Part shown: positions 1-64,000 of the stretch, piece by piece | How the letters are laid out: each line of letters begins with the position of its first letter | Numbering within the stretch: position 1 is the first letter of the stretch | NCBI GenBank assembly: GCA_039028935.1 | Contig: JBCCHD010000004.1 | Location: 49,043 to 113,042, forward strand | DNA length: 64,000 nt | Source: Pseudomonadota bacterium | GTDB taxonomy: Bacteria; Pseudomonadota; Gammaproteobacteria; Steroidobacterales; SZUA-146 | Direction of reading: 5' to 3' | Program-made: the position numbers and the translations under genes | The notes under the pieces: model-generated | The model's input: the letters and a program-made list of their open reading frames with translations, nothing else | Told to the model about the DNA's origin: nothing | Databases searched by the model: none

Positions 1-391
1 CAAAGCCGACGTGGTGCGTCCGGGTAACGATTTATCCATCATTACCTATGGCACGATGGTGCACGTGTGCGAGGCAGTGGTGCGCGATAACGAACTCGAT
101 GCCGAAGTAATCGATCTACGCTCAATGCTGCCGTTGGATATCGATACCATTGTCGAGTCAGTGCAAAAAACCGGCCGCTGCTTGATCGTGCACGAGGCCA
201 CGCGCTTCAGTGGTTTTGGCGCCGAACTTTCCGCGCAGATCCAGGAACGCTGTTTTTGGAGTCTGGCAGCACCGATACAGCGTGTAACGGGTTGGGACAC
301 GCCCTATCCTCATGCGTTTGAGTGGGAGTACTTTCCTGGGCCCAGCCGCATTATGGCCGCGATTGATAAAGTGATGAAGGAATCGGCATGA
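1..391 (+). CDS. bkdA2: Branched-chain 2-oxo acid dehydrogenase E1 beta subunit, C-terminal part (5' end outside window)
   Basis: The frame is open to the window edge. The E1-beta C-terminal sequence includes RVTGWDTPYPHAFEWEYFPGP. Its stop overlaps the start of the E2 gene (ATGA at 388-391). Confidence 0.8.
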   Translation, partial: KADVVRPGNDLSIITYGTMVHVCEAVVRDNELDAEVIDLRSMLPLDIDTIVESVQKTGRCLIVHEATRFSGFGAELSAQIQERCFWSLAAPIQRVTGWDTPYPHAFEWEYFPGPSRIMAAIDKVMKESA

Positions 392-1728
392 GCGAACATA
401 TTTTCACGCTGCCCGACTTGGGCGAAGGCACGGTCGAAGCCGAAGTCTCCGAATGGCATGTGAACGTCGGCGACCTGGTCAAAGAAGACCAGCCGGTAGT
501 CGACATGCTCACGGATAAGGCGGCAGTCGAAGTGCCCGCGCCAGTCACCGGCACCATCGTTAAACTGGGTGGCGAACCGGGTGACATCATCGCGGTCGGC
601 GCACCACTGGTTGTGTTCGAAACCGACGCCAGTGTAAACGTCAACGCGGCGCCTTCGGCGGCCAGCGACAAACCGCGCTCTGCTTCGACCCCAGCGCCTG
701 CCGCCCAGGCTACACCCTCCGAAACGCCTAATGCCGAACCGTCACGTGCAACGGTTGCGACGGCACCCATAGCGCCGCCAGCGCCACTGCCTGCAGTGAA
801 TCTCACCGCCTCCACACCGGCGCCGGCACCGGCGGGCATTCCAAAAAGCGTCACGACTGCAAAGGTACTCACGTCGCCGGTGATTCGCCGGCTCGCGCGA
901 GAACACCGCATCGATCTGGCCGAGATCGAAGGCACCGGCTCGCGGGGGCGCATTTTGCGCGCGGATTTCGACGCGCATCTGGTCAAACTCGAACGCGGTC
1001 CCGCGCCGATTCCACCGCGCAAACGAGTGGGCGCGAAGGAAGTCAAAGTGATTGGCATGCGACGCATCATCGCGCAGCGCATGAGTGCGAGTAAATCGGA
1101 GATTCCACACTTTTCATATGTCGAAGAAATTGATGTCACCGAACTCGAACAGTTTCGCCAACTGCTCAATCAGCAGTACGCCCAATACGGCGTCAAATTT
1201 AGCTACTTGCCTCTGCTCGTTCAGTGTGTCGCCAAAGCCCTTGCGCGCTTCCCTCAGTGTAACGCGCTCTATGACAAGGAACGCAATGTACTCGTACAGC
1301 ACGATCCCGTGCACGCCGGAATCGCCACGCAAACACCCGACGGACTCAAAGTGCCGGTCGTTCATCACGCGGAGGCCATGTCGTTGCCGCAACTCGCACA
1401 AGCCATCGCCTCAGCCGCTCAAGGCGCCCGCGACGGCAGCGCCTCGAAGCATCAACTCACCGGGTCTACCATCACCGTGACAAGCTTAGGCAAACTGGGT
1501 GGCATCGCCTCAACGCCCGTCATCAACCAACCAGAAGTGTCGATCATCGGCGTCAATCGCGCGGTCGAACGCCCCATGGTCGTGAACGGTGGCATTCATA
1601 TCCGCCGTATGATGAACCTCTCGGCTTCATTTGATCATCGTTTCGTCGATGGTTATGACGCCGCTGAATTTATCCAAGCCATAAAAGAGATGCTCGAAAA
1701 CCCGAGCCATACCTTTTCGGCTGGGTAA
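388..1728 (+). CDS. bkdB: Dihydrolipoamide acyltransferase (E2) of a 2-oxo acid dehydrogenase complex, probably branched-chain
   Basis: 446 aa. It has a lipoyl domain with lipoyl-lysine motif MLTDKAAVEVP, then an Ala/Pro-rich linker. An E3-binding segment follows (SPVIRRLAREHRIDLAEIEGTGSRGRI), then a catalytic domain with SFDHRFVDG. Confidence 0.85.
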   Translation: MSEHIFTLPDLGEGTVEAEVSEWHVNVGDLVKEDQPVVDMLTDKAAVEVPAPVTGTIVKLGGEPGDIIAVGAPLVVFETDASVNVNAAPSAASDKPRSASTPAPAAQATPSETPNAEPSRATVATAPIAPPAPLPAVNLTASTPAPAPAGIPKSVTTAKVLTSPVIRRLAREHRIDLAEIEGTGSRGRILRADFDAHLVKLERGPAPIPPRKRVGAKEVKVIGMRRIIAQRMSASKSEIPHFSYVEEIDVTELEQFRQLLNQQYAQYGVKFSYLPLLVQCVAKALARFPQCNALYDKERNVLVQHDPVHAGIATQTPDGLKVPVVHHAEAMSLPQLAQAIASAAQGARDGSASKHQLTGSTITVTSLGKLGGIASTPVINQPEVSIIGVNRAVERPMVVNGGIHIRRMMNLSASFDHRFVDGYDAAEFIQAIKEMLENPSHTFSAG

Positions 1729-1936
1729 CGACAGACCGAGCTCTCGGTCGCGCGAAGCCGTTGCCGTCGTTCAAACGCGATTGAAAGGTGGCCGCTCGTT
1801 GTAACGAACTGTATGGGTTGATTAAAAATCGCTTCAGCGCACCGCGCAATCAGCCTTATTTTATGCGTACAGCAGCGGTGTTCTAGGCAATATTTTCGAA
1901 CCGAAAAGTCATGCTACCCTACTTATCACGGAATAA

Positions 1937-4021
1937 TTGGTGATCAGCATGGACGTAACGCGAGTTTGGCGCAGAGGCTTCAATCACTTGAACCCTCGAG
2001 GCTTTGGTCTTGTCGCGGTATTTTTCGCCGTCACATGGACACTCAACGTGTTCGCAAGCGAATTACCGCCCGAAATTATCATCCAGCAGTTTCTTCCGGA
2101 GAACGGTGGCACCGGCGCGGATGGCGTATTCATTGACAGCGATCAACCTTGTAATCAGGTTGGCTTTGCTGTTTCCTCAGCCGGTGATTTCAACGGCGAC
2201 GGCATCGAAGACTTTGTGGTAAGCGCCCCAAACGTGGGCTGCATCTTGAGCGGGGGTTACGGCGATGTGTTTGTTGTGTTCGGCACAGCCACCGGCTTCC
2301 CTCCCTACCTGAATATTCGAGATTTGCTACCTGAAAATGGTGGAGACGGCAGTCAGGGCATTGCCCTGCGCGGCCGATTTCCTTACGACTACACGGGCTA
2401 TTCGGTCGACACACTCGGCGATTTCAATGGCGATGGCATTGATGACATTGCCATTGGCGAACCGTTTTACCCCTACCTGGAAACTAATACCGGCGCGGTC
2501 TACGTCTTGTACGGTTCTGCCGCCCCTTTTGCCGCACACATTGAACTTGAGTCGTTGCTGGCGGAAAACGGCGGTGACGGGTCAATCGGGTTTGTGGTGT
2601 TTGGCCATAAGTTGCGTAGCCGAACCGGTGAAACCGTCAGAGGCGCCGGCGACGTGAATGGCGACGGCCTCGGCGATTTATTGGTAAGCGCACACCGTGC
2701 TGAAGTGTCCGACGCCGAATATGTCGGACACACATATCTGTTGTTTGGCTCGGCGTCGACTTTCCCCCCGAGTTTCTTTTGGTCCGTACTTGACCCGCAA
2801 AATGGTGGTGACGGCTCACAGGGCGTGATATTCAAAGGCAATACTCCGGGTGGCAAACTTGGCATAGGCATCGACGCGATCGGCGATTTCAATGGCGATG
2901 GCTTGGATGATATTGCGATCGGCCAAAGTCAGGGCGGTAATAACCCCGACCCAATTTTCGGCAACAACGGAAGAGCGTTTCTCATTTTCGGCTCCACCGA
3001 TCCCTGGCCCGCCGAATTCGACCCCGATGCACTACTTCCTTCGAATGGCGGCGACGGTAGCTCGGGTGTGGTGTTCGATGCGTCAAGCAGTATCCGAGCC
3101 CTGGGTTTCGAAGTCAGCCAGATCGGCGATTTCAATGGCGATGGCCTGGACGATATCGCCCTGAACGCCATCTGGGACTCGGGCGAGAGCACCGCGATCA
3201 CCGAGTTTTCACCTGATGGGATTGTCTATGTGGTGTTCGGCGAACAAGGCTATTCCCAGCCTGTATTCGATGTGACGAATTTGGCTGGTGTCAATGGCGG
3301 AGTCGGCGATCGGGGTTTTGTGGTGCATCCTGCCGTCGAAGGCCACTACCTGGGAAGGACCTTATCGGGCGGCGATGACATAGACGGTGACGGACTCGAT
3401 GACCTGTTGATTAGTTCGTTGTTCAGCCTAAAAGCCTACCTGCTTTACGGCACAAATACCGACAGTCCGTCAGATGTCTTTGTCAGCTCCCTATTGATTG
3501 AAAACGGCGGTACGGGCGAGAAAGGAGTGGTCATTAAAAGCCAACCGCCCGATGGTCTCGGCCATTTTGGCGAAATCGTTGGCATGATCGGCGACATTAA
3601 TAATGATGGATTGGGCGATCTCGCCGTCAGTGATTTGAGACACGGCGACAGCGGCTTTCCCGATACCAGAAAAGCCGGCTCTCTGGCCGTTGTATTCGGC
3701 AAGCCCAAAGTGTTTATTGATCCCGATCAAGATCAAGATGGTGTGCCCAATCAACAAGACAACTGCACTCTCGCGCATAATCCACAGCAACAGGATGCTG
3801 ACGGTGACGGCTATGGCAATGTCTGTGATGCCGATTTCGACAATAACTGCGTCGTCAATTTTTTGGACTATGCGACTATCGCCGAACAGTTTTTAACGTC
3901 GAGTAATGTGGTTGACTTGAACTCCGATGGCGTTGTGAACTTCACTGATATAAGCCTCTTTGCGAATCTATTCTTGCAGCCCGTCGGGCCATCAGGATCG
4001 ACGTTTACCTGCCTTCCCTGA
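1937..4021 (+). CDS. Secreted FG-GAP (integrin-alpha-like) repeat protein with C-terminal thrombospondin-type-3 / dockerin-like calcium-binding module
   Basis: 694 aa with an N-terminal hydrophobic signal (FGLVAVFFAVTWTLNVFA). It has seven GDFNGDG[IL]DD-type FG-GAP motifs, each preceded by an NGGDGSxG motif. The C-terminus carries DxDxDG repeats (DQDQDGVPNQQDNC, DADGDGYGNVCD) and two DxNxDGxVNFxD segments. The start may be GTG 1937 or ATG 1949. Confidence 0.85.
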   Translation: MVISMDVTRVWRRGFNHLNPRGFGLVAVFFAVTWTLNVFASELPPEIIIQQFLPENGGTGADGVFIDSDQPCNQVGFAVSSAGDFNGDGIEDFVVSAPNVGCILSGGYGDVFVVFGTATGFPPYLNIRDLLPENGGDGSQGIALRGRFPYDYTGYSVDTLGDFNGDGIDDIAIGEPFYPYLETNTGAVYVLYGSAAPFAAHIELESLLAENGGDGSIGFVVFGHKLRSRTGETVRGAGDVNGDGLGDLLVSAHRAEVSDAEYVGHTYLLFGSASTFPPSFFWSVLDPQNGGDGSQGVIFKGNTPGGKLGIGIDAIGDFNGDGLDDIAIGQSQGGNNPDPIFGNNGRAFLIFGSTDPWPAEFDPDALLPSNGGDGSSGVVFDASSSIRALGFEVSQIGDFNGDGLDDIALNAIWDSGESTAITEFSPDGIVYVVFGEQGYSQPVFDVTNLAGVNGGVGDRGFVVHPAVEGHYLGRTLSGGDDIDGDGLDDLLISSLFSLKAYLLYGTNTDSPSDVFVSSLLIENGGTGEKGVVIKSQPPDGLGHFGEIVGMIGDINNDGLGDLAVSDLRHGDSGFPDTRKAGSLAVVFGKPKVFIDPDQDQDGVPNQQDNCTLAHNPQQQDADGDGYGNVCDADFDNNCVVNFLDYATIAEQFLTSSNVVDLNSDGVVNFTDISLFANLFLQPVGPSGSTFTCLP

Positions 4022-4095
4022 ATAGTCGCAGCGGGACCCATCAAGAATGGGCGCTCAGACGAACCGATTCGAGGAGCAAGCTAATGGCGAATCGG

Positions 4096-4902
4096 TTAGT
4101 CGACGACTCCACACCCACCCGATCGGGCCTTATTTAGATACGCGTAAAAATCAGACAGACTGAGTAGGTTTAACAACGCGGAGTTATTGGAGTAGCCGCC
4201 TAAGAAGCCAGTGATATCGCCATTCGCACCAATGTCGTTGAGCGGTCCGGTCAGAGTTAACGAGAACTTACTCGGATCGAGTTTCTTACCAAAAAATTCA
4301 GCGCGATCGCCATTTTTTAAGAAGTCGCGCGAATCCTCACCAAAAATTGCAGCCAAAAAAGCATAGTAAATCGCAAAACCTTGTGAGTGCATACCGATGG
4401 CCAACTCCAAGTAGCTGGGCTCACTTTCTTTTTGTCGGTTCTTACGCGTCGGGCTGTTTGCTCGAACAACGCCGCGCTCATGGGTTTTCGCAAACAGCCC
4501 TTTTCCTGGATACGCTAGCCGGTAATCGCCCCCACTCCTGTCACCGATGTTGTCCTGCGCGAACGGCATGACGAGTTTTCCGTAGGCAAATACGCTCTTT
4601 ACTTTTGCCGAGCTGTCACCCTCACTGATCACACCGTCCATCGACACGGCACCTCGAAAACTCAAAATATTTTCGCGTGGCAGACCGAGCCCACTGAAAT
4701 GAATTGATACGTCATGGGAGTAATACGACACACCTTTTCGATTTGGCTCAAACGCGGCCGTCACATCAATTTGGTGGATCACCACATCCCCCACCGGGAT
4801 ATCGGCCACTTCCGAAAACGTGATGGAACACGGATTGTCGGCCAGGGCTCGCACCGAAAGCATGAAACCCATCATCACTAAAAGGTGTATTTGGATACGC
4901 AT
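4096..4902 (-). CDS. Hypothetical secreted protein
   Basis: 268-aa ORF with a clear signal peptide (MRIQIHLLVMMGFMLSVRALA). I recognise no motif. It looks more AT-rich than its neighbours by eye, and is convergent with the FG-GAP gene. Confidence 0.55.
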   Translation of the reverse strand: MRIQIHLLVMMGFMLSVRALADNPCSITFSEVADIPVGDVVIHQIDVTAAFEPNRKGVSYYSHDVSIHFSGLGLPRENILSFRGAVSMDGVISEGDSSAKVKSVFAYGKLVMPFAQDNIGDRSGGDYRLAYPGKGLFAKTHERGVVRANSPTRKNRQKESEPSYLELAIGMHSQGFAIYYAFLAAIFGEDSRDFLKNGDRAEFFGKKLDPSKFSLTLTGPLNDIGANGDITGFLGGYSNNSALLNLLSLSDFYAYLNKARSGGCGVVD

Positions 4903-5012
4903 TCTGTTCCTCTCAACATGAAATCAGTCTTCGTTTTTTTGACCGTATGCGAGCGCTTGCCCGGCTCGTTTCTCTTCGCGCCGACGGTGGCGCCACGAGT
5001 AAAACCAACCGA

Positions 5013-6239
5013 TTACAATCGAATCACACGCAGCGACTGGCCTCTTTTAATTTGTGTATTCGCTGGAATAACGATTAGCACGTCAGCCGCGCACAATGCC
5101 CCCTGCACCGATGAAGACTGCGTACCGGAGGGTTCGACCACAAGATCTGGATAATCACTGACGATTCGACCACGCAGATGATCAACCCGATCACTCAGCT
5201 TGTCACTGGAGAAGCCCGCAATCGCCGGTAGCCGAGCGGGCAAGCGAAAATCAGCGCCTTTTAACTTAGACAAAAACGGCGCGCAGAATAGATGAAACGT
5301 AACGAATGACGACACCGGATTTCCCGGTAAACCCAACACCGGCGTGCCCTCCGCTTCACCGAACAGAAACGGTTTGCCGGGCTTGATGTTGATTTTCCAA
5401 AACTCGGTGCGACCAAGCGTATTGAGCGCAGCCTGCACATGGTCTTCTTCGCCAACCGACACACCGCCGATGGTCAGCACCGCATCATTATCCGACACGG
5501 CCTCGCTCAACACGCGTCGCGTCGCATCCAATGTATCGGGTGCGCGGTAGGCAGTGGCGTCACAGCCTAGCGCTGCGAGTGTCGACAGAATCATGGGCGA
5601 ATTGGACTCAATAATCTTGCCGGGCGGCAGCACCATCTCATTCGTTTGACGTCCGTCAAGCTCAGTCACATCCACCAGCTCGTCGCCGGTTGCGACAACG
5701 CCGACGCGCAACGGTTTAAACACATGAATTTGGCCGATACCTGACGACAACAAAAAGCCGATTTCTTGCGGCCGAATTTCCGTTCCTTGCCGAAGCACGC
5801 GGTCGCCCTGCTTCACGTCGTTGGCACGCCATCGGATGTTCACGCCCTCACGGAGTCCGCGGCGAATCTGAACGTGCTGTGCGTCGTACTCGCAGTTTTC
5901 CTGAATCACCACGCAGTTGGCGCCATCGGGAATTTCCGCGCCGGTAAACACCCGGGCCGCCGTGCCAGTTTCAAGCGGTACGGGCGCTTGTCCTGCCGCA
6001 ATGCGCTGTGACAGGCGAATGGATTGATCAAGGCGCACATCGCGCACGTTGACGGCAAACCCGTCCATCGCCGAATTATCGGCCGGTGGTGAATCAATTG
6101 CCGCATGCACATCCTCGGCCAGAACACGGCCGCACGCCTGCTTGACGGCGACAGCCTCACTCTCCGGCCGATGGCGCGGCACCGCCTCTTCAAGGCGCAG
6201 CCAAGCTTGTTCCAGCGAGAGTGCAACCGCCCCGGTCAT
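5013..6239 (-). CDS. moeA: Molybdopterin molybdenumtransferase MoeA
   Basis: MoeA-like sequence throughout (AMDGFAV, GGVSVGEEDH, LPGNPVS). I chose the ATG at 6239 (MTGAVALSLEQAW). It lies 2 nt after the moaB stop, and the longer ORF overlaps moaB. Confidence 0.85.
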   Translation of the reverse strand: MTGAVALSLEQAWLRLEEAVPRHRPESEAVAVKQACGRVLAEDVHAAIDSPPADNSAMDGFAVNVRDVRLDQSIRLSQRIAAGQAPVPLETGTAARVFTGAEIPDGANCVVIQENCEYDAQHVQIRRGLREGVNIRWRANDVKQGDRVLRQGTEIRPQEIGFLLSSGIGQIHVFKPLRVGVVATGDELVDVTELDGRQTNEMVLPPGKIIESNSPMILSTLAALGCDATAYRAPDTLDATRRVLSEAVSDNDAVLTIGGVSVGEEDHVQAALNTLGRTEFWKINIKPGKPFLFGEAEGTPVLGLPGNPVSSFVTFHLFCAPFLSKLKGADFRLPARLPAIAGFSSDKLSDRVDHLRGRIVSDYPDLVVEPSGTQSSSVQGALCAADVLIVIPANTQIKRGQSLRVIRL

Positions 6240-6241
6240 CG

Positions 6242-6751
6242 CTAAGACGCACCGCGATCGGCCAACAGCGTTCCGACGAAGTTGCAGGGTTTGTGGGTGC
6301 TGTCGAGCTGCTCTTTGACTACGCGCCATGCCGTGCGGCACGCGCCTGTCGACCCCGGCATGCACACCACCAGCGTATGATTGGCAAGCCCGGCAAACGC
6401 GCGCGACTGAATGGTGGAACTCCCGATCTCCTCATAGGACATCGCGCGAAACACTTCGCCGAAGCCTTCTACTTGCTTGTCAAGCAGCGGCCGAATCGCC
6501 TCGGGCGTGGAGTCGCGGCCCGAAAAACCGGTGCCCCCCGTGACGAGTACGACATGGATCTCACGGGAGGCAATCCACTCCGAAACGACCGCTCTGATAT
6601 CGTAAATATCGTCTTTGACCAACAGGCGATGGGCCAGTCCGTGACCCGCCTCGGTGAGTGCCTGGGACAAAAAATCGCCAGACGTGTCGTTTTCCAGTGT
6701 GCGCGTATCCGATACGGTCAGTACGGCAATAGTCAAAAATTGTTGTGTCAT
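6242..6751 (-). CDS. moaB: Molybdenum cofactor biosynthesis protein B (MoaB/MogA family)
   Basis: 169 aa with the MoaB pattern: TVSDTR, VLVTGGTGFSGRDSTPEA, LPGSTGA-like PGSTGAC. Confidence 0.85.
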   Translation of the reverse strand: MTQQFLTIAVLTVSDTRTLENDTSGDFLSQALTEAGHGLAHRLLVKDDIYDIRAVVSEWIASREIHVVLVTGGTGFSGRDSTPEAIRPLLDKQVEGFGEVFRAMSYEEIGSSTIQSRAFAGLANHTLVVCMPGSTGACRTAWRVVKEQLDSTHKPCNFVGTLLADRGAS

Positions 6752-6760
6752 TGGTCGTTC

Positions 6761-7513
6761 CTAAGTGACGGTATGCTGCCAGAGAAGGCGCGTGCCGACA
6801 GCCAGCACCAACACGCCGGTTAGCCGTTTTATCCAGGGGCCCGGCAGATGGCGAGCGCTCAAGCGACTGCCGATCTGCCCGCCAATGAGCACTGCAACGG
6901 GCAGCCATATGTACACACCAAACTCCGAGAAACTGAGCGAAGTTTCCGCCTGTTTGCTCAGCTGTCCAGCGAGTCCCGCCACTGAGTTTACCAAGATAAA
7001 GAAGCTCGCCGTAGCCGCTATTTTGCGGGCACCTGCAATGTGGAGGTGGTGCATCAATGGCGCAAGAAAAATGCCGCCGCCAATTCCGACCACGCCCGCC
7101 AAAAAGCCTAACCCACCGCCCAACACCGGCGCGAGTATCGGCCAGTTGTCCGACCGCGTTCGGTCCGAAGGGCCATACTGAGTAACCAATAGTAGGCCCG
7201 ACACAACCAATGCCGCGCCCAGCGTCAGCATGAAAACCGGCTGCGAAACCGCCAGTGTGCCGCCCAACCAGGCGGCTGGCACCGACGTGAACACCAGCGG
7301 CAGCATAGAGCGATAGTGCATGAGTCCAGCGCGGGTGTACTGCACAACGCCGCCACTGACCACCACGATGTTACAGATGAGCACGAGAATGGGCAGCAGA
7401 CGATAATCGAGGGTAGAGAGCGCTAACAGCGCCGCATAGGTTGAGCCCCCGCCGAACCCCACCATCGCATACACCAACGCAGTGACGCCGAACGCGGGTA
7501 GGAGTAGATTCAC
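6761..7513 (-). CDS. TauE/SafE (DUF81) family anion-exporter-like membrane protein
   Basis: 250 aa and very hydrophobic, with about 7-8 TM segments and Gly-rich helices (GFGGGSTYAALL, VGIGGGIFLAPL). The GTG start overlaps the mobA stop (GTGA). Confidence 0.75.
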   Translation of the reverse strand: MNLLLPAFGVTALVYAMVGFGGGSTYAALLALSTLDYRLLPILVLICNIVVVSGGVVQYTRAGLMHYRSMLPLVFTSVPAAWLGGTLAVSQPVFMLTLGAALVVSGLLLVTQYGPSDRTRSDNWPILAPVLGGGLGFLAGVVGIGGGIFLAPLMHHLHIAGARKIAATASFFILVNSVAGLAGQLSKQAETSLSFSEFGVYIWLPVAVLIGGQIGSRLSARHLPGPWIKRLTGVLVLAVGTRLLWQHTVT

Positions 7514-8112
7514 TCGGTGGGCCGTTCGCGGTTGGCAGACCCGCCGAACGGATCATTTACATTGGCAAACTCAACATCATCAAAACGTACAGGCACCGCG
7601 TGCCGCTGCATAAACGGGACAAGGGCCAGTCTTTGATCCATCAGGGCTTCCCGTACGAGGTGGACAAGCTTCGTATGAAGCACGGCACAGGTCGGAATGA
7701 GACTGCCACCAGAGACGGCGTAGGCAGCGCCGTCTCGTCGCGCTGCTTGGACGAGCTTGGCATACACCTGATTGGGCAAAGCAAGCTGGTCACAAGGGGC
7801 GACGGCCAGCCACTCATCATCGGTCGCCTGACAGCCGGCATAAATCCCGGCCAGCGGACCATGGTCAACAAAAGGTCCATCACCAATTACCGCATAACCT
7901 GCTGCTTCAAAAACGGCACGGTCGCGCTCGGTGTTAATGAACACCCGCTCACAACAGGCGCGAAGATTGGCCGCCGCAAACTCGAACAGTGGCACCGATC
8001 GATCGCCATCCGGCCACGGAACAAGCGCCTTATTGACACCTCCGGCGCGTCGCGCGCGCCCTGCAGCAAGCACCACACCCGTCACCTGACCGGGTTCTTC
8101 GTTCACCATCAA
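7510..8112 (-). CDS. mobA: Molybdenum cofactor guanylyltransferase MobA
   Basis: 200 aa with N-terminal nucleotide-binding motif GVVLAAGRARRAGGVNKAL. The start abuts the moaA stop. Confidence 0.8.
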   Translation of the reverse strand: MMVNEEPGQVTGVVLAAGRARRAGGVNKALVPWPDGDRSVPLFEFAAANLRACCERVFINTERDRAVFEAAGYAVIGDGPFVDHGPLAGIYAGCQATDDEWLAVAPCDQLALPNQVYAKLVQAARRDGAAYAVSGGSLIPTCAVLHTKLVHLVREALMDQRLALVPFMQRHAVPVRFDDVEFANVNDPFGGSANRERPTE

Positions 8113-9120
8113 CTAGCCGCCCGTATGGTGCATGTAACGCAGTACTTTGACTTCCGGTTCGTGGGAGAACGCATGACGCTCGGGTTTTTTGTGAATGCCC
8201 GCCAGTACCGCTTGCTGTATCGCCTCAATACTACCGGGATCACGACGTGTCACCGCACGCAAATCGATCGCGTTTTCATGGCCCAGACACAACAGCAACT
8301 TACCTTCTGCGGTGAGCCGCACGCGATTGCACGTCGAACAGAAATTCTCACTGTGCGGACTAATAAAACCGATGCGACTGGTGTGCCCTTCGATCACCCA
8401 GTAGCGTGATGGCCCGCCGCTGCTAGCAGTGGTTGCCATTAGTGGGTAGCGTGTCTCAATGACTTCGCGCACATCGCGACTTGAAAAAAACGCATCCTTA
8501 CGGCTGTGGTCAGTCACAACACCCAGCGGCATCTCTTCAATAAAGCTGATGTCCATCTGATGTGCTAACACGTAGTCTATTAGTGGCAGAATTTGTTGAT
8601 CATTGAAGCCGCGCATCACCACACAATTGAGCTTGATCCGACGAAACCCCGCCTGGCGTGCCGCCTCTAGACCCTCCAACACCCGCTCGAGCTTGCCGAC
8701 ACGCGTGAGATCTTTGAAGGTGGGTGCATCCAGCGTATCCACACTCACGTTGAGCCGATGCAACCCCGCATCGGCAAGTTGCGGCGCATAGCGCGCGAGC
8801 TGTGAGCCGTTGGTTGTCATGGCAAAATCATTCAGCCCATCTTCGGCACCCAGCTTTTCAATTAACCACATTATGTCGCGCCGAACTAAGGGCTCGCCAC
8901 CGGTCAATCGAATCTTGCTGACGCCAAGATGGATAAATGCCCGACCGATCAGCGCAAGCTCCTCGAGACTCAACACGTTTTTGCGCGGCAAAAAGGTAGG
9001 GTTTTCATCCATGCAGTAGCGACAGCGAAAATCACATCGATCGGTGACCGACATGCGCAGATAGGTCACACGGCGACCAAATGCGTCGCGAAGCTCGGAT
9101 TGTGTGGAGGTGTTCGGCAT
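8113..9120 (-). CDS. moaA: GTP 3',8-cyclase MoaA (radical SAM)
   Basis: Radical-SAM cluster motif CDFRCRYC, a C-terminal second-cluster region CSTCNRVRLTAEGKLLLC, and a terminal GG. I chose the ATG at 9120 (MPNTSTQ). Confidence 0.9.
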   Translation of the reverse strand: MPNTSTQSELRDAFGRRVTYLRMSVTDRCDFRCRYCMDENPTFLPRKNVLSLEELALIGRAFIHLGVSKIRLTGGEPLVRRDIMWLIEKLGAEDGLNDFAMTTNGSQLARYAPQLADAGLHRLNVSVDTLDAPTFKDLTRVGKLERVLEGLEAARQAGFRRIKLNCVVMRGFNDQQILPLIDYVLAHQMDISFIEEMPLGVVTDHSRKDAFFSSRDVREVIETRYPLMATTASSGGPSRYWVIEGHTSRIGFISPHSENFCSTCNRVRLTAEGKLLLCLGHENAIDLRAVTRRDPGSIEAIQQAVLAGIHKKPERHAFSHEPEVKVLRYMHHTGG

Positions 9121-9250
9121 GTAGAAAATGGTATAAATCGGCCTATGGCCTTTGAATCTCAAATGCTACCACAGACGCCCTGCTGGCCGGTTTGTTCCCA
9201 CGCGGCATCGCGTTACACTTTAGTGATAATTCCGCAGTGAGGAAAAGGCC

Positions 9251-9724
9251 GTGTCGCTGTCCCATATCGACAACAACAACCGCCCCACAATGGTCGATGT
9301 GACCGATAAAGACGCGACCCGGAGGAGCGCGGCCGCCGAAAGTCGTGTGCGCTTTCCGGCCGACGTATTCGCGTCCCTTATGTCACACGATCTCAACGCG
9401 AAAAAAGGACCGATCATCGACACCGCAATCATCGCAGGCGTGATGGCGGCCAAACGCACGCATGAGCTCATTCCATTTTGTCACCCATTGCCGCTGGATG
9501 GCGTGAGCATCCACATCGTCACGAGCGAAGACACACACGAATTGGTCGTCACCGCCCGATGCAAGGTCACCCACAAAACCGGTGTTGAAATGGAAGCACT
9601 GACCGCTGCGTCGGTGGCGGCATTGACGATCTACGACATGTGCAAGGCCCTGTCGCACGACATCGAAATACGCGCCACGCGACTCGTCGAGAAACGTGGC
9701 GGTAAAACGGATGTCGGCGCATGA
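9251..9724 (+). CDS. moaC: Cyclic pyranopterin monophosphate synthase MoaC
   Basis: 157 aa; [15 protein letters not shown] and [10 protein letters not shown] are typical of MoaC. GTG start. Divergent from moaA. Confidence 0.9.
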
Positions 9725-9963
9725 TCACACTTCAGATCGAGTACTTCGCCACACTGCGCGAACAGGCAGGTCAATCCCGCCAAACACTCGATACTGAATT
9801 GCGCGATGCAAGGGCCGTTTATGCGTTGCTCGCCAACGAACACCAATTTTCGCTCGGCGTTGACGATTTAAAACTGGCCGTTAACGACAGGTTTGCCGAC
9901 TGGTCACACACACTCAATGACGGCGATCGACTGGTATTCATTCCACCTGTATCCGGGGGCTGA
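9721..9963 (+). CDS. moaD: Molybdopterin synthase sulfur-carrier subunit MoaD
   Basis: 80 aa, ubiquitin-like, ending in the diagnostic C-terminal GG (IPPVSGG). The start overlaps the moaC stop (ATGA). Confidence 0.85.
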
Positions 9964-9964
9964 T

Positions 9965-10390
9965 ATGTTCGAATTGACCGACACCGATATCGATATCGAG
10001 GCGCTCAGGCATGCGCACGCGCACGACGCTTCAGGCGGTTTCGTGTGTTTTGAAGGATGGGTGCGCAATCATAATGATGGGCGTGAAGTACGCGGCTTAC
10101 AGTATGAAGCGTATGCCCCACTCGCCCTGAGTGAGGGCAACGCGATTGTGAGCGAAGCGCTCGACAAATTCAATATTCGCACTGCTCGCTGTCAACACCG
10201 TGTTGGCGAACTGGCCATCGGTGGCGTTGCGGTGTGGGTGGGTACAGGCAGCGATCATCGTGATGCGGCGTTTCGCGCCTGCCGGTACATTATCGATGAA
10301 ATCAAAGCGCGCGTGCCGATCTGGAAAAAAGAGCTTTATGTGAGCGGCGATACGCAATGGATCGATTGTCGCGATGAGGAAACGCCTTAA
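9965..10390 (+). CDS. moaE: Molybdopterin synthase catalytic subunit MoaE
   Basis: MoaE-like sequence (GGFVCFEGWVRNHN, YEAY, IWKKE). I chose the ATG at 9965, immediately after the moaD stop, rather than the longer overlapping ORF. Confidence 0.85.
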   Translation: MFELTDTDIDIEALRHAHAHDASGGFVCFEGWVRNHNDGREVRGLQYEAYAPLALSEGNAIVSEALDKFNIRTARCQHRVGELAIGGVAVWVGTGSDHRDAAFRACRYIIDEIKARVPIWKKELYVSGDTQWIDCRDEETP

Positions 10391-10476
10391 CGATGCCGAC
10401 CAGAACAGTCTTGACCGTGCCACTTTACGCACACCCCTAAACGCCCATTGAGAGGACACTAGACAAGGAAACCGCG

Positions 10477-10800
10477 ATGAGTGAGTTTGTTGACTTTCTG
10501 CAGGAGCAATTCGAGCTGTTCGGTCGCATCAACAGTAAAAGAATGTTTGGCGGACATGGTTTGTTTTACGACGGCCTGATGATTGGTCTGGTGGCCGACG
10601 ATACGCTATACCTAAAAGTGGACAAGCAATCGAAGGCGCAATTTGAGCAGTCTGGGCTGGCACCTTTTCGCTATAACAAGAACGGCAAGTGGATGACGAT
10701 GAGCTACCATCAAGCACCACCGGAAGCACTGGACGATCCGGAGGTCATGCGAGAGTGGGCGAATCTCGCTTTCGAAGCCGCACGTCGCAGTAAGAAGTAG
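10477..10800 (+). CDS. TfoX/Sxy N-terminal-domain protein
   Basis: 107 aa. The pattern KRMFGGHGLFYDGLMIGLVADDTLYLKVD is typical of TfoX N-terminal domain proteins. Confidence 0.6.
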   Translation: MSEFVDFLQEQFELFGRINSKRMFGGHGLFYDGLMIGLVADDTLYLKVDKQSKAQFEQSGLAPFRYNKNGKWMTMSYHQAPPEALDDPEVMREWANLAFEAARRSKK

Positions 10801-10918
10801 CGACCGTTTCCGCGCCCGCGACGTCAGTGTTCACGGGCACAGTGTCTGCGTGTGCGTGTTCTCTATCCAGCTAGCCCACCATGGGCAGAGTGACGCCTGC
10901 TCATAACGCGTCGTTGGG

Positions 10919-12193
10919 TTAAATGACCGGCCCCATCCGACCTAAGGGCGCGTCGATCGAATCAGGCGGCTCAGTAAACCACTTGGCACCGTCTTCGGTC
11001 ATATATAGACAGTCCTCGATGCGCACGCCGAAACGCGAAAAATCGTACAGCCCTGGTTCATTTGAAAAGCACATTCCCGGCGCCAACGGAGTGGTTTCGC
11101 CATGGACAAAATTGACCGGCTCGTGTCCGTCCATGCCAATACCGTGACCGGTTCGATGGCTCAATCCGGGCGTCGCGTAACCCGGGCCATACCCCAACGA
11201 CGCATACCAAGCACGTACCGTGTCATCGACTTTGCCAGCCGGCACGCCGAGGCGGGCGGCGACCATGGCGCGCTCTTGTCCTTCTCGCACGTGGTTCCAC
11301 ATGGTGCGCTGCTCGCTATTGGCGGCACCGAGCACAAAGGTGCGAGAAATATCCGACTTGTAGCCGTGCACTCCGCACCCGGCGTCCATCAACACGATAT
11401 CCCCCCGCCTTAGCGGCGCTTGTTTTTTCGTGCCGTGAGGATAGGCGCTCGCCGGGCCGATCAACGCAATCGACCAAGCGCTCTTACCGCCGCGTGCTGC
11501 CTGGGCGGCGTTCATGCGCTGTTTGATGTCATCGCCGGTCATGCCCTCGCTGATCGTCGCCATGACCTCTTCATACGCCGACAGCGTCACCTGATTCGCG
11601 GCGCGCATAAGACGCAGTTCGTTGTCTGATTTGTACATTCGGCAGCCAAGGGTGACGGGCGTTGCCGCGACGAGATCAAGCTCCGGCGCCGATCGACGCA
11701 AACCGTCGGGCACAAAATACCGTACGGTGTCCTCGAGCCCGAGGCGTCGTGAGCCGGCTAAGCCGCGATCACTGAGAATGCCGTTAACAAGGGCAAACGG
11801 ATCGTCGTGTTCCTGCCAGGTGCGCACATCGTCGCCAAACGTCATCAATTCGCGAATCGAGGGCTCTTCAAAATGCGGCGCCACGACCGCGATATCGCCT
11901 TGTGCAGGGATGATCACCGCCACGAGCCGCTCACTTCGCCACCAGTCTATGCCCGAAAAATAAGCCATGGCCGAACCGGGTTCGAGCAAGATCGCATCGA
12001 TTTGATGGGTATGCATGAGCGCTTGGGCACGCGCTACGCGTTGTTGTCGTTCGCGTACGTCAATCGGTGGCGGAAACGCGTCGACGCCGATGACGCCGTT
12101 GCGAAACGATACCGCCGTGGTCGCACACCCCGCTAACGGTGTGGCTAATGCCGCCGCCGCGGTTTTAAGAAAAAGACGTTTGCTAGAGTCCAT
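10919..12193 (-). CDS. M24 family metallopeptidase (Xaa-Pro aminopeptidase/creatinase-like), probable lipoprotein
   Basis: Pita-bread fold metal ligand regions (DAGCGVHGYKSDISRT, HRTGHGIGMDGHE, SNEPG, IED). N-terminal export signal with lipobox (KRLFLKTAAAALATPLAGC). I chose the ATG at 12193. Confidence 0.8.
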   Translation of the reverse strand: MDSSKRLFLKTAAAALATPLAGCATTAVSFRNGVIGVDAFPPPIDVRERQQRVARAQALMHTHQIDAILLEPGSAMAYFSGIDWWRSERLVAVIIPAQGDIAVVAPHFEEPSIRELMTFGDDVRTWQEHDDPFALVNGILSDRGLAGSRRLGLEDTVRYFVPDGLRRSAPELDLVAATPVTLGCRMYKSDNELRLMRAANQVTLSAYEEVMATISEGMTGDDIKQRMNAAQAARGGKSAWSIALIGPASAYPHGTKKQAPLRRGDIVLMDAGCGVHGYKSDISRTFVLGAANSEQRTMWNHVREGQERAMVAARLGVPAGKVDDTVRAWYASLGYGPGYATPGLSHRTGHGIGMDGHEPVNFVHGETTPLAPGMCFSNEPGLYDFSRFGVRIEDCLYMTEDGAKWFTEPPDSIDAPLGRMGPVI

Positions 12194-12249
12194 GTTGCCG
12201 CTCCCATTAATCCATGCCATTCGCTCGTACATGGTATTCTCTTCGTTCT

Positions 12250-14106
12250 ATGGATGCACTGCCCACGCTCACTACCGAAATCTTGCTTGTTATGGGACTC
12301 GTGGTCTTTGCCGTCATCCTGTTCAGCAAGGAGTTGCTGCGTGTCGACGTGACAGCCGTGCTTGTCATGACATTACTCGGGCTCATTGTCTATGTCCCCG
12401 GGTTCGACGGACTGCTCGACAAAGATGTGCTGTTTTCAGGCTTGTCCAGTAACGCCGTGGTGTCGATCATCGCGGTAATGATACTGGGCGGTGGCCTCGA
12501 CAAAACAGGGGTTATGGAGCGCGTAGCCTGGGCGATTATGCGCTTCGGCAGTCAAACCGAATCGCGAATTGTGACGCTCGTATCCGGCACCGTCGCGATG
12601 ATTTCGGCGTTTATGCAAAACATTGGTGCAACTGCGCTGTTTTTGCCCGTCGTCGCGCGCATATCGTCCCGCACCGGACTCCCCATGTCGCGCCTTGTGA
12701 TGCCCATGGGGTTTTGTGCCATTTTGGGCGGCACGATTACGATGATTGCCTCAAGCCCGCTGATCATGCTCAATGACCTGCTCGACAACGCCAACAACAC
12801 GTTGCCCGCCTCGAAACAAATGGAGCACTTCGGCCTGTTCGCCGTGGCACCGGTGGGCTTATCTTTAGTGGCCGCCGGTCTTCTCTATTTTGTGTTTTTC
12901 GGACGTTACGTTTTGCCGCGCGGCGAACGCAAAGTGGGCGCACGTGGGGCCGGCACCATTCGCTATCTGCGACGTCTGCATGGTGTCGACGCCGCGGTGC
13001 GCGAAGTCGAAGTGCCTATCGACAGTCCGCTGGTCGGGCATGACATCAAAAGCGCTCAGCGCGAGTTTGAAGTGCGCATTGTCGCCTCGCGCTATGCCGG
13101 CAAAGTACTCGTCGCGCCACCGGTCGAAGCGCCCATTGCAGCGCCAGCGACTCTGGCTGTCATTGCTCAGGCGGATGAACTGAAACATTTCATCACGGCC
13201 AATGGCCTGCGAATCCGTCCAAAACTCGTCGAGTTTCGGCATCTGCTCGCGCGATCGATCGCCGGCGTCGCCGAAATCATCATACCGCCAGACTCCACGC
13301 TCATCGGGCGGAGCGTGCGCGACATCCGCCTTCGTATGTCCTATGGTCTGAGCATGCTGTCGATCTATCGCAGCGACCACAGCATCACACACAAACTGCA
13401 GGACATTCCCTTGCAGGCGGGCGACACGCTGCTGTGCCACACGCGGTGGGACAACCTGGCGCGACTCGAAGCCGATCGCGACTTGGTCATCGTCACCACC
13501 GACTACCCGCGCGAGGAACGCTTGCCGTATAAACTGTGGTTGGCCCTAGGCTTTTTTGCCTTAGCACTGGGCCTGGTGCTCTTTACCAACGTCATGCTCC
13601 CGGTCGCGCTGCTCACCGGTGCAGTGGGCATGATCGTCACCGGCGTGCTCACCATGGACGAGGCCTATACCGCGGTGAGTTGGAAAACGGTCTTCCTCTT
13701 AGCAGGTTTGCTGCCGCTAGGCCATGCGGTCGAGTCGTCGGGCGCCGCCAACTACATCGCGCTCCATGCGTTGGCGCTGTTTGACGGCGTGCCGGCCTGG
13801 GTTCTGCAACTCATGCTGGCCGTCATTGCGGCGGCGTTCACGCTGGTCATGTCCAACATCGGCGCCACGGTCATTCTGGTGCCGATTGCCATCAATATCG
13901 CCCTGGCCACCGGCGCCGACCCAGCCATGTTCGCTTTGACCGTAGCGATCTCAACGTCCAACTCATTTTTGATTCCGACTCATCAAGTCAACGCATTGGT
14001 GATGGGGCCTGGCGATTATCGTGTCAGCGATTTTATCCGCGCGGGCAGCGTGATGACCGTTGTGTTTATTGTGGTCTCGCTCGTCGTGCTCAATCTCATT
14101 TTCTAA
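12250..14106 (+). CDS. SLC13/DASS-type permease with two internal TrkA-C (RCK-C) domains
   Basis: About 618 aa with hydrophobic N- and C-terminal halves. A central soluble segment of about 200 aa has two repeated RCK-C-like units (VEVPIDSPLVGHDI..., EIIIPPDSTLIGRSVRDI...). I chose the ATG at 12250. Confidence 0.75.
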   Translation: MDALPTLTTEILLVMGLVVFAVILFSKELLRVDVTAVLVMTLLGLIVYVPGFDGLLDKDVLFSGLSSNAVVSIIAVMILGGGLDKTGVMERVAWAIMRFGSQTESRIVTLVSGTVAMISAFMQNIGATALFLPVVARISSRTGLPMSRLVMPMGFCAILGGTITMIASSPLIMLNDLLDNANNTLPASKQMEHFGLFAVAPVGLSLVAAGLLYFVFFGRYVLPRGERKVGARGAGTIRYLRRLHGVDAAVREVEVPIDSPLVGHDIKSAQREFEVRIVASRYAGKVLVAPPVEAPIAAPATLAVIAQADELKHFITANGLRIRPKLVEFRHLLARSIAGVAEIIIPPDSTLIGRSVRDIRLRMSYGLSMLSIYRSDHSITHKLQDIPLQAGDTLLCHTRWDNLARLEADRDLVIVTTDYPREERLPYKLWLALGFFALALGLVLFTNVMLPVALLTGAVGMIVTGVLTMDEAYTAVSWKTVFLLAGLLPLGHAVESSGAANYIALHALALFDGVPAWVLQLMLAVIAAAFTLVMSNIGATVILVPIAINIALATGADPAMFALTVAISTSNSFLIPTHQVNALVMGPGDYRVSDFIRAGSVMTVVFIVVSLVVLNLIF

Positions 14107-14350
14107 GCCACTTTAATGAAGGACTCCACACCCTGCGAACTCACGTTGCCGCGCGTCAGGCCCGAATTGACTCGAGACCAATCGCTCAGCCCCATTACCG
14201 CCGTGTGCGCGCCCGGTAGCGATGCCGTAATTCGGTGACTTTTTCTCGTCACGCTTTCTCCCGCCGTCGCCAGCCAGTACACTTTCTACCCAGCGAGCAT
14301 TGAAGACGCCGACAGCACATCCTCGGGCGTCAAGGGAAGGAGCGCAGAAC

Positions 14351-15370
14351 GTGGCAAAAAGTAATATTCACGACGTTGCCAAACGGGCGGGTGTCTCGAT
14401 TAAGACCGTATCCCGCGTGATCAATAATGAACCCAATGTGCGGGAAAACACGCGCGCCGCGGTGCAGCAGGCTGTCGACGAGCTCAACTATCGACCCAAG
14501 GCCTCCGCGCGTAGCCTAAAAGGCCGTCGCTCATACTTGGTGGGATTGCTCTATGACAACCCGAGCTCGAGCTACGTTGCCAACATTCAGCAGGGTGTTA
14601 TCGATGAAACGCGGCGTCGTGGCTACGACCTGGTTATCCATCCTTGTAGTTACTTAAACCCCGGACTGTGTGACGAAGTAGAAGAACTCGTACGTCACGC
14701 GGATGCGGACGGCCTTATTCTTACGCCGCCGTTGTCCGACGACATTACGCTCATGAACAAGCTCGACGAACTCAACACGGCGTATGTGCGTATTGCCGCC
14801 GTCACACCCAAACAAGGAACTCTGCGAGTCACCACCAACGATCGCGACGCGGTGGCCGATCTCACCCGGTATCTGGCGTCACTGGGTCATCAACGAATTG
14901 CGTTCATAATCGGCCACCCCGATCACAAGGCGGTCGCCAATCGCTATCTCGGTTATCAAGACGGCCTCACGTCATGTGGTATCGAGCTCGATGAATCGTT
15001 GATCATTCAAGGCAATAACAGTTTTGAGTCCGGCGAAGAGTGTGCGCGCAAACTGCTATTAAAAACTCAACGGCCAACGGCCATCATCGCCAGCAACGAC
15101 GATATGGCGACCGGCGTTTTACGCGTCTCTCACGAAATGAAGCTCAATCTTCCCGATGAACTCTCTGTCGCCGGTTTTGACGATATTCCCATGGCGAGTC
15201 AGGTGTGGCCGTCGCTTACAACGGTTAAACAACCGGTCAAACGCATGGGCGAGCGCGCGACAGCGCTGTTGCTTGATCAGCTTCACGGTCGCGCTACGGA
15301 TGTGCAGTCTGAGTCGATCGACTCGTATCTTGTGCTCAGAGAATCAACCGGTAGTGTCGGACCACGCTAA
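14351..15370 (+). CDS. LacI family transcriptional regulator
   Basis: N-terminal HTH NIHDVAKRAGVSIKTVSRVINNEPNVRENTR followed by a periplasmic-binding-protein-like sugar-binding fold. The GTG at 14351 is preceded by AAGGGAAGGAG. The ORF track starts 17 codons earlier. Confidence 0.85.
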   Translation: MAKSNIHDVAKRAGVSIKTVSRVINNEPNVRENTRAAVQQAVDELNYRPKASARSLKGRRSYLVGLLYDNPSSSYVANIQQGVIDETRRRGYDLVIHPCSYLNPGLCDEVEELVRHADADGLILTPPLSDDITLMNKLDELNTAYVRIAAVTPKQGTLRVTTNDRDAVADLTRYLASLGHQRIAFIIGHPDHKAVANRYLGYQDGLTSCGIELDESLIIQGNNSFESGEECARKLLLKTQRPTAIIASNDDMATGVLRVSHEMKLNLPDELSVAGFDDIPMASQVWPSLTTVKQPVKRMGERATALLLDQLHGRATDVQSESIDSYLVLRESTGSVGPR

Positions 15371-15394
15371 CCGCGCCACCTCGAACATCACCGT

Positions 15395-16411
15395 CTACTC
15401 AATGCGGCAGAAAGCCGCGCCGTACAGACCCGGGTCTTTAACGAGCACGAGTGAGACCGGTGTTTGTGCAACAAGGTCCGACATCGCGCCTGCGTTGAGA
15501 AATCGATTGACGAATCGTTCTTGCGAAAATAAGGGCTCAATCGAGCGCAGGATGTTGCCGCTGAGATAAAGACCACCACGAGCACAAAACGTGATGGCAA
15601 GGTTGGTACAGTAAGCCGCCAAAATGTGAAGATAGAGCTCGATGGTTTCTTCGCAATCGGCTTGGGCGCCCTCGCGAGCCTGTGACGTAATGGCTTCGGC
15701 GGTCATCGGCGAATACGGACGGCCATTCATTTGTGACAGCGCCTGATGGATCAGCGGGATTCCTGGCCCCGCGAGCAACATTTCCATCGACACGAAATCA
15801 TGGCGACGACTCAATACCTTGAGTAATTCACGCTCGCGGCGACTCGCCGGCGCAAAGCGCGCATGGCCACCTTCACTGTCGATGATATGCGGCTCGCCCT
15901 CCACTTCCGTCATCGCCGCCACACCCAATCCAGTACCCGCGCCAACCACCACCTTGCGGACGCCTGTTCGCACACCCTCATGCAAAACGCGTGTTTCATC
16001 CGCTGACAGCTGCGTAATGGCATGCGCAACGGCTGTGAAGTCGTTAACAATTTCGAGCTTTTTGAGGTTGAGCGTTTTTTGCAGCTCTTGCGCCGACAGC
16101 GTCCAGTTCAGATTGGTGAACTGCACGGTGCCATCGTCGACCGGTCCCGCCGCCGCAATACAAGCGCGATCGGGGAGATTGCGGCCCAGATAATTGCGAT
16201 AGGCGATAACCGTTTCAGCCGGACCGTCAAAATCGGCGCATTTGAATACTTTGATGTCGACCAGCGCGCCCCGCCCTGACTCTGGTGATTCGGCCACCAA
16301 AGCAAAACGGGCGTGCGTGCCGCCGATATCGGCAACAAAACGCGAATATTCGGGCGAGTATTCGCTGATCGGGCCTGCATGCAAGGGTGTCTGGGATGTG
16401 CGTTCGGTCAT
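15395..16411 (-). CDS. glk: Glucokinase
   Basis: Glk motifs: FVADIGGTHARFALV, LNWT, NDFTA, GAGTGLG. I chose the ATG at 16411 (MTERTSQ). Confidence 0.85.
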   Translation of the reverse strand: MTERTSQTPLHAGPISEYSPEYSRFVADIGGTHARFALVAESPESGRGALVDIKVFKCADFDGPAETVIAYRNYLGRNLPDRACIAAAGPVDDGTVQFTNLNWTLSAQELQKTLNLKKLEIVNDFTAVAHAITQLSADETRVLHEGVRTGVRKVVVGAGTGLGVAAMTEVEGEPHIIDSEGGHARFAPASRRERELLKVLSRRHDFVSMEMLLAGPGIPLIHQALSQMNGRPYSPMTAEAITSQAREGAQADCEETIELYLHILAAYCTNLAITFCARGGLYLSGNILRSIEPLFSQERFVNRFLNAGAMSDLVAQTPVSLVLVKDPGLYGAAFCRIE

Positions 16412-16549
16412 TCGATTCAATCCATCGTGCACTCGGTGACGAGCAAGTACACTCTTTGTTATGCCTGGCGCCCTTCTTTCGGAACGCCTCATTGTCACCG
16501 GGCTATCCACACTCTAAAACCCCGGAATACCGTCACGTTATAGCAGATG

Positions 16550-16563
16550 TGACATCGTTGTCA
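16550..16563. promoter_or_regulatory. LacI-family operator-like palindrome, site 1 (TGACATCGTTGTCA)
   Basis: 14-bp near-perfect palindrome with a central CG. It is one of four closely related copies in the window and lies in the glk / PEP-CTERM divergent intergenic region. Confidence 0.65.
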
Positions 16564-16705
16564 ATTTATCCTAGGCGTCGTTAATAATGGTCATAGCCGG
16601 AATAGCTGATACTTAAGTATCTGTTATTAATGAACTATCTAAAAAACCCTGACTATCGTTAAATCGCCCTTCCAGCCTCCCGGCAGCACTCTCAAATGAC
16701 ACTAT

Positions 16706-16719
16706 TGACAACGTTATCA
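16706..16719. promoter_or_regulatory. LacI-family operator-like palindrome, site 2 (TGACAACGTTATCA)
   Basis: It lies 156 bp from site 1. Both sites are followed by the same extension AATTT..CCTAGG. Confidence 0.65.
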
Positions 16720-16868
16720 ATTTTCGCCTAGGGTAACGAGCATGTGAGCAAACATCCTGCGTCTCAGGCTTTTGCCTACAGCAAAAAGAGTAAAACAAAA
16801 CGCAGTACCGAATTTACCGTTTCGATCGCAAAACGCGACGAAAGCACTTAAAAAGAGGGGAGAGACTC

Positions 16869-17603
16869 ATGTTCAACAAGAGCAAGAAACTACTTGCCGC
16901 ACTCATCGTAAGCTTTGCGCTAGCACCGATGAGTCAGGCAGCGCTGTCGAGCTACAGCCAGGACTTTGAGAGCCTGGATGACACCGATGGCGGCGCGTTG
17001 GCTGGCGATGGCTGGCTGGTATTTGCCAACGTCTTCGATGCCGGCGGTGGCTATCTGTACGGCTACGGCCCCAACCCGGCACCCAATGGCGGTCCGGCTT
17101 TCTCGGCTGTTGCGGTCGGCCAAGGCGGTGCTGCACAAGGTAATCAGCAGATGGTGGTCTACAGTGACTACAATAATGGTGATCACGGCAATGGCAACTT
17201 GATTGAAGCCAATGTCTTCCAAGAGCAGATCATTGGTGCCGGCGACGTTGGCTCAACGTGGGAGTTTTCGTTTGACGCCCAGGTGAACGACCTGGCCGCA
17301 CCCACCACATCACTCGCGTTCATCAAGACGCTCGATCCGAACGCGGGCTTTGCGCTGAGCAGCTTCTTGATCATCGACACCACGAATGTCGCAGCTTGGA
17401 ACAGCTACACGATCTCGATTCTGATCAACAGCGGTCTACAAGGCCACATTCTGCAGTTCGGTTTTGCCAGCACGGCAACCAACTTCAACGCATCCGGCGT
17501 GTTCTACGACAACGTGAACTTCAGCCAGGTGCCTGTGCCAGCTGCTGTGTGGCTGTTCGGTTCCGCGCTGCTGGGCTTGTTCGCTACGCGACGCCGCGCC
17601 TAA
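16869..17603 (+). CDS. PEP-CTERM sorting-domain protein with beta-sandwich (carbohydrate-binding-module-like) body
   Basis: Signal peptide (KKLLAALIVSFALAPMSQA). C-terminal PEP-CTERM anchor VPVPAAVWLFGSALLGLFATRRRA. RBS AGAGGGGAGAG lies upstream, and codon usage is biased toward T/C-ending codons. Confidence 0.85.
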   Translation: MFNKSKKLLAALIVSFALAPMSQAALSSYSQDFESLDDTDGGALAGDGWLVFANVFDAGGGYLYGYGPNPAPNGGPAFSAVAVGQGGAAQGNQQMVVYSDYNNGDHGNGNLIEANVFQEQIIGAGDVGSTWEFSFDAQVNDLAAPTTSLAFIKTLDPNAGFALSSFLIIDTTNVAAWNSYTISILINSGLQGHILQFGFASTATNFNASGVFYDNVNFSQVPVPAAVWLFGSALLGLFATRRRA

Positions 17604-17655
17604 GTTTGAAACGTCTATAAGTACCACTTAAGAAGTACTCTGTAAGAAGAAAAGT

Positions 17656-17688
17656 GGCGCTGCCCTCACGGGTAGCGCCGTTTTTTTT
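17656..17688 (+). terminator. Rho-independent terminator after the PEP-CTERM gene
   Basis: GGCGCTGCCC-tcac-GGGTAGCGCC hairpin followed by T8. Confidence 0.8.
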
Positions 17689-17859
17689 GTACATCACACA
17701 GTGTGAACCCAGTCGCGCGGGATCACACCGATCATCGAGCGACTTCAGACGTAAAGGATTGTGGCGCGAACCGCAAAATCATGTCCATTCGGTATATGAT
17801 GCTCTCCACCAACCGGGCGCGCGGTGCGCCCACTCAACGTCATTACCGGGGGGAACGTT

Positions 17860-18678
17860 ATGAACTGGGAAGAGTGGTTACCGAAGATTCAGCAGTATGG
17901 CATCGAGTATGGCGTATTGGCACTCAAAGCACTTGCTATATTTATCGTCGGCCGAATCGCGGCCGGCATTATTCGCAAAGTCGCCGATCGCCTCATGAAG
18001 CGCGGCGGTATGGACGACATGTTGCGCAAGTTTATTCGCAATATTTTGTACGCCATCATCATGACGTTTGTCATTATCGCCGCAATCAGTGCGCTCGGCA
18101 TCCAAACAGCGTCTTTGGTGGCCGTGATCGGTGCCGCTGGCTTGGCTGTTGGCTTAGCGCTCCAGGGTTCATTGGCCAATTTCGCGGCGGGCGTGTTAAT
18201 GATTATCTTCCGGCCGTACAAGCTTGGTGACTTGGTCAACGTGGCCAGCACCGAAGGGTTTGTCGAAGAGGTGGATGTGTTTACCACGGTGTTACGTACG
18301 CCGGACAAAACGAAAATCATCATTCCCAACGGCCAAATCATGTCGGAGCAAATCATCAACTACACTGAGTCCGAACTGCGACGCATGGAATTGGTCGTCG
18401 GTATTGGCTACAGCGATGACATTGAGAAAGCCCGCGAAGCGATCATCGCGGCGATCAAGGACGATCAGTACGTCGTTAAAGACCCAGAGCCCAAGGTGAG
18501 CGTGGCCGAACTTGGCGACAGCTCGGTCAATCTTGCGGTACGTCCGTGGGTGCGCTCGGCCGAATACGCGCCAGCCTCGCATCACCTCAATGAAGTGGTG
18601 AAGAAGGCATTGGATGCGGCGGGCGTGAACATTCCGTTCCCGCAACGTGACGTGCACGTGTTTAATCACAACAGTTAG
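17860..18678 (+). CDS. mscS: Small-conductance mechanosensitive channel (MscS family)
   Basis: Three N-terminal TM helices. The pore helix GAAGLAVGLALQGSLANFAAGVLMIIFRPYKLGD is the conserved MscS TM3 signature. I chose the ATG at 17860. Confidence 0.8.
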   Translation: MNWEEWLPKIQQYGIEYGVLALKALAIFIVGRIAAGIIRKVADRLMKRGGMDDMLRKFIRNILYAIIMTFVIIAAISALGIQTASLVAVIGAAGLAVGLALQGSLANFAAGVLMIIFRPYKLGDLVNVASTEGFVEEVDVFTTVLRTPDKTKIIIPNGQIMSEQIINYTESELRRMELVVGIGYSDDIEKAREAIIAAIKDDQYVVKDPEPKVSVAELGDSSVNLAVRPWVRSAEYAPASHHLNEVVKKALDAAGVNIPFPQRDVHVFNHNS

Positions 18679-18692
18679 CGCGACAACATCCG

Positions 18693-18731
18693 GCCCGTCG
18701 CCTCGACTCGTTCGAGCGACGGGCTTTTTTT
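18693..18731 (+). terminator. Rho-independent terminator after mscS
   Basis: GCCCGTCGC ... GCGACGGGC hairpin followed by T7. Confidence 0.8.
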
Positions 18732-19172
18732 ATGGCCGTCCAGTTTATGAGGGCCTGCGCCCTGTTTACCAAAACATTCTGCTCCCGCAATACGAGAAGC
18801 CGTCGGGTGAGTGCCCGATCATCGACCAGGCTCAATAATTGGATCTCCCAGCCTTCGATACTCAACCAATGTTCGAGCCACGCGGTCGATTCGCTCGCTC
18901 GATAAATTACTCGACACCGTTCACCAACCCGCGCCAACGGGCCTTTCGGCGCGTATCGATAGCGCGTCGACATCGATGGCCAACCCGACCCGAATCGCGC
19001 GCATTTTGACTTGGAATGGCCCCTCGATCGCTCATGGCTGCCCTAGGTCGTTAGAAAATAACCATTTTATTCAGTTAGTTAGAAATATCAGGATATTTTT
19101 GATTTTTGTGTGGTGCAGCATTTTTGGCGTACATGCTCTAGACTCGGACCTCCGCTAACTAGGAGATCCGGC

Positions 19173-19901
19173 ATGCCGAACTCTGCCGCCACACGCGAAG
19201 CCGAATATGGACTCAGACCACCACCGCGCCTGTATCAGTATGGCGAGGCCCGCGCCCCTTTTGAGGCCTTAACGTTGTTTCCAGCCGCACCTTGGTTGCT
19301 GACGATGCCGGGCGGTGACGGCCGCGAAGTGATGTTTGTTCCGGGTTTCTTAGCCAGCGACGCATCCACCTGGGCGCTTCGCAACTATCTCGACTACTTG
19401 GGTTACACCACACTGCCTTGGTCGCAGGGTCGCAACAAAGGACAACCCGAAGAAGACGCCCGCCGGTTACTCGATCATATTGAATCAGTTCGCCGCCCCG
19501 ATGAGCCGATTACGTTGGTGGGTTGGAGTTTAGGCGGTGTGATTGCACGCGAAGTCGCGCGTCTTGCACCCGACTCGGTGCGCGAGGTCATTACCTACGG
19601 AACACCCATTGAAGGCGGACCGAAGTACACCTCAACCGCAGAACTGTATGAGGGCCGACGCAACCTGGATCTCGACGCACTTGAAGACTATATCCACAGC
19701 GTCAACAGTCACGGCATCAGTCAGCCGCTCACTGTGATCTACAGCAAATCAGATGGCATCGTCGGGTGGCGGGCGGCCATAGATCGCTACAATCCCCAAG
19801 CACGCCACGTGCGGGTCGCAGGCTCACATATCGGCATGGGCACCAATCCGCTGGTTTGGCGCGCGATCGCCAAAGCGTTGCATCGATCCGGTAACCGCTA
19901 A
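19173..19901 (+). CDS. Alpha/beta hydrolase (lipase/esterase-like)
   Basis: Nucleophile elbow GWSLGG. The ATG at 19173 is preceded by AGGAG. Confidence 0.7.
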   Translation: MPNSAATREAEYGLRPPPRLYQYGEARAPFEALTLFPAAPWLLTMPGGDGREVMFVPGFLASDASTWALRNYLDYLGYTTLPWSQGRNKGQPEEDARRLLDHIESVRRPDEPITLVGWSLGGVIAREVARLAPDSVREVITYGTPIEGGPKYTSTAELYEGRRNLDLDALEDYIHSVNSHGISQPLTVIYSKSDGIVGWRAAIDRYNPQARHVRVAGSHIGMGTNPLVWRAIAKALHRSGNR

Positions 19902-19931
19902 GCGACAAACACGCGGATCAACGCGGGCGGC

Positions 19932-21659
19932 CTATTGACCGGCTGCGGGTCCGGGTGGATTGAAGAAGTACCCCTGCATGATCACCAGATCAAAAAAGTT
20001 CACCGCGCCGTCACCATTAAAGTCCGCATCCTCACTGTCGCCGAGGAACACGCCGCTGAACAACGACAAATCAAGAAAGTTGACGATGTTATCGTTGTTC
20101 AAATCCGGATCACAGTCATTGCCAAAACCGTCACCATCCGTGTCGCGCTGACTGACATTGGCCACAGCCGTGCAGTTGTCGACGCTGTCGAGCACACCGT
20201 CCTCATCGGTATCGGCGGCGGACGAGAACTTCCAAAGATCCGTTGAGAAATTAATATTCGAACCGGTTGTATTGAAGGTCATGACCACACCCGTGAGCGG
20301 GCCATTAGTCGCCACATACGGGTCAAAACTGCCGTTACCACCCCAGTGATAACTGTTGTCATCGAACAGCTGATCGAGTTCGATCACCACTTCCTGCCAG
20401 CCACCGCCAGCAACGGCGCAGGGCCCGGTCGGACTCACGACGCAGTTAAACTGAAACTCGTCGTCCGCCCCATCGGGCGGGTTCATGACGGTTTGGTCGT
20501 TGTCGTCGTCATCCAGAAAATTGAGTTCGATCGTGTAAGACTGATTCGCGAGCGGATCAATCCAGAAACTGAAGCGACTCATACCCGACAAATCGAGCGG
20601 CATGTTGCGGCCAATGCCCCCGGCGAAACCGGATGAGCCACCAGTGCCATAGCCTACTTGGATCGCGAATTCGCCACCGACAATCGGTGGCACGTTTGAA
20701 CTCGAGGCATTCAATCCACCTCCGCCAACCGAGCCATTGAAACTGAACCAATCATTACCAAATGGATCGCCGTGTTCCAGATCGTCAAAGACCAAATCCG
20801 GTGAGGTAGGCACTTCGGCAGGCAGCTCATACACGCGCACGTAGTCGATCACGTATTCCATCGGAAACACCGTGCTGCCATCAGGCGGGCCCGGCAAATT
20901 CCCGCCCACCGCCAGATTCAGCAACATATGAAAGTCGACATCAAACGGCGCTGGGAAATTGCCGTTGGTTGTATACCACGCATTTTGCGTTGCATAGAGC
21001 ACATCGTCGATGTACCAACGCATTTCTCCGGCCTGCCACTCCACCGCGTAGGTGTGAAAGTCGGTGGCCGTTCCTGCCGGCAAATTAGTGGCGTTACCGG
21101 TAAACACGTTTTCGGGAAACATACCGCCGTAGTGAATCGTGCCAAACACGCGATCGGGTTGATCGCCGGTTTGTTCCATGATGTCGATTTCACCGCTGGC
21201 CGCCCAAGTGCCGTAGGCATTCGCGGATGGCAACATCCAAAACGCTGGCCACATGCCCTGCCCAGTCGGCAACTTGGCACGCATTTCAATCCGGCCGTAC
21301 GTAAAATCGCCTTTGTTCAACGAACGAATGCGAGTCGATGTGTAGTTATAGCCCGCGAAGCCGTCGTTTTTGGCGGTGATCGTCAGCACGCCATCGGCCA
21401 CCGTGTCGTTAACACTGGTGTAGTACTGCAGCTCGTTATTGCCCCACCCGGGAATACCGTAGAGTTGGCCATTTCCGATCATGTAGCTCCACTTCGTTTG
21501 ATCGAGTTCGGTGCCATCAAATTCATCCGCCCACACCAACGGGCAGTCGGGATCGAATGCGCAGTTTGCCTGAGCGCTGCCGGTCATCACCGCCAGAAGG
21601 ACAAGACACAACGTCTGTACGAGTGGTTGCCCGAAGGGCGGCAAGGTCGAGTGTTTCAT
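19932..21659 (-). CDS. Secreted GH16 beta-glucanase (laminarinase-type) with central accessory domain and C-terminal thrombospondin-type-3 / dockerin-like module
   Basis: Signal peptide. GH16 catalytic motif GEIDIMEQ (ExDxxE) with WPAFWMLP upstream. C-terminal DTDEDGVLDSVDNC, DTDGDGFGNDCD, NIVNFLDL and NGDGAVNFFDL. Confidence 0.85.
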   Translation of the reverse strand: MKHSTLPPFGQPLVQTLCLVLLAVMTGSAQANCAFDPDCPLVWADEFDGTELDQTKWSYMIGNGQLYGIPGWGNNELQYYTSVNDTVADGVLTITAKNDGFAGYNYTSTRIRSLNKGDFTYGRIEMRAKLPTGQGMWPAFWMLPSANAYGTWAASGEIDIMEQTGDQPDRVFGTIHYGGMFPENVFTGNATNLPAGTATDFHTYAVEWQAGEMRWYIDDVLYATQNAWYTTNGNFPAPFDVDFHMLLNLAVGGNLPGPPDGSTVFPMEYVIDYVRVYELPAEVPTSPDLVFDDLEHGDPFGNDWFSFNGSVGGGGLNASSSNVPPIVGGEFAIQVGYGTGGSSGFAGGIGRNMPLDLSGMSRFSFWIDPLANQSYTIELNFLDDDDNDQTVMNPPDGADDEFQFNCVVSPTGPCAVAGGGWQEVVIELDQLFDDNSYHWGGNGSFDPYVATNGPLTGVVMTFNTTGSNINFSTDLWKFSSAADTDEDGVLDSVDNCTAVANVSQRDTDGDGFGNDCDPDLNNDNIVNFLDLSLFSGVFLGDSEDADFNGDGAVNFFDLVIMQGYFFNPPGPAAGQ

Positions 21660-21968
21660 AGGACATTACTTCCGAATTAGAGGGGTTCGCGGACCCCTGA
21701 ACCTGATCGCGTACCGATATTGCGGCATTTATCCCGATATCGTTGTTTTTATTGGCTATTTGCACTTGCCCTGCGGTGAGCGACCGCTTGGATAGAGCTT
21801 AGCTTAGTTTTCCTTATCGTATCTTAACTTTTTGTTTTACAAAGCTTGTTTCGACATAAATGGCGCGCAACCAGCGACGTCGACATTTCAATGCGCGTCC
21901 TCCGGACACCCTGGGCGGCCGCTTAATCCGAGCCGACAGAGTATGTCGCGGCGCCAGTGAAGCCGCAG

Positions 21969-21982
21969 TGACAACGTTGTCG
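21969..21982. promoter_or_regulatory. LacI-family operator-like palindrome, site 3 (TGACAACGTTGTCG)
   Basis: Same motif as sites 1 and 2, in the GH16 / DUF885 divergent intergenic region. Confidence 0.6.
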
Positions 21983-22137
21983 GCTGAGGCCCTACGGCGG
22001 TCAAGTTTCACCGGCTGCACTGTAATCAATAAATAAAACATATGCTTATGTTTTGACATGGCCGTCGGTCATCGGCTGTGGCAAGCATTCGACCCATCGA
22101 CCTTCTGCTGGCCCGTTTACCTCACACTAACCATAGG

Positions 22138-22151
22138 TGACAACGTTGTCA
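22138..22151. promoter_or_regulatory. LacI-family operator-like palindrome, site 4 (TGACAACGTTGTCA, perfect)
   Basis: Perfect 14-bp palindrome, 169 bp from site 3 and about 250 bp upstream of the DUF885 gene. Confidence 0.7.
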
Positions 22152-22397
22152 ATCTAATGCCCGTAAAGGGCGAGCCGGGTCTGGCGCACGGTACTTTCGC
22201 GTAACGATGCGTGTCGATGGTGTTTACTAAACGCACACACTAATCCATGCGCCGCCGACCCGACTGGTCGGTGCGTGAACATCCCCAGCCCGCTTGATCG
22301 CCCGTCTCTGTGCTTAGCGCAACCCTTTGAGGCGGTGGTGCGTCATACTCATAAAATGCCCTTCTGCATTTCATCTATTTGTTTTTGAGGTACTACT

Positions 22398-24143
22398 ATG
22401 CGCACGATTCATCGCACCCGGCTGCTCTTTATTGCATTTTGTGGTTTCGCCCTTAACGCCATGGCATCCGACAACTGGGTCGAGACAAGCAATGCCAATG
22501 CGCAAATTGTTCTGAAAGCCATGGCCAAATACAGTCCCGAGGGAGCCGGTAGTCTCGGCGTGGATGGTCTCGACGAAGACATCAGTGTCTGGGACAAGGG
22601 GATTTACAAACGCTCTTTGGCCGACTTTGATGAAACGCTCAAAGCACTGAACAAAAAGCTCGATGACGAAACTCACCCGACCGTGCGTCAGGATCTTCAG
22701 ATTCTCATCAAAGCGATTGAAGACAGCCTGACGTCGACCAAACTCGATCGCGACAACATGCTGCCCTATTACAATGTATCGAGCACGGTCTTTAGTGGTA
22801 TTCGCGGCCTTATCGATCCGCAGATCCCTGCGGAACGCTACCCCGCTGCCATCGTGCGACTCAAGAAATACGCCGGCATTGAACGCGGCTATACGCCCAT
22901 TGTGGAGCACGCCATAGCACGCACCAAAGAACGCTTCAAAGTCAAAGGTCTGGTTGGCCCCTACAAGGGCGAAGTCGAACAAGACCTGGAACGCAGCGCG
23001 ACGTTTATCACCGGTATCAAAGAATTATTTGAGGGCACAGAGCTCACCGGCTGGGAAGAGGCTTACGAAACATTGGCCAAACAGCTCAACGACTATAACG
23101 ATTGGGTACGCGCCGAAATGCTCCCTCGCGCTCGCGAGGATTACCGCCTACCGAATGTTATGTATCGCGACGCGTTGAAAAATTGGGGCGTGGACGCGGA
23201 TCCAGAAGAGCTCATTAAGCGAGCCACAGCCGGCTATATGGACATCCGCAATGAAATGGAGGCGCTTGCGCCACTGGTTGCGCAAGAAAAAGGCTATGAA
23301 ACAAAAGATTATCGTGAGGTGATCCGACTTCTAAAAGAAGACCGCGTCACGGGTGACGCATTGCTGCCGTTCTATCGAGATGTCTTGGGCGAACTTGAAG
23401 ACATCATTCGTGCTGAGCGGCTCGTGAGCCTTCCGGAGCGCGAGGCCGGTATTCGCATCGCGACGGCGGCGGAAACAGCGCGACAGCCGGCCGCTCACCT
23501 GGATGTGCCACGACTGATCGGCAATACCGGTGAATACCCAACATTTGTTATTCCATTGCTAGAGCAAAACGAGGACGGTACCTGGCCCGAATCGGACGAT
23601 ACATACAAAGCCGGGGCATGGACACTCACCGCGCACGAGGCTCGACCGGGTCACGAACTGCAGTTTTCGAGCATGATCGAAGGCGGCGTGTCGATTACTC
23701 GGGGCGTCTTTGCGTTCAATAGTGCGAATGTCGAAGGTTGGGCGCTGTATGCCGAAGCCATCGCGAAACCCTATATGCCGCTCGATGCGCAAATGATCTC
23801 TCTACAGTACCGCTTAGCCCGCGCGGCGCGAATGTACCTCGATCCGATGTTGAACTTAGGTCGAATCACACCCGAGGAAGCCAAACGTATCCTCAAAGAG
23901 GATGTGGTGCTAGGCGAAACCTGGGCCCAGAACGAGATCGAACGCTACACCTATCGTATTCCAGGTCAGGCGACCGCGTACTATTACGGGTACCTCAATC
24001 TGCAAGCACTTCGAACTCAAACAGAAATCGCCATGGGCGAGGCGTTCGACGCTCAAGCTTTCCACGACTTTATTCTCGCGCAAGGACTGTTGCCGCCAGA
24101 CATCCTTGCGCAGGCCATTAGAGAGAAGTTTGTGCAAATGTAA
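22398..24143 (+). CDS. DUF885-family protein (putative secreted metallopeptidase-like)
   Basis: 581 aa with a signal peptide. The motif TAHEARPGHELQ resembles the HExxPGHxxQ signature I associate with DUF885. The family name is from memory. Confidence 0.65.
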   Translation: MRTIHRTRLLFIAFCGFALNAMASDNWVETSNANAQIVLKAMAKYSPEGAGSLGVDGLDEDISVWDKGIYKRSLADFDETLKALNKKLDDETHPTVRQDLQILIKAIEDSLTSTKLDRDNMLPYYNVSSTVFSGIRGLIDPQIPAERYPAAIVRLKKYAGIERGYTPIVEHAIARTKERFKVKGLVGPYKGEVEQDLERSATFITGIKELFEGTELTGWEEAYETLAKQLNDYNDWVRAEMLPRAREDYRLPNVMYRDALKNWGVDADPEELIKRATAGYMDIRNEMEALAPLVAQEKGYETKDYREVIRLLKEDRVTGDALLPFYRDVLGELEDIIRAERLVSLPEREAGIRIATAAETARQPAAHLDVPRLIGNTGEYPTFVIPLLEQNEDGTWPESDDTYKAGAWTLTAHEARPGHELQFSSMIEGGVSITRGVFAFNSANVEGWALYAEAIAKPYMPLDAQMISLQYRLARAARMYLDPMLNLGRITPEEAKRILKEDVVLGETWAQNEIERYTYRIPGQATAYYYGYLNLQALRTQTEIAMGEAFDAQAFHDFILAQGLLPPDILAQAIREKFVQM

Positions 24144-24163
24144 ACAAGGCCTTATCCAGCCCT

Positions 24164-24200
24164 AAGGCGCGTTTGGAGCTCGCTTCATTCGCGCCTTTTT
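24164..24200 (+). terminator. Possible terminator after the DUF885 gene
   Basis: AAGGCGCG ... CGCGCCTT stem with a long loop, followed by T5. Confidence 0.4.
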
Positions 24201-24292
24201 GTGTTGATCGATCGATTGCTCCGTATGCTAAGGTGTCGGGCCGCGTTGCGTACACAGCGGGCGAGGGTTAATGGCCCGATCAGGAGAGGCAC

Positions 24293-24559
24293 ATGGCAGG
24301 GGGATGGGCGCGCGACGGCGCCGTTCAGGAACAAATTGACGCAAGCGTTGAAGACGCCGTTAAACGCGCGCGCAGTCAGCTCGCCCGTGGCCCAGGACGC
24401 GAGCCCTGTGAAGAGTGTGACGAACTCATTCCCGACGCTCGCCGTAAGGCCGTGCCCGGTGTCACGCTCTGCGTTCAGTGCCAAGAAGAACTCGATGCCA
24501 GTCGACTCACTCAATCGGGTATCAACCGACGCGGCAGCAAGGACAGTCAGCTGCGCTGA
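24293..24559 (+). CDS. DksA/TraR-family C4 zinc-finger protein
   Basis: 88 aa with CEECDELIP...CVQCQ (CxxC-x17-CxxC), typical of TraR/DksA-type small proteins. Confidence 0.7.
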   Translation: MAGGWARDGAVQEQIDASVEDAVKRARSQLARGPGREPCEECDELIPDARRKAVPGVTLCVQCQEELDASRLTQSGINRRGSKDSQLR

Positions 24560-24690
24560 GCCTGTTCCGCGACACGACTCCTAGTCTGCACAATGTCGCC
24601 AAGACAACCGCGCATCGCACCGCGACGCCAAACTAACAAGCGCTCTTGACCCACTGTCTGCTCACGCCAATCCACCTTGCCGGATAACGC

Positions 24691-25860
24691 CTAGCGCCCA
24701 AACACGATACGTTCCGCGGCGGTCGCCTCGATCGTTGGCCAGTCGAGAACCAGACCGATGCCAGGCGTCGTCGGTGCGTGAACCGAACCATCCGGTTCGA
24801 GTGGAAACCGCGAACACCCCGCTAAATCGAAATCATGACGCGGCACGGGTACCTCAAAAAACGTGGAATTGTTCTGACCCAACGCCAAATGGAGATTCGC
24901 CGCCGTCGAAAACGATCCACCCCACGATTGCAATTCCACGTTCAAGCCGGCCTTTTTGGCCAAATTGAAAATGCCGAGCGCGGGCGTAATGCCGCCCGCG
25001 GTCGCCGCATCAATCCGTAACGCGCTCCAACACTGCGCGTCGATGGCCTGAGCCAGATGCGCCTGATCAACCACGCTATTACCGGCCGGTAAGATCGGCG
25101 TATCGACTTGTGCCTGTAGGCGCCGATACGCCGCCCAGTCATGATCATTAAACGGCGCTTCGAGCCAAAGAAATTCGGCATCAGACGCGACCTTCGCAAC
25201 CGCCAGCGCCGCGTCTTCGCTATACAACTCTTCCGCATCGAACATAAACTGACAGTCACTGTGTGCAAAGGCTGCTGTTACGGCCTCAATTAGCGCGATG
25301 TCGGACTCCGCCGTTGATTTGTAATGAAATTTAAACCGGCCAAAACCTTGGGACTGTAAACTCGATATGAGCTCGATGTACTGTTTTGGCGTATCCATAA
25401 CCGGCACGCTCGCATAGCAGGGAAGCTGATCGCGTGCATTACCCAGCAAGGTATAAAGCGGCTTGCCACATCGCCTTGCCAGTAGATCCCACAGCGCGAT
25501 ATCCACCACGGCCAGCGCGGGATTAGACACTCCCGGCCTGCGCTGGCTCATCCACCGCCAATGGTCGTCCACCGACCGAGATTGGCTATTGAGAAGCCCA
25601 ACGATGAGCGGACGCAGGCTATGCGCGACCGACAAATCCGCTCCGAATTCGGTGAACGTGCAAACACTTCCACCGCCCACGAAACCGTCTTCATCCTCGA
25701 CCTTGACAATGGTATCCGTGTTCAACACCTCGGGCATGACGGGCGACCAGGCGTACTCTGGCGGGGATTGAACTACGACGTATACCGTCACACGAGTGAT
25801 GGCGGCAAGTGGGTTAGGCGCGTGGCTCGCTGAGAAACTCGTGTTCATTTTCAGATACAT
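24691..25860 (-). CDS. Enolase-superfamily enzyme (mandelate racemase / muconate lactonizing enzyme family)
   Basis: 389 aa with N-terminal capping domain plus TIM-barrel pattern (FKFHYK, FMFDAEE, LEAPF, acidic metal ligands). Substrate unknown. Confidence 0.7.
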   Translation of the reverse strand: MYLKMNTSFSASHAPNPLAAITRVTVYVVVQSPPEYAWSPVMPEVLNTDTIVKVEDEDGFVGGGSVCTFTEFGADLSVAHSLRPLIVGLLNSQSRSVDDHWRWMSQRRPGVSNPALAVVDIALWDLLARRCGKPLYTLLGNARDQLPCYASVPVMDTPKQYIELISSLQSQGFGRFKFHYKSTAESDIALIEAVTAAFAHSDCQFMFDAEELYSEDAALAVAKVASDAEFLWLEAPFNDHDWAAYRRLQAQVDTPILPAGNSVVDQAHLAQAIDAQCWSALRIDAATAGGITPALGIFNLAKKAGLNVELQSWGGSFSTAANLHLALGQNNSTFFEVPVPRHDFDLAGCSRFPLEPDGSVHAPTTPGIGLVLDWPTIEATAAERIVFGR

Positions 25861-25889
25861 CCGTCCACTTCAAGTCACGATGCAGTGTA

Positions 25890-25920
25890 TAAAAAAACAC
25901 CCGCCAGAGGCGGGTGTTTT
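25890..25920 (-). terminator. Rho-independent terminator after the TonB-dependent receptor gene
   Basis: ACACCCGCC-tctg-GGCGGGTGT hairpin followed by T7 on the minus strand. Confidence 0.8.
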
Positions 25921-25968
25921 CGGTTTCTTTATGTGACGCGATGCGCCACTGGTTGTGCGATACGTCGA

Positions 25969-28900
25969 CTAAAAGTCGTACTGAAAGCCAAAACGTATCT
26001 CATAACGTGAGGCATCGCCCACTCGGCTCTCAGGCGTACCAAGCTCAAGCGTGCGAGGGAAATTGTGCTGATACAGCACGCCCCAATCGTCATTCAGTAA
26101 GTTGGTCAGGTTATCAACCACCATAAACACACCCACTTCATGACCTTCACGGAACCCAGGAAAATCGACGTTCAGGCGCATATCGACCTTCCGCCACCAA
26201 GAACCGGTTTCAGTATTACGACCGTCTCCCGGACGCAAAACGTTGTCGCGGAAATCGAGGAACGGCGTGAAGCCAAACGGATCGATCGTGCCATTGAATG
26301 CATAGCTAAACGGACGACCGGAATTCGCGGCACCATAGAACGACAACGTGGCATCGTATTTATCCAAAAACGTACGACGATAGTTAGTCGTGAACGTGAA
26401 ACGATGTTTGATGTTGTAGTTGGAGGTGGATCGAATGTCTTCCTGTGGGTCAAAGAATGCGCGGTTCTGATAATTAGAAAACGCCACCGAACTCGTCATT
26501 GGGCTGACATCCTCTGCATCGCTGTAGGCATACCCGACGGTAAAATCGAAGCCATTTTCGAATGCTTTGGCTAGGCCAAGCGAGAAATTCAGCGAGCGGT
26601 TGCCCACATTACTGTTCGTCAGCACAAAGCTGGGCTCTCGAACCGAATCGTAAATCGGGTAGCCGTCCGGGTTGGTGCCGGTCTGCTCCAAATCACCACG
26701 TAAGACAATCGCCGAATCCTGACCGTCTGTGTACAGAAGATCGGCACTCAATACATAGTCCTGAGGAAGGATGTGCGTCACGCCCAGCGCGTATTTCCAC
26801 TCGGAGGGCAGATCAAAATCCGGGTCCAGGTAGTTAATCTCGAAGTTGTCGCCAACCCCCATTGCCACAGCATTGAACAGCTCAGAGGGCACGCCATAAC
26901 CGGGACCATTGGGTACGCCATCTTCGAGACCGAGGTAGACCACATCGGCATCAAACAGCGAACGCGAGCCATCGGTGTAACCGAATGAGCGGCCGCGCTG
27001 GCCGAACTGAAGCACGTTGTTGGCAGAATAATTGTTGGATAACCACACGTTCGGGTCGCCGCCTGAGTACAGGCCGATACCACCTCTGAACGTCGTGTTG
27101 TCACTGTACTCATAGGTAAAGCCAAATCGCGGCTGCAGCAAACCTTCGCCATCCACCGTGTTCGAATTGGAAAAACCGTAGTCGGCCAAAAACGTCGCGT
27201 TCTCGGCCGGTGCAACATCGGTGCCGTACCAGTCGTAACGAACACCCGCCACGATCGTTAGACGATCAGTCGCAAGAAACTCATCCTGAAAATACAGTGT
27301 GTTGAGCTCGTAGCCCCAATCGGCCGCTGCATCCAGCGGGTTGTTGGAGGGGGCGTTGTTGTAGTAAATCGCGTCGGCAAAGCCATTGCGGAAATTTTCA
27401 ATGCCATCGAAGCGAATTTCGGTTTCGGTGTGTTGCACAAAGAGGTTAAACACATCAAATTCTTCGCGTTCGTAGCCAAAGGTAAATTCGTGATCACCCC
27501 AGAGGTACTTGCCTTTTAGCGCAATCGTATCCACGTCATAGCTCAATTGATTGGACTGACGACTGTCATCCCCACCCAAGTACACGTCAACATCGTCGAG
27601 CTCTACGCGAATTTCACCGAAATCCGTACCGCCAACCGTGAGCTGACGGTTGTCCAGATCGACGCGAGCCAGTCGAATTTCCGTCGAGAAATTGGACGTC
27701 CAATCGGAATAGAGTGTCGCGGCGTAGGAATTGAGCTCGGCACCGCGCTCATACAGATGATTTTGAAATTCAAACTCATCCAGATCGCCGTCCGCCGTCG
27801 AGAAGTTTTCGCCATCGTTATAGTTGTAGGTGAACGCCACACGCTGACGATCGCTGATATTCCAATCCAGCTTAATTAGAAGCTTGTCATCTTCATGATC
27901 CAAACTATCTGGGATGCCGCCTGGATCGTACTGGTACAGCGTATTCGCGATCTGCACAATCTCATCGAGCTCTGCCTGGGTAACGGCCACTTCGTTCACC
28001 GCCCCCGAGCCAATCGGTCCGCGGTCAAATAGATTAGCGCCTTCGAGTTTTTCGTACGCCGCGAAGAAGAACAGACGATCCTTGATGATAGGTCCACCAA
28101 AGGTGATTCCGTATCGGGTTTCGGTGTAGTCCCCGGAAGTGATGCTATCGCCTTCGAGACTGTCCGCTCGCAAGCTGTCGCTCGTGTAGTCGACAAAGGT
28201 TGAGCCAAAAAACTCATTGCCGCCTGACTTGGTCACCGCATTGATGTTGCAGGCAGAGAAACCGCCGTATTCCACATCAAACGGTGCCAATTCCACGGCC
28301 ACTTGATTGATCGCGTCGTAGGAAAACGGAATGCGTTCGGTCGGATACCCGTTGGCATTAAGGCCAAACGAATCGTTGAGACGCACACCGTCAACGGTGA
28401 GACTGTTGAAACGAGGGTTTTTACCACCACACTGCACGGCATTGATGCCCCCACGCGATTCATCGACATAAATACGCGCATCCGCCCGAATAACGTCAGT
28501 GATATTTCGGTTGATCGCAGGCGCGAGCTCGAGCTCTTCGAGTCCAAACGTGGAACTCGGGCCGACCGCAATCTCACTGACGACCTGACGGGTGCCGACC
28601 ACCATGACTTCTTCAGTAAAACCGGAACTGGCGAGATCGAAATTGACAGCGGCGGTTTTACCGAGATTGAGCGAAACACCCTCAACGCGCTCGGAGCCAA
28701 AACCGTCGCTCGACACGCTAACACTGTAGTCGTAGCCGACCGGCAGGTTGCGAATCGCAAACTCACCGTTGACATCGGTGACAGCGGAACGGGTCAAACC
28801 CGACTGCTCGTTGCGAACGGTCACGACCGCGTTCGCAATCGCGTCACCGCTGTCCGAGGTGACTGTGCCGCGAACCGCAGAACTGGTGGTCTGAGCGTGT

Positions 28901-28983
28901 GATGAAAGCGGCAACGCCAGTAGCAATACCGCCAGTAACGCGGCAAAGCGACCAAGCCGCGAGCTGGATACAGGATTAATCAT
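25969..28983 (-). CDS. TonB-dependent receptor, Oar-like (N-terminal carboxypeptidase-regulatory-like domain)
   Basis: 1004 aa with a signal peptide. It has an Ig-like CarboxypepD_reg segment (VRGTVTSDSGDAIANAVVTVRNEQSGLTRSAVTDVNGEFAIRNLP). The TonB-box/plug start is EEVMVVGTR. The beta-barrel body ends in aromatic ...FGFQYDF. Confidence 0.9.
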   Translation of the reverse strand: MINPVSSSRLGRFAALLAVLLLALPLSSHAQTTSSAVRGTVTSDSGDAIANAVVTVRNEQSGLTRSAVTDVNGEFAIRNLPVGYDYSVSVSSDGFGSERVEGVSLNLGKTAAVNFDLASSGFTEEVMVVGTRQVVSEIAVGPSSTFGLEELELAPAINRNITDVIRADARIYVDESRGGINAVQCGGKNPRFNSLTVDGVRLNDSFGLNANGYPTERIPFSYDAINQVAVELAPFDVEYGGFSACNINAVTKSGGNEFFGSTFVDYTSDSLRADSLEGDSITSGDYTETRYGITFGGPIIKDRLFFFAAYEKLEGANLFDRGPIGSGAVNEVAVTQAELDEIVQIANTLYQYDPGGIPDSLDHEDDKLLIKLDWNISDRQRVAFTYNYNDGENFSTADGDLDEFEFQNHLYERGAELNSYAATLYSDWTSNFSTEIRLARVDLDNRQLTVGGTDFGEIRVELDDVDVYLGGDDSRQSNQLSYDVDTIALKGKYLWGDHEFTFGYEREEFDVFNLFVQHTETEIRFDGIENFRNGFADAIYYNNAPSNNPLDAAADWGYELNTLYFQDEFLATDRLTIVAGVRYDWYGTDVAPAENATFLADYGFSNSNTVDGEGLLQPRFGFTYEYSDNTTFRGGIGLYSGGDPNVWLSNNYSANNVLQFGQRGRSFGYTDGSRSLFDADVVYLGLEDGVPNGPGYGVPSELFNAVAMGVGDNFEINYLDPDFDLPSEWKYALGVTHILPQDYVLSADLLYTDGQDSAIVLRGDLEQTGTNPDGYPIYDSVREPSFVLTNSNVGNRSLNFSLGLAKAFENGFDFTVGYAYSDAEDVSPMTSSVAFSNYQNRAFFDPQEDIRSTSNYNIKHRFTFTTNYRRTFLDKYDATLSFYGAANSGRPFSYAFNGTIDPFGFTPFLDFRDNVLRPGDGRNTETGSWWRKVDMRLNVDFPGFREGHEVGVFMVVDNLTNLLNDDWGVLYQHNFPRTLELGTPESRVGDASRYEIRFGFQYDF

Positions 28984-29379
28984 AGTTAAGCCTCAAAACG
29001 ATTAAATGAAATCGATTCATCAGAGCGCTAGTCTGACTGATGCGCAAAATTGGATAGAGTGAGCGAGCGTTCTTGTCGACGTTAACCTACATCACATCTA
29101 ACAAAGCGCGGCGGCGGTCTTCGCCAAACGCCTGATGAAGCAAGTTATTTCCCCAAAGATGTTGGAAGATGAACTGGCCGGAGCCCCAATGCCTCCGACG
29201 GTGACGATCCTTCGTACTGCGTACTCTAAAGCGTCACTGCGAATGATACAAACGGATTGTTGCGGATTTCTGACACACTCAACGATCACCGTTGCGGCGA
29301 GCGTGTATCGCTCAACGTCATTCGCGCGCGTTCCCGTTGCATTTTCACGACATTAGCGTCGATTCAAAGAATCGGGATT

Positions 29380-29413
29380 AAAAAAAAGCCCTTCAACCGA
29401 AAGATTGAAGGGC
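29380..29413 (-). terminator. Rho-independent terminator (minus strand) with no annotated gene upstream of it
   Basis: On the minus strand, GCCCTTCAA-tctttcgg-TTGAAGGGC is followed by T8. The nearest minus-strand coding gene upstream is absent: the 29414-29878 region is non-coding. Confidence 0.75.
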
Positions 29414-29439
29414 GAGTATTTAGAAGAAGCCCGGCGTTT

Positions 29440-29690
29440 ATTATGCTCTTTTTTGCCTCTTCTCCTCTTCTCCTTGGGGGGACCAGAGTATTTCCGTTGC
29501 ACGTCGCTCTGCGCGTTGTCGAGCATGCCGAGTCCGTTTCACTCGTCATACTCGTTTCCCGTTGGCTGAAACACCTGGCAGGCCCGCGGGAGCGCGTCTT
29601 GTTGGCGGCTTTTACTGTCTACAAAGCAAGTCTTGGGCCAAGTTTGAGCTAACCCGCCCGAAATGCCCGATATCAGGCATTGGCTTATAA
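29440..29690. ncRNA. Candidate structured small RNA. It has local resemblance to 6S RNA (plus orientation), or alternatively is a terminator-ended minus-strand sRNA. Class unresolved.
   Basis: No credible ORF. Imperfect long-range stem 29501-29515 / 29585-29597. Hairpins at 29529-29545 and 29632-29642. A 21-nt polypyrimidine tract plus G6 at 29455-29481. See findings. Confidence 0.3.
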
Positions 29691-29878
29691 AAACTGTGAA
29701 GCGGTTCACACTATTGTGGCGATTTTCGTTGCGGTATCGGTGATTCGTGACGAGTCGTTCATAGCGAAAAAAAGTGATTTGTAAGAGAATTCGACGCTCT
29801 CAACACCCCGATGCCCATTCAGCGTGGGTTCAACACCTGCGCGTCATACTCACTCAACTGCTATAGGGAAGATGGCTT

Positions 29879-30511
29879 ATGAACTATCGATTGCACTACT
29901 TACTCGCCTGCCTCGGCGGTGTGAGTCTTTTGACGAGCTGCGCGTCTTTGAGTCCCGAGGAGTGCCTGGCTGCTGACTGGCGTGCCATCGGCTACGAGGA
30001 CGGGCTGGTCGGCAGCGCGGGACGTTTAGCGGCCCACCGCAAGGCGTGCGCCAAAGTGAGTGTCACGCCCGATCTCGATGAGTATGAGCGCGGTCGAACA
30101 GAAGGCGTGCGTCGCTTCTGTATCCCGACCAATGGCTTTGAGGCGGGTCGTCAGGGTCGTCAATACGAAGGCGTGTGCCCCAGCGACTTGGAAAGCGCAT
30201 TTCTCGAGGCGTTTGAAGACGGGCGCGCCTTATACGCGCTAGAGCAAATCGTGGACGATATCGAAGATCGCATCGACGATATCGAACGCGACATCGAGCA
30301 AGACGAGGATGCGATACGCGATTTAGAGCGCGAACTCGTCGACAACCCCGGCGACGCGAACAATCGTCAGCGCCTCGTGGATGATATTCGGCGCAAATCG
30401 CAGGACACGGAAGCGCATCGGATCGAGCTGGTTGTGCTCAATCGTGATCTGGTCGCCGCCGAACGCGATCTGGATGACTATCTGGACTTTCTCGGCGATA
30501 GCTACCGCTAG
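29879..30511 (+). CDS. Lipoprotein with N-terminal Cys-rich domain (DUF2799-like) and acidic coiled-coil tail
   Basis: Lipobox LLTSC. Repeated C..ADW..GY.DG / C.P.NGF.AG..G..Y.G.C pattern. The C-terminal half is highly acidic and helical. The DUF name is from memory. Confidence 0.6.
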   Translation: MNYRLHYLLACLGGVSLLTSCASLSPEECLAADWRAIGYEDGLVGSAGRLAAHRKACAKVSVTPDLDEYERGRTEGVRRFCIPTNGFEAGRQGRQYEGVCPSDLESAFLEAFEDGRALYALEQIVDDIEDRIDDIERDIEQDEDAIRDLERELVDNPGDANNRQRLVDDIRRKSQDTEAHRIELVVLNRDLVAAERDLDDYLDFLGDSYR

Positions 30512-30628
30512 ACGCGGCGCGCGCTCATCGGGCGGGTGCGAATGCGGCGCTCGCCTAAATCGCGTCCACGTCGCGCGACAAGAAAGCGGCTCGCTCCGAT
30601 ACTGCGTTGAGGAGATCGGAACCCGTCG

Positions 30629-31609
30629 TTAGCCCGATCGGGCCAAAAAAGCGCGGACGGCCGACGCCGTCGGGATGGCCGTTTGCGCACCGAGCTCGGT
30701 GCAGGCCAAGGCTGCCGCGGCCTGAGCCACACGTGTCGCAGCCGGTAGTGTTTGGCCAGCGGCCAGCTGGGCGGCGAGCGCACCACAGAACGTATCGCCC
30801 GCCCCCGTCGTATCGATCGCCTCTACTTCAAACCCCGGCTGTCGTAGACCCACACCCTCCTCACTGAGGTACACACCGTGCGGACCGAGTGTTACCACGC
30901 ACTCGCGAACCCCCAGTGCGTGAACGACCGAACAGGCCCGCCGCAATGCCTCGTCGCCTGCGGGCTGGCCAGTTCGCAATCCAGAGGTCGCATTCGAGCC
31001 TGATGGACCAGACACCGGATCGTCCATGCGCGCCAGAAGATGCGCAAGCTCAATTTGATTGACCACAAGCGTGTCGACTCCCGTCAGCTCCAGGCGATCC
31101 AGTGCGCCGACCGGTGCGGCGTTGAGCATGTGTCGGCCGGCAGGAAGGCTCAGTGCCTTACGGACGGTCGCAACCGGAATTTCAAGCTGCATCAGCACCA
31201 CGGCGGCACGTTCGATGACCGCCTGCGCCGGCGCGAGCAGCGTGGCGTTGCACATTGCGTTGGCGCCCGGCGCCACGCCGATACAGTTTTCTCCGTCCGC
31301 GTCGACAAAAATCAACGCCGTACCGGTCGGTTCAGCGCTCGGCACCATGAACTGGCAATCCAAGCCTTCAGACACCAGATTCTCACGCGCCATTCGGCCG
31401 TAGTCGTCATCACCCACCGCGCTGATGAAAGTTACCGGTGCCCCGCCCCGCGCGGCCGCGAGCGCCTGATTGGCCCCTTTGCCACCCATGGCCTGAACAA
31501 ACGCACCGTCGCCGACGGTTTCACCCGGCGTCGGTAAGTGAGCGACCTGCATCACTAAATCGATGTTGGTACTGCCGATCACCACCACCGAGCCGGTTGA
31601 CCCGCTCAT
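30629..31609 (-). CDS. rbsK: Ribokinase (PfkB family)
   Basis: VVVIGSTNIDLV..HLPTPGETV, GGKGANQA, and the C-terminal DTTGAGDTFCGALAAQLA anion-hole motif. Confidence 0.8.
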   Translation of the reverse strand: MSGSTGSVVVIGSTNIDLVMQVAHLPTPGETVGDGAFVQAMGGKGANQALAAARGGAPVTFISAVGDDDYGRMARENLVSEGLDCQFMVPSAEPTGTALIFVDADGENCIGVAPGANAMCNATLLAPAQAVIERAAVVLMQLEIPVATVRKALSLPAGRHMLNAAPVGALDRLELTGVDTLVVNQIELAHLLARMDDPVSGPSGSNATSGLRTGQPAGDEALRRACSVVHALGVRECVVTLGPHGVYLSEEGVGLRQPGFEVEAIDTTGAGDTFCGALAAQLAAGQTLPAATRVAQAAAALACTELGAQTAIPTASAVRAFLARSG

Positions 31610-31643
31610 GTCATATTCGCTCCGCGGTAGACGGGGGACGTTG

Positions 31644-32621
31644 TCATACCAAGCGCGCCATCACGGTTCGGTATTCGTCGAGCACCGCCTCACGGTCAAC
31701 GTCGACACAGACGTCAACCAGCGGACGGTCTTGCCAAGCGGACACAAACCAATCCTGCTCGCCTTCAGACAAGATTGTCTGGCCGGCGCCGGCGCCGGTC
31801 GTCGGAACGCGAATTTGACCACGAACCGTATCAAATAACGTTGGTTTTACTGCGTATATCGCCGCCGACGAGTCGTGTACGTAGCACCCGTTAAGTCCTC
31901 GCCACTCACGATGAAATCCCGTGTAGACGCGGCTGATTTGGTAAATAAACTCGCCGACTTCGCCGGCCGTGCGACGGAGCGAATCAAAGTCGTCATCCGT
32001 CATAAACACTTGTTGTGTAACATCGAGGCCGACGAGTGTCAGCGGCATCGGCGCGCCAAATACCTCGTCCGCTGCGATCGGATCGCCAAAGACGTTTGCC
32101 TCAGCGACCGGTGATACGTTGCCCGAGTGGCCATGCCGACCGGTGGCACCACCCATTATGATCACCTGCTTGACCGCTCGCGCAATGCTCGGTTCACGGC
32201 GCAACGCCAACGCCAAATTGGTCAGGCGACCGACGGTGATAACCGTAATTTTGCCGGGATTGGCCATCACTGTTTCCGCGATATAGTCCGCCGCGTGTTG
32301 CGACTCGGGCTGGCGCCTCTTGACCACCGGCCCAATATTGCCGAGTCCATCCTGGCCATGAATCAACGCAGGTGGTGGCAAAGGATTGGTGCCATCAAGA
32401 CCCACCCCCTCACCCACATACACGGGCGCATCGATACCAAAGCGCTCACCCATATACAGCGTATTGCGTGTAGTGAGTTCAACCGGCGCATTCCCAACCC
32501 CAGTACAAATACCCCGTAATCGCACTGACGGTGAACCGTGGAGATACAGCAGGGCCATCGCGTCGTCCACGCCCAGATCCGTATCGAAAATAACGTCCAA
32601 CACAGGGGCAGCCTGTATCAT
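31644..32621 (-). CDS. Nucleoside hydrolase (inosine/uridine-preferring family)
   Basis: N-terminal aspartate cluster DTDLGVDDAMAL (DxDxxxDD). The start shares 1 nt with the stop of the upstream oxygenase gene (TAATG). Confidence 0.85.
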   Translation of the reverse strand: MIQAAPVLDVIFDTDLGVDDAMALLYLHGSPSVRLRGICTGVGNAPVELTTRNTLYMGERFGIDAPVYVGEGVGLDGTNPLPPPALIHGQDGLGNIGPVVKRRQPESQHAADYIAETVMANPGKITVITVGRLTNLALALRREPSIARAVKQVIIMGGATGRHGHSGNVSPVAEANVFGDPIAADEVFGAPMPLTLVGLDVTQQVFMTDDDFDSLRRTAGEVGEFIYQISRVYTGFHREWRGLNGCYVHDSSAAIYAVKPTLFDTVRGQIRVPTTGAGAGQTILSEGEQDWFVSAWQDRPLVDVCVDVDREAVLDEYRTVMARLV

Positions 32622-33463
32622 TAGTTGCGCGCCTCACGCAACTCGGCCAGCCGCTGTTTTAAATAGCCGTCCGCCGTATATCGCTCGGACAGCACCACAT
32701 CGGGCCGCGGGTGCAAAAACAACGGCAATGAAATCCGTGATCGATTGTGATCCGCATCCGGAGGATTGATCACTCGATGGGTTGTGGATGGAAAATAGCC
32801 GTCCGAGGCCTCTTGGAGCATATCGCCGGTGTTGATAATCAGGCTGCCAAAATCACAGGGTACGTCCATCCAAGAACCATCCCGCCGACGCACCTGGAGA
32901 CCGGGTTCCTGTGAGGCGGGCAAAATGGTGATGAGATTAATGTCCTCATGCGCTGCAGCACGAATGGCACTCGGTAATTCATCTCCCTGAAGCGGCGGAT
33001 AATGCAATATACGCAGCATCGACTGTTCGGAATCGACGAGCATATTCGGCAGCGGCTCGGAATAGGCCTCGCGGACAGCGGTGGGGCTGTGGGCCTCGAT
33101 CCACCCGAGCAATTCGGCGGCAAAGGCACTGGTCGCGTCAAAATAGGCCAGTAGCTCATCACGCAGGTTGTCGGGGCATTGTCCCCATGTGTAAAACTGA
33201 AAGTACTCTTTGATATCCCGGATATCGCTGTGTTTAGCGGCTTCCGCTTCCTCGATCGGGAAAAAGCCGTCATGCGCGGCGGTTTTGAGGTAATCGTGCT
33301 TGCGCTGATCGTCGAAAAATCCTTTCCAAGACGAGTAGATAGCATTGACCTGGTCGTGCTGCAGCGGGTGCTCGGTGAGGACGCCGAAACCCGTTTCTCG
33401 CAGACTGTCGACGAAACGTTGCGGTGCATCCCCGTCGGTATAGCAAATCGCGTCCAATTCCAT
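32621..33463 (-). CDS. 2-oxoglutarate/Fe(II)-dependent oxygenase (isopenicillin-N-synthase-like family)
   Basis: Facial-triad context AAHEDINLITIL ... STTHRV and a C-terminal RISLPLF. The start is ATG 33463 or 33508. Confidence 0.7.
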   Translation of the reverse strand: MELDAICYTDGDAPQRFVDSLRETGFGVLTEHPLQHDQVNAIYSSWKGFFDDQRKHDYLKTAAHDGFFPIEEAEAAKHSDIRDIKEYFQFYTWGQCPDNLRDELLAYFDATSAFAAELLGWIEAHSPTAVREAYSEPLPNMLVDSEQSMLRILHYPPLQGDELPSAIRAAAHEDINLITILPASQEPGLQVRRRDGSWMDVPCDFGSLIINTGDMLQEASDGYFPSTTHRVINPPDADHNRSRISLPLFLHPRPDVVLSERYTADGYLKQRLAELREARN

Positions 33464-33635
33464 GGGCGAATCATAACAAACGGGCGGCCCAAAATGCGGC
33501 GACGCCACACCGCCTAAGACTCTGTCTACTTCAGGGGTTGTACTTGTCGGGATTTCTTACAAGAATGTCATACTATGTGAAACGGATTCACTCATAACTA
33601 ATTTTAGTTGTTTTAATACAGGCACTTATCGTTTT

Positions 33636-33651
33636 TGGCACGGTGTATGCA
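33636..33651 (+). promoter_or_regulatory. Sigma-54-type (-24/-12) promoter candidate TGGCACggtgtATGCA
   Basis: GG and GC elements have the canonical spacing. It lies about 75 bp upstream of the PEP-CTERM gene start at 33726. Confidence 0.55.
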
Positions 33652-33725
33652 TAGTACAGACCACGAAACACCTATTTCCGTTCGCGCAAACGAACATTTA
33701 CTCCGTTTAGATTAGGATTATTACA

Positions 33726-34259
33726 ATGAAAATAAGTAAGTTTTTCACAGGTATGATCGCATCGCTGGCTGCAGCGTCTGTGTTCGCTATTCCTGTTGTG
33801 CTCGACATCACGTTTGACGATTTCCCGAACGAAACCTCTTTCGGTATCTGGGATGACTCAGCACTGGTTGGCGATATCTTCGCAGGTATCCCTTACGACG
33901 TTGACGCCAGCTCACCAATCGGCTTCGGCGACGGCTTCGTTCTTCCTGGCGACTTCGCCGGTGAAGGCCCTGGTCCTTGGCAGTTCGTTTGGGACCTGGA
34001 AGAAGGTGAGTACTTCTTCGCAATCTTTGATTCCTTCGGCGACGGCATCTGCTGCGGCTTCGGTAACGGCGAATACACGCTGACCGTTGACGGCGTTGAA
34101 GTGTTCTCAGGTGGCGAGTTCTTCGACATCGACCCTGTTGACGACAACGGCAACTACATCGGCAGCTTCACCGTTGCTGCAGCAGTTGCTGAGCCAAGCA
34201 CCCTCGCTCTGCTGGGTCTTGGCATGATCGGTCTGGCTGTGGCACGTCGCCGCGCCTAA
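33726..34259 (+). CDS. Small PEP-CTERM sorting-domain protein with a GDGICC-motif domain
   Basis: Signal peptide. Body with FDDFPNETSFGIWDD ... FAIFDSFGDGICCGFGNGEYTLTVDG. C-terminal anchor VAEPSTLALLGLGMIGLAVARRRA. Strong T/C-ending codon bias. Confidence 0.85.
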   Translation: MKISKFFTGMIASLAAASVFAIPVVLDITFDDFPNETSFGIWDDSALVGDIFAGIPYDVDASSPIGFGDGFVLPGDFAGEGPGPWQFVWDLEEGEYFFAIFDSFGDGICCGFGNGEYTLTVDGVEVFSGGEFFDIDPVDDNGNYIGSFTVAAAVAEPSTLALLGLGMIGLAVARRRA

Positions 34260-34281
34260 GGTCGAACTGCAATACCAAGAA

Positions 34282-34307
34282 AGCCCCGCCTTGTGCGGGG
34301 CTTTTTT
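34282..34307 (+). terminator. Rho-independent terminator
   Basis: AGCCCCGC-cttgt-GCGGGGCT hairpin followed by T6. Confidence 0.8.
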
Positions 34308-34347
34308 GTGCCCGCTCGTCGCATAACGTAATCTTGGTCCCTCTATC

Positions 34348-35820
34348 TTGTTCGGAATCACATTCAATATGACCCTTTTCCGCCTTGCTCGCGCGAACCC
34401 AACCACTCTGCGCACAATCCTTCTCGGCCCGATGCTGTTTGTTCTGCTCGCGGCCTGCGGTCCGAGCATCGATTTACCTGAGTTACCCGCTGTCGACACC
34501 AGTGCGTTGCTGGCGGACGTTGCGGATCAGCTCGACGCCAATCGAGCGCGGGTCGAAAAATCCCCTGGGAACGCCACGCTAGCTGGCCGTTACGGTCTGG
34601 TGCTCGCAACCTATGGACGCGATGAAGCCGCGGATGTCGCCTTTCAGCGCGCCCGATTGCTGGAGCCCGATGAAGCGCGCTGGGCGTTTTATCACGCCTT
34701 TGTGTTGCGCCGCTTGAGTCAGCCCGATGCGGCCCTTAGCGCCATCGAGGCCGGCCTGTCGGCGCAACCCGATCAAATCGACCTAGTGGTGAAGCGTGGC
34801 GAGCTGTTGTTTGATCTGGCGCGTTTCGACGAGGCAGAGGCCAACTTCGACCAAGCGCTGAATCGCAATCCCAAGTATCCGCTTGCGCAATACTACAAAG
34901 GTCGCATTCACATGACTCGGTCCGAGTGGCCTGAGGCGATCAAGCGGTTCGAGAATATGATCCAAGACGGCATTTTGGTTAACGAAGTGCATTTTAACCT
35001 CGCCACGGCCTATCGAATGAATGGCGACGCAGCGCTCGCCGAAGAGCAGCTCGCGCTCTCGCAAGGAGACAGCCAACTGAAGATTGCCGGCTTTGATCCG
35101 GTCAATATGAAGTTCGACACCCTGAATGTGGGCGACCAGCCTCACGTGCTGCGTGCGGCACGGCATTACCGAAGTGGCAACCTGAATGAAGCCATCGCTG
35201 AACTGCGACTCGCCTTTGACAAGAACCCAAATAACGCCGCGACCCACGCTAATTTAATTCGTATGTATGGCCAGAGCAGACAACTCGACAAAGCCATTGA
35301 GCACCACGAGCTTGGCAAGGCGATCGATCCCAACTATGCCTTGCTCGACAGCAATATGGGTTTTGCTTACGCCTCGTCCGGCGATTTCGCAAACGCCGTC
35401 GACGCATTGACTCGCGCTGCCGAGCAATCGCCCAATGACGCGGCGATACAGGCCGAACTCGGCTTTGCCTTGGGCAAAACAGGCCGGCTTGACGAGGGCA
35501 TCGAGCGCATGCAGCAGTCGCTGGAACTCAATGCCAATAATCGCGACTTGCGCTTTATATTGGGCGAGGCGATGGTCAAACAACGCCGTTTTCCAGAAGC
35601 CATCCAACTCTTCGAATCGGCCTTCGTACCCGGCGACCCCAAAACAGTCGCTATCATGCGTGCGTTAGCGCGCACCCATATGCTCTCGAGCAATCCGAGC
35701 GCCGCCGCGGCCACGTTAACCGATGCCATCGAACTTGCCGATTCGCTCGGCAAACCGGATATGGTTGAGGCACTCGAGGCCGATCTCGAGCGGGTGACCG
35801 TGGCTAGCTCGCCGAACTGA
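34348..35820 (+). CDS. TPR-repeat lipoprotein (paralog A)
   Basis: Lipobox LLAAC. TPR-like helical repeats throughout. It is collinear over its full length with the product of 37880-39271. Confidence 0.8.
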   Translation: MFGITFNMTLFRLARANPTTLRTILLGPMLFVLLAACGPSIDLPELPAVDTSALLADVADQLDANRARVEKSPGNATLAGRYGLVLATYGRDEAADVAFQRARLLEPDEARWAFYHAFVLRRLSQPDAALSAIEAGLSAQPDQIDLVVKRGELLFDLARFDEAEANFDQALNRNPKYPLAQYYKGRIHMTRSEWPEAIKRFENMIQDGILVNEVHFNLATAYRMNGDAALAEEQLALSQGDSQLKIAGFDPVNMKFDTLNVGDQPHVLRAARHYRSGNLNEAIAELRLAFDKNPNNAATHANLIRMYGQSRQLDKAIEHHELGKAIDPNYALLDSNMGFAYASSGDFANAVDALTRAAEQSPNDAAIQAELGFALGKTGRLDEGIERMQQSLELNANNRDLRFILGEAMVKQRRFPEAIQLFESAFVPGDPKTVAIMRALARTHMLSSNPSAAAATLTDAIELADSLGKPDMVEALEADLERVTVASSPN

Positions 35821-35848
35821 TTCAACTGGGTTTGCCGACATACTATCG

Positions 35849-37690
35849 ATGGCTCATAAGACTCTTGCGCAACGTTCGCCTTCCCGGCAACCCACAGCGA
35901 ATCCTTTCGCCAGCAGGCTCGTCATAGCGCTTTTATGCCTACTACCGTTGGCCTGCAGCGAACAACCCAATCCGCGCACACAGGACGGCCAACACGCGGA
36001 GCTCGGTGCGGCCGCCAGCGGGCCAACACTCACCACGCCAGCGTTCACCGACATTGCTGAGCAGTCTGGATTGTCTTTTTTTCACCACAGCGGCGCGACC
36101 GCGAAGAAGTTCTTTCCAGAAATTATGGGCAGTGGCGGCGCGCTCGTGGATTACGACAACGACGGTGATTTGGATGTCGTCTTAATTCAGAGCGGTCGCA
36201 TCAACCAAATTGATGACCCTCTTTTTCCCTTCGTTGACTCAACCAACCATGTCCAGCTCTTTCGCAACGATCTGCATCACGGCGCGCCGACGTTCACCAA
36301 TGTGACTGATACAAGCGGTCTTGTGCTCGAGGGTTACGGCATGGGGGTGGCAACGGGCGACCTCAACAACGACGGCTATGCCGACCTGTATCTCACTAAC
36401 GTTGGCACCAACGCGCTTTTTATCAACAACGGCAATGGCACCTTCACCGAGGCCGATGCGGGGATCGCGGATGATGACGCCGGCTGGTCCACCTCCGCGA
36501 GCTTTCTCGATTACGACCTCGATGGCCATCTCGATTTATTCATCACGCGCTATGTCGACGTTGACCTTGTAACGGGGCGCCGCTGCACCAGCAACGATGG
36601 CCAGCGCGACTACTGCTCGCCTGATGTGTACGTGCCATTGACCGATCTATTGCTTAAAGGTGACGGCTCAGGACGTCTTTCACCGGTTGAACGGTGGCAT
36701 GCCGGCGGTCCGGCACCGAGCACAGGGCTTGGTGTGATTGCCGCGGATTTCAACAGCGATGGCTGGACCGACCTGTATGTCGCTAACGACAAAAAGGCCA
36801 ACCAGCTCTGGATCAACCAAGCCAACGGCCTGTTTGAGGAAACGGCCGTGATGAACGGCAGTGCGTTTGACGCGAACGGCAAAGCCGAAGCGAGCATGGG
36901 TGTCACCAGCGGCGATGTCGACGCAGACGGTGACGAAGATCTGTTTATCACGCACCTTAAAGGCGAATCCAATACGCTGTACTTGAATCAAGGTAACGCG
37001 ATGTTTATCGATTCGACCATTGTCTTTCGGTTGTCGTCCAACAGCTTACCGTCAACCGGGTTTGGTACCGGATGGATCGATCCGGATAACGATGGCGACC
37101 TCGACCTATTTGCCGCGAATGGGGCCGTCATGATCGAGTCTAGCCAAATCAACACCGAGCCCTTTCCCTACGTGCAGGCGAACCAGCTTTTCGAGCAGAT
37201 CGAGGGCTTAAGTTTTGTCGACGCCAGCGCCCCGGCAGGCTTTGCCGATGAACGCCCTGAAATCAGTCGAGGTGCGGCATTTGGCGACATTGATAACGAT
37301 GGCGACATCGACATTCTCGTCACGAACAACGAGGGGCCCGTGCGTTTGTTGCGTAACGATCAATCCCATAACCATGCCTGGCTAGGCATCAGTGTACAGG
37401 GGGTCACCGCCAACCGGGACGCGGCCGGCGCACGCGTGGGCGTCGAACGGAACAATGCACCGACTCTGTGGCGCCGGGTCGGCACCGACGGCAGCTATCT
37501 GTCGGCCAATGACAAACGCGTACTGATCGGCCTGGGCGTCGATCCCTCGCTATCCGGTCTTGTGGTGAGCTGGCCAGACGGTCAAACCGAACGTTTTCCT
37601 ACGCCGACGCTAAATACGTTTATCACCCTGGTGCAAGGCGAGGGGCTGGACTTTTCCAGCGCTGAGCGCGACGTGAGCGGTACACCCTAA
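35849..37690 (+). CDS. CRTAC1-family lipoprotein (FG-GAP/VCBS repeats + ASPIC/UnbV C-terminal domain)
   Basis: Lipobox LPLAC. Repeated DxDNDGDxD(L/V) motifs (DYDNDGDLDV, DLNNDGYADL, DYDLDGHLDL, DFNSDGWTDL, DVDADGDEDL, DPDNDGDLDL, DIDNDGDIDI). C-terminal GARVGVE...GSYLSANDKRVLIGLG. Confidence 0.85.
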   Translation: MAHKTLAQRSPSRQPTANPFASRLVIALLCLLPLACSEQPNPRTQDGQHAELGAAASGPTLTTPAFTDIAEQSGLSFFHHSGATAKKFFPEIMGSGGALVDYDNDGDLDVVLIQSGRINQIDDPLFPFVDSTNHVQLFRNDLHHGAPTFTNVTDTSGLVLEGYGMGVATGDLNNDGYADLYLTNVGTNALFINNGNGTFTEADAGIADDDAGWSTSASFLDYDLDGHLDLFITRYVDVDLVTGRRCTSNDGQRDYCSPDVYVPLTDLLLKGDGSGRLSPVERWHAGGPAPSTGLGVIAADFNSDGWTDLYVANDKKANQLWINQANGLFEETAVMNGSAFDANGKAEASMGVTSGDVDADGDEDLFITHLKGESNTLYLNQGNAMFIDSTIVFRLSSNSLPSTGFGTGWIDPDNDGDLDLFAANGAVMIESSQINTEPFPYVQANQLFEQIEGLSFVDASAPAGFADERPEISRGAAFGDIDNDGDIDILVTNNEGPVRLLRNDQSHNHAWLGISVQGVTANRDAAGARVGVERNNAPTLWRRVGTDGSYLSANDKRVLIGLGVDPSLSGLVVSWPDGQTERFPTPTLNTFITLVQGEGLDFSSAERDVSGTP

Positions 37691-37879
37691 CTCGCCACTC
37701 GACTGCGGTGTTCGCAGCACTGATTCTGGTGCCAAGATTGATCGAACACATAAACGTGAACGGAGACACGCGGCATTCACGAGTACAAAGGGTATGATCA
37801 GTGCATGAACATCCAGACCCATTCGTCTGAGGCCGTCTTCCAGCTGATCAGCACGGCATGCCGTCGCGGGGCAATTCAA

Positions 37880-39271
37880 ATGCGAACGACACTCTGCACG
37901 CTATTGTTGTGTCTGTCCACAGGCTGCGCCAAGGTCCCCGAATTACCGCTGTTGCCGGTAGTCGATACCACGACGCTGCTGCCGGTCGTGGCCTCGCAGC
38001 TTGACGAAGTCAGAGCGCGATTGGAACGACACGATCAGGACGCCAACGTCAATGGCGAATACGGCCTGGTGCTGGCTACTTATGGTCGCGACCAGGAAGC
38101 CCGCGTGGCCTTCGAACGGGCACGATTACTCGCCCCCGACAACGATCGGTGGCCCGCGTTTCAAAGCTTTGTATTGCGCCGGCTAGGGCAGCCGGACGAC
38201 GCCCTCGAGGCGATTGACGCGGCACTCGCGCTCAGCCCCCACCAAGTGGATTATCACGTGCGGCGTGCCCAGCTTTTTTACGACGGTGGACAATTCGATC
38301 AAGCTCGACGTGTTGTCGACCACGTGTTGCACACACAACCCAACTATCCACTTGCCCGCTTCTATCTGGGCCGTTTGTTTATGATCGAGAACGAGTGGGA
38401 GCAGGCGATCACCCAATTCGAGGGATTATTGAAGTCGGGCATTGCGGTGGAAGAAGTGCATTTTAACTTGTCGCAGGCCCATCGCATGACCGGCAACGCC
38501 AAGCAGTCCGCCCATTTTTTAGCACTGGCGCAGCGAGGTGGCGCGCTGAAAATAAATGGATACGATCCCGTGTACATTCAGCTCGCGGGTTATAACGTCG
38601 GCGATCAGCCTCATGTCTTGCGCGCAACCCAGTACTATCGTCGCGGCAAGATTTCCGAAGCAGTCGCCGAGATGGCGATCGCACATGAAAAAAACCCAGA
38701 CAACATTGGCACCCACGTGCATCTGGTGCGAATGTACGGACACAATCGTCAGCTCGATAAGGCGCTCTTTCACTACGAGGCCGCCCGCAGCGTCGATCCG
38801 GAATTTAATCAACTCGACAGCAACTTGGGTTTCGCCTATCGCATAGCGGGAGACGATACAAAAGCCGCCGCCGCCTATCAGCGCGCCATTCGGTTGTCGC
38901 CATCAAGCGCGGATTTGCACACACAATTGGGGTTGGCGCTCGTGGGCGCGGGACAGAGCGAACTGGCCATTGCGCCCCTTAGCCGCTCACTCGAGCTTGC
39001 ACCGGGTAATCGACGCGTGCAAATAGAACTGGGGGAATTACTGCTGGATCATCAGCGCTTTGAAGAAGCAATGACGCTGTTTGATCAAAGTTTAGAACCT
39101 GAAGATCAAATGACCGTAACTGTGTTGCAACGTATCGCGACGGCGCATGAGCAATTGGGTAATCCTGCTGCGGCGCGCGGCGCGCTCAGCAAAGGTCTTG
39201 CAATTGCTGAACAATACGGCAACGACCAACTGGCACAATCGCTGCGCGATAAGATCGGTCAGCTCCAATAA
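37880..39271 (+). CDS. TPR-repeat lipoprotein (paralog B)
   Basis: I chose the ATG at 37880, giving MRTTLCTLLLCLSTGC (lipobox). TPR repeats; full-length paralog of 34348-35820. Confidence 0.8.
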   Translation: MRTTLCTLLLCLSTGCAKVPELPLLPVVDTTTLLPVVASQLDEVRARLERHDQDANVNGEYGLVLATYGRDQEARVAFERARLLAPDNDRWPAFQSFVLRRLGQPDDALEAIDAALALSPHQVDYHVRRAQLFYDGGQFDQARRVVDHVLHTQPNYPLARFYLGRLFMIENEWEQAITQFEGLLKSGIAVEEVHFNLSQAHRMTGNAKQSAHFLALAQRGGALKINGYDPVYIQLAGYNVGDQPHVLRATQYYRRGKISEAVAEMAIAHEKNPDNIGTHVHLVRMYGHNRQLDKALFHYEAARSVDPEFNQLDSNLGFAYRIAGDDTKAAAAYQRAIRLSPSSADLHTQLGLALVGAGQSELAIAPLSRSLELAPGNRRVQIELGELLLDHQRFEEAMTLFDQSLEPEDQMTVTVLQRIATAHEQLGNPAAARGALSKGLAIAEQYGNDQLAQSLRDKIGQLQ

Positions 39272-39377
39272 TCCATCCGCGCGCGTCAACGAACATCGGG
39301 TCGGCTCAGTCGACATCAAACGTCGTTGCTGGGTTGGGCGTTGTGGTGAGCTGTGCGGGTTTGTTGAATACTGTGCC

Positions 39378-40934
39378 TCAAGCAGACGGCTTACTTTTCT
39401 GGCGCGCACAATAATCCTTAAGTGCTTCATCCACCGCTTCATCGATGGGAGGCGGCGTGTAGTCCGCCAGTAGCTGCCGATAAATCGCGTTGGCCTTTTG
39501 AGGCGCGGTCGGCTCGCCGGCTTCTTGCCACGTTTCGAAATTCCGCCAGTCGGAAATGAGTGGCGAATAAAACGCCGACTCGTAGCGTGCCTGAGTGTGC
39601 GGCGTACCGAAAAAGTGACCACCGGGACCGACGTCGGCAATGGCCTCCAGTGCCAACGTCGAATCATCGACATCAAATTGTTCCAGATACGTAGCCACCA
39701 TTTGCAGCAGATCGGCATCGAGCACCATTTTTTCAAACGAGGCACACAGGCCGCCCTCCATCCAGCCGGCACCGTGCATCAGCATGTTGGTCTGCCCCAT
39801 CACCGCACCCCACAGTGCAAACACCGATTCGTACGCCGACTGAGCATCCAATGAGTTGGCCGCGTTCACATTCGATGAGCGATAGGGAAGCCGATAATGC
39901 CTGGCAAGCTGGCCGCCGGCCTGGGCCGCGAGCATGTATTCGGGTGTGCCAAATGCCGGTGAGCCGGACTTCATATCGACATTAGAGGTAAACCCACCGT
40001 AGACCACCGGGGCACCGGGGCGTACCGTCTGAGCAAACGCGATACCGGCCAGCGCTTCGGCATTTTGCTGTGCTAACGCACCGGCCAAGGTGACGGGCGC
40101 CATCGCTCCCGCCAACGTAAAAGGCGTTACCACCACAACCTGATTTCGACGCGCCATTTCGATAATGCCCGTCAGCATCGGTTCGTCGAGCACCAGCGGC
40201 GAGTTAGTGTTGATAATCGTCACTAAGCTCGGCTGTTCATCCAGCGCTTCGTGACTCAGCCCGCGTGCCAAGCGAATCATCTCGAGCGCATCTCGGTTGC
40301 GCGCTTCACCCAGCGAATAGATGGTAAACACCTTGTCACTCAGCGTCGCTAAATCGTAAATGGCATCGAGGTGACGTGTGGCTGGGTCCAGATCGATCGG
40401 CTCGACGGGGTAACCACCAAACAAATGCACAATATTCAGGCTTTGGCCGAGTCGAATAAAATTTTGAAAATCACGCCGATTACCGCTGCGACGACCGCCG
40501 TCGAGATCGGACGCGTTGGGCGCGCTGGCGACAGAGCACACATTGAGGTGGCGACCACCCATGGTGAGATTGTGCGCGGGGTTTCGCGCATGCAGCGTAA
40601 ACGATTCGGGAGCACGACTGATCGCGTCCAGGACAAAGTGGCGATCGAGCTTTACGCGCGGCTCGCCCTGTGACACGTGGACGCCTGCACGAGCGAGAAT
40701 GGCTCGAGCCTCATCTAACAAAAATACCATTCCCTGCTCTTCAAGAATCGTCAAAGAGGCATGGTGTATGGCCTCAAGCTGCTCAGGACGGAGCACCTCG
40801 GCTGGCGGCAGCTGGAGCTTGAGTTGACGCCACGGTGGCTGCGGCAAGCGACCGCTGCGCTCGGCACGACGCGCCTTGCGGCCGGCCTGACGTCGTGCGC
40901 GACGTACGGGATGCTCAGATCGGGACATAGCCAC
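39378..40934 (-). CDS. MttB-superfamily (trimethylamine methyltransferase-like) methyltransferase, non-pyrrolysine type
   Basis: 518 aa with a basic N-terminus (RRARRQAGRKARR), followed by EQLEAIHHASLTILEEQGM and a TIM-barrel-length body typical of MttB homologs. No in-frame TAG. Confidence 0.75.
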   Translation of the reverse strand: MAMSRSEHPVRRARRQAGRKARRAERSGRLPQPPWRQLKLQLPPAEVLRPEQLEAIHHASLTILEEQGMVFLLDEARAILARAGVHVSQGEPRVKLDRHFVLDAISRAPESFTLHARNPAHNLTMGGRHLNVCSVASAPNASDLDGGRRSGNRRDFQNFIRLGQSLNIVHLFGGYPVEPIDLDPATRHLDAIYDLATLSDKVFTIYSLGEARNRDALEMIRLARGLSHEALDEQPSLVTIINTNSPLVLDEPMLTGIIEMARRNQVVVVTPFTLAGAMAPVTLAGALAQQNAEALAGIAFAQTVRPGAPVVYGGFTSNVDMKSGSPAFGTPEYMLAAQAGGQLARHYRLPYRSSNVNAANSLDAQSAYESVFALWGAVMGQTNMLMHGAGWMEGGLCASFEKMVLDADLLQMVATYLEQFDVDDSTLALEAIADVGPGGHFFGTPHTQARYESAFYSPLISDWRNFETWQEAGEPTAPQKANAIYRQLLADYTPPPIDEAVDEALKDYCARQKSKPSA

Positions 40935-41099
40935 TCACCCATTTTCACTGTCTTGAGACTACTTTGACCCCGGAACCCAATGTTGCGCAGGCGCGCCACG
41001 CACATGTTAACGCTAGACCCACCCCAACCATTACTCTGTGCGAGCGCTACCGCCGGCGGGACACCAAGATCGACAGAATCGGCAATGGGAGGAAGACAT

Positions 41100-41127
41100 A
41101 AAAAAAGGGCGGTGCTCAGCACCGCCC
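41100..41127 (-). terminator. Rho-independent terminator 165 nt upstream of the mttB-family start codon
   Basis: On the minus strand, GGGCGGTGC-tgag-GCACCGCCC is followed by T7. It is weaker in the plus orientation (TTTTCC). Confidence 0.75.
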
Positions 41128-41133
41128 TTTTCC

Positions 41134-41560
41134 AGTCAGATGATCGACTTGCCTTGAGAACACGTTCTCAGTGCGGTCGCGTTTTAGACTTCGGCTCACA
41201 GGTCAGGCACATGTCCTGCAGCTGCCTCGAAAGCTAGGCTTTCTTCGGCCTTCGCCTTTGTGTCGCCACGCATGCGAAGCTGTGTCCGGGCAAGGTTACG
41301 TTTCCCTTGCATGCTTCTTTATCGACGCGTTGTCTACGTCCCCCGCCCTCTTCACGCCGGTCGCGAAGTGACGAGTGTCGGTTCAGGGCCGTTTCGACGA
41401 ACCCGCGACCGTAAGGCCGGTGTTCTATCGCGTCGTTAACGACGCGCGGCGTGCGTCCGAACCGTTGGCCACTGCTTGGTTACGTGGCCCGCCCCATTCC
41501 AAGCTGGAGCATTTGGTGTCTGGGTTTGGCGAATGGCCAATTCCTGCACCGTTGAAACTA
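41134..41560 (-). ncRNA. Candidate long structured non-coding RNA or 5' leader (riboswitch-like) preceding the mttB-family gene. Class unknown.
   Basis: About 430 nt, GC-rich, with no credible ORF on either strand. It is bounded by terminators at 41682-41712 and 41100-41127. Multiple hairpins: 41429-41446, 41467-41489, 41291-41309, 41156-41169. The strand is inferred from terminator polarity. Confidence 0.35.
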
Positions 41561-41681
41561 GGTTAATGCAGTTAGCCGGCCTTTGTCATTACAATAACCT
41601 GTATAAATGCTGTGGAAAACTCTGCGGCAGTGCAATCACTCATCAATATCCTACGACGCAAAAATCGCCCACTGCGCAAAT

Positions 41682-41712
41682 AAAAAAGCACAGCCGTATG
41701 AAACGGCTGTGC
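41682..41712 (-). terminator. Rho-independent terminator after the SPFH gene (bidirectional shape)
   Basis: GCACAGCCG-tttcata-CGGCTGTGC is followed by T6 on the minus strand, and by TTTTC on the plus strand. Confidence 0.75.
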
Positions 41713-41761
41713 TTTTCGGTATGCAGCATTTGCGTAGGCGAAACGCTTACTTTGCAAATGA

Positions 41762-42727
41762 CTAGCTACGTGATGGGAAGGGTGGCGTCGGCGGCGTCGC
41801 CACACCACTACCGGGATTACCTTTCGCAATATTCGTAGCCAACGCAATCATGCCAGAGAGATCGCCCAGGTTGGCCGGCACCACTAACGTATTGCCCTCT
41901 TTCGCAAGCTGTCCAAACTGCTCGATATACTGCTGTGCAACCTTCAACTGCATGGCTTCGTTACCGCCGTCGGTCACCAGCGAGCTGGCCACCTCGCGCA
42001 AACCCTGAGCCGTCGCTGTCGCCACCGCCAAAATCGCCTCGGCCTCACCTTCGGCTTCGTTGATCTGCTGCTGCTTTGCCGCTTCCGACTCTTTAATAAC
42101 GCGCTGCTTCTCACCCTCAGCATTGTTGATCTGCGCGTCGCGCTCACCCTCGGAGGTGAGAATCACTGCACGCTTCTCTCGTTCGGCTCGCATTTGCTTT
42201 TCCATCGCGCCCAGTACATCGCGCGGCGGGTTAATATTTTTGATTTCGTAGCGCAATACCTTTACGCCCCAAGGGTCAGATGCCTTGTCCAATTCCTGAA
42301 CCACATTGGCATTGATCGTGCTGCGTTCTTCAAAGGTGCGATCAAGTTCGATCTTACCAATCTCGCTACGCAGCGTGGTTTGCGCGAGCTGCGAAATGGC
42401 GAACTCGTAGTTACCAATCCCATACGACGCGCGACGTGGATCAAGCACCTGTAGATACAGCACACCGTCGACGCCCACCTGAACGTTGTCGCGGGTAATG
42501 CAAATCTGTTCATTGATATCCGCGGCACGTTCCTTCAGCGAATGTTTGTAGGCAATGCTGTCCAGAAAGGGAATCAGAATATGAAACCCAGCGCCCAACG
42601 CACGATTAAATTTACCCAGGCGTTCGACAACGTACGCACTCTGCTGCGGAACGACAACCGTGGATTTGAAGAGTATGACAAGGGCCAGAACGACAAGGCC
42701 GATAACTGCCACTGATAAGCTTTCCAT
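41762..42727 (-). CDS. SPFH/band-7 (stomatin/paraslipin-like) membrane protein
   Basis: N-terminal TM helix. SPFH domain (VPQQSAYVVERLGKF..., TLRSEIGKIELD), then a coiled-coil Ala/Glu-rich region. Confidence 0.85.
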   Translation of the reverse strand: MESLSVAVIGLVVLALVILFKSTVVVPQQSAYVVERLGKFNRALGAGFHILIPFLDSIAYKHSLKERAADINEQICITRDNVQVGVDGVLYLQVLDPRRASYGIGNYEFAISQLAQTTLRSEIGKIELDRTFEERSTINANVVQELDKASDPWGVKVLRYEIKNINPPRDVLGAMEKQMRAEREKRAVILTSEGERDAQINNAEGEKQRVIKESEAAKQQQINEAEGEAEAILAVATATAQGLREVASSLVTDGGNEAMQLKVAQQYIEQFGQLAKEGNTLVVPANLGDLSGMIALATNIAKGNPGSGVATPPTPPFPSRS

Positions 42728-42841
42728 AATGTTCCTCTCTTTAACGTTCCTTAATGATCGAAGGATTGACTTCGCCAGCGCGCCGGCTCAGTCCGTCACT
42801 TCGACGACCGATAGCTGAATTAGGGGCAAGTGCCCAGGAGT

Positions 42842-43282
42842 CTATGCGTCCGTGCCGACGTAGAGCGTCAGACCTTCCGAACGATTAATTTGAACACGGG
42901 CGCCGCGATCGATGGCATTGGCCCCTTCATTGACCACCGTCCATTTGGACCCTCGATAACTCACTCGACCGACTTCTCCGGCTTCGATGGCCGTATCAAG
43001 GGTGAGAAACTCACCAGCCACCCCTTCGCGATAGCCGGGAGAGTTACCGTGGATTTTGGTGTGAAGCGTTTTGCGCAGCGAAAACATGGAGACCAGTGAA
43101 AAAACGGCAAATGCAGCCCACTGAGCGCCGGGGGCTAGATCGAGACCAACCGCACCGAGCAGGCCGACCGCGATGGCAGACAGACCCATAAAGACCAAAT
43201 AAAACTGCGCCTCGATGGCGAAAATCTCCACCGATAGCAGCAATAAGCCCAACGCTACCCAGTACCACCATTCCATAGACAT
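42842..43282 (-). CDS. NfeD-family membrane protein
   Basis: 146 aa with 3-4 TM helices plus a C-terminal OB-fold-like soluble domain (GRVSYRGSKWTV). It is in the classic NfeD-SPFH operon arrangement. Confidence 0.8.
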   Translation of the reverse strand: MSMEWWYWVALGLLLLSVEIFAIEAQFYLVFMGLSAIAVGLLGAVGLDLAPGAQWAAFAVFSLVSMFSLRKTLHTKIHGNSPGYREGVAGEFLTLDTAIEAGEVGRVSYRGSKWTVVNEGANAIDRGARVQINRSEGLTLYVGTDA

Positions 43283-43545
43283 TCTCCGTTGTTGAGGACC
43301 TCTATTATACTAAGTCTCGGTTTTTTAAGCAAAAATTTCGGAAGTCACTGGTAAATAGAGATTTTTTATTCCACCAATCTAGTCATTTTCCTTATATTGC
43401 AGAGCAGCAACATCAGGTCACACCCCCGCCGCGCGTTCCGTCGATGATCAAGCTTCATTTTTACATAATTCGTTCATTATGCGCACCGCGGGCGGGGGGG
43501 CTCGCGAGACTGGGGTGGACGGGCGCCCAGCGGTCGCCTGGGTCG

Positions 43546-45036
43546 TTATCGCATCACGAACGGGTTGGCCATCGGTTCGTCAGACACGTTGATCCACGTG
43601 GTCTTGGTGCGGGTATAGTCGAGCACCGACTCGGCCCCCGCCTCGCGACCGTAGCCAGACTGGTTGTACCCCCCAAACGGTGCCAGAGGGGATATCGCGC
43701 GATAGCTGTTGACCCAGCAGATGCCCGCTTTAAGCCGTTTCGACACGCGATGGGCACGAGCCAGGTTTTGGGTAAACACGCCGGAACCCAGACCATAGAC
43801 ACTGTCGTTGGCCAGCTTGATCGCTTCCTCTTCATCCTCAAAGGTCAGAAGCGACATCACCGGACCAAACATCTCGACTTGCAGCGTTGCTGTTTCAGGC
43901 GTCCGGCACTCGATTAAGGTAGGCGAGAAGTAATGGCCATCATTCAGACCCGGTGGCCGCTCACCCCCAAAATGTACGTGCCCCCCCTGCTGCACAGCCG
44001 TGGCCAGTGTGCGCTCGATTCGCGTTACCTGTTCGGCTGTGCAAAGCGGACCCACATGGGTTCGCTCATCCAACGGATCACCCACAACGATCGACGCTGC
44101 CTTTTCCTGTAATCGCTCGATGAGCGCCGTTTTCACGCTCGCGTGCACCAGCCCGCGGGACGCCGCGACACACGATTGGCCGGAGGCACCAAAGTTGCCG
44201 GCGATGAGTCCGTTAGCCGCACTATCAAGATCCGCATCATCGAATATTAACAGTGGGGATTTACCGCCAAGTTCCAATGTGGTGACCGCGAAGTTGTGCG
44301 CGGAATTGCGTACCACGTGCCGCGCGGTGTCCGGGCCGCCGGTAAACGCGATGCGGTCAACCGCCGGATGCGATGTGAGCGGAATTGCGCAGTGCTCCGC
44401 ATCCCCCGTTACAACGGACACGACACCTGGGGGAAACCCCGCCTCATCGATCAATCGAGCAAACTCAAGCATGGCGCACGGCGCAATTTCCGAGGCTTTC
44501 AGCACAACCGTACACCCCGCGGCCAGCGCCGGTCCGAGTTTCGTGGCCGTTAAAAACATTTGCGCATTCCACGGCACGATGGCCGCCACCACCCCAATCG
44601 GCTCTCGCGTGGTGTAAACATGCATATCGGGTTTATCGATCGGAATTGTCGCGCCTTCGAGCTTGTCGGCCAGACCCGCGAAATACCGGTAGTAGTCGGC
44701 GACGTACGCGGTTTGCGCCATCGTCTCTATCGCCAACTTGCCACTGTCGGTCGTTTCAATTTTGCCCAAGACGGCCGCATTGGCCTCCACGATGTCGGCC
44801 AAGCGATAAAGCAGTTTGCCTCTCGCGGTGGCGGTTAGGGTTGACCATTCTCCTTCCAGCGCCCGTCGCGCACCCAATACAGCCCGGTCGATATCGCTCT
44901 GCGCCGCGCAATCAAAAGACGCCCACCTTTTGCCGTTCGCGGGGTTGGCGCTGTCCATCACCTGCCCGTCCGCTCCGGCAACAAACTCACCATTGATGTA
45001 CAACGAGAAATGACGATTCACACCACCCTCCATCAT
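43546..45036 (-). CDS. NAD(P)-dependent aldehyde dehydrogenase
   Basis: ALDH motifs: VPWNAQ, LELGGKSP, FGASGQSCVAASR (catalytic Cys), and the EEAI region. Confidence 0.85.
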   Translation of the reverse strand: MMEGGVNRHFSLYINGEFVAGADGQVMDSANPANGKRWASFDCAAQSDIDRAVLGARRALEGEWSTLTATARGKLLYRLADIVEANAAVLGKIETTDSGKLAIETMAQTAYVADYYRYFAGLADKLEGATIPIDKPDMHVYTTREPIGVVAAIVPWNAQMFLTATKLGPALAAGCTVVLKASEIAPCAMLEFARLIDEAGFPPGVVSVVTGDAEHCAIPLTSHPAVDRIAFTGGPDTARHVVRNSAHNFAVTTLELGGKSPLLIFDDADLDSAANGLIAGNFGASGQSCVAASRGLVHASVKTALIERLQEKAASIVVGDPLDERTHVGPLCTAEQVTRIERTLATAVQQGGHVHFGGERPPGLNDGHYFSPTLIECRTPETATLQVEMFGPVMSLLTFEDEEEAIKLANDSVYGLGSGVFTQNLARAHRVSKRLKAGICWVNSYRAISPLAPFGGYNQSGYGREAGAESVLDYTRTKTTWINVSDEPMANPFVMR

Positions 45037-45099
45037 GAACTCCTTCTTAAACTCTGACTGTTGATGCGATGAAGCGCCGCAATGGAAGGCACAAATTGG

Positions 45100-46146
45100 T
45101 CAAGCAAACGCTGGCATCACGTCTTCAATGAAACGGTTGAGTGTCGCTTGCTTGCGGGCGGCCGTCATACCATTGTCCAGCCAGAGCGCAAACTCATCAA
45201 ACCCCAGCGACTCATAGCGCCGGATGCGTTCGATCACTTCGTCTTTCGTGCCGATGACCAAATTACGCTGCATTTTGTCGGGCGAATACATATCGATGGC
45301 CTCAATCTCATCGTCCGAAAGACGCTTGATAAAGCCATTACTGACCGGCCGTTCATTACGGAACCACGCACCAAAATGGGCGTAGTAACGACTCAGGCGT
45401 TTGGCGGCATCTTTGGCGTCCGCTTCATCTGTTGCCACGTATGTATGTTGTAACAGCATGATTTGTGGACGCGGAATTTCACTGAACTTCGCGCAGGATG
45501 CATTAAATGTGTCCACTAGCTGATTGATTTCCTCTTCGCCCTGCCAAAGCGGCGTCACCTGCACATTGCAGCCTTCGCAAATCGCAAACTCGTGGCTGTT
45601 GGGGTCGCGCGCGGCAATCCACAGCGGCGGTCCATCAGGCTGCCGAGGACGCGGTGAGATCGACGACTTAGGGAACGAGTAAAACTGTCCATCGTGGGCA
45701 TAATCGCCAGCCCAAAGTTTGCGTAGTGTGGGCACAATCTCGCGCATGCGACCGCCGGCTTCCCACGCATCCATGCCAGGCATGAGTCGCTCGTACTCGT
45801 AACTGTACGCACCTCGAGCAATACCCAGCTCCAGCCGACCATCCGACACCACGTCGGTCATCGCGGCCTCGCCCGCCAGCTTAATGGGATGCCAAAACGG
45901 CGCGATCACCGTACCTGTGCCGAGGCGCACATTACGCGTGCGACGCGCCAGATCGGTAAGACTGATGAACGGATTGGGCGCAATCGTGAAATCCATTCCA
46001 TGGTGTTCACCAGTCCAGATCGCATGAAAACCGCCTGCATCGGCGATCTCGCACAACGCGATAAACTCATCATACAGTTGGGCATGGGGTGGCATCGACT
46101 CGTCATCGGTCAGCCGCTCCATGTGTGCAAACAGGGAAAATCTCAT
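45100..46146 (-). CDS. Luciferase-like (LLM class) flavin-dependent monooxygenase
   Basis: 348 aa with a TIM-barrel LLM pattern (MRFSLFAHME..., HAIWTGEHH, RLELGIARG). Confidence 0.75.
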   Translation of the reverse strand: MRFSLFAHMERLTDDESMPPHAQLYDEFIALCEIADAGGFHAIWTGEHHGMDFTIAPNPFISLTDLARRTRNVRLGTGTVIAPFWHPIKLAGEAAMTDVVSDGRLELGIARGAYSYEYERLMPGMDAWEAGGRMREIVPTLRKLWAGDYAHDGQFYSFPKSSISPRPRQPDGPPLWIAARDPNSHEFAICEGCNVQVTPLWQGEEEINQLVDTFNASCAKFSEIPRPQIMLLQHTYVATDEADAKDAAKRLSRYYAHFGAWFRNERPVSNGFIKRLSDDEIEAIDMYSPDKMQRNLVIGTKDEVIERIRRYESLGFDEFALWLDNGMTAARKQATLNRFIEDVMPAFA

Positions 46147-47096
46147 AGGCCTTCTCCTCCATTGGCGTTGCCAACATTGACCGCGTGCACATCGCCCTCT
46201 ATTTCATCGCCAACATAAAGTCGAAACACGCCGTGCTGACGCTCAAGACGCCAGCGTTTCATCATGTCGCCAATGGCTGGTGTCGAAAACGTTACGTCGT
46301 CGAGGTTGTCGATAGCAATATACTCACCCGCACCGCTCGTGCTGGATTGCGCCATGCCGCGGTAGAAAGTGAAGTACTCACCCGTGCGGTTTTCAAATAC
46401 GGAATACACGGGACCAAACTTCACGTCGATTTCGGCCGCCCTGAGATGATCGCGCAGAAGGACGAGTGAGCCGGCCCTGTGCTGCACCTCGAGTGAGGGT
46501 GGCTGCAAACCCGACTCGGTGCGCATCAATAGCACTTTGCCGTCGTGTTCAATGATTGCGCCCACATGCCAAGCACGCGAGGCGCGCGGCATCTCGGCGG
46601 CCAAGCGCTCCAGCCCGAGACTGAAGTACCCGCCGTTGGCGTACCCCAGTCCTGGGCGATCATGTACCTCAAAGGCGCGCACACGGCCAAGCAAGAGCTG
46701 GTGATCGCCAGCCGGCATGCGCTCATGCACCGAGCAGGAAAAGGACGCGGAAACGCCCGCAAACAGAGGACTCCCGTAGGCATCGTGATGCCATGCCACC
46801 TGACCAAAACGATCTTCAATGGGACGCGCGAATACGTTCGACACGTCTTCTTGATTTTCGGCGAGAATGTTAACGGCAAAATGGTCGCATTGAAGAAACG
46901 CATCGAGACTGGTCAACGCGTTCGATGGGCAAACCAGCACCAGCGGTGGTTCGAGCGACACCGAGGTGAACGAGTTTGCCGTGAACCCCACCGGCAGTCC
47001 TTCGGGCGTATAGGTCGTCACCACCGTAACACCCGTCATGAACGTTCCGAACGCCTTTCGCAATTCAAGTTGTGCATCAACCGACATGGCGTTCAT
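46143..47096 (-). CDS. Flavin reductase domain protein with an extra ~150-aa C-terminal domain
   Basis: The N-terminal ~165 aa is an HpaC/flavin-reductase-like split barrel (FMTGVTVVTT, FTANSFTSVSLEPPLVLVC). The C-terminal half is unassigned. The stop overlaps the start of the LLM gene (4-nt overlap). Confidence 0.7.
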   Translation of the reverse strand: MNAMSVDAQLELRKAFGTFMTGVTVVTTYTPEGLPVGFTANSFTSVSLEPPLVLVCPSNALTSLDAFLQCDHFAVNILAENQEDVSNVFARPIEDRFGQVAWHHDAYGSPLFAGVSASFSCSVHERMPAGDHQLLLGRVRAFEVHDRPGLGYANGGYFSLGLERLAAEMPRASRAWHVGAIIEHDGKVLLMRTESGLQPPSLEVQHRAGSLVLLRDHLRAAEIDVKFGPVYSVFENRTGEYFTFYRGMAQSSTSGAGEYIAIDNLDDVTFSTPAIGDMMKRWRLERQHGVFRLYVGDEIEGDVHAVNVGNANGGEGL

Positions 47097-47129
47097 CCAT
47101 AGAGAAGTTCACCGACGCCGCCCAATCTA

Positions 47130-47936
47130 TCATTGCCTCAGGAATTCGCCTAGCCGCCCATTGACCGGACCGGCGTGCGTCAGCGTAAGCATGTGCGCAG
47201 CACGATCAATGACCGCCAATTGGCCCAAGCGTGCCTCATCGGCCAACGCTTGACTCATGCGCGCCGTGGAATTGGGGTCTGCGCTACCGGTCAGAAACAG
47301 CAGCGGTATCGCGCATGAGCTCAGCCAGGAATCGGACAGGCCCGCCACGCCGGCAAATGCGGCGTAGGCCGGCGCGTAACCACCTCGCGCTGTGGCGTGC
47401 CGTAACCACTTGCGACACAGTTCCGCATTGCCGGCGTCCGATCCATGCGGTCGCTCGCCAAACCAGCGCGTCAATGTCGCGGAATGATCGACTTTGCCGG
47501 TCAACTGTGTCGCGCGCGCCATAACCGCTGCCTGTGCCTTGTCATCGCGCCGATACACCGGCGACACAAGCGCCATTCGACTCACCGGCAACCGACCCCG
47601 CGCACTCAGCTCTGCGGCCAGCAGCGCGCCAAGCGAATGACCCACCACCGCGACTGGTTCAGACGTGAGCGAGCGAAGACCTTCTTCGATCGCCACCGCA
47701 AAGCTCGATAGCGCGTTGTTGTTCGGCGTTTGGGACACCAACGCACTACCGCCATGCCCCGGCAGGTCGACACTGATAACACGATGCTGAGTCGCCAATG
47801 CTTCCTGCTGAGACCGCCACACGTCCGCACACAAACCCACGCCATGCAGCAATACAACCGTCGCGCCCTGACCTTGATCGATCACGCTCAAGCCGCCCGG
47901 CAGCAGACGTCGTTTTGGGAACACCCGCATGGCCAC
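47130..47936 (-). CDS. Alpha/beta hydrolase
   Basis: HGVGL oxyanion region and GHSLGA nucleophile elbow. First gene of the minus-strand operon. Confidence 0.75.
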   Translation of the reverse strand: MAMRVFPKRRLLPGGLSVIDQGQGATVVLLHGVGLCADVWRSQQEALATQHRVISVDLPGHGGSALVSQTPNNNALSSFAVAIEEGLRSLTSEPVAVVGHSLGALLAAELSARGRLPVSRMALVSPVYRRDDKAQAAVMARATQLTGKVDHSATLTRWFGERPHGSDAGNAELCRKWLRHATARGGYAPAYAAFAGVAGLSDSWLSSCAIPLLFLTGSADPNSTARMSQALADEARLGQLAVIDRAAHMLTLTHAGPVNGRLGEFLRQ

Positions 47937-48065
47937 TAATTATTAGGCAAGCTACTCATCGCCATAGAATAAATTAATGTCGCGACCCTTGACGATGCAG
48001 AGACGGCGCGCGTCTTGGCAACCCCGACTGAATACCGCACACTCAGGGCGATTAGGGAGACTTTT

Positions 48066-49067
48066 ATGACCGATCTTACTTTGTCGGTGGACCAGATCCG
48101 CGCGCTTGCTGCCGAGTGCCTGATCCGCCACGGGTGTAATGAAACCAACGCGAACGCGGTCGCAACGACGATTGCTCACGCCGAGCGGGACGGCTGTCAC
48201 TCACATGGATTGATGCGCCTCGCCGGCTATGTCGCCGCACTGGATAGCGGTAAGGTCAACGGACACGCCAATCCGCGCACAATGCAGATCGCGCCGGCCG
48301 TGCTGCGTGTGGACGGAGATGGCGGATTCGCACCGCTGGCACTGGCCGAAAGTCGAGATGAATTCATCGCCCTCACTCAGCACACGGGCATCGCGGCTAT
48401 GGGCATCGCAAACACCCATCATTTTGCCGCGCTCTGGGCGGAAGTCGAACCGCTCGCCACCGCTGGTCTTTGCGCAATGGCCTGTGTCTCCTACAAACCC
48501 GCCGTCATTCCGGCAGGTGGACAACAACCGCTTTATGGCACCAACCCCATGGCATTTGGTTGGCCGCGCAAAGACGCGCCGCCGGTACTGTTTGATCAAG
48601 CCTCTGCCGTAATGGCCCGGGGAGAGGTGATGCTCGCCGCTCGCGAGGGCCACACGTTGCCAGAGGGCGTTGGAGTCGACAAAGCGGGTCAACCAACCAC
48701 CGATCCAAACGCAATCCTCGATGGCGCGTTACTGGCATTCGGCGGCCATAAAGGTTCTTCGATTGCAATGATGATCGAACTTCTCGCCGGGCCATTGATC
48801 GGTGAAGTCTTGAGCTTGGAAGCCGCGGCCAACGACAACAACGATGGCGGCCCGCCGCGTGGCGGCGAATTCTTGCTCGCGATGGATCCCTCTCGCTTTG
48901 GCGATGCCGACGGTTGGGCCGATCACGCTGAGGCGTTATTTGCACGAATCTCAGCGCAACCCGGCGCGCGCCTACCTAGCAGCCGACGCTACGAAGCGCG
49001 CGCAACAGCATTGCGCAACGGCGTCGAGATCAGTCGCGCTGTGCACGATAAAATCCGAGCGCTGTGA
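48066..49067 (+). CDS. Ldh_2 family (malate/L-lactate/sulfolactate-type) dehydrogenase or imine-acid reductase
   Basis: The HGLMR and PFGGHKGS-like (AFGGHKGSSIAMMIELL) motifs are typical of the Ldh_2 family. The ATG at 48066 is preceded by GGGAGA. Confidence 0.75.
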   Translation: MTDLTLSVDQIRALAAECLIRHGCNETNANAVATTIAHAERDGCHSHGLMRLAGYVAALDSGKVNGHANPRTMQIAPAVLRVDGDGGFAPLALAESRDEFIALTQHTGIAAMGIANTHHFAALWAEVEPLATAGLCAMACVSYKPAVIPAGGQQPLYGTNPMAFGWPRKDAPPVLFDQASAVMARGEVMLAAREGHTLPEGVGVDKAGQPTTDPNAILDGALLAFGGHKGSSIAMMIELLAGPLIGEVLSLEAAANDNNDGGPPRGGEFLLAMDPSRFGDADGWADHAEALFARISAQPGARLPSSRRYEARATALRNGVEISRAVHDKIRAL

Positions 49068-49107
49068 TTCACTTACGATCCCCTGATTCTCTTCTTTTGG
49101 AAAAACC

Positions 49108-50553
49108 ATGCAAACCGAACAGTTTCCGAATCTTATTAACGGTGCCTGGATTCAGAGCAACACGTCTATTCGCAACGTCAACCCATCCGATACACGCGAG
49201 GTTATCGGCGACTACGCCTCCGCCACAACATCCGATGTCGACAATGCGGTATCCGCCGCCCGAGAAGCGTTCGACAACTGGTCGCAAAGCGAACTCGAAG
49301 ACCGTAAGCGAATACTCGACTACATCGGCGATGAACTGATTCGCCGTAGCAGTGAACTTGGCGAATTGCTGGCACGCGAAGAAGGCAAACCCAAGGCAGA
49401 AGGCGCCGGTGAGGTCTATCGCGCCGGGCAGTTCTTCCAATATTACGGGGCCGAAGTGCTGCGGCAGATGGGCGAGAACGCCGCTTCTGTGCGACCCGGC
49501 ATCGACATCGATGTGCATCGCGAACCGCTCGGGGTGATCGGCGTGATTACGCCCTGGAACTTTCCCACGGCCATCGCCGCCTGGAAAATCGCGCCTGCGC
49601 TGGCCTATGGGAACTGCGTGGTTCTTAAGCCCGCCGAACTCACACCGGCCAGTGCCTGGGCGCTGAGCGAGATCATCCAACGTAGCGGTTTGCCCCACGG
49701 CGTATTCAATTTAGTCATGGGCGCGGGTAGTGTGGTGGGTGAACACCTTACTCACCACCCCGAGGTCGACGCGGTGAGTTTTACCGGCTCGGTGCCCGTT
49801 GGTCGACATATCGCACAGAATGTCACGGCGCGCATGGCGCGTGTACAGCTTGAGATGGGCAGCAAGAACGCCCTGGTCGTGCTCGACGATGCAGACCTTG
49901 ATCTCGCGGTTTCCTGCGCCGTCGGTGGCGCGTTTGGTGGCACCGGCCAAAAGTGCACAGCCTCGAGTCGACTCGTCGTGCAAGCCGGCATTCATGACGC
50001 GTTTGTCGAGCGCCTCATCGGCGCCACACAAGCGCTAACCGTCGGGCACGCGCTGACCGACGGCACACAAATCGGACCACTTGTCGACGATACCCAGCTG
50101 GCGAAGAACCTAGGATACATTGAGCTCGCCAAAGAAGAAGGCGCAACCCTGGCATGCGGTGGCCACACGGTCGATACCGGGGTGCCCGGTCATTACCTAG
50201 CGCCAACCCTGTTTACCCAGACGCACAACACCATGAAAGTGAATCGCGAAGAGCTGTTTGGCCCTATTGCCTGTGTCATTAAGGTCGATACCTATGAAGA
50301 AGCCCTGGCCGTTTCCAATGATTCAGACTATGGCCTCACGGCGGGCATCATGACTCGCTCGCTCGAACACGCCGCGCATTTTAAACGCCACGCCAAGGCC
50401 GGCTGCGTTATGGTCAATTTGCCCACAGCAGGCACCGACTATCACGTACCCTTTGGAGGCCGAAAGGCATCCAGCTATGGTCCGCGCGAACAGGGCTCGT
50501 ACGCCAAGGAGTTCTACACCATTGTGAAAACCTGCTACAGCAAACCGTACTAG
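49108..50553 (+). CDS. NAD(P)-dependent aldehyde dehydrogenase (2-oxoglutarate-semialdehyde-dehydrogenase-like)
   Basis: ALDH motifs: TPWNFP, LEMGSKNA, GTGQKCTASSR (catalytic Cys), and EELFGP. Confidence 0.85.
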   Translation: MQTEQFPNLINGAWIQSNTSIRNVNPSDTREVIGDYASATTSDVDNAVSAAREAFDNWSQSELEDRKRILDYIGDELIRRSSELGELLAREEGKPKAEGAGEVYRAGQFFQYYGAEVLRQMGENAASVRPGIDIDVHREPLGVIGVITPWNFPTAIAAWKIAPALAYGNCVVLKPAELTPASAWALSEIIQRSGLPHGVFNLVMGAGSVVGEHLTHHPEVDAVSFTGSVPVGRHIAQNVTARMARVQLEMGSKNALVVLDDADLDLAVSCAVGGAFGGTGQKCTASSRLVVQAGIHDAFVERLIGATQALTVGHALTDGTQIGPLVDDTQLAKNLGYIELAKEEGATLACGGHTVDTGVPGHYLAPTLFTQTHNTMKVNREELFGPIACVIKVDTYEEALAVSNDSDYGLTAGIMTRSLEHAAHFKRHAKAGCVMVNLPTAGTDYHVPFGGRKASSYGPREQGSYAKEFYTIVKTCYSKPY

Positions 50554-50556
50554 CCG

Positions 50557-51564
50557 ATGCTCGATCGCGACGATATTCTGATTATCGATGGGCTCCAGTA
50601 CATCAACTGGACACGCGAACTGTATGAGGAGGCTCGCGATCACGGCGTTAATGCCATACATGTAACCATCGCGTACTGGGAGAACACCAAAGAAACGTTG
50701 GCCAACATCGGTCACTGGCATAAGCAGTTTCGCGCACATGCTGACTTGCTGTTGCACGTTCAAACCGCCGACGACATCACCCGGGCACAGCAACAGAATA
50801 AGCTCGGCATTATTTTCGGACTGCAGAACTGCTCACCGATCGAAGACGATCTCACTATGGTGGACATTCTCCACCGACTCGGTGTCCGCATCATGCAACT
50901 GAGCTACAACAACCAAAGCTTGCTCGCCACCGGCTGCTATGAACAGGATGATCCCGGCATCACGCGGTTCGGTCGAGAGGTCATTCGGGAGATGAACCGA
51001 GTGGGCATGGTCGTGGACATGTCGCATAGCGCCGAACGCTCCACGTTGGAGGCAATGGCCATTTCTGAGCGCCCAATCGCCATTACACACGCCAATCCGA
51101 GTGCTTTTCATGCTGCGCTGCGCAATAAATCATCACGCGTTCTGGAGGAATTAGGGCGCTCGGGTGGTATGCTTGGCCTGAGTTTGTATCCGTTTCACCT
51201 TAAGCATGGTTCGGACTGCACGCTCGAGTCATTTTGCCAAATGGTGGCCGACACCGTCGAACTAATGGGTTCAGAACACGTCGGTATCGGGTCTGATCTT
51301 TGTCAGAACTGGGGCTACCAAACACTCGCATGGATGCGCAGCGGCCGATGGGCGGCTGACATCGACCACGGAGAAGGATCAGCCGCTGACCCGGCCTGGC
51401 CGGCGCAGCCAACGTGGTTTCAAAATAATCAACATTTTGGCAATTTGATTAACGGACTTGGGGAAGTCGGTTTTAACGCGGAAGAAATCCGCCGGATTAT
51501 GGGAGGGAACTGGTTGCGGTTTTTTGCATCCTCATTTGATGCAATGGACACCCAGAATACGTAA
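50557..51564 (+). CDS. Membrane (renal-type) dipeptidase, peptidase family M19
   Basis: 335 aa with M19-like pattern (IIDGLQY, VVDMSHS, ITHANP, GIGSDL). Confidence 0.75.
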   Translation: MLDRDDILIIDGLQYINWTRELYEEARDHGVNAIHVTIAYWENTKETLANIGHWHKQFRAHADLLLHVQTADDITRAQQQNKLGIIFGLQNCSPIEDDLTMVDILHRLGVRIMQLSYNNQSLLATGCYEQDDPGITRFGREVIREMNRVGMVVDMSHSAERSTLEAMAISERPIAITHANPSAFHAALRNKSSRVLEELGRSGGMLGLSLYPFHLKHGSDCTLESFCQMVADTVELMGSEHVGIGSDLCQNWGYQTLAWMRSGRWAADIDHGEGSAADPAWPAQPTWFQNNQHFGNLINGLGEVGFNAEEIRRIMGGNWLRFFASSFDAMDTQNT

Positions 51565-53300
51565 TGCCTCCCTTTCCAGCCCAATCGCACTCCCTGCCAC
51601 TACGCGCCGCCGGCGACGTCATGGATCCGTCGCGCCTCGGCGCACACTATCCGACGCGCCTGAGTTTTATGCGTGTGCTCACACGCAAATTAATTCAGGA
51701 CAAATGGGTCATCGATCGTTCGCATTTTCACCTTGGGCCCGACGGCAATGGCGAGGTGCACTATACGATTACCACGCCCAACGATCACTTTACTTTCGTC
51801 GCCTTTATTCATGCTCTCGATGACGACGAGCGATCCGATCGCGTGATTGCCGAACGCTGGGACCTCACCGCGACACTATGTGGCGGCGCCGTAAGCGCCG
51901 AGCACTTGCAGAAGCTACGTGAAAACGTGCCGCTGCAAGAGAAAGGACGGCTCGACAGTCGTTCGATTGTCCTGACTCGCGCCAACAAGAGTTCGCGCAA
52001 CTTTGAGTATGTGGTTGCTCAACTCGCATCGGGCCATCAGCCCAGCGCCGACGCGTTGGCGCAAACCGGTTATCTTTACCGCACTACCGCTGTATACGGT
52101 AGCAGCAAATTCGGCATGGCCGACTGGTCGTTTGTGCGCAGCCGCTTTCCCGACTTCTCAACGCCCTTTGCGGCCGAGATGTTTAGCTGCTATCTGCTTC
52201 GACAGGTGTCCTTCGACATCGCCGAGCACCTCGCCCACTTACGCGCACCGACCACTGCCTGCAGCCTGTCCGCCGACGTCAAACGTTATCTGGGCATCGG
52301 AAACGCGACGGGCCTCGGCATGGCCCCGTTTCTGATTTGCCGACCGCTACTCATCCATCAATGGATGGCGTGTCGTGAGCTCGCACTCGCGCGCGTACGT
52401 GCGAGTGGGCCGGCAACTGATCGTACCCGTGCACGACTGATCAGCCTGCTCAGGCGCGCACGTCAACATCTCAATGAAACCGTGACCGGCAACGAAGAAC
52501 AAAATGCGATCAATGCCACCGCCGCAACCAACCTAGGTCATATCATCGACTTCCTGCGGCACACGGACTGCCACTGGGATCAGTTGATTGAGGAAAGCGC
52601 GCGGTGGTGTCTGGACTCACAGGAAGTCGTGGTGGCCTGCCTCATTGAGCTGTTTCCGCGGTTGGTCGACGATTTGACGCAATCGATGACATCGGATGAG
52701 CACTACGACATTCGCCCAGAGCAGTCACTCAGGTCGCTGCGCGATACACTGGAACACCATTACGACTGGTCCTTGGCAATCGACTTTGACGATCCCGCTT
52801 CACGTCGCATGTTCTGGTATCGATCAATTGAAAAAATGGAGCCACGTCTTGGCGATATTCAGGTCGATGAAGGCGTAGACCGACAGCTCCACCTGGATAT
52901 CGCGCTCCAGGTCAGCGAGCTTTACGATTACGTATGTGAACATCTGCGCCGCCACCCCGACGAACGCGTTGCGCATTTTCTTATCCAATTTCCGATGCTG
53001 CGCTACATTGTTCGACGGGTACAGACCATGGCTCAGACGCTGTACGGCGAGATTCGCGAGAACATGCTGAGTGCTAAAGTGGCCCCCACGAAGCTTATGC
53101 GCGCCAAATTGTCGTTCTTTGGTGCCAGCAAATTCGATCCAAAATCTCGTCTATGGGTACGCAACACGATGTTTCAGGGCGCACCGACGGTTGACGATTT
53201 GACCGCCACGCCGGTTGGCGAGCGCGCAGAGCTCGGCATCAACACCACCCTTGACGATTGGAATTTCCCTTTACTTCCTCAACACGATGCGACTGTCTAG
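51564..53300 (+). CDS. Conserved-looking hypothetical protein (578 aa), no recognisable domain
   Basis: Long ORF with normal composition. The start is translationally coupled to the dipeptidase stop (TAATG at 51562-51566). No TM segment or signal peptide. Confidence 0.75.
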   Translation: MPPFPAQSHSLPLRAAGDVMDPSRLGAHYPTRLSFMRVLTRKLIQDKWVIDRSHFHLGPDGNGEVHYTITTPNDHFTFVAFIHALDDDERSDRVIAERWDLTATLCGGAVSAEHLQKLRENVPLQEKGRLDSRSIVLTRANKSSRNFEYVVAQLASGHQPSADALAQTGYLYRTTAVYGSSKFGMADWSFVRSRFPDFSTPFAAEMFSCYLLRQVSFDIAEHLAHLRAPTTACSLSADVKRYLGIGNATGLGMAPFLICRPLLIHQWMACRELALARVRASGPATDRTRARLISLLRRARQHLNETVTGNEEQNAINATAATNLGHIIDFLRHTDCHWDQLIEESARWCLDSQEVVVACLIELFPRLVDDLTQSMTSDEHYDIRPEQSLRSLRDTLEHHYDWSLAIDFDDPASRRMFWYRSIEKMEPRLGDIQVDEGVDRQLHLDIALQVSELYDYVCEHLRRHPDERVAHFLIQFPMLRYIVRRVQTMAQTLYGEIRENMLSAKVAPTKLMRAKLSFFGASKFDPKSRLWVRNTMFQGAPTVDDLTATPVGERAELGINTTLDDWNFPLLPQHDATV

Positions 53301-54030
53301 CGGCGAATTTCTTGCTCTGCTAAAACGCGCATTTGAAGGCGCCGGCTGGAAGCACGGCCGTTACGAAGACGCGGCCACCACAACTTGGTGGCTGCAAATC
53401 CACGGCATAAATTGGCTACAGTATTTGACTGAGCGCGGACCTCGCCTCTTTGAATCGGCGGCCACGGTTCCCGAGCTGCTGCTCAATACACCGTCGCGCA
53501 GCGTACTTGACGGCATGCGCTCCAGTTACTTGCACTGCGGCGCCGCGGCAACTGATTTGGTTTACGCCAACGCCTGTATTGAAAAACTCACCTCGGTCGA
53601 AACGCGTAACTGCCTCGATCGTGTCATGGTCATACCGGGTCTTGTCACATTGGCACGGCGCAATGCCAGCGCGATTGCTCGCTGGTATTCTCGCACTTGC
53701 CTGCACGTCGCGTTTATCGACGCCGGCGCGACACATCCGACCTACCAGCAGTATTTGCTCCCTCCCATGCACGAAAGCACTACCCAATCTCTTTTTCTGA
53801 TCTGTAGTCTCGACAATGAAGGGGTCAATCACTACCATCGAAGCATACGGTCGCTCGATCAGACCCACACATTGCTGCGTTCGATCAGCCCCGAAGAGTT
53901 TCGCCAAACCGCACAAACTGTGCAGACTGGCGGCATCGAACTACCCGCTGAAGCCATTAACTTTTTCAATGGCTTTGGTAATCGTGTTCTGGTCGAAGCA
54001 TCAGAACAGTCTCGCCAAGGCGCCGGATAA
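53287..54030 (+). CDS. Hypothetical protein (247 aa), no recognisable domain
   Basis: I chose the ATG at 53287; it overlaps the upstream gene by 14 nt. Soluble protein ending in ...EQSRQGAG. Confidence 0.65.
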   Translation: MRLSSGEFLALLKRAFEGAGWKHGRYEDAATTTWWLQIHGINWLQYLTERGPRLFESAATVPELLLNTPSRSVLDGMRSSYLHCGAAATDLVYANACIEKLTSVETRNCLDRVMVIPGLVTLARRNASAIARWYSRTCLHVAFIDAGATHPTYQQYLLPPMHESTTQSLFLICSLDNEGVNHYHRSIRSLDQTHTLLRSISPEEFRQTAQTVQTGGIELPAEAINFFNGFGNRVLVEASEQSRQGAG

Positions 54031-54036
54031 CACATT

Positions 54037-54582
54037 GTGAAAAAACCAACACTCCTCATCTTGGTCCTCGCGCTGTCTCACACAGTGTTGGCCGACGAGA
54101 CCAAGACGACAAACACCACCATCACCACCACAACGACGACGGAAGAAGAGATCGATTGGGGACAGCACTCGCGCGACGGTCGCGAGCGGGTGGGGATGTC
54201 TGGCACCAAAATTCCGGGAAAGAAAAAAGTGTTGCGCTCGACGACCGAAATCTCGCGCACGATCGACATTATGAGCAAGCCCAAGGCCGAGCAGTGCAAT
54301 GCAGACATTGATCTTGAGTACTACCAGAAAGACACGGTAGCAGAAGTGCGCACACTGTTTACGGTGTCAAACTGTGAGACCTTTGACGCTCGCTATCAGC
54401 TCACCGTGCAGTACTTTGACGATGACGGTAATTTTAAGCGCGCCATACATGACGCACAGTGGCCGATCGGCCAGATAGAACGACTCTCGAGTCAGCATGA
54501 GTTATCGGCGAACGCTGAATTGCGCCGCGTATCGTCTCGTGTGGTGGCGTGTGAGTGTATTCAAGACGACGACAGCAAGTAG
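54037..54582 (+). CDS. Small secreted protein with poly-Thr linker
   Basis: GTG start 6 nt after the previous stop. Signal peptide MKKPTLLILVLALSHTVLA, then TKTTNTTITTTTTTEEE. Four Cys in the mature part. Confidence 0.6.
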   Translation: MKKPTLLILVLALSHTVLADETKTTNTTITTTTTTEEEIDWGQHSRDGRERVGMSGTKIPGKKKVLRSTTEISRTIDIMSKPKAEQCNADIDLEYYQKDTVAEVRTLFTVSNCETFDARYQLTVQYFDDDGNFKRAIHDAQWPIGQIERLSSQHELSANAELRRVSSRVVACECIQDDDSK

Positions 54583-54706
54583 CCACACCGACATCGCGTA
54601 GGCACATGGTGCCCACGCGCCGAATCGTCATCGCAGGTCGGCAACGCCAACAATGACCGGCGCACAGATCACCACACGCCTTCATCCACCGGCGGTTCTG
54701 AGGCCG

Positions 54707-56143
54707 TTACTGCGACCGCGTTCTCACGAAAATCGGTCCTTTCACTTCACCAAGCTGTAAGCCATGACCGGTTTGCTCAATCTCAAACGCATACCGCACG
54801 CCGGATGCGGCGACGGGCTTACCGTCGATGAAGCGCGGCCGAAAGAGCGACGTTTCGACACGGAAAATAACCGCCTTGGTCACATCCGGATTGTTCACGG
54901 TGTCCTCAATGATCTGCCAGTTGCGGGTTCGGCCCTTCGATGACACCTGGAATTCGATCACAATACGACCGCCATCGCGCAGGGACCGGTCGATCTCCCG
55001 CCCGTAAAAGGACGTGCGACTCGCCTCATGCCGAATCAGTTTCGGCGCACCAAAAAACTGATTGATGATGCGAGGATCAATACCGTCTTCCCTGGCTTTG
55101 GTAACCGCCTGCTGATAAAAATGCAGCGCCTTACCTTGATGACGCTGCTTGAGGCGATGCCATTTGTCCATGTAACGCTTGTCGCTGCGCATATACCAAT
55201 CGCCTAAATCGGTACGCGCTTTCATAAGATCGATCTGATCAACGTGCTCTTGCGCGGCGTAAATATCGGCCACGCGCGACAGCGCTCTTTCGCCCGTCTG
55301 TGGCGTTTTGGTCGTCGGATGCAAGCTAAACAGGCGCGCCCGCAACCGAAGGGTTTCAATCAAACCTAAGTGGTTAGGGCCAAACGCCTGCTCCTGAATG
55401 TGGATCGCGCGTTCGATCGACTTGCGCACAGCGGGGAAATTGCCGGCTTCTGCTGCCCAGTTCGCGTATTCATGCAGGGCGGGAACAATATTTGGCGAAT
55501 CTTCACCGAACGATTCTTCGGCGGCTCTCAAGGCCAGCTCCTGCTGCATCTTCGCCTTCATCTTCCGCCCTTGCGACATGTACATGCTCGTCAAATCCTC
55601 AAGCAGGTCATCTTGCTCGACGTTGAATATGCCGGAATTACGATGCGTGATGTCTTTCGCTCGAAGCAGCAGCAGTTCGGCCTCTTCTTGGTCGTCAAGA
55701 CTCGACCTGATTCGACCGAGTTCGGTCAGAGGCTTGACTAACTCAGGGTCGAATGGCCCCAGCTGTTTCTCAGCCAAACGAAGGGCCTCACGGTAGTCAA
55801 GTTGCGCCTGCTCTATCTTATCGAGCGACTTCAACGCGTTTGCGCGGCACAGGAACAGCGCAAAGCGGGTGTATTGATGCGCGCCGCGCTGCGCGTTGGA
55901 CAATCCGACGCTCGCGGCCGCTATCGCACCCGCGCTGTCGCCACTTGAAAATTTAGTGTTGCAAGACTGTTCAGCCGACGCCACTTCGCCTCCGGACGGA
56001 TACTGCTCCGTCACGACATTGGCCGAGGCCATCCGCGCAGCCAAGGAAACGCTCGCAATACCGGCAGCGAGTGCTACCGTGATTATGGTTCTTGACGTCA
56101 ATGTTCTTCCCCCCAAATTCACACTGGGCCGTGACACCGACAC
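54707..56143 (-). CDS. Membrane-anchored TPR protein with C-terminal TonB-C-like domain (paralog 1)
   Basis: N-terminal anchor IITVALAAGIASVSLAA. Central TPR/KLC-like repeats. The last ~90 aa follow a TonB_C-like beta-alpha-beta pattern: GGRIVIEFQVSSKGRTRNWQIIEDTV...FRPRFIDGKPVAA. About half the residues are identical to 57358-58752 by eye. Confidence 0.7.
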   Translation of the reverse strand: MSVSRPSVNLGGRTLTSRTIITVALAAGIASVSLAARMASANVVTEQYPSGGEVASAEQSCNTKFSSGDSAGAIAAASVGLSNAQRGAHQYTRFALFLCRANALKSLDKIEQAQLDYREALRLAEKQLGPFDPELVKPLTELGRIRSSLDDQEEAELLLLRAKDITHRNSGIFNVEQDDLLEDLTSMYMSQGRKMKAKMQQELALRAAEESFGEDSPNIVPALHEYANWAAEAGNFPAVRKSIERAIHIQEQAFGPNHLGLIETLRLRARLFSLHPTTKTPQTGERALSRVADIYAAQEHVDQIDLMKARTDLGDWYMRSDKRYMDKWHRLKQRHQGKALHFYQQAVTKAREDGIDPRIINQFFGAPKLIRHEASRTSFYGREIDRSLRDGGRIVIEFQVSSKGRTRNWQIIEDTVNNPDVTKAVIFRVETSLFRPRFIDGKPVAASGVRYAFEIEQTGHGLQLGEVKGPIFVRTRSQ

Positions 56144-56283
56144 GCACTTTTAACCTTCGCGACCCTCATTAAGAGGCGCTATCGTCCTATTAAAAGCACT
56201 CCATCGAGTCCGGCAGCTGCATTACACCCCATTGCTTCTCGCGCGCCGCTCTTTGTTCTATTCCATCCAATTAGACTGATCCA

Positions 56284-56778
56284 TTAGTTCCCTGGCGCTC
56301 GCAACGCGCGTTGCGTCAAGGCCCGTTCATACGCCGCGCGTCGAAACGCCTCATTTGTTTGTCGCATCGCGAGCTTCCGCCAAGCGTCTTCACCCAACTG
56401 CGCAGAGGCGGCGAGACGGCGCGCAGATTCTTCACGAAATTCCGCTCGCGTTTTGCAACGCCGCGTTTTAAGTCGAGAGGCCGCATCGCGACTGACCCGT
56501 TCCGTGCGACAAATCACTTCATTTGGATCAATATCCAAATCCAGTGCCGTGCCCGACTCCATGGCAATCGACTGCTGCAGTTCGCTCATCTCAACCACCG
56601 CTGGACGCGCTCGCTCGGTCAAACGCCGGGCGACTGTGCGGCTACTGTTATCCGACCAGCCAGAACCTCGAAATTCCTGAGCCGACACGGAAAACGGAAT
56701 CGTGATCAACAATAAAAGAAAAGACTGTCGCACTCTCGAACCCTCACAAATTAATTTAATATCGAACATCCAACGCAC
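56284..56778 (-). CDS. Small secreted protein, Cys-bracketed basic motif family (paralog 3, divergent)
   Basis: Signal peptide (SFLLLLITIPFSVSAQE). Motif EVICRTERVSRDAASRLKTRRCKTRAEF. Confidence 0.6.
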   Translation of the reverse strand: MRWMFDIKLICEGSRVRQSFLLLLITIPFSVSAQEFRGSGWSDNSSRTVARRLTERARPAVVEMSELQQSIAMESGTALDLDIDPNEVICRTERVSRDAASRLKTRRCKTRAEFREESARRLAASAQLGEDAWRKLAMRQTNEAFRRAAYERALTQRALRAPGN

Positions 56779-56817
56779 GGATTATCGATACGACGATTTC
56801 CTGAACCCTACTCAACA

Positions 56818-57177
56818 CTAGTATCCCGGCGAAATCTCCCACGCGGCAGCTTTACCACTTGCACGGATTAAATGTTTGCTCCGCATATCACGTTGCTCCA
56901 TGTCGCGCTTCCAGGCCGCCACAGACTGACATTTGTTTTCAACGATTCGCGTGCCGGCCCGTCGCTGTTTTACGCAGACGATTTGCGCCAGCTGTTCCTT
57001 GGTGAGCCCCGCTTTGGATTTCTGTTGTGTTTCCAATTCGGCGTTTTGCGCGCTGTGCCCGACACTTGCGTGTTCGCTTGCACCGGCAATTGGGCCGATC
57101 GCACACACGAACATCGCGACAAATAACCACACCTGCTGTCTGTTCTTCACGCCTGTCTCCTTCAGACTGTCAGTCAC
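56818..57177 (-). CDS. Small secreted protein, Cys-x14-Cys motif family (paralog 2)
   Basis: Signal peptide (VWLFVAMFVCAIGPIAGA). Motif IVCVKQRRAGTRIVENKCQSVAAWK. Confidence 0.65.
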   Translation of the reverse strand: MTDSLKETGVKNRQQVWLFVAMFVCAIGPIAGASEHASVGHSAQNAELETQQKSKAGLTKEQLAQIVCVKQRRAGTRIVENKCQSVAAWKRDMEQRDMRSKHLIRASGKAAAWEISPGY

Positions 57178-57357
57178 CCAGTCTTCTCATTGAGCACTGT
57201 TTATTAATGTATGCGCAAGCGACTTGGCTCGCAAATTTTGTCTTTTAACCTCTTTATTATTGATTTTATGCTCTAACCTACCTTTCAAACACCAAATTTA
57301 TTGCGGCGCATCACTGCGCAAACGTTACACTCGAAACTGACGGCGAGACGACAGTGA

Positions 57358-58752
57358 TCACTTACGGCCGCTGACGGTGGTGGCGACACGAATCGGCTTG
57401 TACATGGTTCCCATGGTCAGGCCACCCGTTCCGGTCTGAATAATGTCGAAGCGCTGCTGCAGACCCGTCGTAGCAACCGCTTTGCCATCCCGAAAGCGCG
57501 GCCGAAATTCGGCGGTTTCGATTCGGCCAAGCACGTCGTCCACCACTTCAGGACTGCCAACCGAATTTTCGACCACACGGATACTGCGCGTTTTTCCTTT
57601 AGCCGAAACGGCATAGCGTACGACCAAAACACCTGGAGGCAGTGGTTGATCATTCTCATCGCGACCAAAAAACACTCGTCGTTCCGGGTCCATAAAAATA
57701 AGCGTCGGTGAACCGTAAAGCTGTTCGATAAGGGCCGGATCCACATTCGATTCCTGCGCCACACGCACAGTCTTGTTATACGTTCGACGAGCTTTGCGAC
57801 TCTCCAAACGTTGCAAATAATAATCGCCAACATCGGTCCGCGCCTTGAGCAGATCGCCTTCATCAACTTCCTTCTGCGAGGCGATGATATCAACGACGCG
57901 TAGCATGGCATCGGCACCCGTTTTGGGCGTCACAATCGTCGGGTGCAGCTTATACAAACGCGCACGCAGTTTGAGCGTATCGATCAGGCGGTAATCGTTC
58001 GGACCAAAACGTGACTCGAGAATGGTGACCGCTTCGTCCAGCGCTCGACGAACTTTGGGGAACGACTGACGATCCGCATTCCATATCGCGTAGTTGTGAA
58101 GCGCCTTAACCATTTCGACAGATGAAGCGCCGTATGTTTCTCGCGCGGAGGTAAGACGCAACTCTTGCTGTCGGTCCGCGAGCATTGCGCGTTTCTGCTG
58201 AAGGAATATTTCGGCCAGATCATCCAACATTTGATCTTGTTCTACGTTGTAGACCCCCGCGTTTCGATGAGTGATGTCTTTCGCGCGCAGAAGCGCAAGC
58301 TCCGCTTCTTCCAAGTCGCCTTCGCTCTGATAGAGTCGCCCGAGTGCGAGCAGCGGCTTAGTGAGGTGGGGTTCAAACGGGTCATAATGTCGGGCGGCGA
58401 TACGCAAAGATTCTCGTAAATCCTTGATAGCCTCTTGCGTTAAGCCAAGCTTTGACTGCGCGATACCGCGACACACCAGCTGGGAGTAGCGCACCGGCGC
58501 AGATCGCTCATCTGTCCGCAGTAAAGCAAGCGTCGACGCACGGATTGCCTCTTCATAGCGTTCATTGTCCAGGTGGTCTTGGCAGTTTGACGGGTTGGCT
58601 GAGGTCGCGGGCATCCAGTGAAAAAGAAAAAACGCAGCGACTAAACCCTGGGCTGCGGTTGTGGCAAATCGCATTAACTGGACGCAGGGGCGACGACTGG
58701 GCAATCGAACAGCTCCGATTCTACGACCACAATGCGTCATTGAGCGCCTCAA
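57358..58752 (-). CDS. Membrane-anchored TPR protein with C-terminal TonB-C-like domain (paralog 2)
   Basis: Hydrophobic N-terminus (GLVAAFFLFHWMPATSA), TPR repeats, and a C-terminal GVLVVRYAVSAKGKTRSIRVVENSV...FRPRFRDGKAVAT. The ORF start abuts the stop of the small gene at 58753. An alternative ATG lies at 58674. Confidence 0.7.
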   Translation of the reverse strand: MRRSMTHCGRRIGAVRLPSRRPCVQLMRFATTAAQGLVAAFFLFHWMPATSANPSNCQDHLDNERYEEAIRASTLALLRTDERSAPVRYSQLVCRGIAQSKLGLTQEAIKDLRESLRIAARHYDPFEPHLTKPLLALGRLYQSEGDLEEAELALLRAKDITHRNAGVYNVEQDQMLDDLAEIFLQQKRAMLADRQQELRLTSARETYGASSVEMVKALHNYAIWNADRQSFPKVRRALDEAVTILESRFGPNDYRLIDTLKLRARLYKLHPTIVTPKTGADAMLRVVDIIASQKEVDEGDLLKARTDVGDYYLQRLESRKARRTYNKTVRVAQESNVDPALIEQLYGSPTLIFMDPERRVFFGRDENDQPLPPGVLVVRYAVSAKGKTRSIRVVENSVGSPEVVDDVLGRIETAEFRPRFRDGKAVATTGLQQRFDIIQTGTGGLTMGTMYKPIRVATTVSGRK

Positions 58753-59085
58753 CTACAGTTCAAGAAGATATTTGCGCAGTCGCTCATCCTGTAGCTCTGT
58801 ACGCCAGGCGGCAATCGATTGACACCGGCGCTTTGCCAGGCGACTACCGGTGCGCACCCGCTTAAGACACAACACCCGCGATTCGTTAACTCGGGTGTGC
58901 GATGTGCTGGTTGGTCGCGGAGTTTCAGCGGCCGACCCTACCGTTGAAGGTAAGGGTTTGGCTGCTTCCGTGGCGCCCGCCACCGCTGATTGATCGGTCA
59001 GCGCCGCCGATGACATCGCCAGCAGAGCCGCGACAATCATCGCCAACCATTTCGATATCCCCATTGATGAACGTGTTGCCCTCAT
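58753..59085 (-). CDS. Small secreted protein, Cys-x14-Cys TGSRL motif family (paralog 1)
   Basis: Signal peptide (KWLAMIVAALLAMSSAAL). Motif VLCLKRVRTGSRLAKRRCQSIAAWR. Confidence 0.65.
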   Translation of the reverse strand: MRATRSSMGISKWLAMIVAALLAMSSAALTDQSAVAGATEAAKPLPSTVGSAAETPRPTSTSHTRVNESRVLCLKRVRTGSRLAKRRCQSIAAWRTELQDERLRKYLLEL

Positions 59086-59211
59086 TTTTCACCTGACTTG
59101 GTTAGAAATAAATTTAAACCCCCACTCGTCCTAACTCTGACTGCGCGTTACGTCAACGGTTCCCAATTATTCACGCGAATCGGCTCTCCACGCGGAAGAT
59201 CGCACAGGGCG

Positions 59212-60900
59212 CTATCGCGGCACGACATCAAACGGCGCGGTGAGACGGAGCCCGTCCGCCTGAATCGGCGCCGTTCCGTGCCATAAATAAGAAGGAAACA
59301 ACACCAGCAGCCCCGCTTTGGGCTGAATCCATCGTTCTGGTTCGAGCATCGGATTTGTCATGAACGGCGGCTCAGAAAACTTGATCCACCCAGACCGGTC
59401 CTCATCTGAGGATGCTGGCACCGACACATAATAGGCCGAACTAATCCAACCCTCCGGATGGATATGGTTGACATGATGTCCACCGGCCACCAGCTTGACT
59501 GACCAGCACCCATTAAAATCGTACTGACCTGTGTTGCGACCCGTGAGTGGGTGACCATCGTGGTGCCCCACATGGGCGAGGTAGCGCCGAATGGGTTCGT
59601 CGAGCGCATTGAGATAGGCCTTAACCACCGCGTTAGGCACGCCGGTCAAATCACGTGCGGTTTGCGTTCCGTGTCGCAATGACTGGTCAATCGGTCGCCG
59701 CGAATGCGTATGCAATTGTTCGAGCGCATCACGCAGAGCGGTGTTGAAGTCGTCGATATTGCGATAGCCCTCCGGCACCGGCAGTGAGTACGTTTGCACG
59801 TGATGCTGCACATCCACTAACTGTGTGTACGCCGGATCACCCACCAGTCTCAGGCCGGTCGCTTCATAGGCGATCCAGTGTTGCGCATTGGGTTCGAGCT
59901 GTTGCATGCGACGCGTCTGTGCCAACGCTTCGTCGGTTTGGCCCAACATGAGATGGGCACTGATCCGCGCAGCCTGCGCGGCCGCATGATCCGATTCGAT
60001 CGCCAACGCCTGATCGGCGTGCGTCAACGCCGCCTCCGCGTCAGCGCCATCCACAAAGGCTTGTGCGACGACCGCATAATGGTTCGCCTGCGGGGTCATA
60101 CTTCGCAATGCATCGGCGAGAACTGTCGCGTCCGCACCACTGAACTTTAGTAACTCCAGCGCAACTGTCTGCATCGACGCATCCTGGAACTGAGTGTTTA
60201 CGAGTGTCTCGAACGCAGTGTGGTCACCCAACATCCAGTGCATGCGCGCCAGTTCGCGCAACGTCATCGCCGACGGCGCGAGTGCGTGCGCCCGCGTCAT
60301 GTTGCTCAATGCCCGGTCATGAACACCAGCCTCGAACGCGGCTCGGCCGCACATGAAAAACACGGCACTGTCTTCCGTCCCAGTCGCAATCAACCGCTCG
60401 AAACCGGCCAATGCCCGCTCGGTCAGTCCAAGCTCAAGCTCCGCGGAGGCCAGTCCAAACTGCGTGGGGTTGTCACGCGCGCCCTCCGCGATTAACGCAG
60501 CAAATACCGATCTCGCGTTCTCCCAGCGCCGCAGTGCCAAGAGCGCTTTGCCTAGCGTGCGCCGGGCGGGGGAGAAGCCAGGTTGCCGCGCCAACGCCGC
60601 TTCACAACTGGCAACCGCATCGTCTGCCCGCCCGAGATCTAAAAATATAAGTGCCTGATTATTATAGATTTCATGATTGTCGGGCGCGTAGTTTAAGGCC
60701 CTTTTTATGAGCACCAATGCGTGAGGATAGTGACCCAATCGACGCTCAACGAGTGCGGCCAAATGGGCGCTTTGACGGGGGTCACACCCGCTCAGATACT
60801 GCTTTGCATCATCATATTTCCCAGCCTGAAAGGCGGCGACAGCGAGGGCGAAAGAGCGGTTTTTTGTACTCATCGTATGGCTCAAAAACCACGCGAACAA
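59212..60900 (-). CDS. TPR-repeat protein fused to a C-terminal putative 2OG-Fe(II) oxygenase domain
   Basis: The N-terminal ~350 aa is TPR. The C-terminal ~200 aa has VNHIHPEGWISSAYYVSVP ... GWIKFSEPP ... GLLVLFPSYLWHGTAP. I associate this pattern with the 2OG-FeII_Oxy_5-type family (from memory). Confidence 0.7.
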   Translation of the reverse strand: MFAWFLSHTMSTKNRSFALAVAAFQAGKYDDAKQYLSGCDPRQSAHLAALVERRLGHYPHALVLIKRALNYAPDNHEIYNNQALIFLDLGRADDAVASCEAALARQPGFSPARRTLGKALLALRRWENARSVFAALIAEGARDNPTQFGLASAELELGLTERALAGFERLIATGTEDSAVFFMCGRAAFEAGVHDRALSNMTRAHALAPSAMTLRELARMHWMLGDHTAFETLVNTQFQDASMQTVALELLKFSGADATVLADALRSMTPQANHYAVVAQAFVDGADAEAALTHADQALAIESDHAAAQAARISAHLMLGQTDEALAQTRRMQQLEPNAQHWIAYEATGLRLVGDPAYTQLVDVQHHVQTYSLPVPEGYRNIDDFNTALRDALEQLHTHSRRPIDQSLRHGTQTARDLTGVPNAVVKAYLNALDEPIRRYLAHVGHHDGHPLTGRNTGQYDFNGCWSVKLVAGGHHVNHIHPEGWISSAYYVSVPASSDEDRSGWIKFSEPPFMTNPMLEPERWIQPKAGLLVLFPSYLWHGTAPIQADGLRLTAPFDVVPR

Positions 60901-61078
60901 ACGGAGCTTCGATTATGTAGGATTTTTGCAACAAAGTCGCAGTCTGCACGCAACAAAGGGGTCTGATACACCCCACCTGTGATGAAAAAGACGCGCTGTT
61001 TATGGCGAAAAAGCCCTGGTTTTTGGTGGTTTTTTGACCACTGGCACCCGGGTTGTGTGTTTTTCGCTACAAACAGGA

Positions 61079-61107
61079 TTGACTTTTTGCCGCGCTGACG
61101 TTTAAAT
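61079..61107 (+). promoter_or_regulatory. Sigma-70-type promoter candidate for the TonB-dependent receptor gene
   Basis: TTGACT, a 17-nt spacer, then TTAAAT, about 110 nt upstream of the ATG at 61220. Confidence 0.5.
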
Positions 61108-61219
61108 CCAACCACTTTCGCATGTTTACCACAAAGACGAGTGGCAGCCCAGCAACACCGGTCGCGTTCACCGTCCAAATGTGCGGATTACGTTTTTTTT
61201 GATCTCTTAGGGGAATTCA

Positions 61220-64000
61220 ATGCCTACGAACACCAAGCTGAATAAAGCGGTGAAACTGGCGCTTGCGATGAGTTCAGGTGCGTTTGCACTGTCTTTTGCA
61301 AGTCCGGCAGTTGCTCAAAACGATGGCTCGGATGATCTCGAAGAAGTTCTCGTTACCGGGTCACGTATCCCGCGTAAAGACTTCACTTCGAATGCTCCGG
61401 TTGCCACGATTGACGCCGGTCAGATTGAACTGACAAACACCATCAACACCGAATCGCTGTTGAACACTCTGCCTCAAACTGTTCCTGGTCTGGACCGTAC
61501 GTCCAACAACCCAGGTAACGGAACGGCAACTGTTGACCTTCGCGGTCTGGGCACCAACCGAACACTGGTGCTGATCAACGGCACGCGTGCTGTACCGACC
61601 ACTCTGGGCGGCACAGTTGACATCAACACCATTCCAAACGCACTGATCAAAGACGTCGAAGTGCTGACCGGCGGTGCATCCGCTGTGTACGGTTCTGACG
61701 CTGTGGCCGGTGTGGTCAACTTCATCCTGAAGGATGACTTTGAAGGCGCCACCGTAAACGTGTCGCACGAAGTCACTCAGGAAGGTGACGCATCACTGAC
61801 CTCTGCAGACATTACGATTGGCGCAAACATGGCTGACGATCGCGGTAACGTGGTTTTCAACTTTGCTGTGACCGATCGTGACGATCTGTTCCAGGGCGAT
61901 CGTGACTTCGCTTTCTTCGCTCAGTTTGATGACGTTGACGCCAACGGCAACCCCATCCTGATTGATGGTGGTTCGACCGGTGTACCGGGCACGTCTGTCT
62001 TTGCTGGTGCGCTCGGTGGGCCGCTCGGTGGCAGCACCGATCCGTTCTCCGATTCGTTTGGTGGTATCTTCGATGCCGATGGTTCATTCCGTCCTTTCCG
62101 CACCGGTGAAACCAACGACTTCTACAACTACGCTCCTGTGAACTACATTCAGTTGCCACAGACGCGTTACCAGGCTTCTGCTCTGGGTACGTTCAAGGCC
62201 ACCGACAACCTCGAGTTGTACGGTCGCGCCATGTTCACCTACAGCAAAGTGCCTCAGCAGTTGGCACCAACGCCAATCTTTGCGTCTGGAACGCAGTTCA
62301 CTCTCGACGGCAGCCCGTTCATCACCCCTGCTTCTCAGGCCATTCTGTCTGAAGCATTCGGTGACGGCGTTGACACCGACAATGACGGCATCGATGACAC
62401 GGCTACCATGTTTGTTCGTCGTCGTCTGGAAGAAGTGGGTCCTCGTATCGCTGACGACACCCGTTCATCGTTCCAGGTTCAGGCTGGTTTGCGCGGCAAC
62501 ATCACCGACACGTGGTCGTACGATGCGTACGTCCAGACCGGTCGTGTGACCAACGCTGCTTCACAGTCGGGTAACGTCAACCGCGATCGATTCCAGCAAG
62601 CTCTGCTTCTGGATCTGGCCGCTGATCCATCGGGTAACACCTGTGTCGACCCGAGCGCGAACGGCAGTACGTCAGCTTGTGCGCCGATCAACATCTTTGG
62701 TCCTGGCAACATCTCGGCAGCGGGTGCAGCGTTCCTGCGTACCGCTGTTGCTTCAACGACCGAATTTGAGCAGCTCATGGGCTCTGTCACCGTTTCCGGT
62801 GACTTGGGTGCCGCTATGGAACTGCCAGGTGGACGCATCGGCGTTGCTGTTGGTTACGAGCACCGTGAAGATGACGGCTTCTTCCTGCCTTCGCAGGATT
62901 TGGCCGCTGGCACAATTGCCGGCTTTAACGGTTCTCCCGCTTCGGGCGGTGGTTTTGACGTAGACGCAATCTACGGTGAAGCCTACTTGCCGGTCCTTGA
63001 CAACCTCGAGATCGAGCTGGCCGCACGTTCGTCTGACTACAGCACCGCTGGTAGCGTTAGCGCATACAAAGTCGCGGGTTCTTGGCAGCCAATCGACCAA
63101 CTGCGAATCCGTGGTGGTTACAACACGGCTGTCCGTGCACCCAACATCGCTGAGCTGTTCTCGCCGCAAAGCGAAGGCTTCCCAGGCGCTGCTGACCCAT
63201 GCTCGCTCTCTGGTACGCCTGCTGCCGGCCTGTCTGCGACAGCGGCAGCGACTTGCGCTGCAACGGGTGTTCCGACTGCTTCGATCGGAACGGCTGCAAT
63301 CAACCCAGCTTCTGGCCAGGTTCGTGCCATCTCCGGTGGTAACCCAGACCTGACCGAAGAAGAAGCTGAAACGATCACCTTTGGTGTGGTTGTAACGCCT
63401 GACTTCGTCGAAGGCCTGACCTTCAGCATCGACTACTTCGACATCGAAATCGACGACGCAATCGCGGCGTTCGGTGGTGGTGCCGCAAACGTGCTGAACA
63501 ACTGCTACTCACCTGACAACACTGCCGGTGCAGCTAGCGACTTCTGCCAGGTCATCACACGTCGTGCAGACGGTACGATTGACAACATCGCACTGCAGGC
63601 ACAGAACGTTGCTCTTCAGACTCTGAAAGGTATCGATCTGGCTGCTAGCTACAACACCGAGTTCTACGGTGGCGATCTGGGTATCCAGTACCTTGGTACG
63701 ATTACCACAGAGAACGACTTCACCGCGTTTGATGGAGACGATCCAATCGAATGTGCTGGTAAGTTCGGTAACCTGTGTGGTGAGCCTATCCAGGAATACG
63801 GACATCGCGTGTCGTTCAACTGGAATCGTGACGCATGGACTGCACAGGTTGTGTGGCGCTATGTTGGCGAAACCGACGATGACGATGACGATACCACGTT
63901 CTTCGTAGAGACCCTCGACGCTGAGAACTACATCGACGTTTCTGGCTCATACGCCTTTAACGATCGTTACTCACTGTCGTTCGGTATCGACAACCTGTTT
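61220..64000 (+). CDS. TonB-dependent receptor (3' end outside window). It is absent from the supplied ORF track.
   Basis: Manual translation gives 927 uninterrupted codons from ATG 61220 (RBS AGGGGA) to the window end. I spot-checked the frame at 61220-61690, 62702 and 63842-63910. Signal peptide MPTNTKLNKAVKLALAMSSGAFALSFASPAVAQ. TonB box/plug DLEEVLVTGSRIPRKD ... VDLRGLGTNRTLVLINGTR ... IKDVEVLTGGASAVYGSDAVAGVVNFIL. Barrel motifs follow (NPDLTEEEAETITFGVV). Confidence 0.9.
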   Translation, partial: MPTNTKLNKAVKLALAMSSGAFALSFASPAVAQNDGSDDLEEVLVTGSRIPRKDFTSNAPVATIDAGQIELTNTINTESLLNTLPQTVPGLDRTSNNPGNGTATVDLRGLGTNRTLVLINGTRAVPTTLGGTVDINTIPNALIKDVEVLTGGASAVYGSDAVAGVVNFILKDDFEGATVNVSHEVTQEGDASLTSADITIGANMADDRGNVVFNFAVTDRDDLFQGDRDFAFFAQFDDVDANGNPILIDGGSTGVPGTSVFAGALGGPLGGSTDPFSDSFGGIFDADGSFRPFRTGETNDFYNYAPVNYIQLPQTRYQASALGTFKATDNLELYGRAMFTYSKVPQQLAPTPIFASGTQFTLDGSPFITPASQAILSEAFGDGVDTDNDGIDDTATMFVRRRLEEVGPRIADDTRSSFQVQAGLRGNITDTWSYDAYVQTGRVTNAASQSGNVNRDRFQQALLLDLAADPSGNTCVDPSANGSTSACAPINIFGPGNISAAGAAFLRTAVASTTEFEQLMGSVTVSGDLGAAMELPGGRIGVAVGYEHREDDGFFLPSQDLAAGTIAGFNGSPASGGGFDVDAIYGEAYLPVLDNLEIELAARSSDYSTAGSVSAYKVAGSWQPIDQLRIRGGYNTAVRAPNIAELFSPQSEGFPGAADPCSLSGTPAAGLSATAAATCAATGVPTASIGTAAINPASGQVRAISGGNPDLTEEEAETITFGVVVTPDFVEGLTFSIDYFDIEIDDAIAAFGGGAANVLNNCYSPDNTAGAASDFCQVITRRADGTIDNIALQAQNVALQTLKGIDLAASYNTEFYGGDLGIQYLGTITTENDFTAFDGDDPIECAGKFGNLCGEPIQEYGHRVSFNWNRDAWTAQVVWRYVGETDDDDDDTTFFVETLDAENYIDVSGSYAFNDRYSLSFGIDNLF

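Follow-up and report, generated by a model that had tools for sequence, protein, structure and literature searches.

The window, that is, the whole 64-kb stretch of DNA analysed, carries the gene of a GluR/BglR-like LacI-family repressor of 339 aa (14351-15370, plus strand; Pfam LacI HTH and Peripla_BP_3/1), which starts at a GTG codon behind GGAAGGAG and is the presumed cognate regulator of the sites described below. As the initial annotation had claimed, this gene is convergent with the glucokinase gene, glk (15395-16411, minus strand; Pfam Glucokinase, E 2.7e-88; TIGR00749, 241 bits vs. a cutoff of 225), with 24 bp between the two stop codons. The longest glk ORF extends to 16510; since residue 59 of this ORF is the first one in the Pfam match and a gene caller predicted a product of 338 aa on an identical contig, the start codon was placed at 16411. 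On the other side, a 457-bp intergenic region separates glk from the gene of a secreted PEP-CTERM protein of 244 aa (16869-17603, plus strand), with a signal peptide and, as regards Pfam, the PEP-CTERM tail only. Further along lie a gene for a GH16 endo-beta-1,3-glucanase, a laminarinase (19932-21659, minus strand; Pfam GH16), and, divergent from it across a 738-bp intergenic region (21660-22397), a DUF885 gene (22398-24143, plus strand; Pfam DUF885). The PEP-CTERM and GH16 genes are both predicted members of the regulon discussed here. The window also houses unrelated neighbours, such as a molybdenum cofactor cluster (MoeA, MobA-like, MoaA and MoaE; 5013-10800), two TPR proteins flanking an FG-GAP/UnbV_ASPIC protein (34348-39271) and an MttB-family methyltransferase gene (39378-40934), while an Rfam scan of the whole 64 kb returned no family at threshold.

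The region between glk and the PEP-CTERM gene houses two 14-base palindromes, both found where the initial annotation had placed its pair of LacI-type operators, 156 bp apart start to start. Site 1 (TGACATCGTTGTCA, 16550-16563) is the predicted operator at glk, 1.2 kb from the regulator gene, and Site 2 (TGACAACGTTATCA, 16706-16719) the predicted operator at the PEP-CTERM gene. Two further sites precede the laminarinase gene: Site 3 (TGACAACGTTGTCG, 21969-21982), weaker and 310 nt 5' of the GH16 start codon, and Site 4 (TGACAACGTTGTCA, 22138-22151), a perfect palindrome. All four are intergenic. Within the 64-kb window, four matches with at most one mismatch to TGACAACGTTGTCA were found vs. 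0.02 expected, and none of 100 shuffles reached four. When a weight matrix of 20 columns, trained on 91 unique sites exclusively from other genomes, was applied, Sites 1 to 4 scored 23.1, 26.2, 17.0 and 25.3 bits, respectively, more than 10 bits clear of all else, the runner-up position scoring 6.4 bits. A match inside a TonB-dependent receptor gene (28770, TGACATCGGTGACA) was dismissed as a site, since it reached those 6.4 bits only. The consensus, WTGACARCGYTGTCAW, is a 16-bp palindrome whose central C and G occur in 98% of the 91 unique sites, and an even palindrome with a central CG is common to 1173 of 1303 LacI-family motifs. A full-text literature search for the 14-mer found no paper.

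The closest relatives by regulator identity are the loci L001 (81%), L129 (metagenomic, 80%), L014 (79%) and L002 (69%), in all of which the regulator-glk arrangement is kept. These relatives allowed an assessment of the longer direct repeat in which Sites 1 and 2 had been said to be embedded. The repeat is present in the window (18 nt at 16/18 identity, then TTT..CCTAGG offset by 1 nt), but its conservation in related genomes ends after ATTT. As L001, L014, L002 and L129 all lack CCTAGG at the corresponding positions, the repeat was dismissed as a functional unit and its CCTAGG part is, on this comparison, specific to the window's genome.

The regulator aligns end to end with CcpA (332 aa, E ~1e-44) and PurR (340 aa, E ~1e-41), its best matches among solved structures. 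Its residues 5-317 align with residues 5-314 of LacI and the protein ends 22 residues later, leaving no room for the LacI tetramerisation helix (LacI residues ~340-357). It carries the sequence ARSL, with Leu56 as the hinge-helix leucine, the residue which inserts at the central CpG in LacI and PurR. The protein was also compared with the sequences catalogued by Ravcheev et al. 2014 (PMC4052901), the closest of which was Caulobacter GluR (CC2053; 46% identity over 334 residues), followed by BglR3 (41%), BglR1 (37%), the Sphingomonadales BglR (34%) and the Alteromonadales BglR(1) (30-33%). The helix GVSIKTVSRV.N.EPNV is common to the regulator, GluR and BglR3. Judged by its sequence, the regulator is thus a gammaproteobacterial relative of GluR and BglR, the predicted glucose/beta-glucoside regulators of Caulobacter.

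A scan with the regulator protein, taking one genome per species, gave 80 loci (40-81% identity, 1.43 Mb). Comparison of regulons in related genomes, which had been suggested with the initial annotation, revealed that the motif recurs beside the regulator homologues: 158 matches to TGACARCGYTGTCA (at most one mismatch) were counted in these loci vs. 0-2 in first-order Markov simulations, and 77% of them fell in intergenic DNA, which makes up 13% of that sequence. The gene most often facing a site was a GH3 beta-glucosidase gene (39 loci), followed by that of the regulator itself (30 loci, with the site just upstream), zwf (11 loci), glk (8 loci), a GH16/PEP-CTERM-domain cluster (8 loci, 10 genes), a TonB-dependent receptor (5 loci) and sugar transporters of the SSF and MFS types (4 loci each), counts which are approximate because the ORF calling in these loci was crude (longest ORF, greedy choice). 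Large proteins of two clusters, of ~1160 aa (8 loci) and ~733 aa (6 loci), are also recurrent neighbours of the operators and gave no Pfam match at E 1e-5 (L018:1614-5096, L051:3839-7372, L056:5536-9018, L021:5044-7245). Moreover, a -10-like hexamer (at least 4/6) lies 16-18 nt from NTGACA at 45 of 190 oriented sites vs. 14-19 of 190 at control offsets, and therefore the promoter-embedded operator is a recurrent design in this regulator family. A further layout, absent from the window, consists of tandem operators 31-36 bp apart (L018:5261-5305, L037:6474-6521, L051:7510-7559, L056:9207-9256, L063:6160-6207, L065:4458-4506 and L075:19973-20020), and in those whose layout was read, e.g. L075 and L065, the first operator lies over the -35 and spacer and the second just past a TATAAA/TATAAG -10.

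With these data, the idea that the palindromes arose by chance, or represent copies of a non-regulatory intergenic repeat, is effectively refuted. Its one point of support comes from a search of metagenomes for the exact 18-mer of Site 1, in which 55 of 56 matches were unrelated chance ones and L129 alone was orthologous; consequently, a lone match proves nothing, whereas its context does. This idea is contradicted by the four sites found vs. 0.02 expected in the window, by the conservation of the palindrome core and not of its flanks, and by the consistency of positions and neighbour genes across loci from Gamma- and Alphaproteobacteria. It is also improbable, although less remotely so, that another factor, e.g. 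a LacI-family paralogue encoded elsewhere, binds the sites and that the adjacent regulator recognises something else. The DNA visible here is 64 kb of a genome, Caulobacter has several paralogues (GluR and BglR1-3) with related helices, and the regulator gene in the window has no upstream site of its own, unlike many of its homologues, all of which would suit such a factor. Nevertheless, the motif tracks the homologues of this very regulator in the 80 loci, often directly upstream of their genes, the recognition helix is identical to that of GluR, in whose loci the motif is also found, and the gene, which lies beside a target, is the sole LacI-family one among the 30 largest window ORFs scanned. 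The assignment of the sites to the adjacent regulator, as originally claimed, is therefore favoured by the company that the motif keeps in both Gamma- and Alphaproteobacteria.

At glk, the initial annotation had set the operators in a divergent promoter region and had made its case depend on conservation upstream of orthologous genes. Site 1 is in fact an island of conservation 5' of the orthologous glk genes: its 14-mer plus ATTT is invariant in five genomes (the window, L001, L014, L002 and L129), as is GTTATA, amid otherwise diverged DNA (mean column identity of 43% in the four-genome alignment A1). The invariant block consists of GTTATA, 7 or 8 variable bases, and then TGACATCGTTGTCAATTT, which on the minus strand reads as TTGACA, a 16-17-nt spacer and TATAAC (TATAAA in L002). 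In the window, the right half of Site 1 together with position 16564 gives TTGACA on the minus strand, 16 nt from TATAAC (16537-16542, minus strand), the predicted glk -10, whose position was inferred from the conservation of GTTATA on the plus strand. Thus, Site 1 would cover the -35 hexamer and spacer of a near-consensus predicted glk promoter. Scans of both intergenic regions for consensus promoters and terminators returned nothing; the glk promoter was missed because the scanner demands a T at position 6 of the -10. The -10-like hexamer at Site 2, TAGGGT, matches just three of the six consensus positions, and the promoter calls rest on conservation because the scanner rules exclude both TATAAC and 3-of-6 hexamers.

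On the side of the PEP-CTERM gene, Site 2 together with position 16705 gives TTGACA on the plus strand, 18 nt from TAGGGT (16729-16734). Site 2 is conserved in L001, L014 and L129, at 157, 157 and 156 bp from Site 1, and absent in L002. The gene on its right is the PEP-CTERM gene in the window and an SSF sodium/sugar symporter gene in L014 and L129, while L001 keeps the site though nothing sugar-related lies downstream, only MscS, and L002 has a divergent SSF transporter gene, yet Site 1 alone. The variety of genes to the right of Site 2 would suit the idea that both sites serve glk only, Site 2 being an auxiliary upstream operator and the PEP-CTERM gene an unregulated chance neighbour. However, the plus-strand layout TTGACA-18 nt-TAnnnT is conserved, with TAGGGT in the window, TACTGT in L014 and TAATCT in L129. 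In addition, eight loci were fetched by means of PEP-CTERM-protein homologues, independently of the regulator, and six of them had an operator of their own (23-27 bits) at a similar distance, 94-109 nt 5' of the homologue, with TAnnnT 17 nt after NTGACA in four of those six; three of the six contained a divergent regulator homologue (50-56% identity), and the stretches fetched for the remaining three yielded no LacI-family gene call. Homologous N-terminal domains are also encoded in GH16 operons behind an operator in L002, L004 and L005. An operator role of Site 2 at the PEP-CTERM gene, as first proposed, is thus upheld by homologues collected without reference to the regulator, and a purely glk-directed function of the pair is unlikely.

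The N-terminal domain of the PEP-CTERM protein, of ~190 residues, has 1439 homologues and matched no Pfam or NCBIfam model. The AF2 model of the protein (pLDDT 90.2, pTM 0.81) gave beta-sandwich modules of CBM16/22/61/4/11 as best Foldseek matches, with a target-normalised TM-score of ~0.6 for CBM16 and CBM22, and hence the domain is predicted to be a CBM-like beta-sandwich. It occurs in the window (16869-17603) as well as in L002:9975-10982, L004:152-1138, L005:7187-8167 and L084-L089; its gene often adjoins GH16 behind the same operator, and the C-terminal anchors of the homologues vary among PEP-CTERM, VPLPA-CTERM and a TSP3/dockerin-like region. In the loci examined, the CBM-like-domain gene lies behind the operator of the regulator family or beside a GH16 gene. 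It may be tentatively proposed, with somewhat more against than in favour of it, that Site 2 switches the gene of one of a large family of secreted, often exosortase-anchored proteins, as yet undescribed, whose domain binds beta-1,3-glucan at the cell surface. If true, these proteins would be a proteobacterial counterpart of the surface glycan-binding proteins in the laminarin loci of Bacteroidota.

The GH16 gene encodes a catalytic domain which matches solved laminarinases at E 4e-58 and a C-terminus of thrombospondin type 3 (TSP3) and dockerin-like repeats, the same kind of tail as replaces the PEP-CTERM anchor on the CBM-like proteins in L002, L004 and L005. Upstream of it, Site 4 provides TTGACA-17 nt-TAGTGT on the minus strand, facing GH16, and its L001 equivalent TTGACA-17-TACGAT in the same orientation. 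The motif was found 5' of GH16 or PEP-like-GH16 operons in L001, L002, L004, L005, L015 and L085, and similarity of the 738-bp intergenic region to relatives is detectable at the operators only. The position of Site 3 is not conserved in L001 or L002, and neither is the spacing of 169 bp between Sites 3 and 4, since L001 has one site there and L002 a pair separated by 241 bp. Transcription from a promoter at Site 4 would give a leader of ~458 nt, with Site 3 inside it at ~+135. An 81-aa ORF containing Site 3 (21814-22059, minus strand) was rejected as a gene because it is conserved nowhere. As for the DUF885 gene, L001 and L002, the closest relatives, are the only ones in which it adjoins GH16, and no promoter-like layout was found on its side of Site 4; it is a possible target of the regulator.

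The analysis shows that the sites are present and non-random, that both the sites and the promoter-like elements around them are conserved, and that the sites accompany the regulator family. The initial proposal that they are LacI-type operators is well sustained by the non-random sites, the co-occurrence of motif and regulator, and the conserved target positions. On these grounds, Sites 1 and 2 are probably operators for the adjacent LacI-family repressor, placed on two back-to-back promoters, and with Sites 3 and 4 would make up a small laminarin/glucose regulon. Binding, repression, the effector and the transcription starts are what we infer beyond this. The two back-to-back promoters would be of the sigma-70 type, each with an operator over its -35 hexamer and spacer: Site 1 on the leftward glk promoter (TTGACA-16 nt-TATAAC) and Site 2 on the rightward promoter of the PEP-CTERM gene (TTGACA-18 nt-TAGGGT). 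RNA polymerase would be blocked by a repressor dimer at one or the other site. The repressor would be freed by a sugar effector, with glucose or laminarin-derived beta-glucosides as a guess taken from the GluR/BglR predictions. The sites upstream of the laminarinase gene, 3 and 4, would belong to the same utilisation regulon. The predicted surface beta-glucan binder, the laminarinase and the glucokinase form a coherent set. What speaks against this reading is the empty outcome of the consensus promoter scans, the retention of Site 2 in L001, where nothing sugar-related follows, the presence of Site 1 alone in L002 in spite of its divergent SSF transporter gene, and the missing site upstream of the regulator gene.

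The distance between Sites 1 and 2 had been described as compatible with cooperative binding or looping. This statement gains some support from the comparison among genomes, since the spacing is kept at 156, 157, 157 and 156 bp in the window, L001, L014 and L129, four lineages in all, but a loop of the LacI type, closed by a tetramer, is ruled out, as the regulator has no tetramerisation helix. A loop of the gal type is still considered because the 156/157-bp spacing, which corresponds to 14.9-15.0 turns at 10.5 bp per turn, persists despite diverged intervening DNA. In fact, the inter-operator DNA shows, without gaps, 34-38% identity among the window, L001 and L014 vs. a shuffled mean of 31%, and, with gaps, 52-56% in all six pairs including L129. 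At the same time, Site 1 lies at no fixed distance from the conserved FVADIGG codon of glk: 211 nt in the window, 251 nt in L001, 261 nt in L014 and 449 nt in L002. Near the operator midpoint, an AT-rich block (16612-16645) is partly conserved in the four lineages, and a stretch of 28 nt in it holds 14 of the 24 invariant inter-operator columns (alignment A6). The conserved spacing and this block hint, at the level of sequence, at a constrained geometry. A 28-nt imperfect palindrome (AATAGCTGATACTT/AAGTATCTGTTATT, 16601-16628) overlaps the AT-rich block, and the segment 16601-16645 could be the site of an architectural protein, that of another regulator, or a rightward extended -10 (TGTTATTAA).

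As an addition to the operator-promoter arrangement preferred above, dimers at Sites 1 and 2 might interact, loop the AT-rich DNA and cooperatively repress both divergent promoters, in which case an architectural protein may act on the conserved central block, by analogy with HU in the E. coli gal repressosome. The persistence of a spacing of nearly 15 helical turns across intervening DNA which is almost randomised, while the distance to the glk codon varies, speaks for such a loop, as do the AT-rich block near the midpoint and the retention of Site 2 in L001, which has no divergent sugar gene there. Against it, the regulator, of 339 aa, aligns with the dimeric CcpA and PurR and lacks the C-terminal tetramerisation helix of LacI; L002 manages with Site 1 alone; and the other long-range pairs in the family (124, 163, 169 and 241 bp, or 11.8, 15.5, 16.1 and 23.0 turns) have no common phase. 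The short tandems of 31-36 bp are, furthermore, commoner than long-range pairs in the regulator family. No IHF consensus was found in the control region between glk and the PEP-CTERM gene, which also weighs against a loop, while HU offers no consensus to search for. As the conserved spacing stems from four lineages only, which are not fully independent, looping is considered here a doubtful, though still tangible, possibility.

A LacI-family repressor with promoter-embedded operators is in itself an already known, ordinary kind of gene switch. What would be new is the presence of GluR/BglR-type operators, and of a small laminarin/glucose regulon predicted from them, in an uncultured marine gammaproteobacterium. 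Laminarin is among the largest marine organic carbon pools, and its use has been mapped far less well in Gammaproteobacteria than in Bacteroidota. An operator motif tied to a regulator family could provide a cheap read-out of laminarin/glucose regulons from metagenome-assembled genomes. Moreover, the motif flags an uncharacterised family of PEP-CTERM-anchored proteins, CBM-like according to the structural model, as a probable core member of the regulon, and the 156/157-bp spacing is a hint, open to experiment, that a dimeric member of the family may loop DNA as in gal.

The nearest known system is the GluR (CC2053) regulon of Caulobacter, whose LacI-family regulator has the same recognition helix as that of the window and 46% full-length identity to it. 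The GluR regulon and the paralogues BglR1-3 were predicted by comparative genomics (RegPrecise; Ravcheev et al. 2014, PMC4052901), with gluR downstream of zwf-pgl-edd-glk and preceded by its own site and with no GluR orthologues outside Caulobacteraceae among the genomes of that paper; no experimental paper on GluR was found in the literature, GluR itself being known by prediction. Caulobacter loci encoding GluR orthologues of 83-96% identity carry the same palindrome, ATGACAACGTTGTCAT, 5' of zwf and gluR, and the window motif can therefore be classed as GluR/BglR-type. In these loci the site at zwf is TGACAACGTTGTCA and that at gluR is TGACA[AG][CG][CG][CT]TGTCA, with a non-CG centre. The gluR-upstream sites (L017:9932 and L028:9933) have a GG/CC or CC/GG centre (TGACAGCCTTGTCA, TGACAAGGTTGTCA) rather than the CG seen at zwf, and may be deliberately weaker autoregulatory operators. 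Both systems have targets in glucose and beta-glucoside catabolism, including glk, but the regulon of the window is laminarin-centred (GH16, the CBM-like PEP-CTERM protein and glk), whereas that of GluR comprises zwf-pgl-edd-glk, pykA, ppdK and sucABCD. Furthermore, the regulator of the window is gammaproteobacterial and has no autoregulatory site, while GluR belongs to Caulobacteraceae and has its own site upstream.

Among the systems of E. coli, LacI, with its operators O1/O2/O3, shares with the window the protein family, the hinge-helix leucine, the logic of the central CG and the multiple operators per control region. The difference is that LacI loops as a tetramer by means of a C-terminal four-helix bundle, which the regulator of the window does not have. 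PurR and CcpA, with which the regulator aligns end to end, bind as dimers to CG-centred palindromes of 14-16 bp that overlap promoters, as predicted here; they differ in that PurR uses a corepressor and CcpA HPr-Ser-P, and their half-site sequences differ too. Finally, E. coli GalR is a dimeric LacI-family repressor without the tetramerisation helix which binds CG-centred palindromes, and the gal operators OE and OI lie 113 bp apart with an AT-rich apex and HU, forming the gal repressosome. The window resembles gal in its dimer-type regulator, its two operators more than 100 bp apart, the AT-rich block between them and the CG-centred palindromes. In gal, however, both operators flank one promoter region, whereas in the window each operator would overlap its own divergent promoter.

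Follow-up and report, generated by a model that had tools for sequence, protein, structure and literature searches.

Predicted GluR-like repressor sites between a GH16 laminarinase gene and a DUF885 gene probably control the laminarinase gene and not its neighbour

We hypothesize that a GluR-like repressor of the LacI family controls a secreted GH16 laminarinase, and not the divergently transcribed DUF885 gene, through two palindromic sites located in the spacer between the two genes, and we put the probability of this reading at roughly 60%. It comprises a primary operator (site 4) at a distal promoter, an untranslated leader of about 455 nt and an auxiliary operator (site 3). The analysis covered a 64,000-nucleotide stretch of DNA, referred to as the window, together with homologous loci from other genomes, designated L001, L002 and so on.

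The gene identities given in a preliminary description of the window, namely those of the LacI-family regulator, glk, the PEP-CTERM protein, the GH16 enzyme and the DUF885 protein, were confirmed. The regulator gene (14300-15370, plus strand; Pfam LacI HTH and Peripla_BP_3 domains), the true start of which is likely the GTG at 14351, is preceded by a CitMHS transporter gene (12214-14106; Pfam) and is convergent with the glucokinase gene glk (15395-16510, minus strand; Pfam), the true start of which is likely the ATG at 16411. Beyond glk lie the gene for a PEP-CTERM-anchored protein with a CBM-like beta-sandwich domain (16869-17603, plus strand), Pfam-assigned MscS (17824-18678) and alpha/beta hydrolase (19110-19901) genes, and the gene for the secreted, laminarinase-like GH16 endo-beta-1,3-glucanase (19932-21659, minus strand), which was assigned through Pfam, PDB matches and motif. 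On the other side of the spacer follow the DUF885 gene (22398-24143, plus strand; Pfam), the product of which has an HEARPGH motif and a signal peptide, and genes for an enolase-superfamily protein (24691-25860, minus strand; Pfam) and a TonB-dependent receptor (25969-28983, minus strand; Pfam). The GH16 catalytic domain matches laminarinases and endo-beta-1,3-glucanases in the PDB with E-values down to 4e-58, the protein carries the catalytic motif EIDIME, and its C-terminus is a TSP3/dockerin-like calcium-binding region. The PEP-CTERM protein, whose family counts 1438 or more members, has no Pfam domain over its main part. Its AlphaFold2 model (pLDDT 86) is a beta-sandwich, for which Foldseek returned CBM16, CBM4, CBM22, CBM61 and CBM11 as the best PDB neighbours, with target-normalised TM-scores of about 0.6 at 10-15% identity, so that the label "CBM-like" now has fold-level backing from a predicted structure. 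An Rfam scan of the whole window matched no family.

Both spacer sites are real and selected, and are not chance matches. Site 3 (21969-21982, TGACAACGTTGTCG) is the weaker copy, with its last base changed from A to G, and site 4 (22138-22151, TGACAACGTTGTCA) is a perfect 14-bp palindrome; re-reading of the window reproduced exactly the sequences and positions that had been described. They lie 169 bp apart, start to start, within a divergent spacer of 738 bp bounded by the GH16 start at 21659 (minus strand) and the DUF885 start at 22398 (plus strand), both starts being as the preliminary description had them, and its distances from the GH16 start hold as well: 310 bp for site 3 and 479 bp for site 4 (416 and 247 bp, respectively, from the DUF885 start). 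A first pair lies between glk and the PEP-CTERM gene. Site 1 (16550-16563), which is kept in L001, L012 and L002 when the loci are compared, overlaps the -35 hexamer and spacer of a promoter-like sequence facing glk, and site 2 (16706-16719) overlaps the same elements of one facing the PEP-CTERM gene. Exactly four matches with two or fewer mismatches occur in the window (at 16550, 16706, 21969 and 22138), against 0.32 expected, and none of 100 shuffles reached this number. A 20-position weight matrix, built from 98 sites adjoining homologous regulators in other genomes (a symmetric training set, with the central CG in 180 of 196 half-site counts), scored sites 1 to 4 at 21.8, 24.0, 16.9 and 23.2, respectively, the best non-site match in 64 kb being 9.0, within the coding region of the TonB-dependent receptor. 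Among 1000 surrogates from a first-order Markov model, the frequency of scores of 16.5 or more was 0.046 per 64 kb, as compared with four observed. Since only about 5e-4 sites of the score of site 3 are expected by chance in the GH16-DUF885 spacer, even the weaker site is not a chance match. Additional matches with three mismatches (14368, 28770, 38698 and 62362) were rejected: their matrix scores do not exceed 9.0, their total is near the chance level, and the two that were checked, 14368 and 28770, fall within coding regions.

The palindrome TGACAACGTTGTCA has the form described for operators of the LacI/GalR family, which are palindromes of even length (14-20 bp) centred on CG (PMC4052901). 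Its position in the spacer departs from that description, sites 3 and 4 lying outside the interval of 30-140 bp upstream of a start codon, in which more than 75% of LacI-family sites are found; about 7% are situated beyond 200 bp (PMC4052901).

Recurrence of the motif beside homologous regulators supports its assignment, as a predicted operator, to this regulator family. A scan with the regulator protein, restricted to one genome per species, returned 80 loci with identity falling from 81% to 41%, the nearest relatives being gammaproteobacterial MAGs. The palindrome, at two or fewer mismatches, was present in 73 of the 80 loci, with 140 sites in 1.4 Mb where about 7 would be expected from the rate of such matches in the window, and its proposed role as operator for the LacI-family regulator encoded next to it is thereby strengthened. 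The genes flanking these sites were the regulator itself (23), GH3 beta-glucosidases (13), GH16/PEP-CTERM-CBM-like genes (10), TonB-dependent receptors (at least 11), zwf (8, in Caulobacter), glk (6), SSF sodium:solute symporters (4) and several MFS sugar transporters. In the Caulobacter loci, zwf is preceded at 5-15 bp by the perfect palindrome TGACAACGTTGTCA, and the regulator gene, at about 50 bp, by a variant of it. With glk, GH16 and the CBM-like protein in the window, and GH3, TonB-dependent receptors, SSF, MFS and zwf in the related loci, the gene content is that of a GluR/BglR regulon, and a regulon for glucose/beta-glucan utilisation is the supported prediction. Of the targets usual for the family, no GH3, SSF or MFS homologue is present in the window itself, and the rest of the predicted beta-glucan pathway must lie elsewhere in the genome.

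Among the reference regulators, taken from the supplement of PMC4052901, the closest is GluR (CC2053), to which the regulator of the window is 46% identical over its full length (E = 1e-101; orthology is uncertain at this identity), with an identical recognition helix, GVSIKTVSRV. Identity is 38% to BglR2, 37% to BglR1 and 29-30% to BglR of Shewanella and Colwellia (Sfri_1314, CPS_3709).

Across genomes, the operator tracks GH16 and not DUF885. A metagenome scan with the DUF885 protein yielded 80 orthologue loci (64-81% identity; 645 kb fetched in total), and in 79 of these the fetched DNA held neither a site with two or fewer mismatches nor a matrix score of 12 or more. These 79 loci (64-71% identity) are without a GH16 neighbour and were picked regardless of whether the genome encodes the regulator; the sole orthologue locus with a site, L081, is also the sole one with a divergent GH16 neighbour. 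No operator is kept upstream of DUF885 orthologues irrespective of what adjoins them. On the GH16 side, an operator lies upstream of the GH16 gene, or of an operon of CBM-like and GH16 genes, in the window, L001, L002, L004, L005, L010, L013, L081, L161, L164 and L165; L163, which is cut off upstream, stands outside this tally. The membership of DUF885 in the regulon, which the preliminary description had put forward, is not supported by this distribution. The gene set that it had linked can be retained in part: glk, the PEP-CTERM family and GH16 recur beside such sites in other genomes, and DUF885 is probably to be taken out, as is the regulator gene, upstream of which the matrix scan found no operator in the window, in contrast to the 23 other loci where such a site is present.

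DUF885 orthologues possess a conserved upstream block of their own. Among 73 distinct upstream regions of these orthologues, the block GAATCCTTTT-N11-GCATCTAA was matched in 40 regions at no fewer than 14 of 18 positions, as compared with 0.5% of shuffles, with a fixed gap of 11 nt and mostly 45-95 bp before the ATG; the consensus of 36 instances is TGAATCCTTTT-N11-GCATCTAA. Presumably this resembles promoters of ECF sigma factors, with an "AAC"-type -35 and a "CGTC/CATC"-type -10 element. The window carries a diverged, promoter-like copy at 22319-22347 (plus strand; GCAACCCTTT-N11-GCGTCATA, 12 of 18 positions), and copies in L001 and L081 match at 14 of 18 positions in the same place and with the same spacing. 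Because the strict matrix derived from the distant DUF885 orthologues does not score the copy in the window, its identification there depends on position, spacing and likeness to the copies in L001 and L081. If the block is the DUF885 promoter, the centre of the operator is about 210 bp upstream of the DUF885 transcription start, and a LacI-type repressor would have no obvious simple action on DUF885 from about -210.

Keeping in mind that the sites lie in a spacer shared by both genes, control of GH16 and DUF885 together, with DUF885 a true member of the regulon in this lineage, is conceivable, and we regard it as unlikely. The adjacency of GH16 and DUF885 is kept in five genomes, and the distance from the operator to the DUF885 start is 150-250 bp in four of them (the window, L001, L081 and L161; about 630 bp in L002), which is steadier than the 400-555 bp to GH16, or to the PEP-CTERM gene in L002, and is therefore also compatible with a role at DUF885. 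Such control is difficult to reconcile with the 79 site-free orthologues, with the separate promoter-like block, and with the low score of the DUF885-facing promoter at the operator reported below. Further, nothing was found to tie DUF885 to glycans: only two PDB matches were obtained, both to uncharacterised lipoproteins, and a literature search for a function of DUF885 or a link to glycan use found none. It is most likely that DUF885 is a neighbour of the operator by accident of gene neighbourhood. A more speculative and quite improbable suggestion is that the architecture seen in five genomes, with a putative repressor-controlled promoter 400-555 nt ahead of the laminarinase gene or CBM-like operon and back to back with a DUF885 gene under an ECF-sigma-like promoter, is not mere spacer, so that either the leader would provide a second, post-transcriptional level of control or the repressor would couple the secreted DUF885 enzyme, which its HExxxxH-type motif marks as possibly a metallopeptidase, to the availability of beta-glucan. 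Should the latter be true, scavenging of glycan and of protein would be linked in marine sediment bacteria.

Returning to control of GH16, site 4 coincides with the best sigma-70-like promoter candidate of the spacer, and this candidate faces GH16. The predicted promoter (22124-22152, minus strand) consists of a -35 hexamer TTGACA (22152-22147), formed by the right half of site 4 and the A that follows it, a 17-bp spacer and a -10 hexamer TAGTGT (22129-22124), which would place the centre of site 4 at about -27. In a permissive sigma-70 weight-matrix scan, for which the hexamer frequency tables were drawn from general background, it obtained the top score in the whole spacer (12.2). This arrangement agrees with the preliminary description, which took the distant sites to imply a distal promoter or else a long 5' UTR. 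Sites 1 and 2 are placed in a similar manner, with their centres at about -27 of a glk-facing candidate (TTGACA-16-TATAAC, or -18-TAACGT) and about -28 of a PEP-CTERM-facing one (TTGACA-18-TAGGGT), respectively; site 3 anchors no promoter-like sequence on either strand. Strict promoter and terminator scans of both spacers found nothing; the strict promoter rule misses TATAAC because it requires T at the last -10 position.

The operator-anchored candidates were scored toward both genes. Facing GH16 and DUF885, respectively, the scores were 12.2 and -2.2 in the window, 13.6 and -2.8 in L001, 13.3 and 6.9 in L002, 10.4 and 7.6 in L081, and 10.3 and 1.5 in L161, and the candidate anchored at site 4 ranked first in the window, L001 and L002 and second in L081 (the L161 figure is an operator-anchored score alone). 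The -10 hexamers in the relatives (TACGAT in L001, TAATCT in L002, CAGGAT in L081 and CACGAT in L161) have diverged from one another and from that of the window, yet are still -10-like. Because TGTCA followed by A gives TTGACA automatically, only the -10 part and the strand asymmetry constitute independent evidence; once TTGACA is given, a total score of at least 10 has a probability of 0.06. When the operator-anchored promoter score was compared between strands at 58 sites of other loci with a target gene on one side only, the target-facing strand scored higher in 41 cases and lower in 17 (Wilcoxon p = 0.001).

From the promoter prediction follows an untranslated GH16 leader of about 455 nt (21660-22117, minus strand). 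The distance from operator to ATG is about 403 nt in L001, 458 nt in L081, 555 nt in L161 and 408 nt in L002 (in the latter, to the PEP-CTERM gene), implying a predicted leader of 400-555 nt across the five genomes, which is an unusual length. A small gene hidden in the spacer was considered and rejected, as tblastx among four spacers gave nothing below E = 0.07. The possibility that the region upstream of GH16 is a decayed PEP-CTERM/CBM-like gene, such as is present at this place in L002, was likewise rejected (best E = 2.6 in tblastn with four family members). Folding of the leader gave z = -1.35, indicating no unusual RNA structure. We note as counting against a model confined to GH16 the unusual length of the leader, its lack of conserved sequence or structure, and the empty strict promoter scan.

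Comparison of the spacers separates the two sites. Site 4 aligns with the sole site of L001 (at 17221) and of L081 (at 3442); L161, which is the genome of L012 (regulator identity 77%), has a single perfect site in the spacer; and in L002 the operon of CBM-like and GH16 genes is preceded by two sites at a spacing of 241 bp, one of them equivalent to site 4. Site 4 is thus present in five genomes, namely the window, L001, L002, L081 and L161. The operator and the DUF885 promoter block are all that blastn and tblastx find in common among the spacers, the surroundings having diverged beyond detection by blastn. For site 3 no counterpart was found in L001, L081 or L161, and this copy is specific to the genome of the window. 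The pair with its 169-bp spacing, presented in the preliminary description as a unit, cannot be upheld as one: L001, L081 and L161 possess the site 4 orthologue only.

That the spacer sites, or at least site 3, are non-functional, being chance matches or relics of rearrangement, is in our estimation extremely improbable, and is plausible for site 3 only, which is without a counterpart in the closest relatives, overlaps no promoter, and departs from the A that 186 of 196 training half-sites have at the position concerned. Against it stand the chance expectation given above for a site of this score and, for site 4, its preservation in five genomes despite the divergence of the spacer around it.

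A different role for site 3 is suggested by the lac system of E. coli, where O1 acts together with O2 at +401, and by the multi-operator control of gal through OE and OI. The likeness lies in a primary operator at the promoter, a second one within the transcribed region (predicted in the present case) and a spacing near whole helical turns; the locus differs in that no tetramerisation domain was found in its regulator and in that the second operator is not kept in relatives. On these grounds we consider it very unlikely that the two operators cooperate through a DNA loop of the lac or gal type, with the pair as the functional unit. Several spacings do approach whole turns (169 bp, or 16.1 turns, for sites 3 and 4; 156-157 bp, or 14.9, for the first pair; 241 bp, or 22.95, in L002), but that of L013 is 163 bp, or 15.5 turns, and two predicted promoters standing back to back account for the spacing of the first pair. 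A single site is present in three of the four relatives that have this spacer (L001, L081 and L161). Moreover, the regulator ends with its core domain, aligning to the dimeric PurR and CcpA up to the last residues, and Pfam and the alignment revealed no added segment at the C-terminus resembling the one by which LacI tetramerises. Neither a tetramerising repressor nor a conserved auxiliary operator, as Lac-type looping would have, is seen here.

Under the preferred reading of control at GH16, binding and repression, the effector, what site 3 does, and the promoter with its start of transcription are inferred to be as follows. A repressor dimer bound at site 4, the primary operator, and centred at about -27, would block RNA polymerase at the GH16 promoter, and sites 1 and 2, placed likewise on the promoters facing glk and the PEP-CTERM gene, would serve those genes. 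The GH16 transcript would begin at about 22117, with a leader of about 455 nt ahead of the start codon. Site 3, within this leader at about +141, may be an auxiliary operator, acting as a roadblock or in cooperation with site 4, and would represent a recent, lineage-specific addition. The operators would be freed of repressor by an effector, for which glucose or a beta-glucoside is the probable candidate, in line with the proposal for GluR/BglR; the laminarinase, the CBM-like surface protein and glucokinase would then be made together. For DUF885, transcription would proceed from a promoter of its own at a distance of about 200 bp, the gene merely sharing the spacer.

In kind, the proposed circuit is an ordinary one with a LacI-type repressor, such as has been published for GluR/BglR. 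GluR (CC2053), a LacI-family regulator of Caulobacter, was predicted by comparative genomics (Ravcheev et al. 2014, PMC4052901), with its gene downstream of zwf-pgl-edd-glk, autoregulation, a 20-bp palindrome and glucose as the proposed effector; its paralogues BglR1-3 were assigned to the use of beta-glucosides, and no GluR orthologues were reported in other Alphaproteobacteria (PMC4052901). The present system shares with GluR the palindrome core, the recognition helix, a glk target and a proposed glucose/beta-glucoside effector, and the sites that we see upstream of zwf and of the regulator gene in Caulobacter agree with the published ones (PMC4052901). It differs from GluR in its targets, which are here the GH16 laminarinase and the CBM-like surface protein as opposed to zwf-pgl-edd, pykA and ppdK, in the lack of an operator upstream of the regulator gene, where GluR is autoregulated, and in its host, which is a marine gammaproteobacterial-type MAG. 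The BglR regulon of Shewanella comprises LamA (an endo-beta-1,3-glucanase), beta-glucosidases, a TonB-dependent transporter of the outer membrane, a glucose permease and glucokinase (Rodionov et al. 2010, PMC2996990). BglR of Shewanella and other Alteromonadales governs a functionally equivalent regulon, but it belongs to another LacI subfamily with a different recognition helix, at the 29-30% identity noted above, and the window lacks its GH3, transporter or regulated TonB-dependent receptor. A literature search for the exact palindrome and for experimental work on GluR returned nothing relevant. The candidate beta-glucan regulon of the preliminary description is correct in substance and is not new in kind, the GluR/BglR group having already been predicted (PMC4052901).

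Laminarin is a major pool of marine carbon, and the switching of laminarinases is poorly documented in proteobacteria as compared with Bacteroidota. The comparison removes a misleading lead, namely DUF885 as a member of a sugar regulon, and offers the palindrome as a simple marker by which genes responsive to beta-glucan can be predicted from metagenome sequences. What remains of particular interest is the conserved long leader and the broad spread of GluR-like regulators over proteobacterial beta-glucan genes. Relatives of a GluR-like repressor, predictions of which had been confined to Caulobacter, occur with a nearly unaltered operator in many proteobacterial lineages, those with both regulator and operator including Steroidobacter, SAR86, Porticoccaceae, Gilvimarinus and sediment MAGs.

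The gene that faces the second site of the first operator pair, which in the window (16550-16719) lies between glk and the PEP-CTERM gene, varies among relatives. In the window this site faces the PEP-CTERM gene, and in loci L012 (12328-12485) and L002 (5343) it faces an SSF sodium:solute symporter gene. In L001 both sites are kept (12497-12654), yet the second stands without a sugar gene, MscS following 277 bp onward; a weak additional site (12926, score 12.5) was found there 18 bp ahead of MscS. Upstream of the regulator gene itself, an operator was absent in the window (14106-14351), L001, L012 and L002, and this clade seems to have lost autoregulation. Among more distant loci, 23 have a site just 5' of the regulator gene, Caulobacter gluR being one of them.

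The PEP-CTERM protein of the window (16869-17603) belongs to a large family of at least 1438 members, for which no Pfam domain was found, and its ~200-residue beta-sandwich is predicted to have a CBM-like fold. Members have exchanged their C-terminal anchors, which are of the PEP-CTERM, VPLPA-CTERM, TSP3/dockerin-like or FlgD-Ig type, and in several genomes a gene of this family heads the GH16 operon immediately behind the operator. Members were located in L002 (9975-10982), L004 (152-1138), L005 (7187-8167) and L164 (662-1618). A further large ORF of the window, at 1937-4021, has a TSP3/dockerin-like segment (3719-4000) at its end. It resembles the C-terminus of the GH16 enzyme, as well as those of the CBM-like proteins encoded in related loci, which suggests that several secreted proteins of the window organism share a calcium-binding or anchoring module.

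Five loci, of which two or more are labelled Pseudomonadales, encode a protein of ~1160 residues without a Pfam match beside operator sites: L020 (1614-5096), L053 (3839-7372), L056 (5536-9018), L070 (5990-9511) and L076 (5693-9217). This uncharacterised protein is a recurrent member of the regulator family's predicted regulon.

Upstream of DUF885 orthologues from many marine-sediment metagenome contigs (L082-L160), a promoter-like element, TGAATCCTTTT-N11-GCATCTAA, is strongly conserved 45-95 bp before the start codon, with at least 14 of 18 positions matched in 40 of 73 loci vs. 0.5% of shuffles. The window copy (22319-22347) has diverged, matching 12 of 18. The element resembles an ECF sigma-factor promoter, and on that reading DUF885 would belong to an envelope-stress-type regulon. 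The window DUF885 protein (22398-24143) has a signal-peptide-like N-terminus and contains the motif HEARPGH, which recalls zinc-peptidase sites. In the PDB it is related only to the structural-genomics 'lipoproteins' 3o0y and 3u24. In L002, the ~1.1 kb spacer between the PEP-CTERM-like gene and DUF885 is filled (11450-11900) with short direct repeats, with units such as GGACAGGCACAA and CCTCTGGAC.

Follow-up and report, generated by a model that had tools for sequence, protein, structure and literature searches.

A probable structured non-coding RNA gene linked to nfeD-SPFH in a small group of Gammaproteobacteria known from metagenomes

To our knowledge, few bacterial non-coding RNAs longer than approximately 400 nt have a conserved architecture. 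The ones understood in function turned out to be ribozymes, scaffolds of ribonucleoproteins or central regulators; several more are still unsolved. OLE RNA (ornate, large, extremophilic; ~600 nt; RF01071) is tethered to the membrane through OapA, and GOLLD and ROOL are often associated with phages. The function of SPFH/NfeD operons in bacteria is poorly understood, while enzymes of the MttB family are known to use corrinoid partners. One report on the OLE ribonucleoprotein complex names OapC among its components (PMC9723947).

The locus described here lies within a window of 64,000 nt (the whole stretch of DNA that was analysed) from a narrow clade of uncultured Gammaproteobacteria. The nearest named relatives of this clade are the Woeseiaceae, an abundant family in marine sediments. 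A gene-free gap (40935-41761) separates an MttB-family gene, whose protein has a probable ATG start at 40928 (the start of annotated product P0001), from an SPFH gene (Table 1). We conclude that the minus strand of this gap probably carries a stand-alone structured RNA gene of about 455-475 nt, representing an undescribed family; both the predicted ends of the RNA and its presumed transcription are deduced from the sequence. The RNA would be transcribed from a sigma-70-like promoter in an almost invariant upstream block. It folds into a conserved chain of hairpins with a long-range helix closing a three-hairpin domain and a highly conserved central core, and it ends at its own strong intrinsic terminator. 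The element is inherited together with the nfeD-SPFH operon.

Table 1. Features of the locus (window coordinates)
Feature	Position	Strand	Remarks
MttB-superfamily methyltransferase gene, non-Pyl, solitary	39378-40934	minus	Pfam PF06253, 1e-197; no internal stop
Spacer from RNA terminator to mttB	40935-41099	minus	unconserved; no alignment possible with L087 or L090
Intrinsic terminator of the RNA	41100-41132	minus	14-bp stem and U7; arms 41103-41116/41118-41131, U7 at 41100-41106
Predicted structured non-coding RNA	41100-41553	minus	~454 nt (~474 nt if start at 41573); hairpin chain P1-P9 and own terminator
P9 (AGUC/GACU) enclosing P9a	41134-41190	minus	GAGAAC/GTTCTC at 41156-41169 inside P9a
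Most conserved core	41290-41376	minus	P5/P5a 41376-41341; P6 (GACGU...GCGUC) 41340-41324; P7 41310-41290
P4 domain	41379-41464	minus	three hairpins closed by a long-range helix (41464-41458/41385-41379)
P2 and P3	41467-41510	minus	P2 41510-41506/41495-41491; P3 41488-41482/41473-41467
P1 hairpin (GGUGC...GACACC)	41515-41550	minus	stem invariant in 5/5 sequences
Conserved upstream block, putative promoter/regulatory region	41554-41656	minus	alignments A1, A2, A4
Promoter candidate P_B	41560-41589	minus	ATGACA (41589-41584), 18-nt spacer, TAACCT (41565-41560); alignment A3
Promoter candidate P_A	41580-41607	minus	TTTATA (41607-41602), 16-nt spacer, extended -10 TGnCATAAT in relatives
Intrinsic terminator of the nfeD-SPFH operon	41684-41716	minus	perfect 14-bp stem, 5-nt loop, then U6; arms 41684-41697/41703-41716, U6 at 41682-41687
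nfeD-SPFH operon	41762-43282	minus	sole neighbour kept in all element-bearing lineages
SPFH/Band_7 gene	41762-42727	minus	
NfeD gene	42842-43282	minus	

The element could be assigned to no described RNA family. None of the 4227 models of Rfam 15 matched the window at gathering score, and searches at E<=10 on 1 kb and at E<=1 on four relatives returned only sub-threshold sRNA noise, mostly on terminator hairpins. ARAGORN found 0 tRNA or tmRNA genes, and literature searches yielded no description of the RNA. Like OLE, the element exceeds 400 nt, consists of many hairpins, is conserved in places, stands alone and is confined to a clade. It differs from OLE in showing no sequence or structure match in the Rfam search, in its occurrence in Gammaproteobacteria rather than Firmicutes, and in its gene neighbourhood. 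With raiA, ROOL and GOLLD it shares a conserved, covarying intergenic region that lacks an ORF, an unassigned function and discovery by comparative genomics. There is, however, no Rfam match, and the element has so far been found in six lineages. In contrast to GOLLD and ROOL, it had no match among viral contigs or in phage and plasmid records, and a phage or plasmid origin was rejected. The CsrB/RsmZ-type sRNAs are likewise gammaproteobacterial, stand-alone and hairpin-rich, a few hundred nt long and preceded by conserved sequence before the promoter. Nevertheless, the 8 GGA triplets of the element (in ~455 nt) are close to the number expected from composition and do not lie in hairpin loops; the sole PrrB_RsmZ match (11 bits) falls on the terminator, and no GacA-box palindrome is present in the element. 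A Csr/Rsm-type sRNA was therefore rejected for want of GGA enrichment.

A homolog is located directly 3' of the SPFH gene in four further lineages (L085/L086, L087, L089 and L090), whose SPFH proteins are 83-86% identical at the amino acid level and whose RNAs are 64-67% identical, with long invariant blocks. With blastn over window positions 41714-41100, the identity in L087, L089 and L085/L086 was 65-67%; the L090 locus was found by DNA pattern and was the sole locus recovered by a pattern scan of metagenomes. The contig of a sixth lineage (L096) breaks at the first conserved block of the element and carries its start. The homolog set comprises five sequences (one partial) and one fragment, all from one narrow clade and all from metagenome assemblies, in which many contigs end within the element or close to it. 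Despite the saturation of SPFH third codon positions, invariant blocks reach 13-25 nt, a conservation beyond neutral expectation in a sequence that does not encode protein. In six SPFH relatives with 78-84% identity (L088, L091-L095), SPFH is followed by a convergent gene and the element is missing. The linkage to nfeD-SPFH is the only gene linkage common to all six lineages, both outer flanks being variable. For the conserved core, covariance model R1 gave the five members 101-111 bits, and nothing else in 806 kb scored above 17 bits. A repeat or mobile element was rejected, since the window has a single copy and 95 other loci lack the element.

The preliminary description had placed the element between two terminators, the second of them 165 nt before the start of mttB. 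Our analysis bears out both this distance, counted to the GTG of mttB, and the terminators, each of which is a perfect 14-bp inverted repeat. The SPFH terminator is common to all six lineages, with compensatory changes in L085, L087, L089, L090 and L096, and was called by the scanner in 4/4 relatives scanned (L085, L087, L089 and L090). The terminator of the RNA is kept in L085, L087 and L090, with one compensatory change from G-C to A-U; scanner calls were obtained for L085 and L090, not for L087. Sequence conservation ends at the U-tract of this second terminator, so that the conserved region has an intrinsic terminator of its own at its end; 3' of it the identity drops to 32-37%, versus 64-67% inside the element.

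The same strand and the invariable position directly 3' of SPFH might also be explained if the RNA were derived from the 3' UTR of the nfeD-SPFH transcript, or processed from it, following read-through of the SPFH terminator rather than initiation at its own promoter; the window copy, which has weak promoter hexamers only, would fit such an origin. We regard this explanation as very improbable. A perfect 14-bp stem followed by U6 lies between SPFH and the element in six of six lineages, and the 30-40 nt immediately after this terminator are unconserved, whereas conservation begins ~30 nt past it with a block containing sigma-70-like hexamers that the scanner called in two relatives.

The four hairpins named in the preliminary description are all present at the coordinates given there, and three of them belong to helices kept in relatives: GGCCAC/GTGGCC corresponds to P3, CAAGG/CCTTG to P7 and GAGAAC/GTTCTC to P9a. 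The remaining one, an 18-nt palindrome (41429-41446; P4 hairpin A), is the window version of a variable hairpin; the domain around it is closed by a helix with strong covariation. This P4 helix covaries at 6 of 7 pairs, is represented by five different sequences and is paired in 100% of cells. No stack had more than 3 covarying pairs in 60 column shuffles, or more than 2 in the SPFH CDS. Folding of each sequence separately gave the same three-hairpin layout. Both P7 and P9a show compensatory changes in the window copy itself, and five pairs of P9a are changed on both sides. The central core has a mean column identity of 87%, with compensatory pairs in P5a and P7. In P3 one compensatory pair is kept, the window mispairs at four other positions and 88.6% of cells are paired. 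P1 of the window carries an 11-nt insertion in its apical part.

Over the whole structure, pairing is kept in 93.9% of cells, and double-sided changes occur at 22 pairs, versus 1-5 when the partners are slid. The RNAalifold consensus energy was -116.9, whereas column shuffles gave -48.8±5.0 (z -13.5). Three windows of the SPFH CDS, treated likewise, had z values of -0.3, -0.5 and -2.6. The total of covarying pairs is only 1.5-2 times that of the SPFH CDS processed by the same pipeline (22 versus 10-15) and is therefore weak by itself, so that the case for structure rests on the helix-level and consensus-energy controls. These show a conserved secondary structure with compensatory changes beyond the nulls, as judged on 4-5 sequences, which are too few for a significance test of the R-scape type. 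The single sequence, too, is structured beyond chance: the fold of the RNA body (41132-41553, minus strand) had z = -2.9, versus -1.4 for the plus strand, and among 42 control windows taken from the 64 kb only one reached -2.8. The SPFH-sense strand is favoured by G-U pairs, with 53 G-U cells and 512/545 cells paired, versus 15 and 474/545 on the opposite strand. The description of the element as GC-rich has to be toned down, since its values (0.595-0.625) are only marginal against those of the adjoining genes (0.52-0.655).

No convincing ORF had been recognized in the gap, and we agree: a search of all six frames against Pfam and NCBIfam gave 0 hits. Substitutions within the element show no codon periodicity, being flat over the three phases (p 0.07-0.78; SPFH control 81/34/328, p=4e-74), and its indel lengths are not divisible by three. 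Several open frames of 60-140 codons on both strands, an apparent in-frame peptide ...EFSTAFIQV(I/V)(V/L)(M/V)T across the upstream block and an in-frame deletion of 27 nt in L090 might nevertheless suggest a small protein gene, a decayed gene or another slow-evolving remnant, or else a regulatory region acting as DNA, in each case without a functional RNA. Such an origin seems to us extremely improbable, given the substitution pattern and the missing protein-family match. Neither the plus-strand frame 41171-41566 (with a single TGA) nor the minus-strand open stretch is kept as a reading frame. The apparent peptide was rejected too, having no usable start codon in relatives, and every third position of its frame is invariant, which indicates a constraint at the nucleotide rather than the peptide level. 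The long-range compensatory changes in P4 and the strand-specific G-U pairs would not be expected of a DNA site. The preliminary description had allowed for an unconserved sequence or a decayed pseudogene; the element proved to be conserved, and tblastn with the neighbours of the closest mttB relatives detected no remnant in the gap. On this ground we reject a pseudogene of any of the proteins flanking mttB there (a 538-aa protein of unknown function, LysR or DctP).

The upstream block contains a near-invariant GAGTTTTCCACAGCATTTATACAGGTT and TGACA, and occurs once in the window. From this sequence we infer a sigma-70-like promoter for the RNA gene, whose identity is ambiguous. Candidate P_A is good in L089 and L090, where the scanner called it (TTTATA-16-(TG)CATAAT; 9/12 matches, TG present), and is degenerate in the window, where the -10 hexamer reads CAAAGG (41585-41580) and the predicted start would be near 41573. 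Candidate P_B, with a predicted start near A41553, is weak everywhere, although (A/G)TGACA-18-TAANCT can be read by eye in 5/5 sequences. Its TGACA is invariant, as are T1 and T6 of its -10 hexamer (A2 in 4/5), and its spacer is the least conserved stretch. The scanner called no promoter in the window, in L087 or in L085, and P_B nowhere in the window.

The preliminary description had offered two interpretations, an independent sRNA or a riboswitch-type leader, possibly cobalamin-responsive, of mttB. The former is supported by the covarying conserved helices, the promoter-like hexamers in an invariant block, the strong conserved terminator and the constant presence of SPFH on the 5' side; the latter is not. 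A long 5' leader would sense B12, betaine or methylamine and use 41100-41132 as its expression platform, with read-through into mttB. The arrangement invites this idea: in the two cases in which the next gene downstream is visible close by (the window and L087, in which the MttB protein is 75% identical and mttB begins 128 nt past the terminator), it is a codirectional mttB; no promoter was called in the window spacer (40935-41099), and a B12 switch would make sense for an enzyme with corrinoid partners.

We nevertheless consider a leader of mttB unlikely. No riboswitch family matched at any threshold: RF00174 was missing even at E<=10 on both strands of 40850-41850, and the cobalamin clan gave no match at E<=1 in four homologous loci, and on these Rfam searches we rejected a cobalamin or any other riboswitch. 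There was neither a cobalamin match at gathering score, nor the conserved core nucleotides, nor, across genomes, a leader position with a platform for alternative pairing. The order of short cobalamin-like motifs reported earlier found no support either. The motifs AAGGGAAAC, GGCGAAGGCC, GAGCCGAAGUCU and CAGGACAUGUGCCUG differ between lineages in alignment A3 and are mostly not kept as written, the first of them lying in a covarying stem-loop. The invariant blocks, among them GCGGGGGACGUAG..AACGCGUCG, bear no relation to the B12-box consensus.

The architecture also argues against a leader. The terminator stem (14 bp, perfect) is highly conserved, and the search for a conserved antiterminator yielded nothing better than 6-bp stacks at chance level. 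The spacer before mttB is long (128-172 nt), unconserved and unalignable (32-37% identity), and that of L087 holds, by eye, a plausible promoter of its own. In L090, the 282 nt downstream of the element do not contain mttB. A search of genome contigs provided 80 mttB loci (best match 70% identical), for which as much as 4 kb of upstream flank was included; neither the nhmmer profile nor the covariance model detected the element at any of 82 other mttB loci (these 80, L081 and L082), including the closest mttB relatives at 76%. Like a cobalamin riboswitch, the element lies upstream of a gene from a family associated with corrinoid proteins, and a terminator follows it. The element is, however, two to three times larger (~455-475 nt is far beyond the length of known riboswitches), its terminator is far from the start codon, it is missing from other mttB loci, and its conserved columns are not the listed motifs. 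The RNA looks unlike a cis switch for mttB, a gene that is its neighbour and not demonstrably within the same unit.

For the predicted stand-alone RNA, a role in trans, either in binding proteins or as a scaffold, is the most likely one, considering its size, its many conserved unpaired stretches and its strong, unconditional terminator. The precedent of OLE makes a partner in a membrane scaffold (SPFH/NfeD) conceivable. By this analogy, the RNA might represent a new large structured class that works physically with the SPFH/NfeD (stomatin-type) scaffold, as a membrane-associated ribonucleoprotein of Gram-negative sediment bacteria comparable to OLE and its Oap partners; we offer this as a doubtful prospect. 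The nfeD-SPFH linkage fits such a complex, and common descent in a narrow clade explains it equally well. If real, the element would open a new RNA family to structural and biochemical work and provide a testable RNA link to a membrane-microdomain system. It would also call for a correction of annotation, as it is not a B12 riboswitch and the mttB gene found here should not be assumed to be regulated by B12. The immediate impact is limited by the narrow known distribution and the absence of a functional clue.

A long-range helix proposed by RNAalifold (A3 columns 39-45 with 393-399) is weak and was given no weight: it is mismatched in every sequence, rich in G-U pairs and would fall within the promoter spacer. 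The loop of P2 (AGCUUGG) is complementary to that of P3 (CCAAGCU) in 4/5 sequences, in one of them via G-U, and this complementarity is lost in L090; we put forward a loop-loop pairing as a suggestion only. The hairpin at A3 columns 437-446 has GAAA, GUAA and GCGA loops in relatives, and such GNRA-type apical loops suggest tertiary contacts.

The 827-nt gap between mttB and the SPFH gene contains only short mechanical ORFs, and the two terminators that bracket the element in the preliminary description were both found, each a perfect 14-bp inverted repeat followed by a U tract (see table). The four hairpins named in that description are all present, and its characterization of the element as GC-rich is marginal. 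The deposited MttB protein starts at an ATG at 40928; since the Pfam match runs in one uninterrupted stretch, the gene encodes a non-pyrrolysine member of the superfamily.

Coordinates of the genes, terminators, promoter candidate P_B and extra post-SPFH hairpin
Feature	Sequence	Position	Strand	Remarks
mttB, MttB-superfamily	window	39378-40934	-	Pfam MTTB 1e-197, one unbroken stretch
Element terminator	window	41103-41131	-	perfect 14-bp inverted repeat, U7 (41100-41106); 165 nt before mttB
P_B	window	41589-41584 and 41565-41560	-	
SPFH terminator	window	41684-41716	-	perfect 14-bp inverted repeat, U6 on minus strand
SPFH/Band_7 gene	window	41762-42727	-	downstream of nfeD
nfeD	window	42842-43282	-	precedes SPFH
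Extra post-SPFH hairpin	L085	5977-6006		
Extra post-SPFH hairpin	L087	1994-2023		
Extra post-SPFH hairpin	L089	about 3325-3355		

In the alignments of the element-bearing loci (A1-A4), the SPFH terminator is kept, with compensatory changes, and is followed by 30-40 nt without conservation. Downstream of these is a nearly invariant block, CTGA(A)nTCGCA.TGC..CAGAGTTTTCCACAGCATTTATACAGGTT..(A/G)TGACA, and then a region of ~455 nt in which invariant and variable segments alternate. Conservation stops where the second terminator reaches its U-tract; past this point, the window is 32-37% identical to L087 and L090, i.e. unaligned. Compared with its relatives, the window shows 64-67% identity in the element and 72-74% in the SPFH coding sequence, where third positions are saturated. 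A further GC-rich hairpin (GUCUGGCCGC...GCGGCCAGAC), missing from the window, is found in L085, L087 and L089 directly 3' of the SPFH stop and ahead of the conserved terminator.

Folded as a single sequence, the body of the element (41132-41553) gave z = -2.9 on the minus strand vs -1.4 on the plus strand, while 42 same-length windows from the 64 kb had a mean of -0.64 (sd 1.18), one of them reaching -2.8; the signal is modest, if suggestive. RNAalifold, run on the plain MAFFT alignment A3, predicted 116 pairs, with 93.9% of cells paired. Both-side changes occur in 22 pairs (1-5 when the partners were slid by 1-3 columns) and the covariation score is 0.207 vs 0.04-0.055 for slid partners, numbers that are inflated because the structure was derived and scored on the same few sequences. 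The identical pipeline yielded 10-15 “covarying” pairs in the SPFH coding sequence, so that the raw count for the element is just 1.5-2 times background.

The consensus energy and the best compatible stack, however, set the element apart from this background. The former is -116.9 kcal/mol, whereas column shuffling (60 replicates) gave -48.8 ± 5.0 (z = -13.5); for three coding windows, z was -0.3, -0.5 and -2.6. The best fully compatible stack is P4, a long-range helix (window 41464-41458 with 41385-41379), in which 6 of 7 pairs covary across five different helix sequences (CGGUUCG/UGAACCG, CGACAUG/CAUGUCG, CAAUACG/UGUAUUG, CAGCUUA/UAAGCUG and CGACAUA/UGUGUCG); for the best stack, the maximum was 3 covarying pairs in the shuffles and 2 in the 966-column coding sequence. 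Further compensatory pairs are found in helices P5a, P7 and P9a and in both terminators. P7, previously noted as CAAGG/CCTTG, reads CGAGG/CCUCG in the relatives, and P9a contains the GAGAAC/GTTCTC repeat. The order of hairpins is unchanged between the per-sequence folds, with three of them inside P4, the first being represented in the window by the 18-nt palindrome described earlier. On the minus strand, the apical loop AGCUUGG of hairpin P2 (41491-41510) is complementary over 6-7 nt to the loop CCAAGCU of the adjacent hairpin P3 (41467-41488) in four of five lineages, and the match is broken in L090; a loop-loop contact, as a kissing-loop or pseudoknot, is possible. On the SPFH-sense strand (minus in the window), 512/545 cells pair and 53 are G-U, vs 474/545 and 15 for the complement; the U7 tail and the z-scores of the single-sequence folds point to the same orientation.

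The predicted 3' end of the RNA lies at ~41100-41103. The conserved upstream block contains two sigma-70-like arrangements. P_A, TTTATA-16-(TG)CATAAT, was called by a promoter scanner in L089 and L090; its -10 hexamer is weaker in L085 and L087, where it reads CATAAC, and in the window it is a degenerate CAAAGG. P_B, (A/G)TGACA-18-TAANCT, occurs in all five sequences, with TGACA invariant, T1 and T6 conserved and a variable spacer. From these positions, we infer that the RNA starts around 41573 or 41553, immediately ahead of P1, and is ~455-475 nt long; the A/T-rich invariant stretch upstream would then be an UP element or activator site. The gap upstream of nfeD, AT-rich at 40% GC, contains a near-consensus sigma-70 promoter (TTGCTT-17-TATAAT, window 43304-43332, minus strand). 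Canonical promoters are thus in use in this genome, and the weakness of the hexamers preceding the RNA in the window is notable for that reason.

The initial observation is confirmed. Of the two readings offered for it, the independent sRNA gained support, and we consider that the element is probably a genuine stand-alone structured ncRNA gene. A cobalamin riboswitch or other riboswitch-type leader, the second reading, is unsupported. A role as leader or riboswitch of mttB would fit the position of that gene 165 nt downstream of the element in the window and 128 nt in L087 (75% aa identity). The two spacers do not align, however, that of L087 offers its own plausible promoter hexamers, and the 282 nt past the element in L090 are not mttB. 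Moreover, the whole-element nhmmer profile and R1, a covariance model of the conserved core, matched SPFH-linked loci only (R1: 101-111 bits vs 17 bits for the best other match in 806 kb, which included 82 mttB loci, ~4 kb of upstream flank being covered for most of them), and no conserved alternative pairing competing with the terminator was found. On these grounds, a role as leader or riboswitch is unlikely.

Rfam 15 at gathering thresholds gave no match in the entire window. With permissive filters, the region 40850-41850 matched just low-scoring sRNA models, most anchored on the terminator hairpins, and no cobalamin or other riboswitch model was among them. ARAGORN found no tRNA or tmRNA gene, and six-frame translations had no Pfam/NCBIfam match at E<=1. 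Substitutions per alignment phase are flat in gap-free blocks of the element (p = 0.07-0.78), vs 81/34/328 in the SPFH control (p = 4e-74), and its indels are not multiples of three. An apparent frame, ...(A)EFSTAFIQV(I/V)(V/L)(M/V)T, crosses the promoter block (window 41580-41690, minus strand; A2 columns 105-215); its C-terminal part is conserved across lineages and a 27-nt deletion of L090 is in frame with it. It was rejected as a gene: the relatives lack a start codon, the sole start is a GTG within the stem of the SPFH terminator, and no third position varies over 24 nt, placing the constraint at the nucleotide, not the peptide, level. The closest mttB homologs (L081, ERZ26778559 NODE_81, 557-5978, and L082; 76% aa identity) lie in a different cassette, ordered LysR regulator, 538-aa protein without Pfam domain, mttB and DctP-type TRAP solute-binding protein; no trace of these neighbours as pseudogenes was seen in the gap. 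By sequence comparison, the element appears to be neither a known RNA nor a pseudogene.

The window derives from a Pseudomonadota MAG, and the database proteins P0001 and P0121 match its proteins at 100% identity. The mttB relatives are distant (best 70-76% aa), while the closest SPFH homologs (83-86% aa) are from MAGs of Gammaproteobacteria and from metagenomes, slightly more distant ones being labelled Woeseiaceae. A long gene-free stretch follows SPFH in L085, its Logan twin L086, L087 and L089, and aligns to window 41714-41100 with 65-67% identity. A DNA pattern taken from the block of highest conservation located one further locus, L090; the contig of L096 (SPFH 85%) includes the terminator and first conserved block and then ends. 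L088 (SPFH 84% aa), with a convergent gene 290 nt after SPFH, and L091-L095 (78-83% aa), with one within ~30 nt, lack the element. The element is single-copy in the window and was not found in IMG/VR contigs, phage records or plasmid records; no description of it was found in the literature. Among clade-restricted large structured ncRNA genes of unknown function, a known kind with OLE, raiA, ROOL and GOLLD as analogues, we class it as a new family.

The only neighbourhood kept in all element-bearing lineages is nfeD-SPFH: upstream of nfeD lies an aldehyde dehydrogenase gene in the window vs a flavin reductase gene in L085 and L089, and the downstream context of the element also varies. This linkage fits a functional tie to SPFH/NfeD; it is also explained by vertical descent within a narrow clade. 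Our best guess is that the RNA acts in trans and binds protein.

Independent assemblies tend to break inside or beside the element. For the source sample, the two Logan contigs break off at window 41229 and ~41280; the ends of L086 and L089 (3869) fall inside the element, L096 (1249) reaches no further than the first invariant block, and L085 (6684) runs out 22 nt past its terminator. Near-identical k-mers common to co-occurring strains, or strain variation in the variable region, are possible causes.

On a coarse map of ORFs >=150 aa, several further stretches of 500-900 nt in the window lack a long ORF (10390-10919, 21680-22371, 24143-24691 and 28983-29879), with no Rfam match at gathering threshold. 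The mttB gene is solitary in the window, with a convergent TPR gene downstream. A cluster of TPR-repeat and FG-GAP/ASPIC-UnbV proteins (33726-39271, plus strand), convergent with mttB, is adjoined by a protein with a weak PEP-CTERM (exosortase-sorting) domain.
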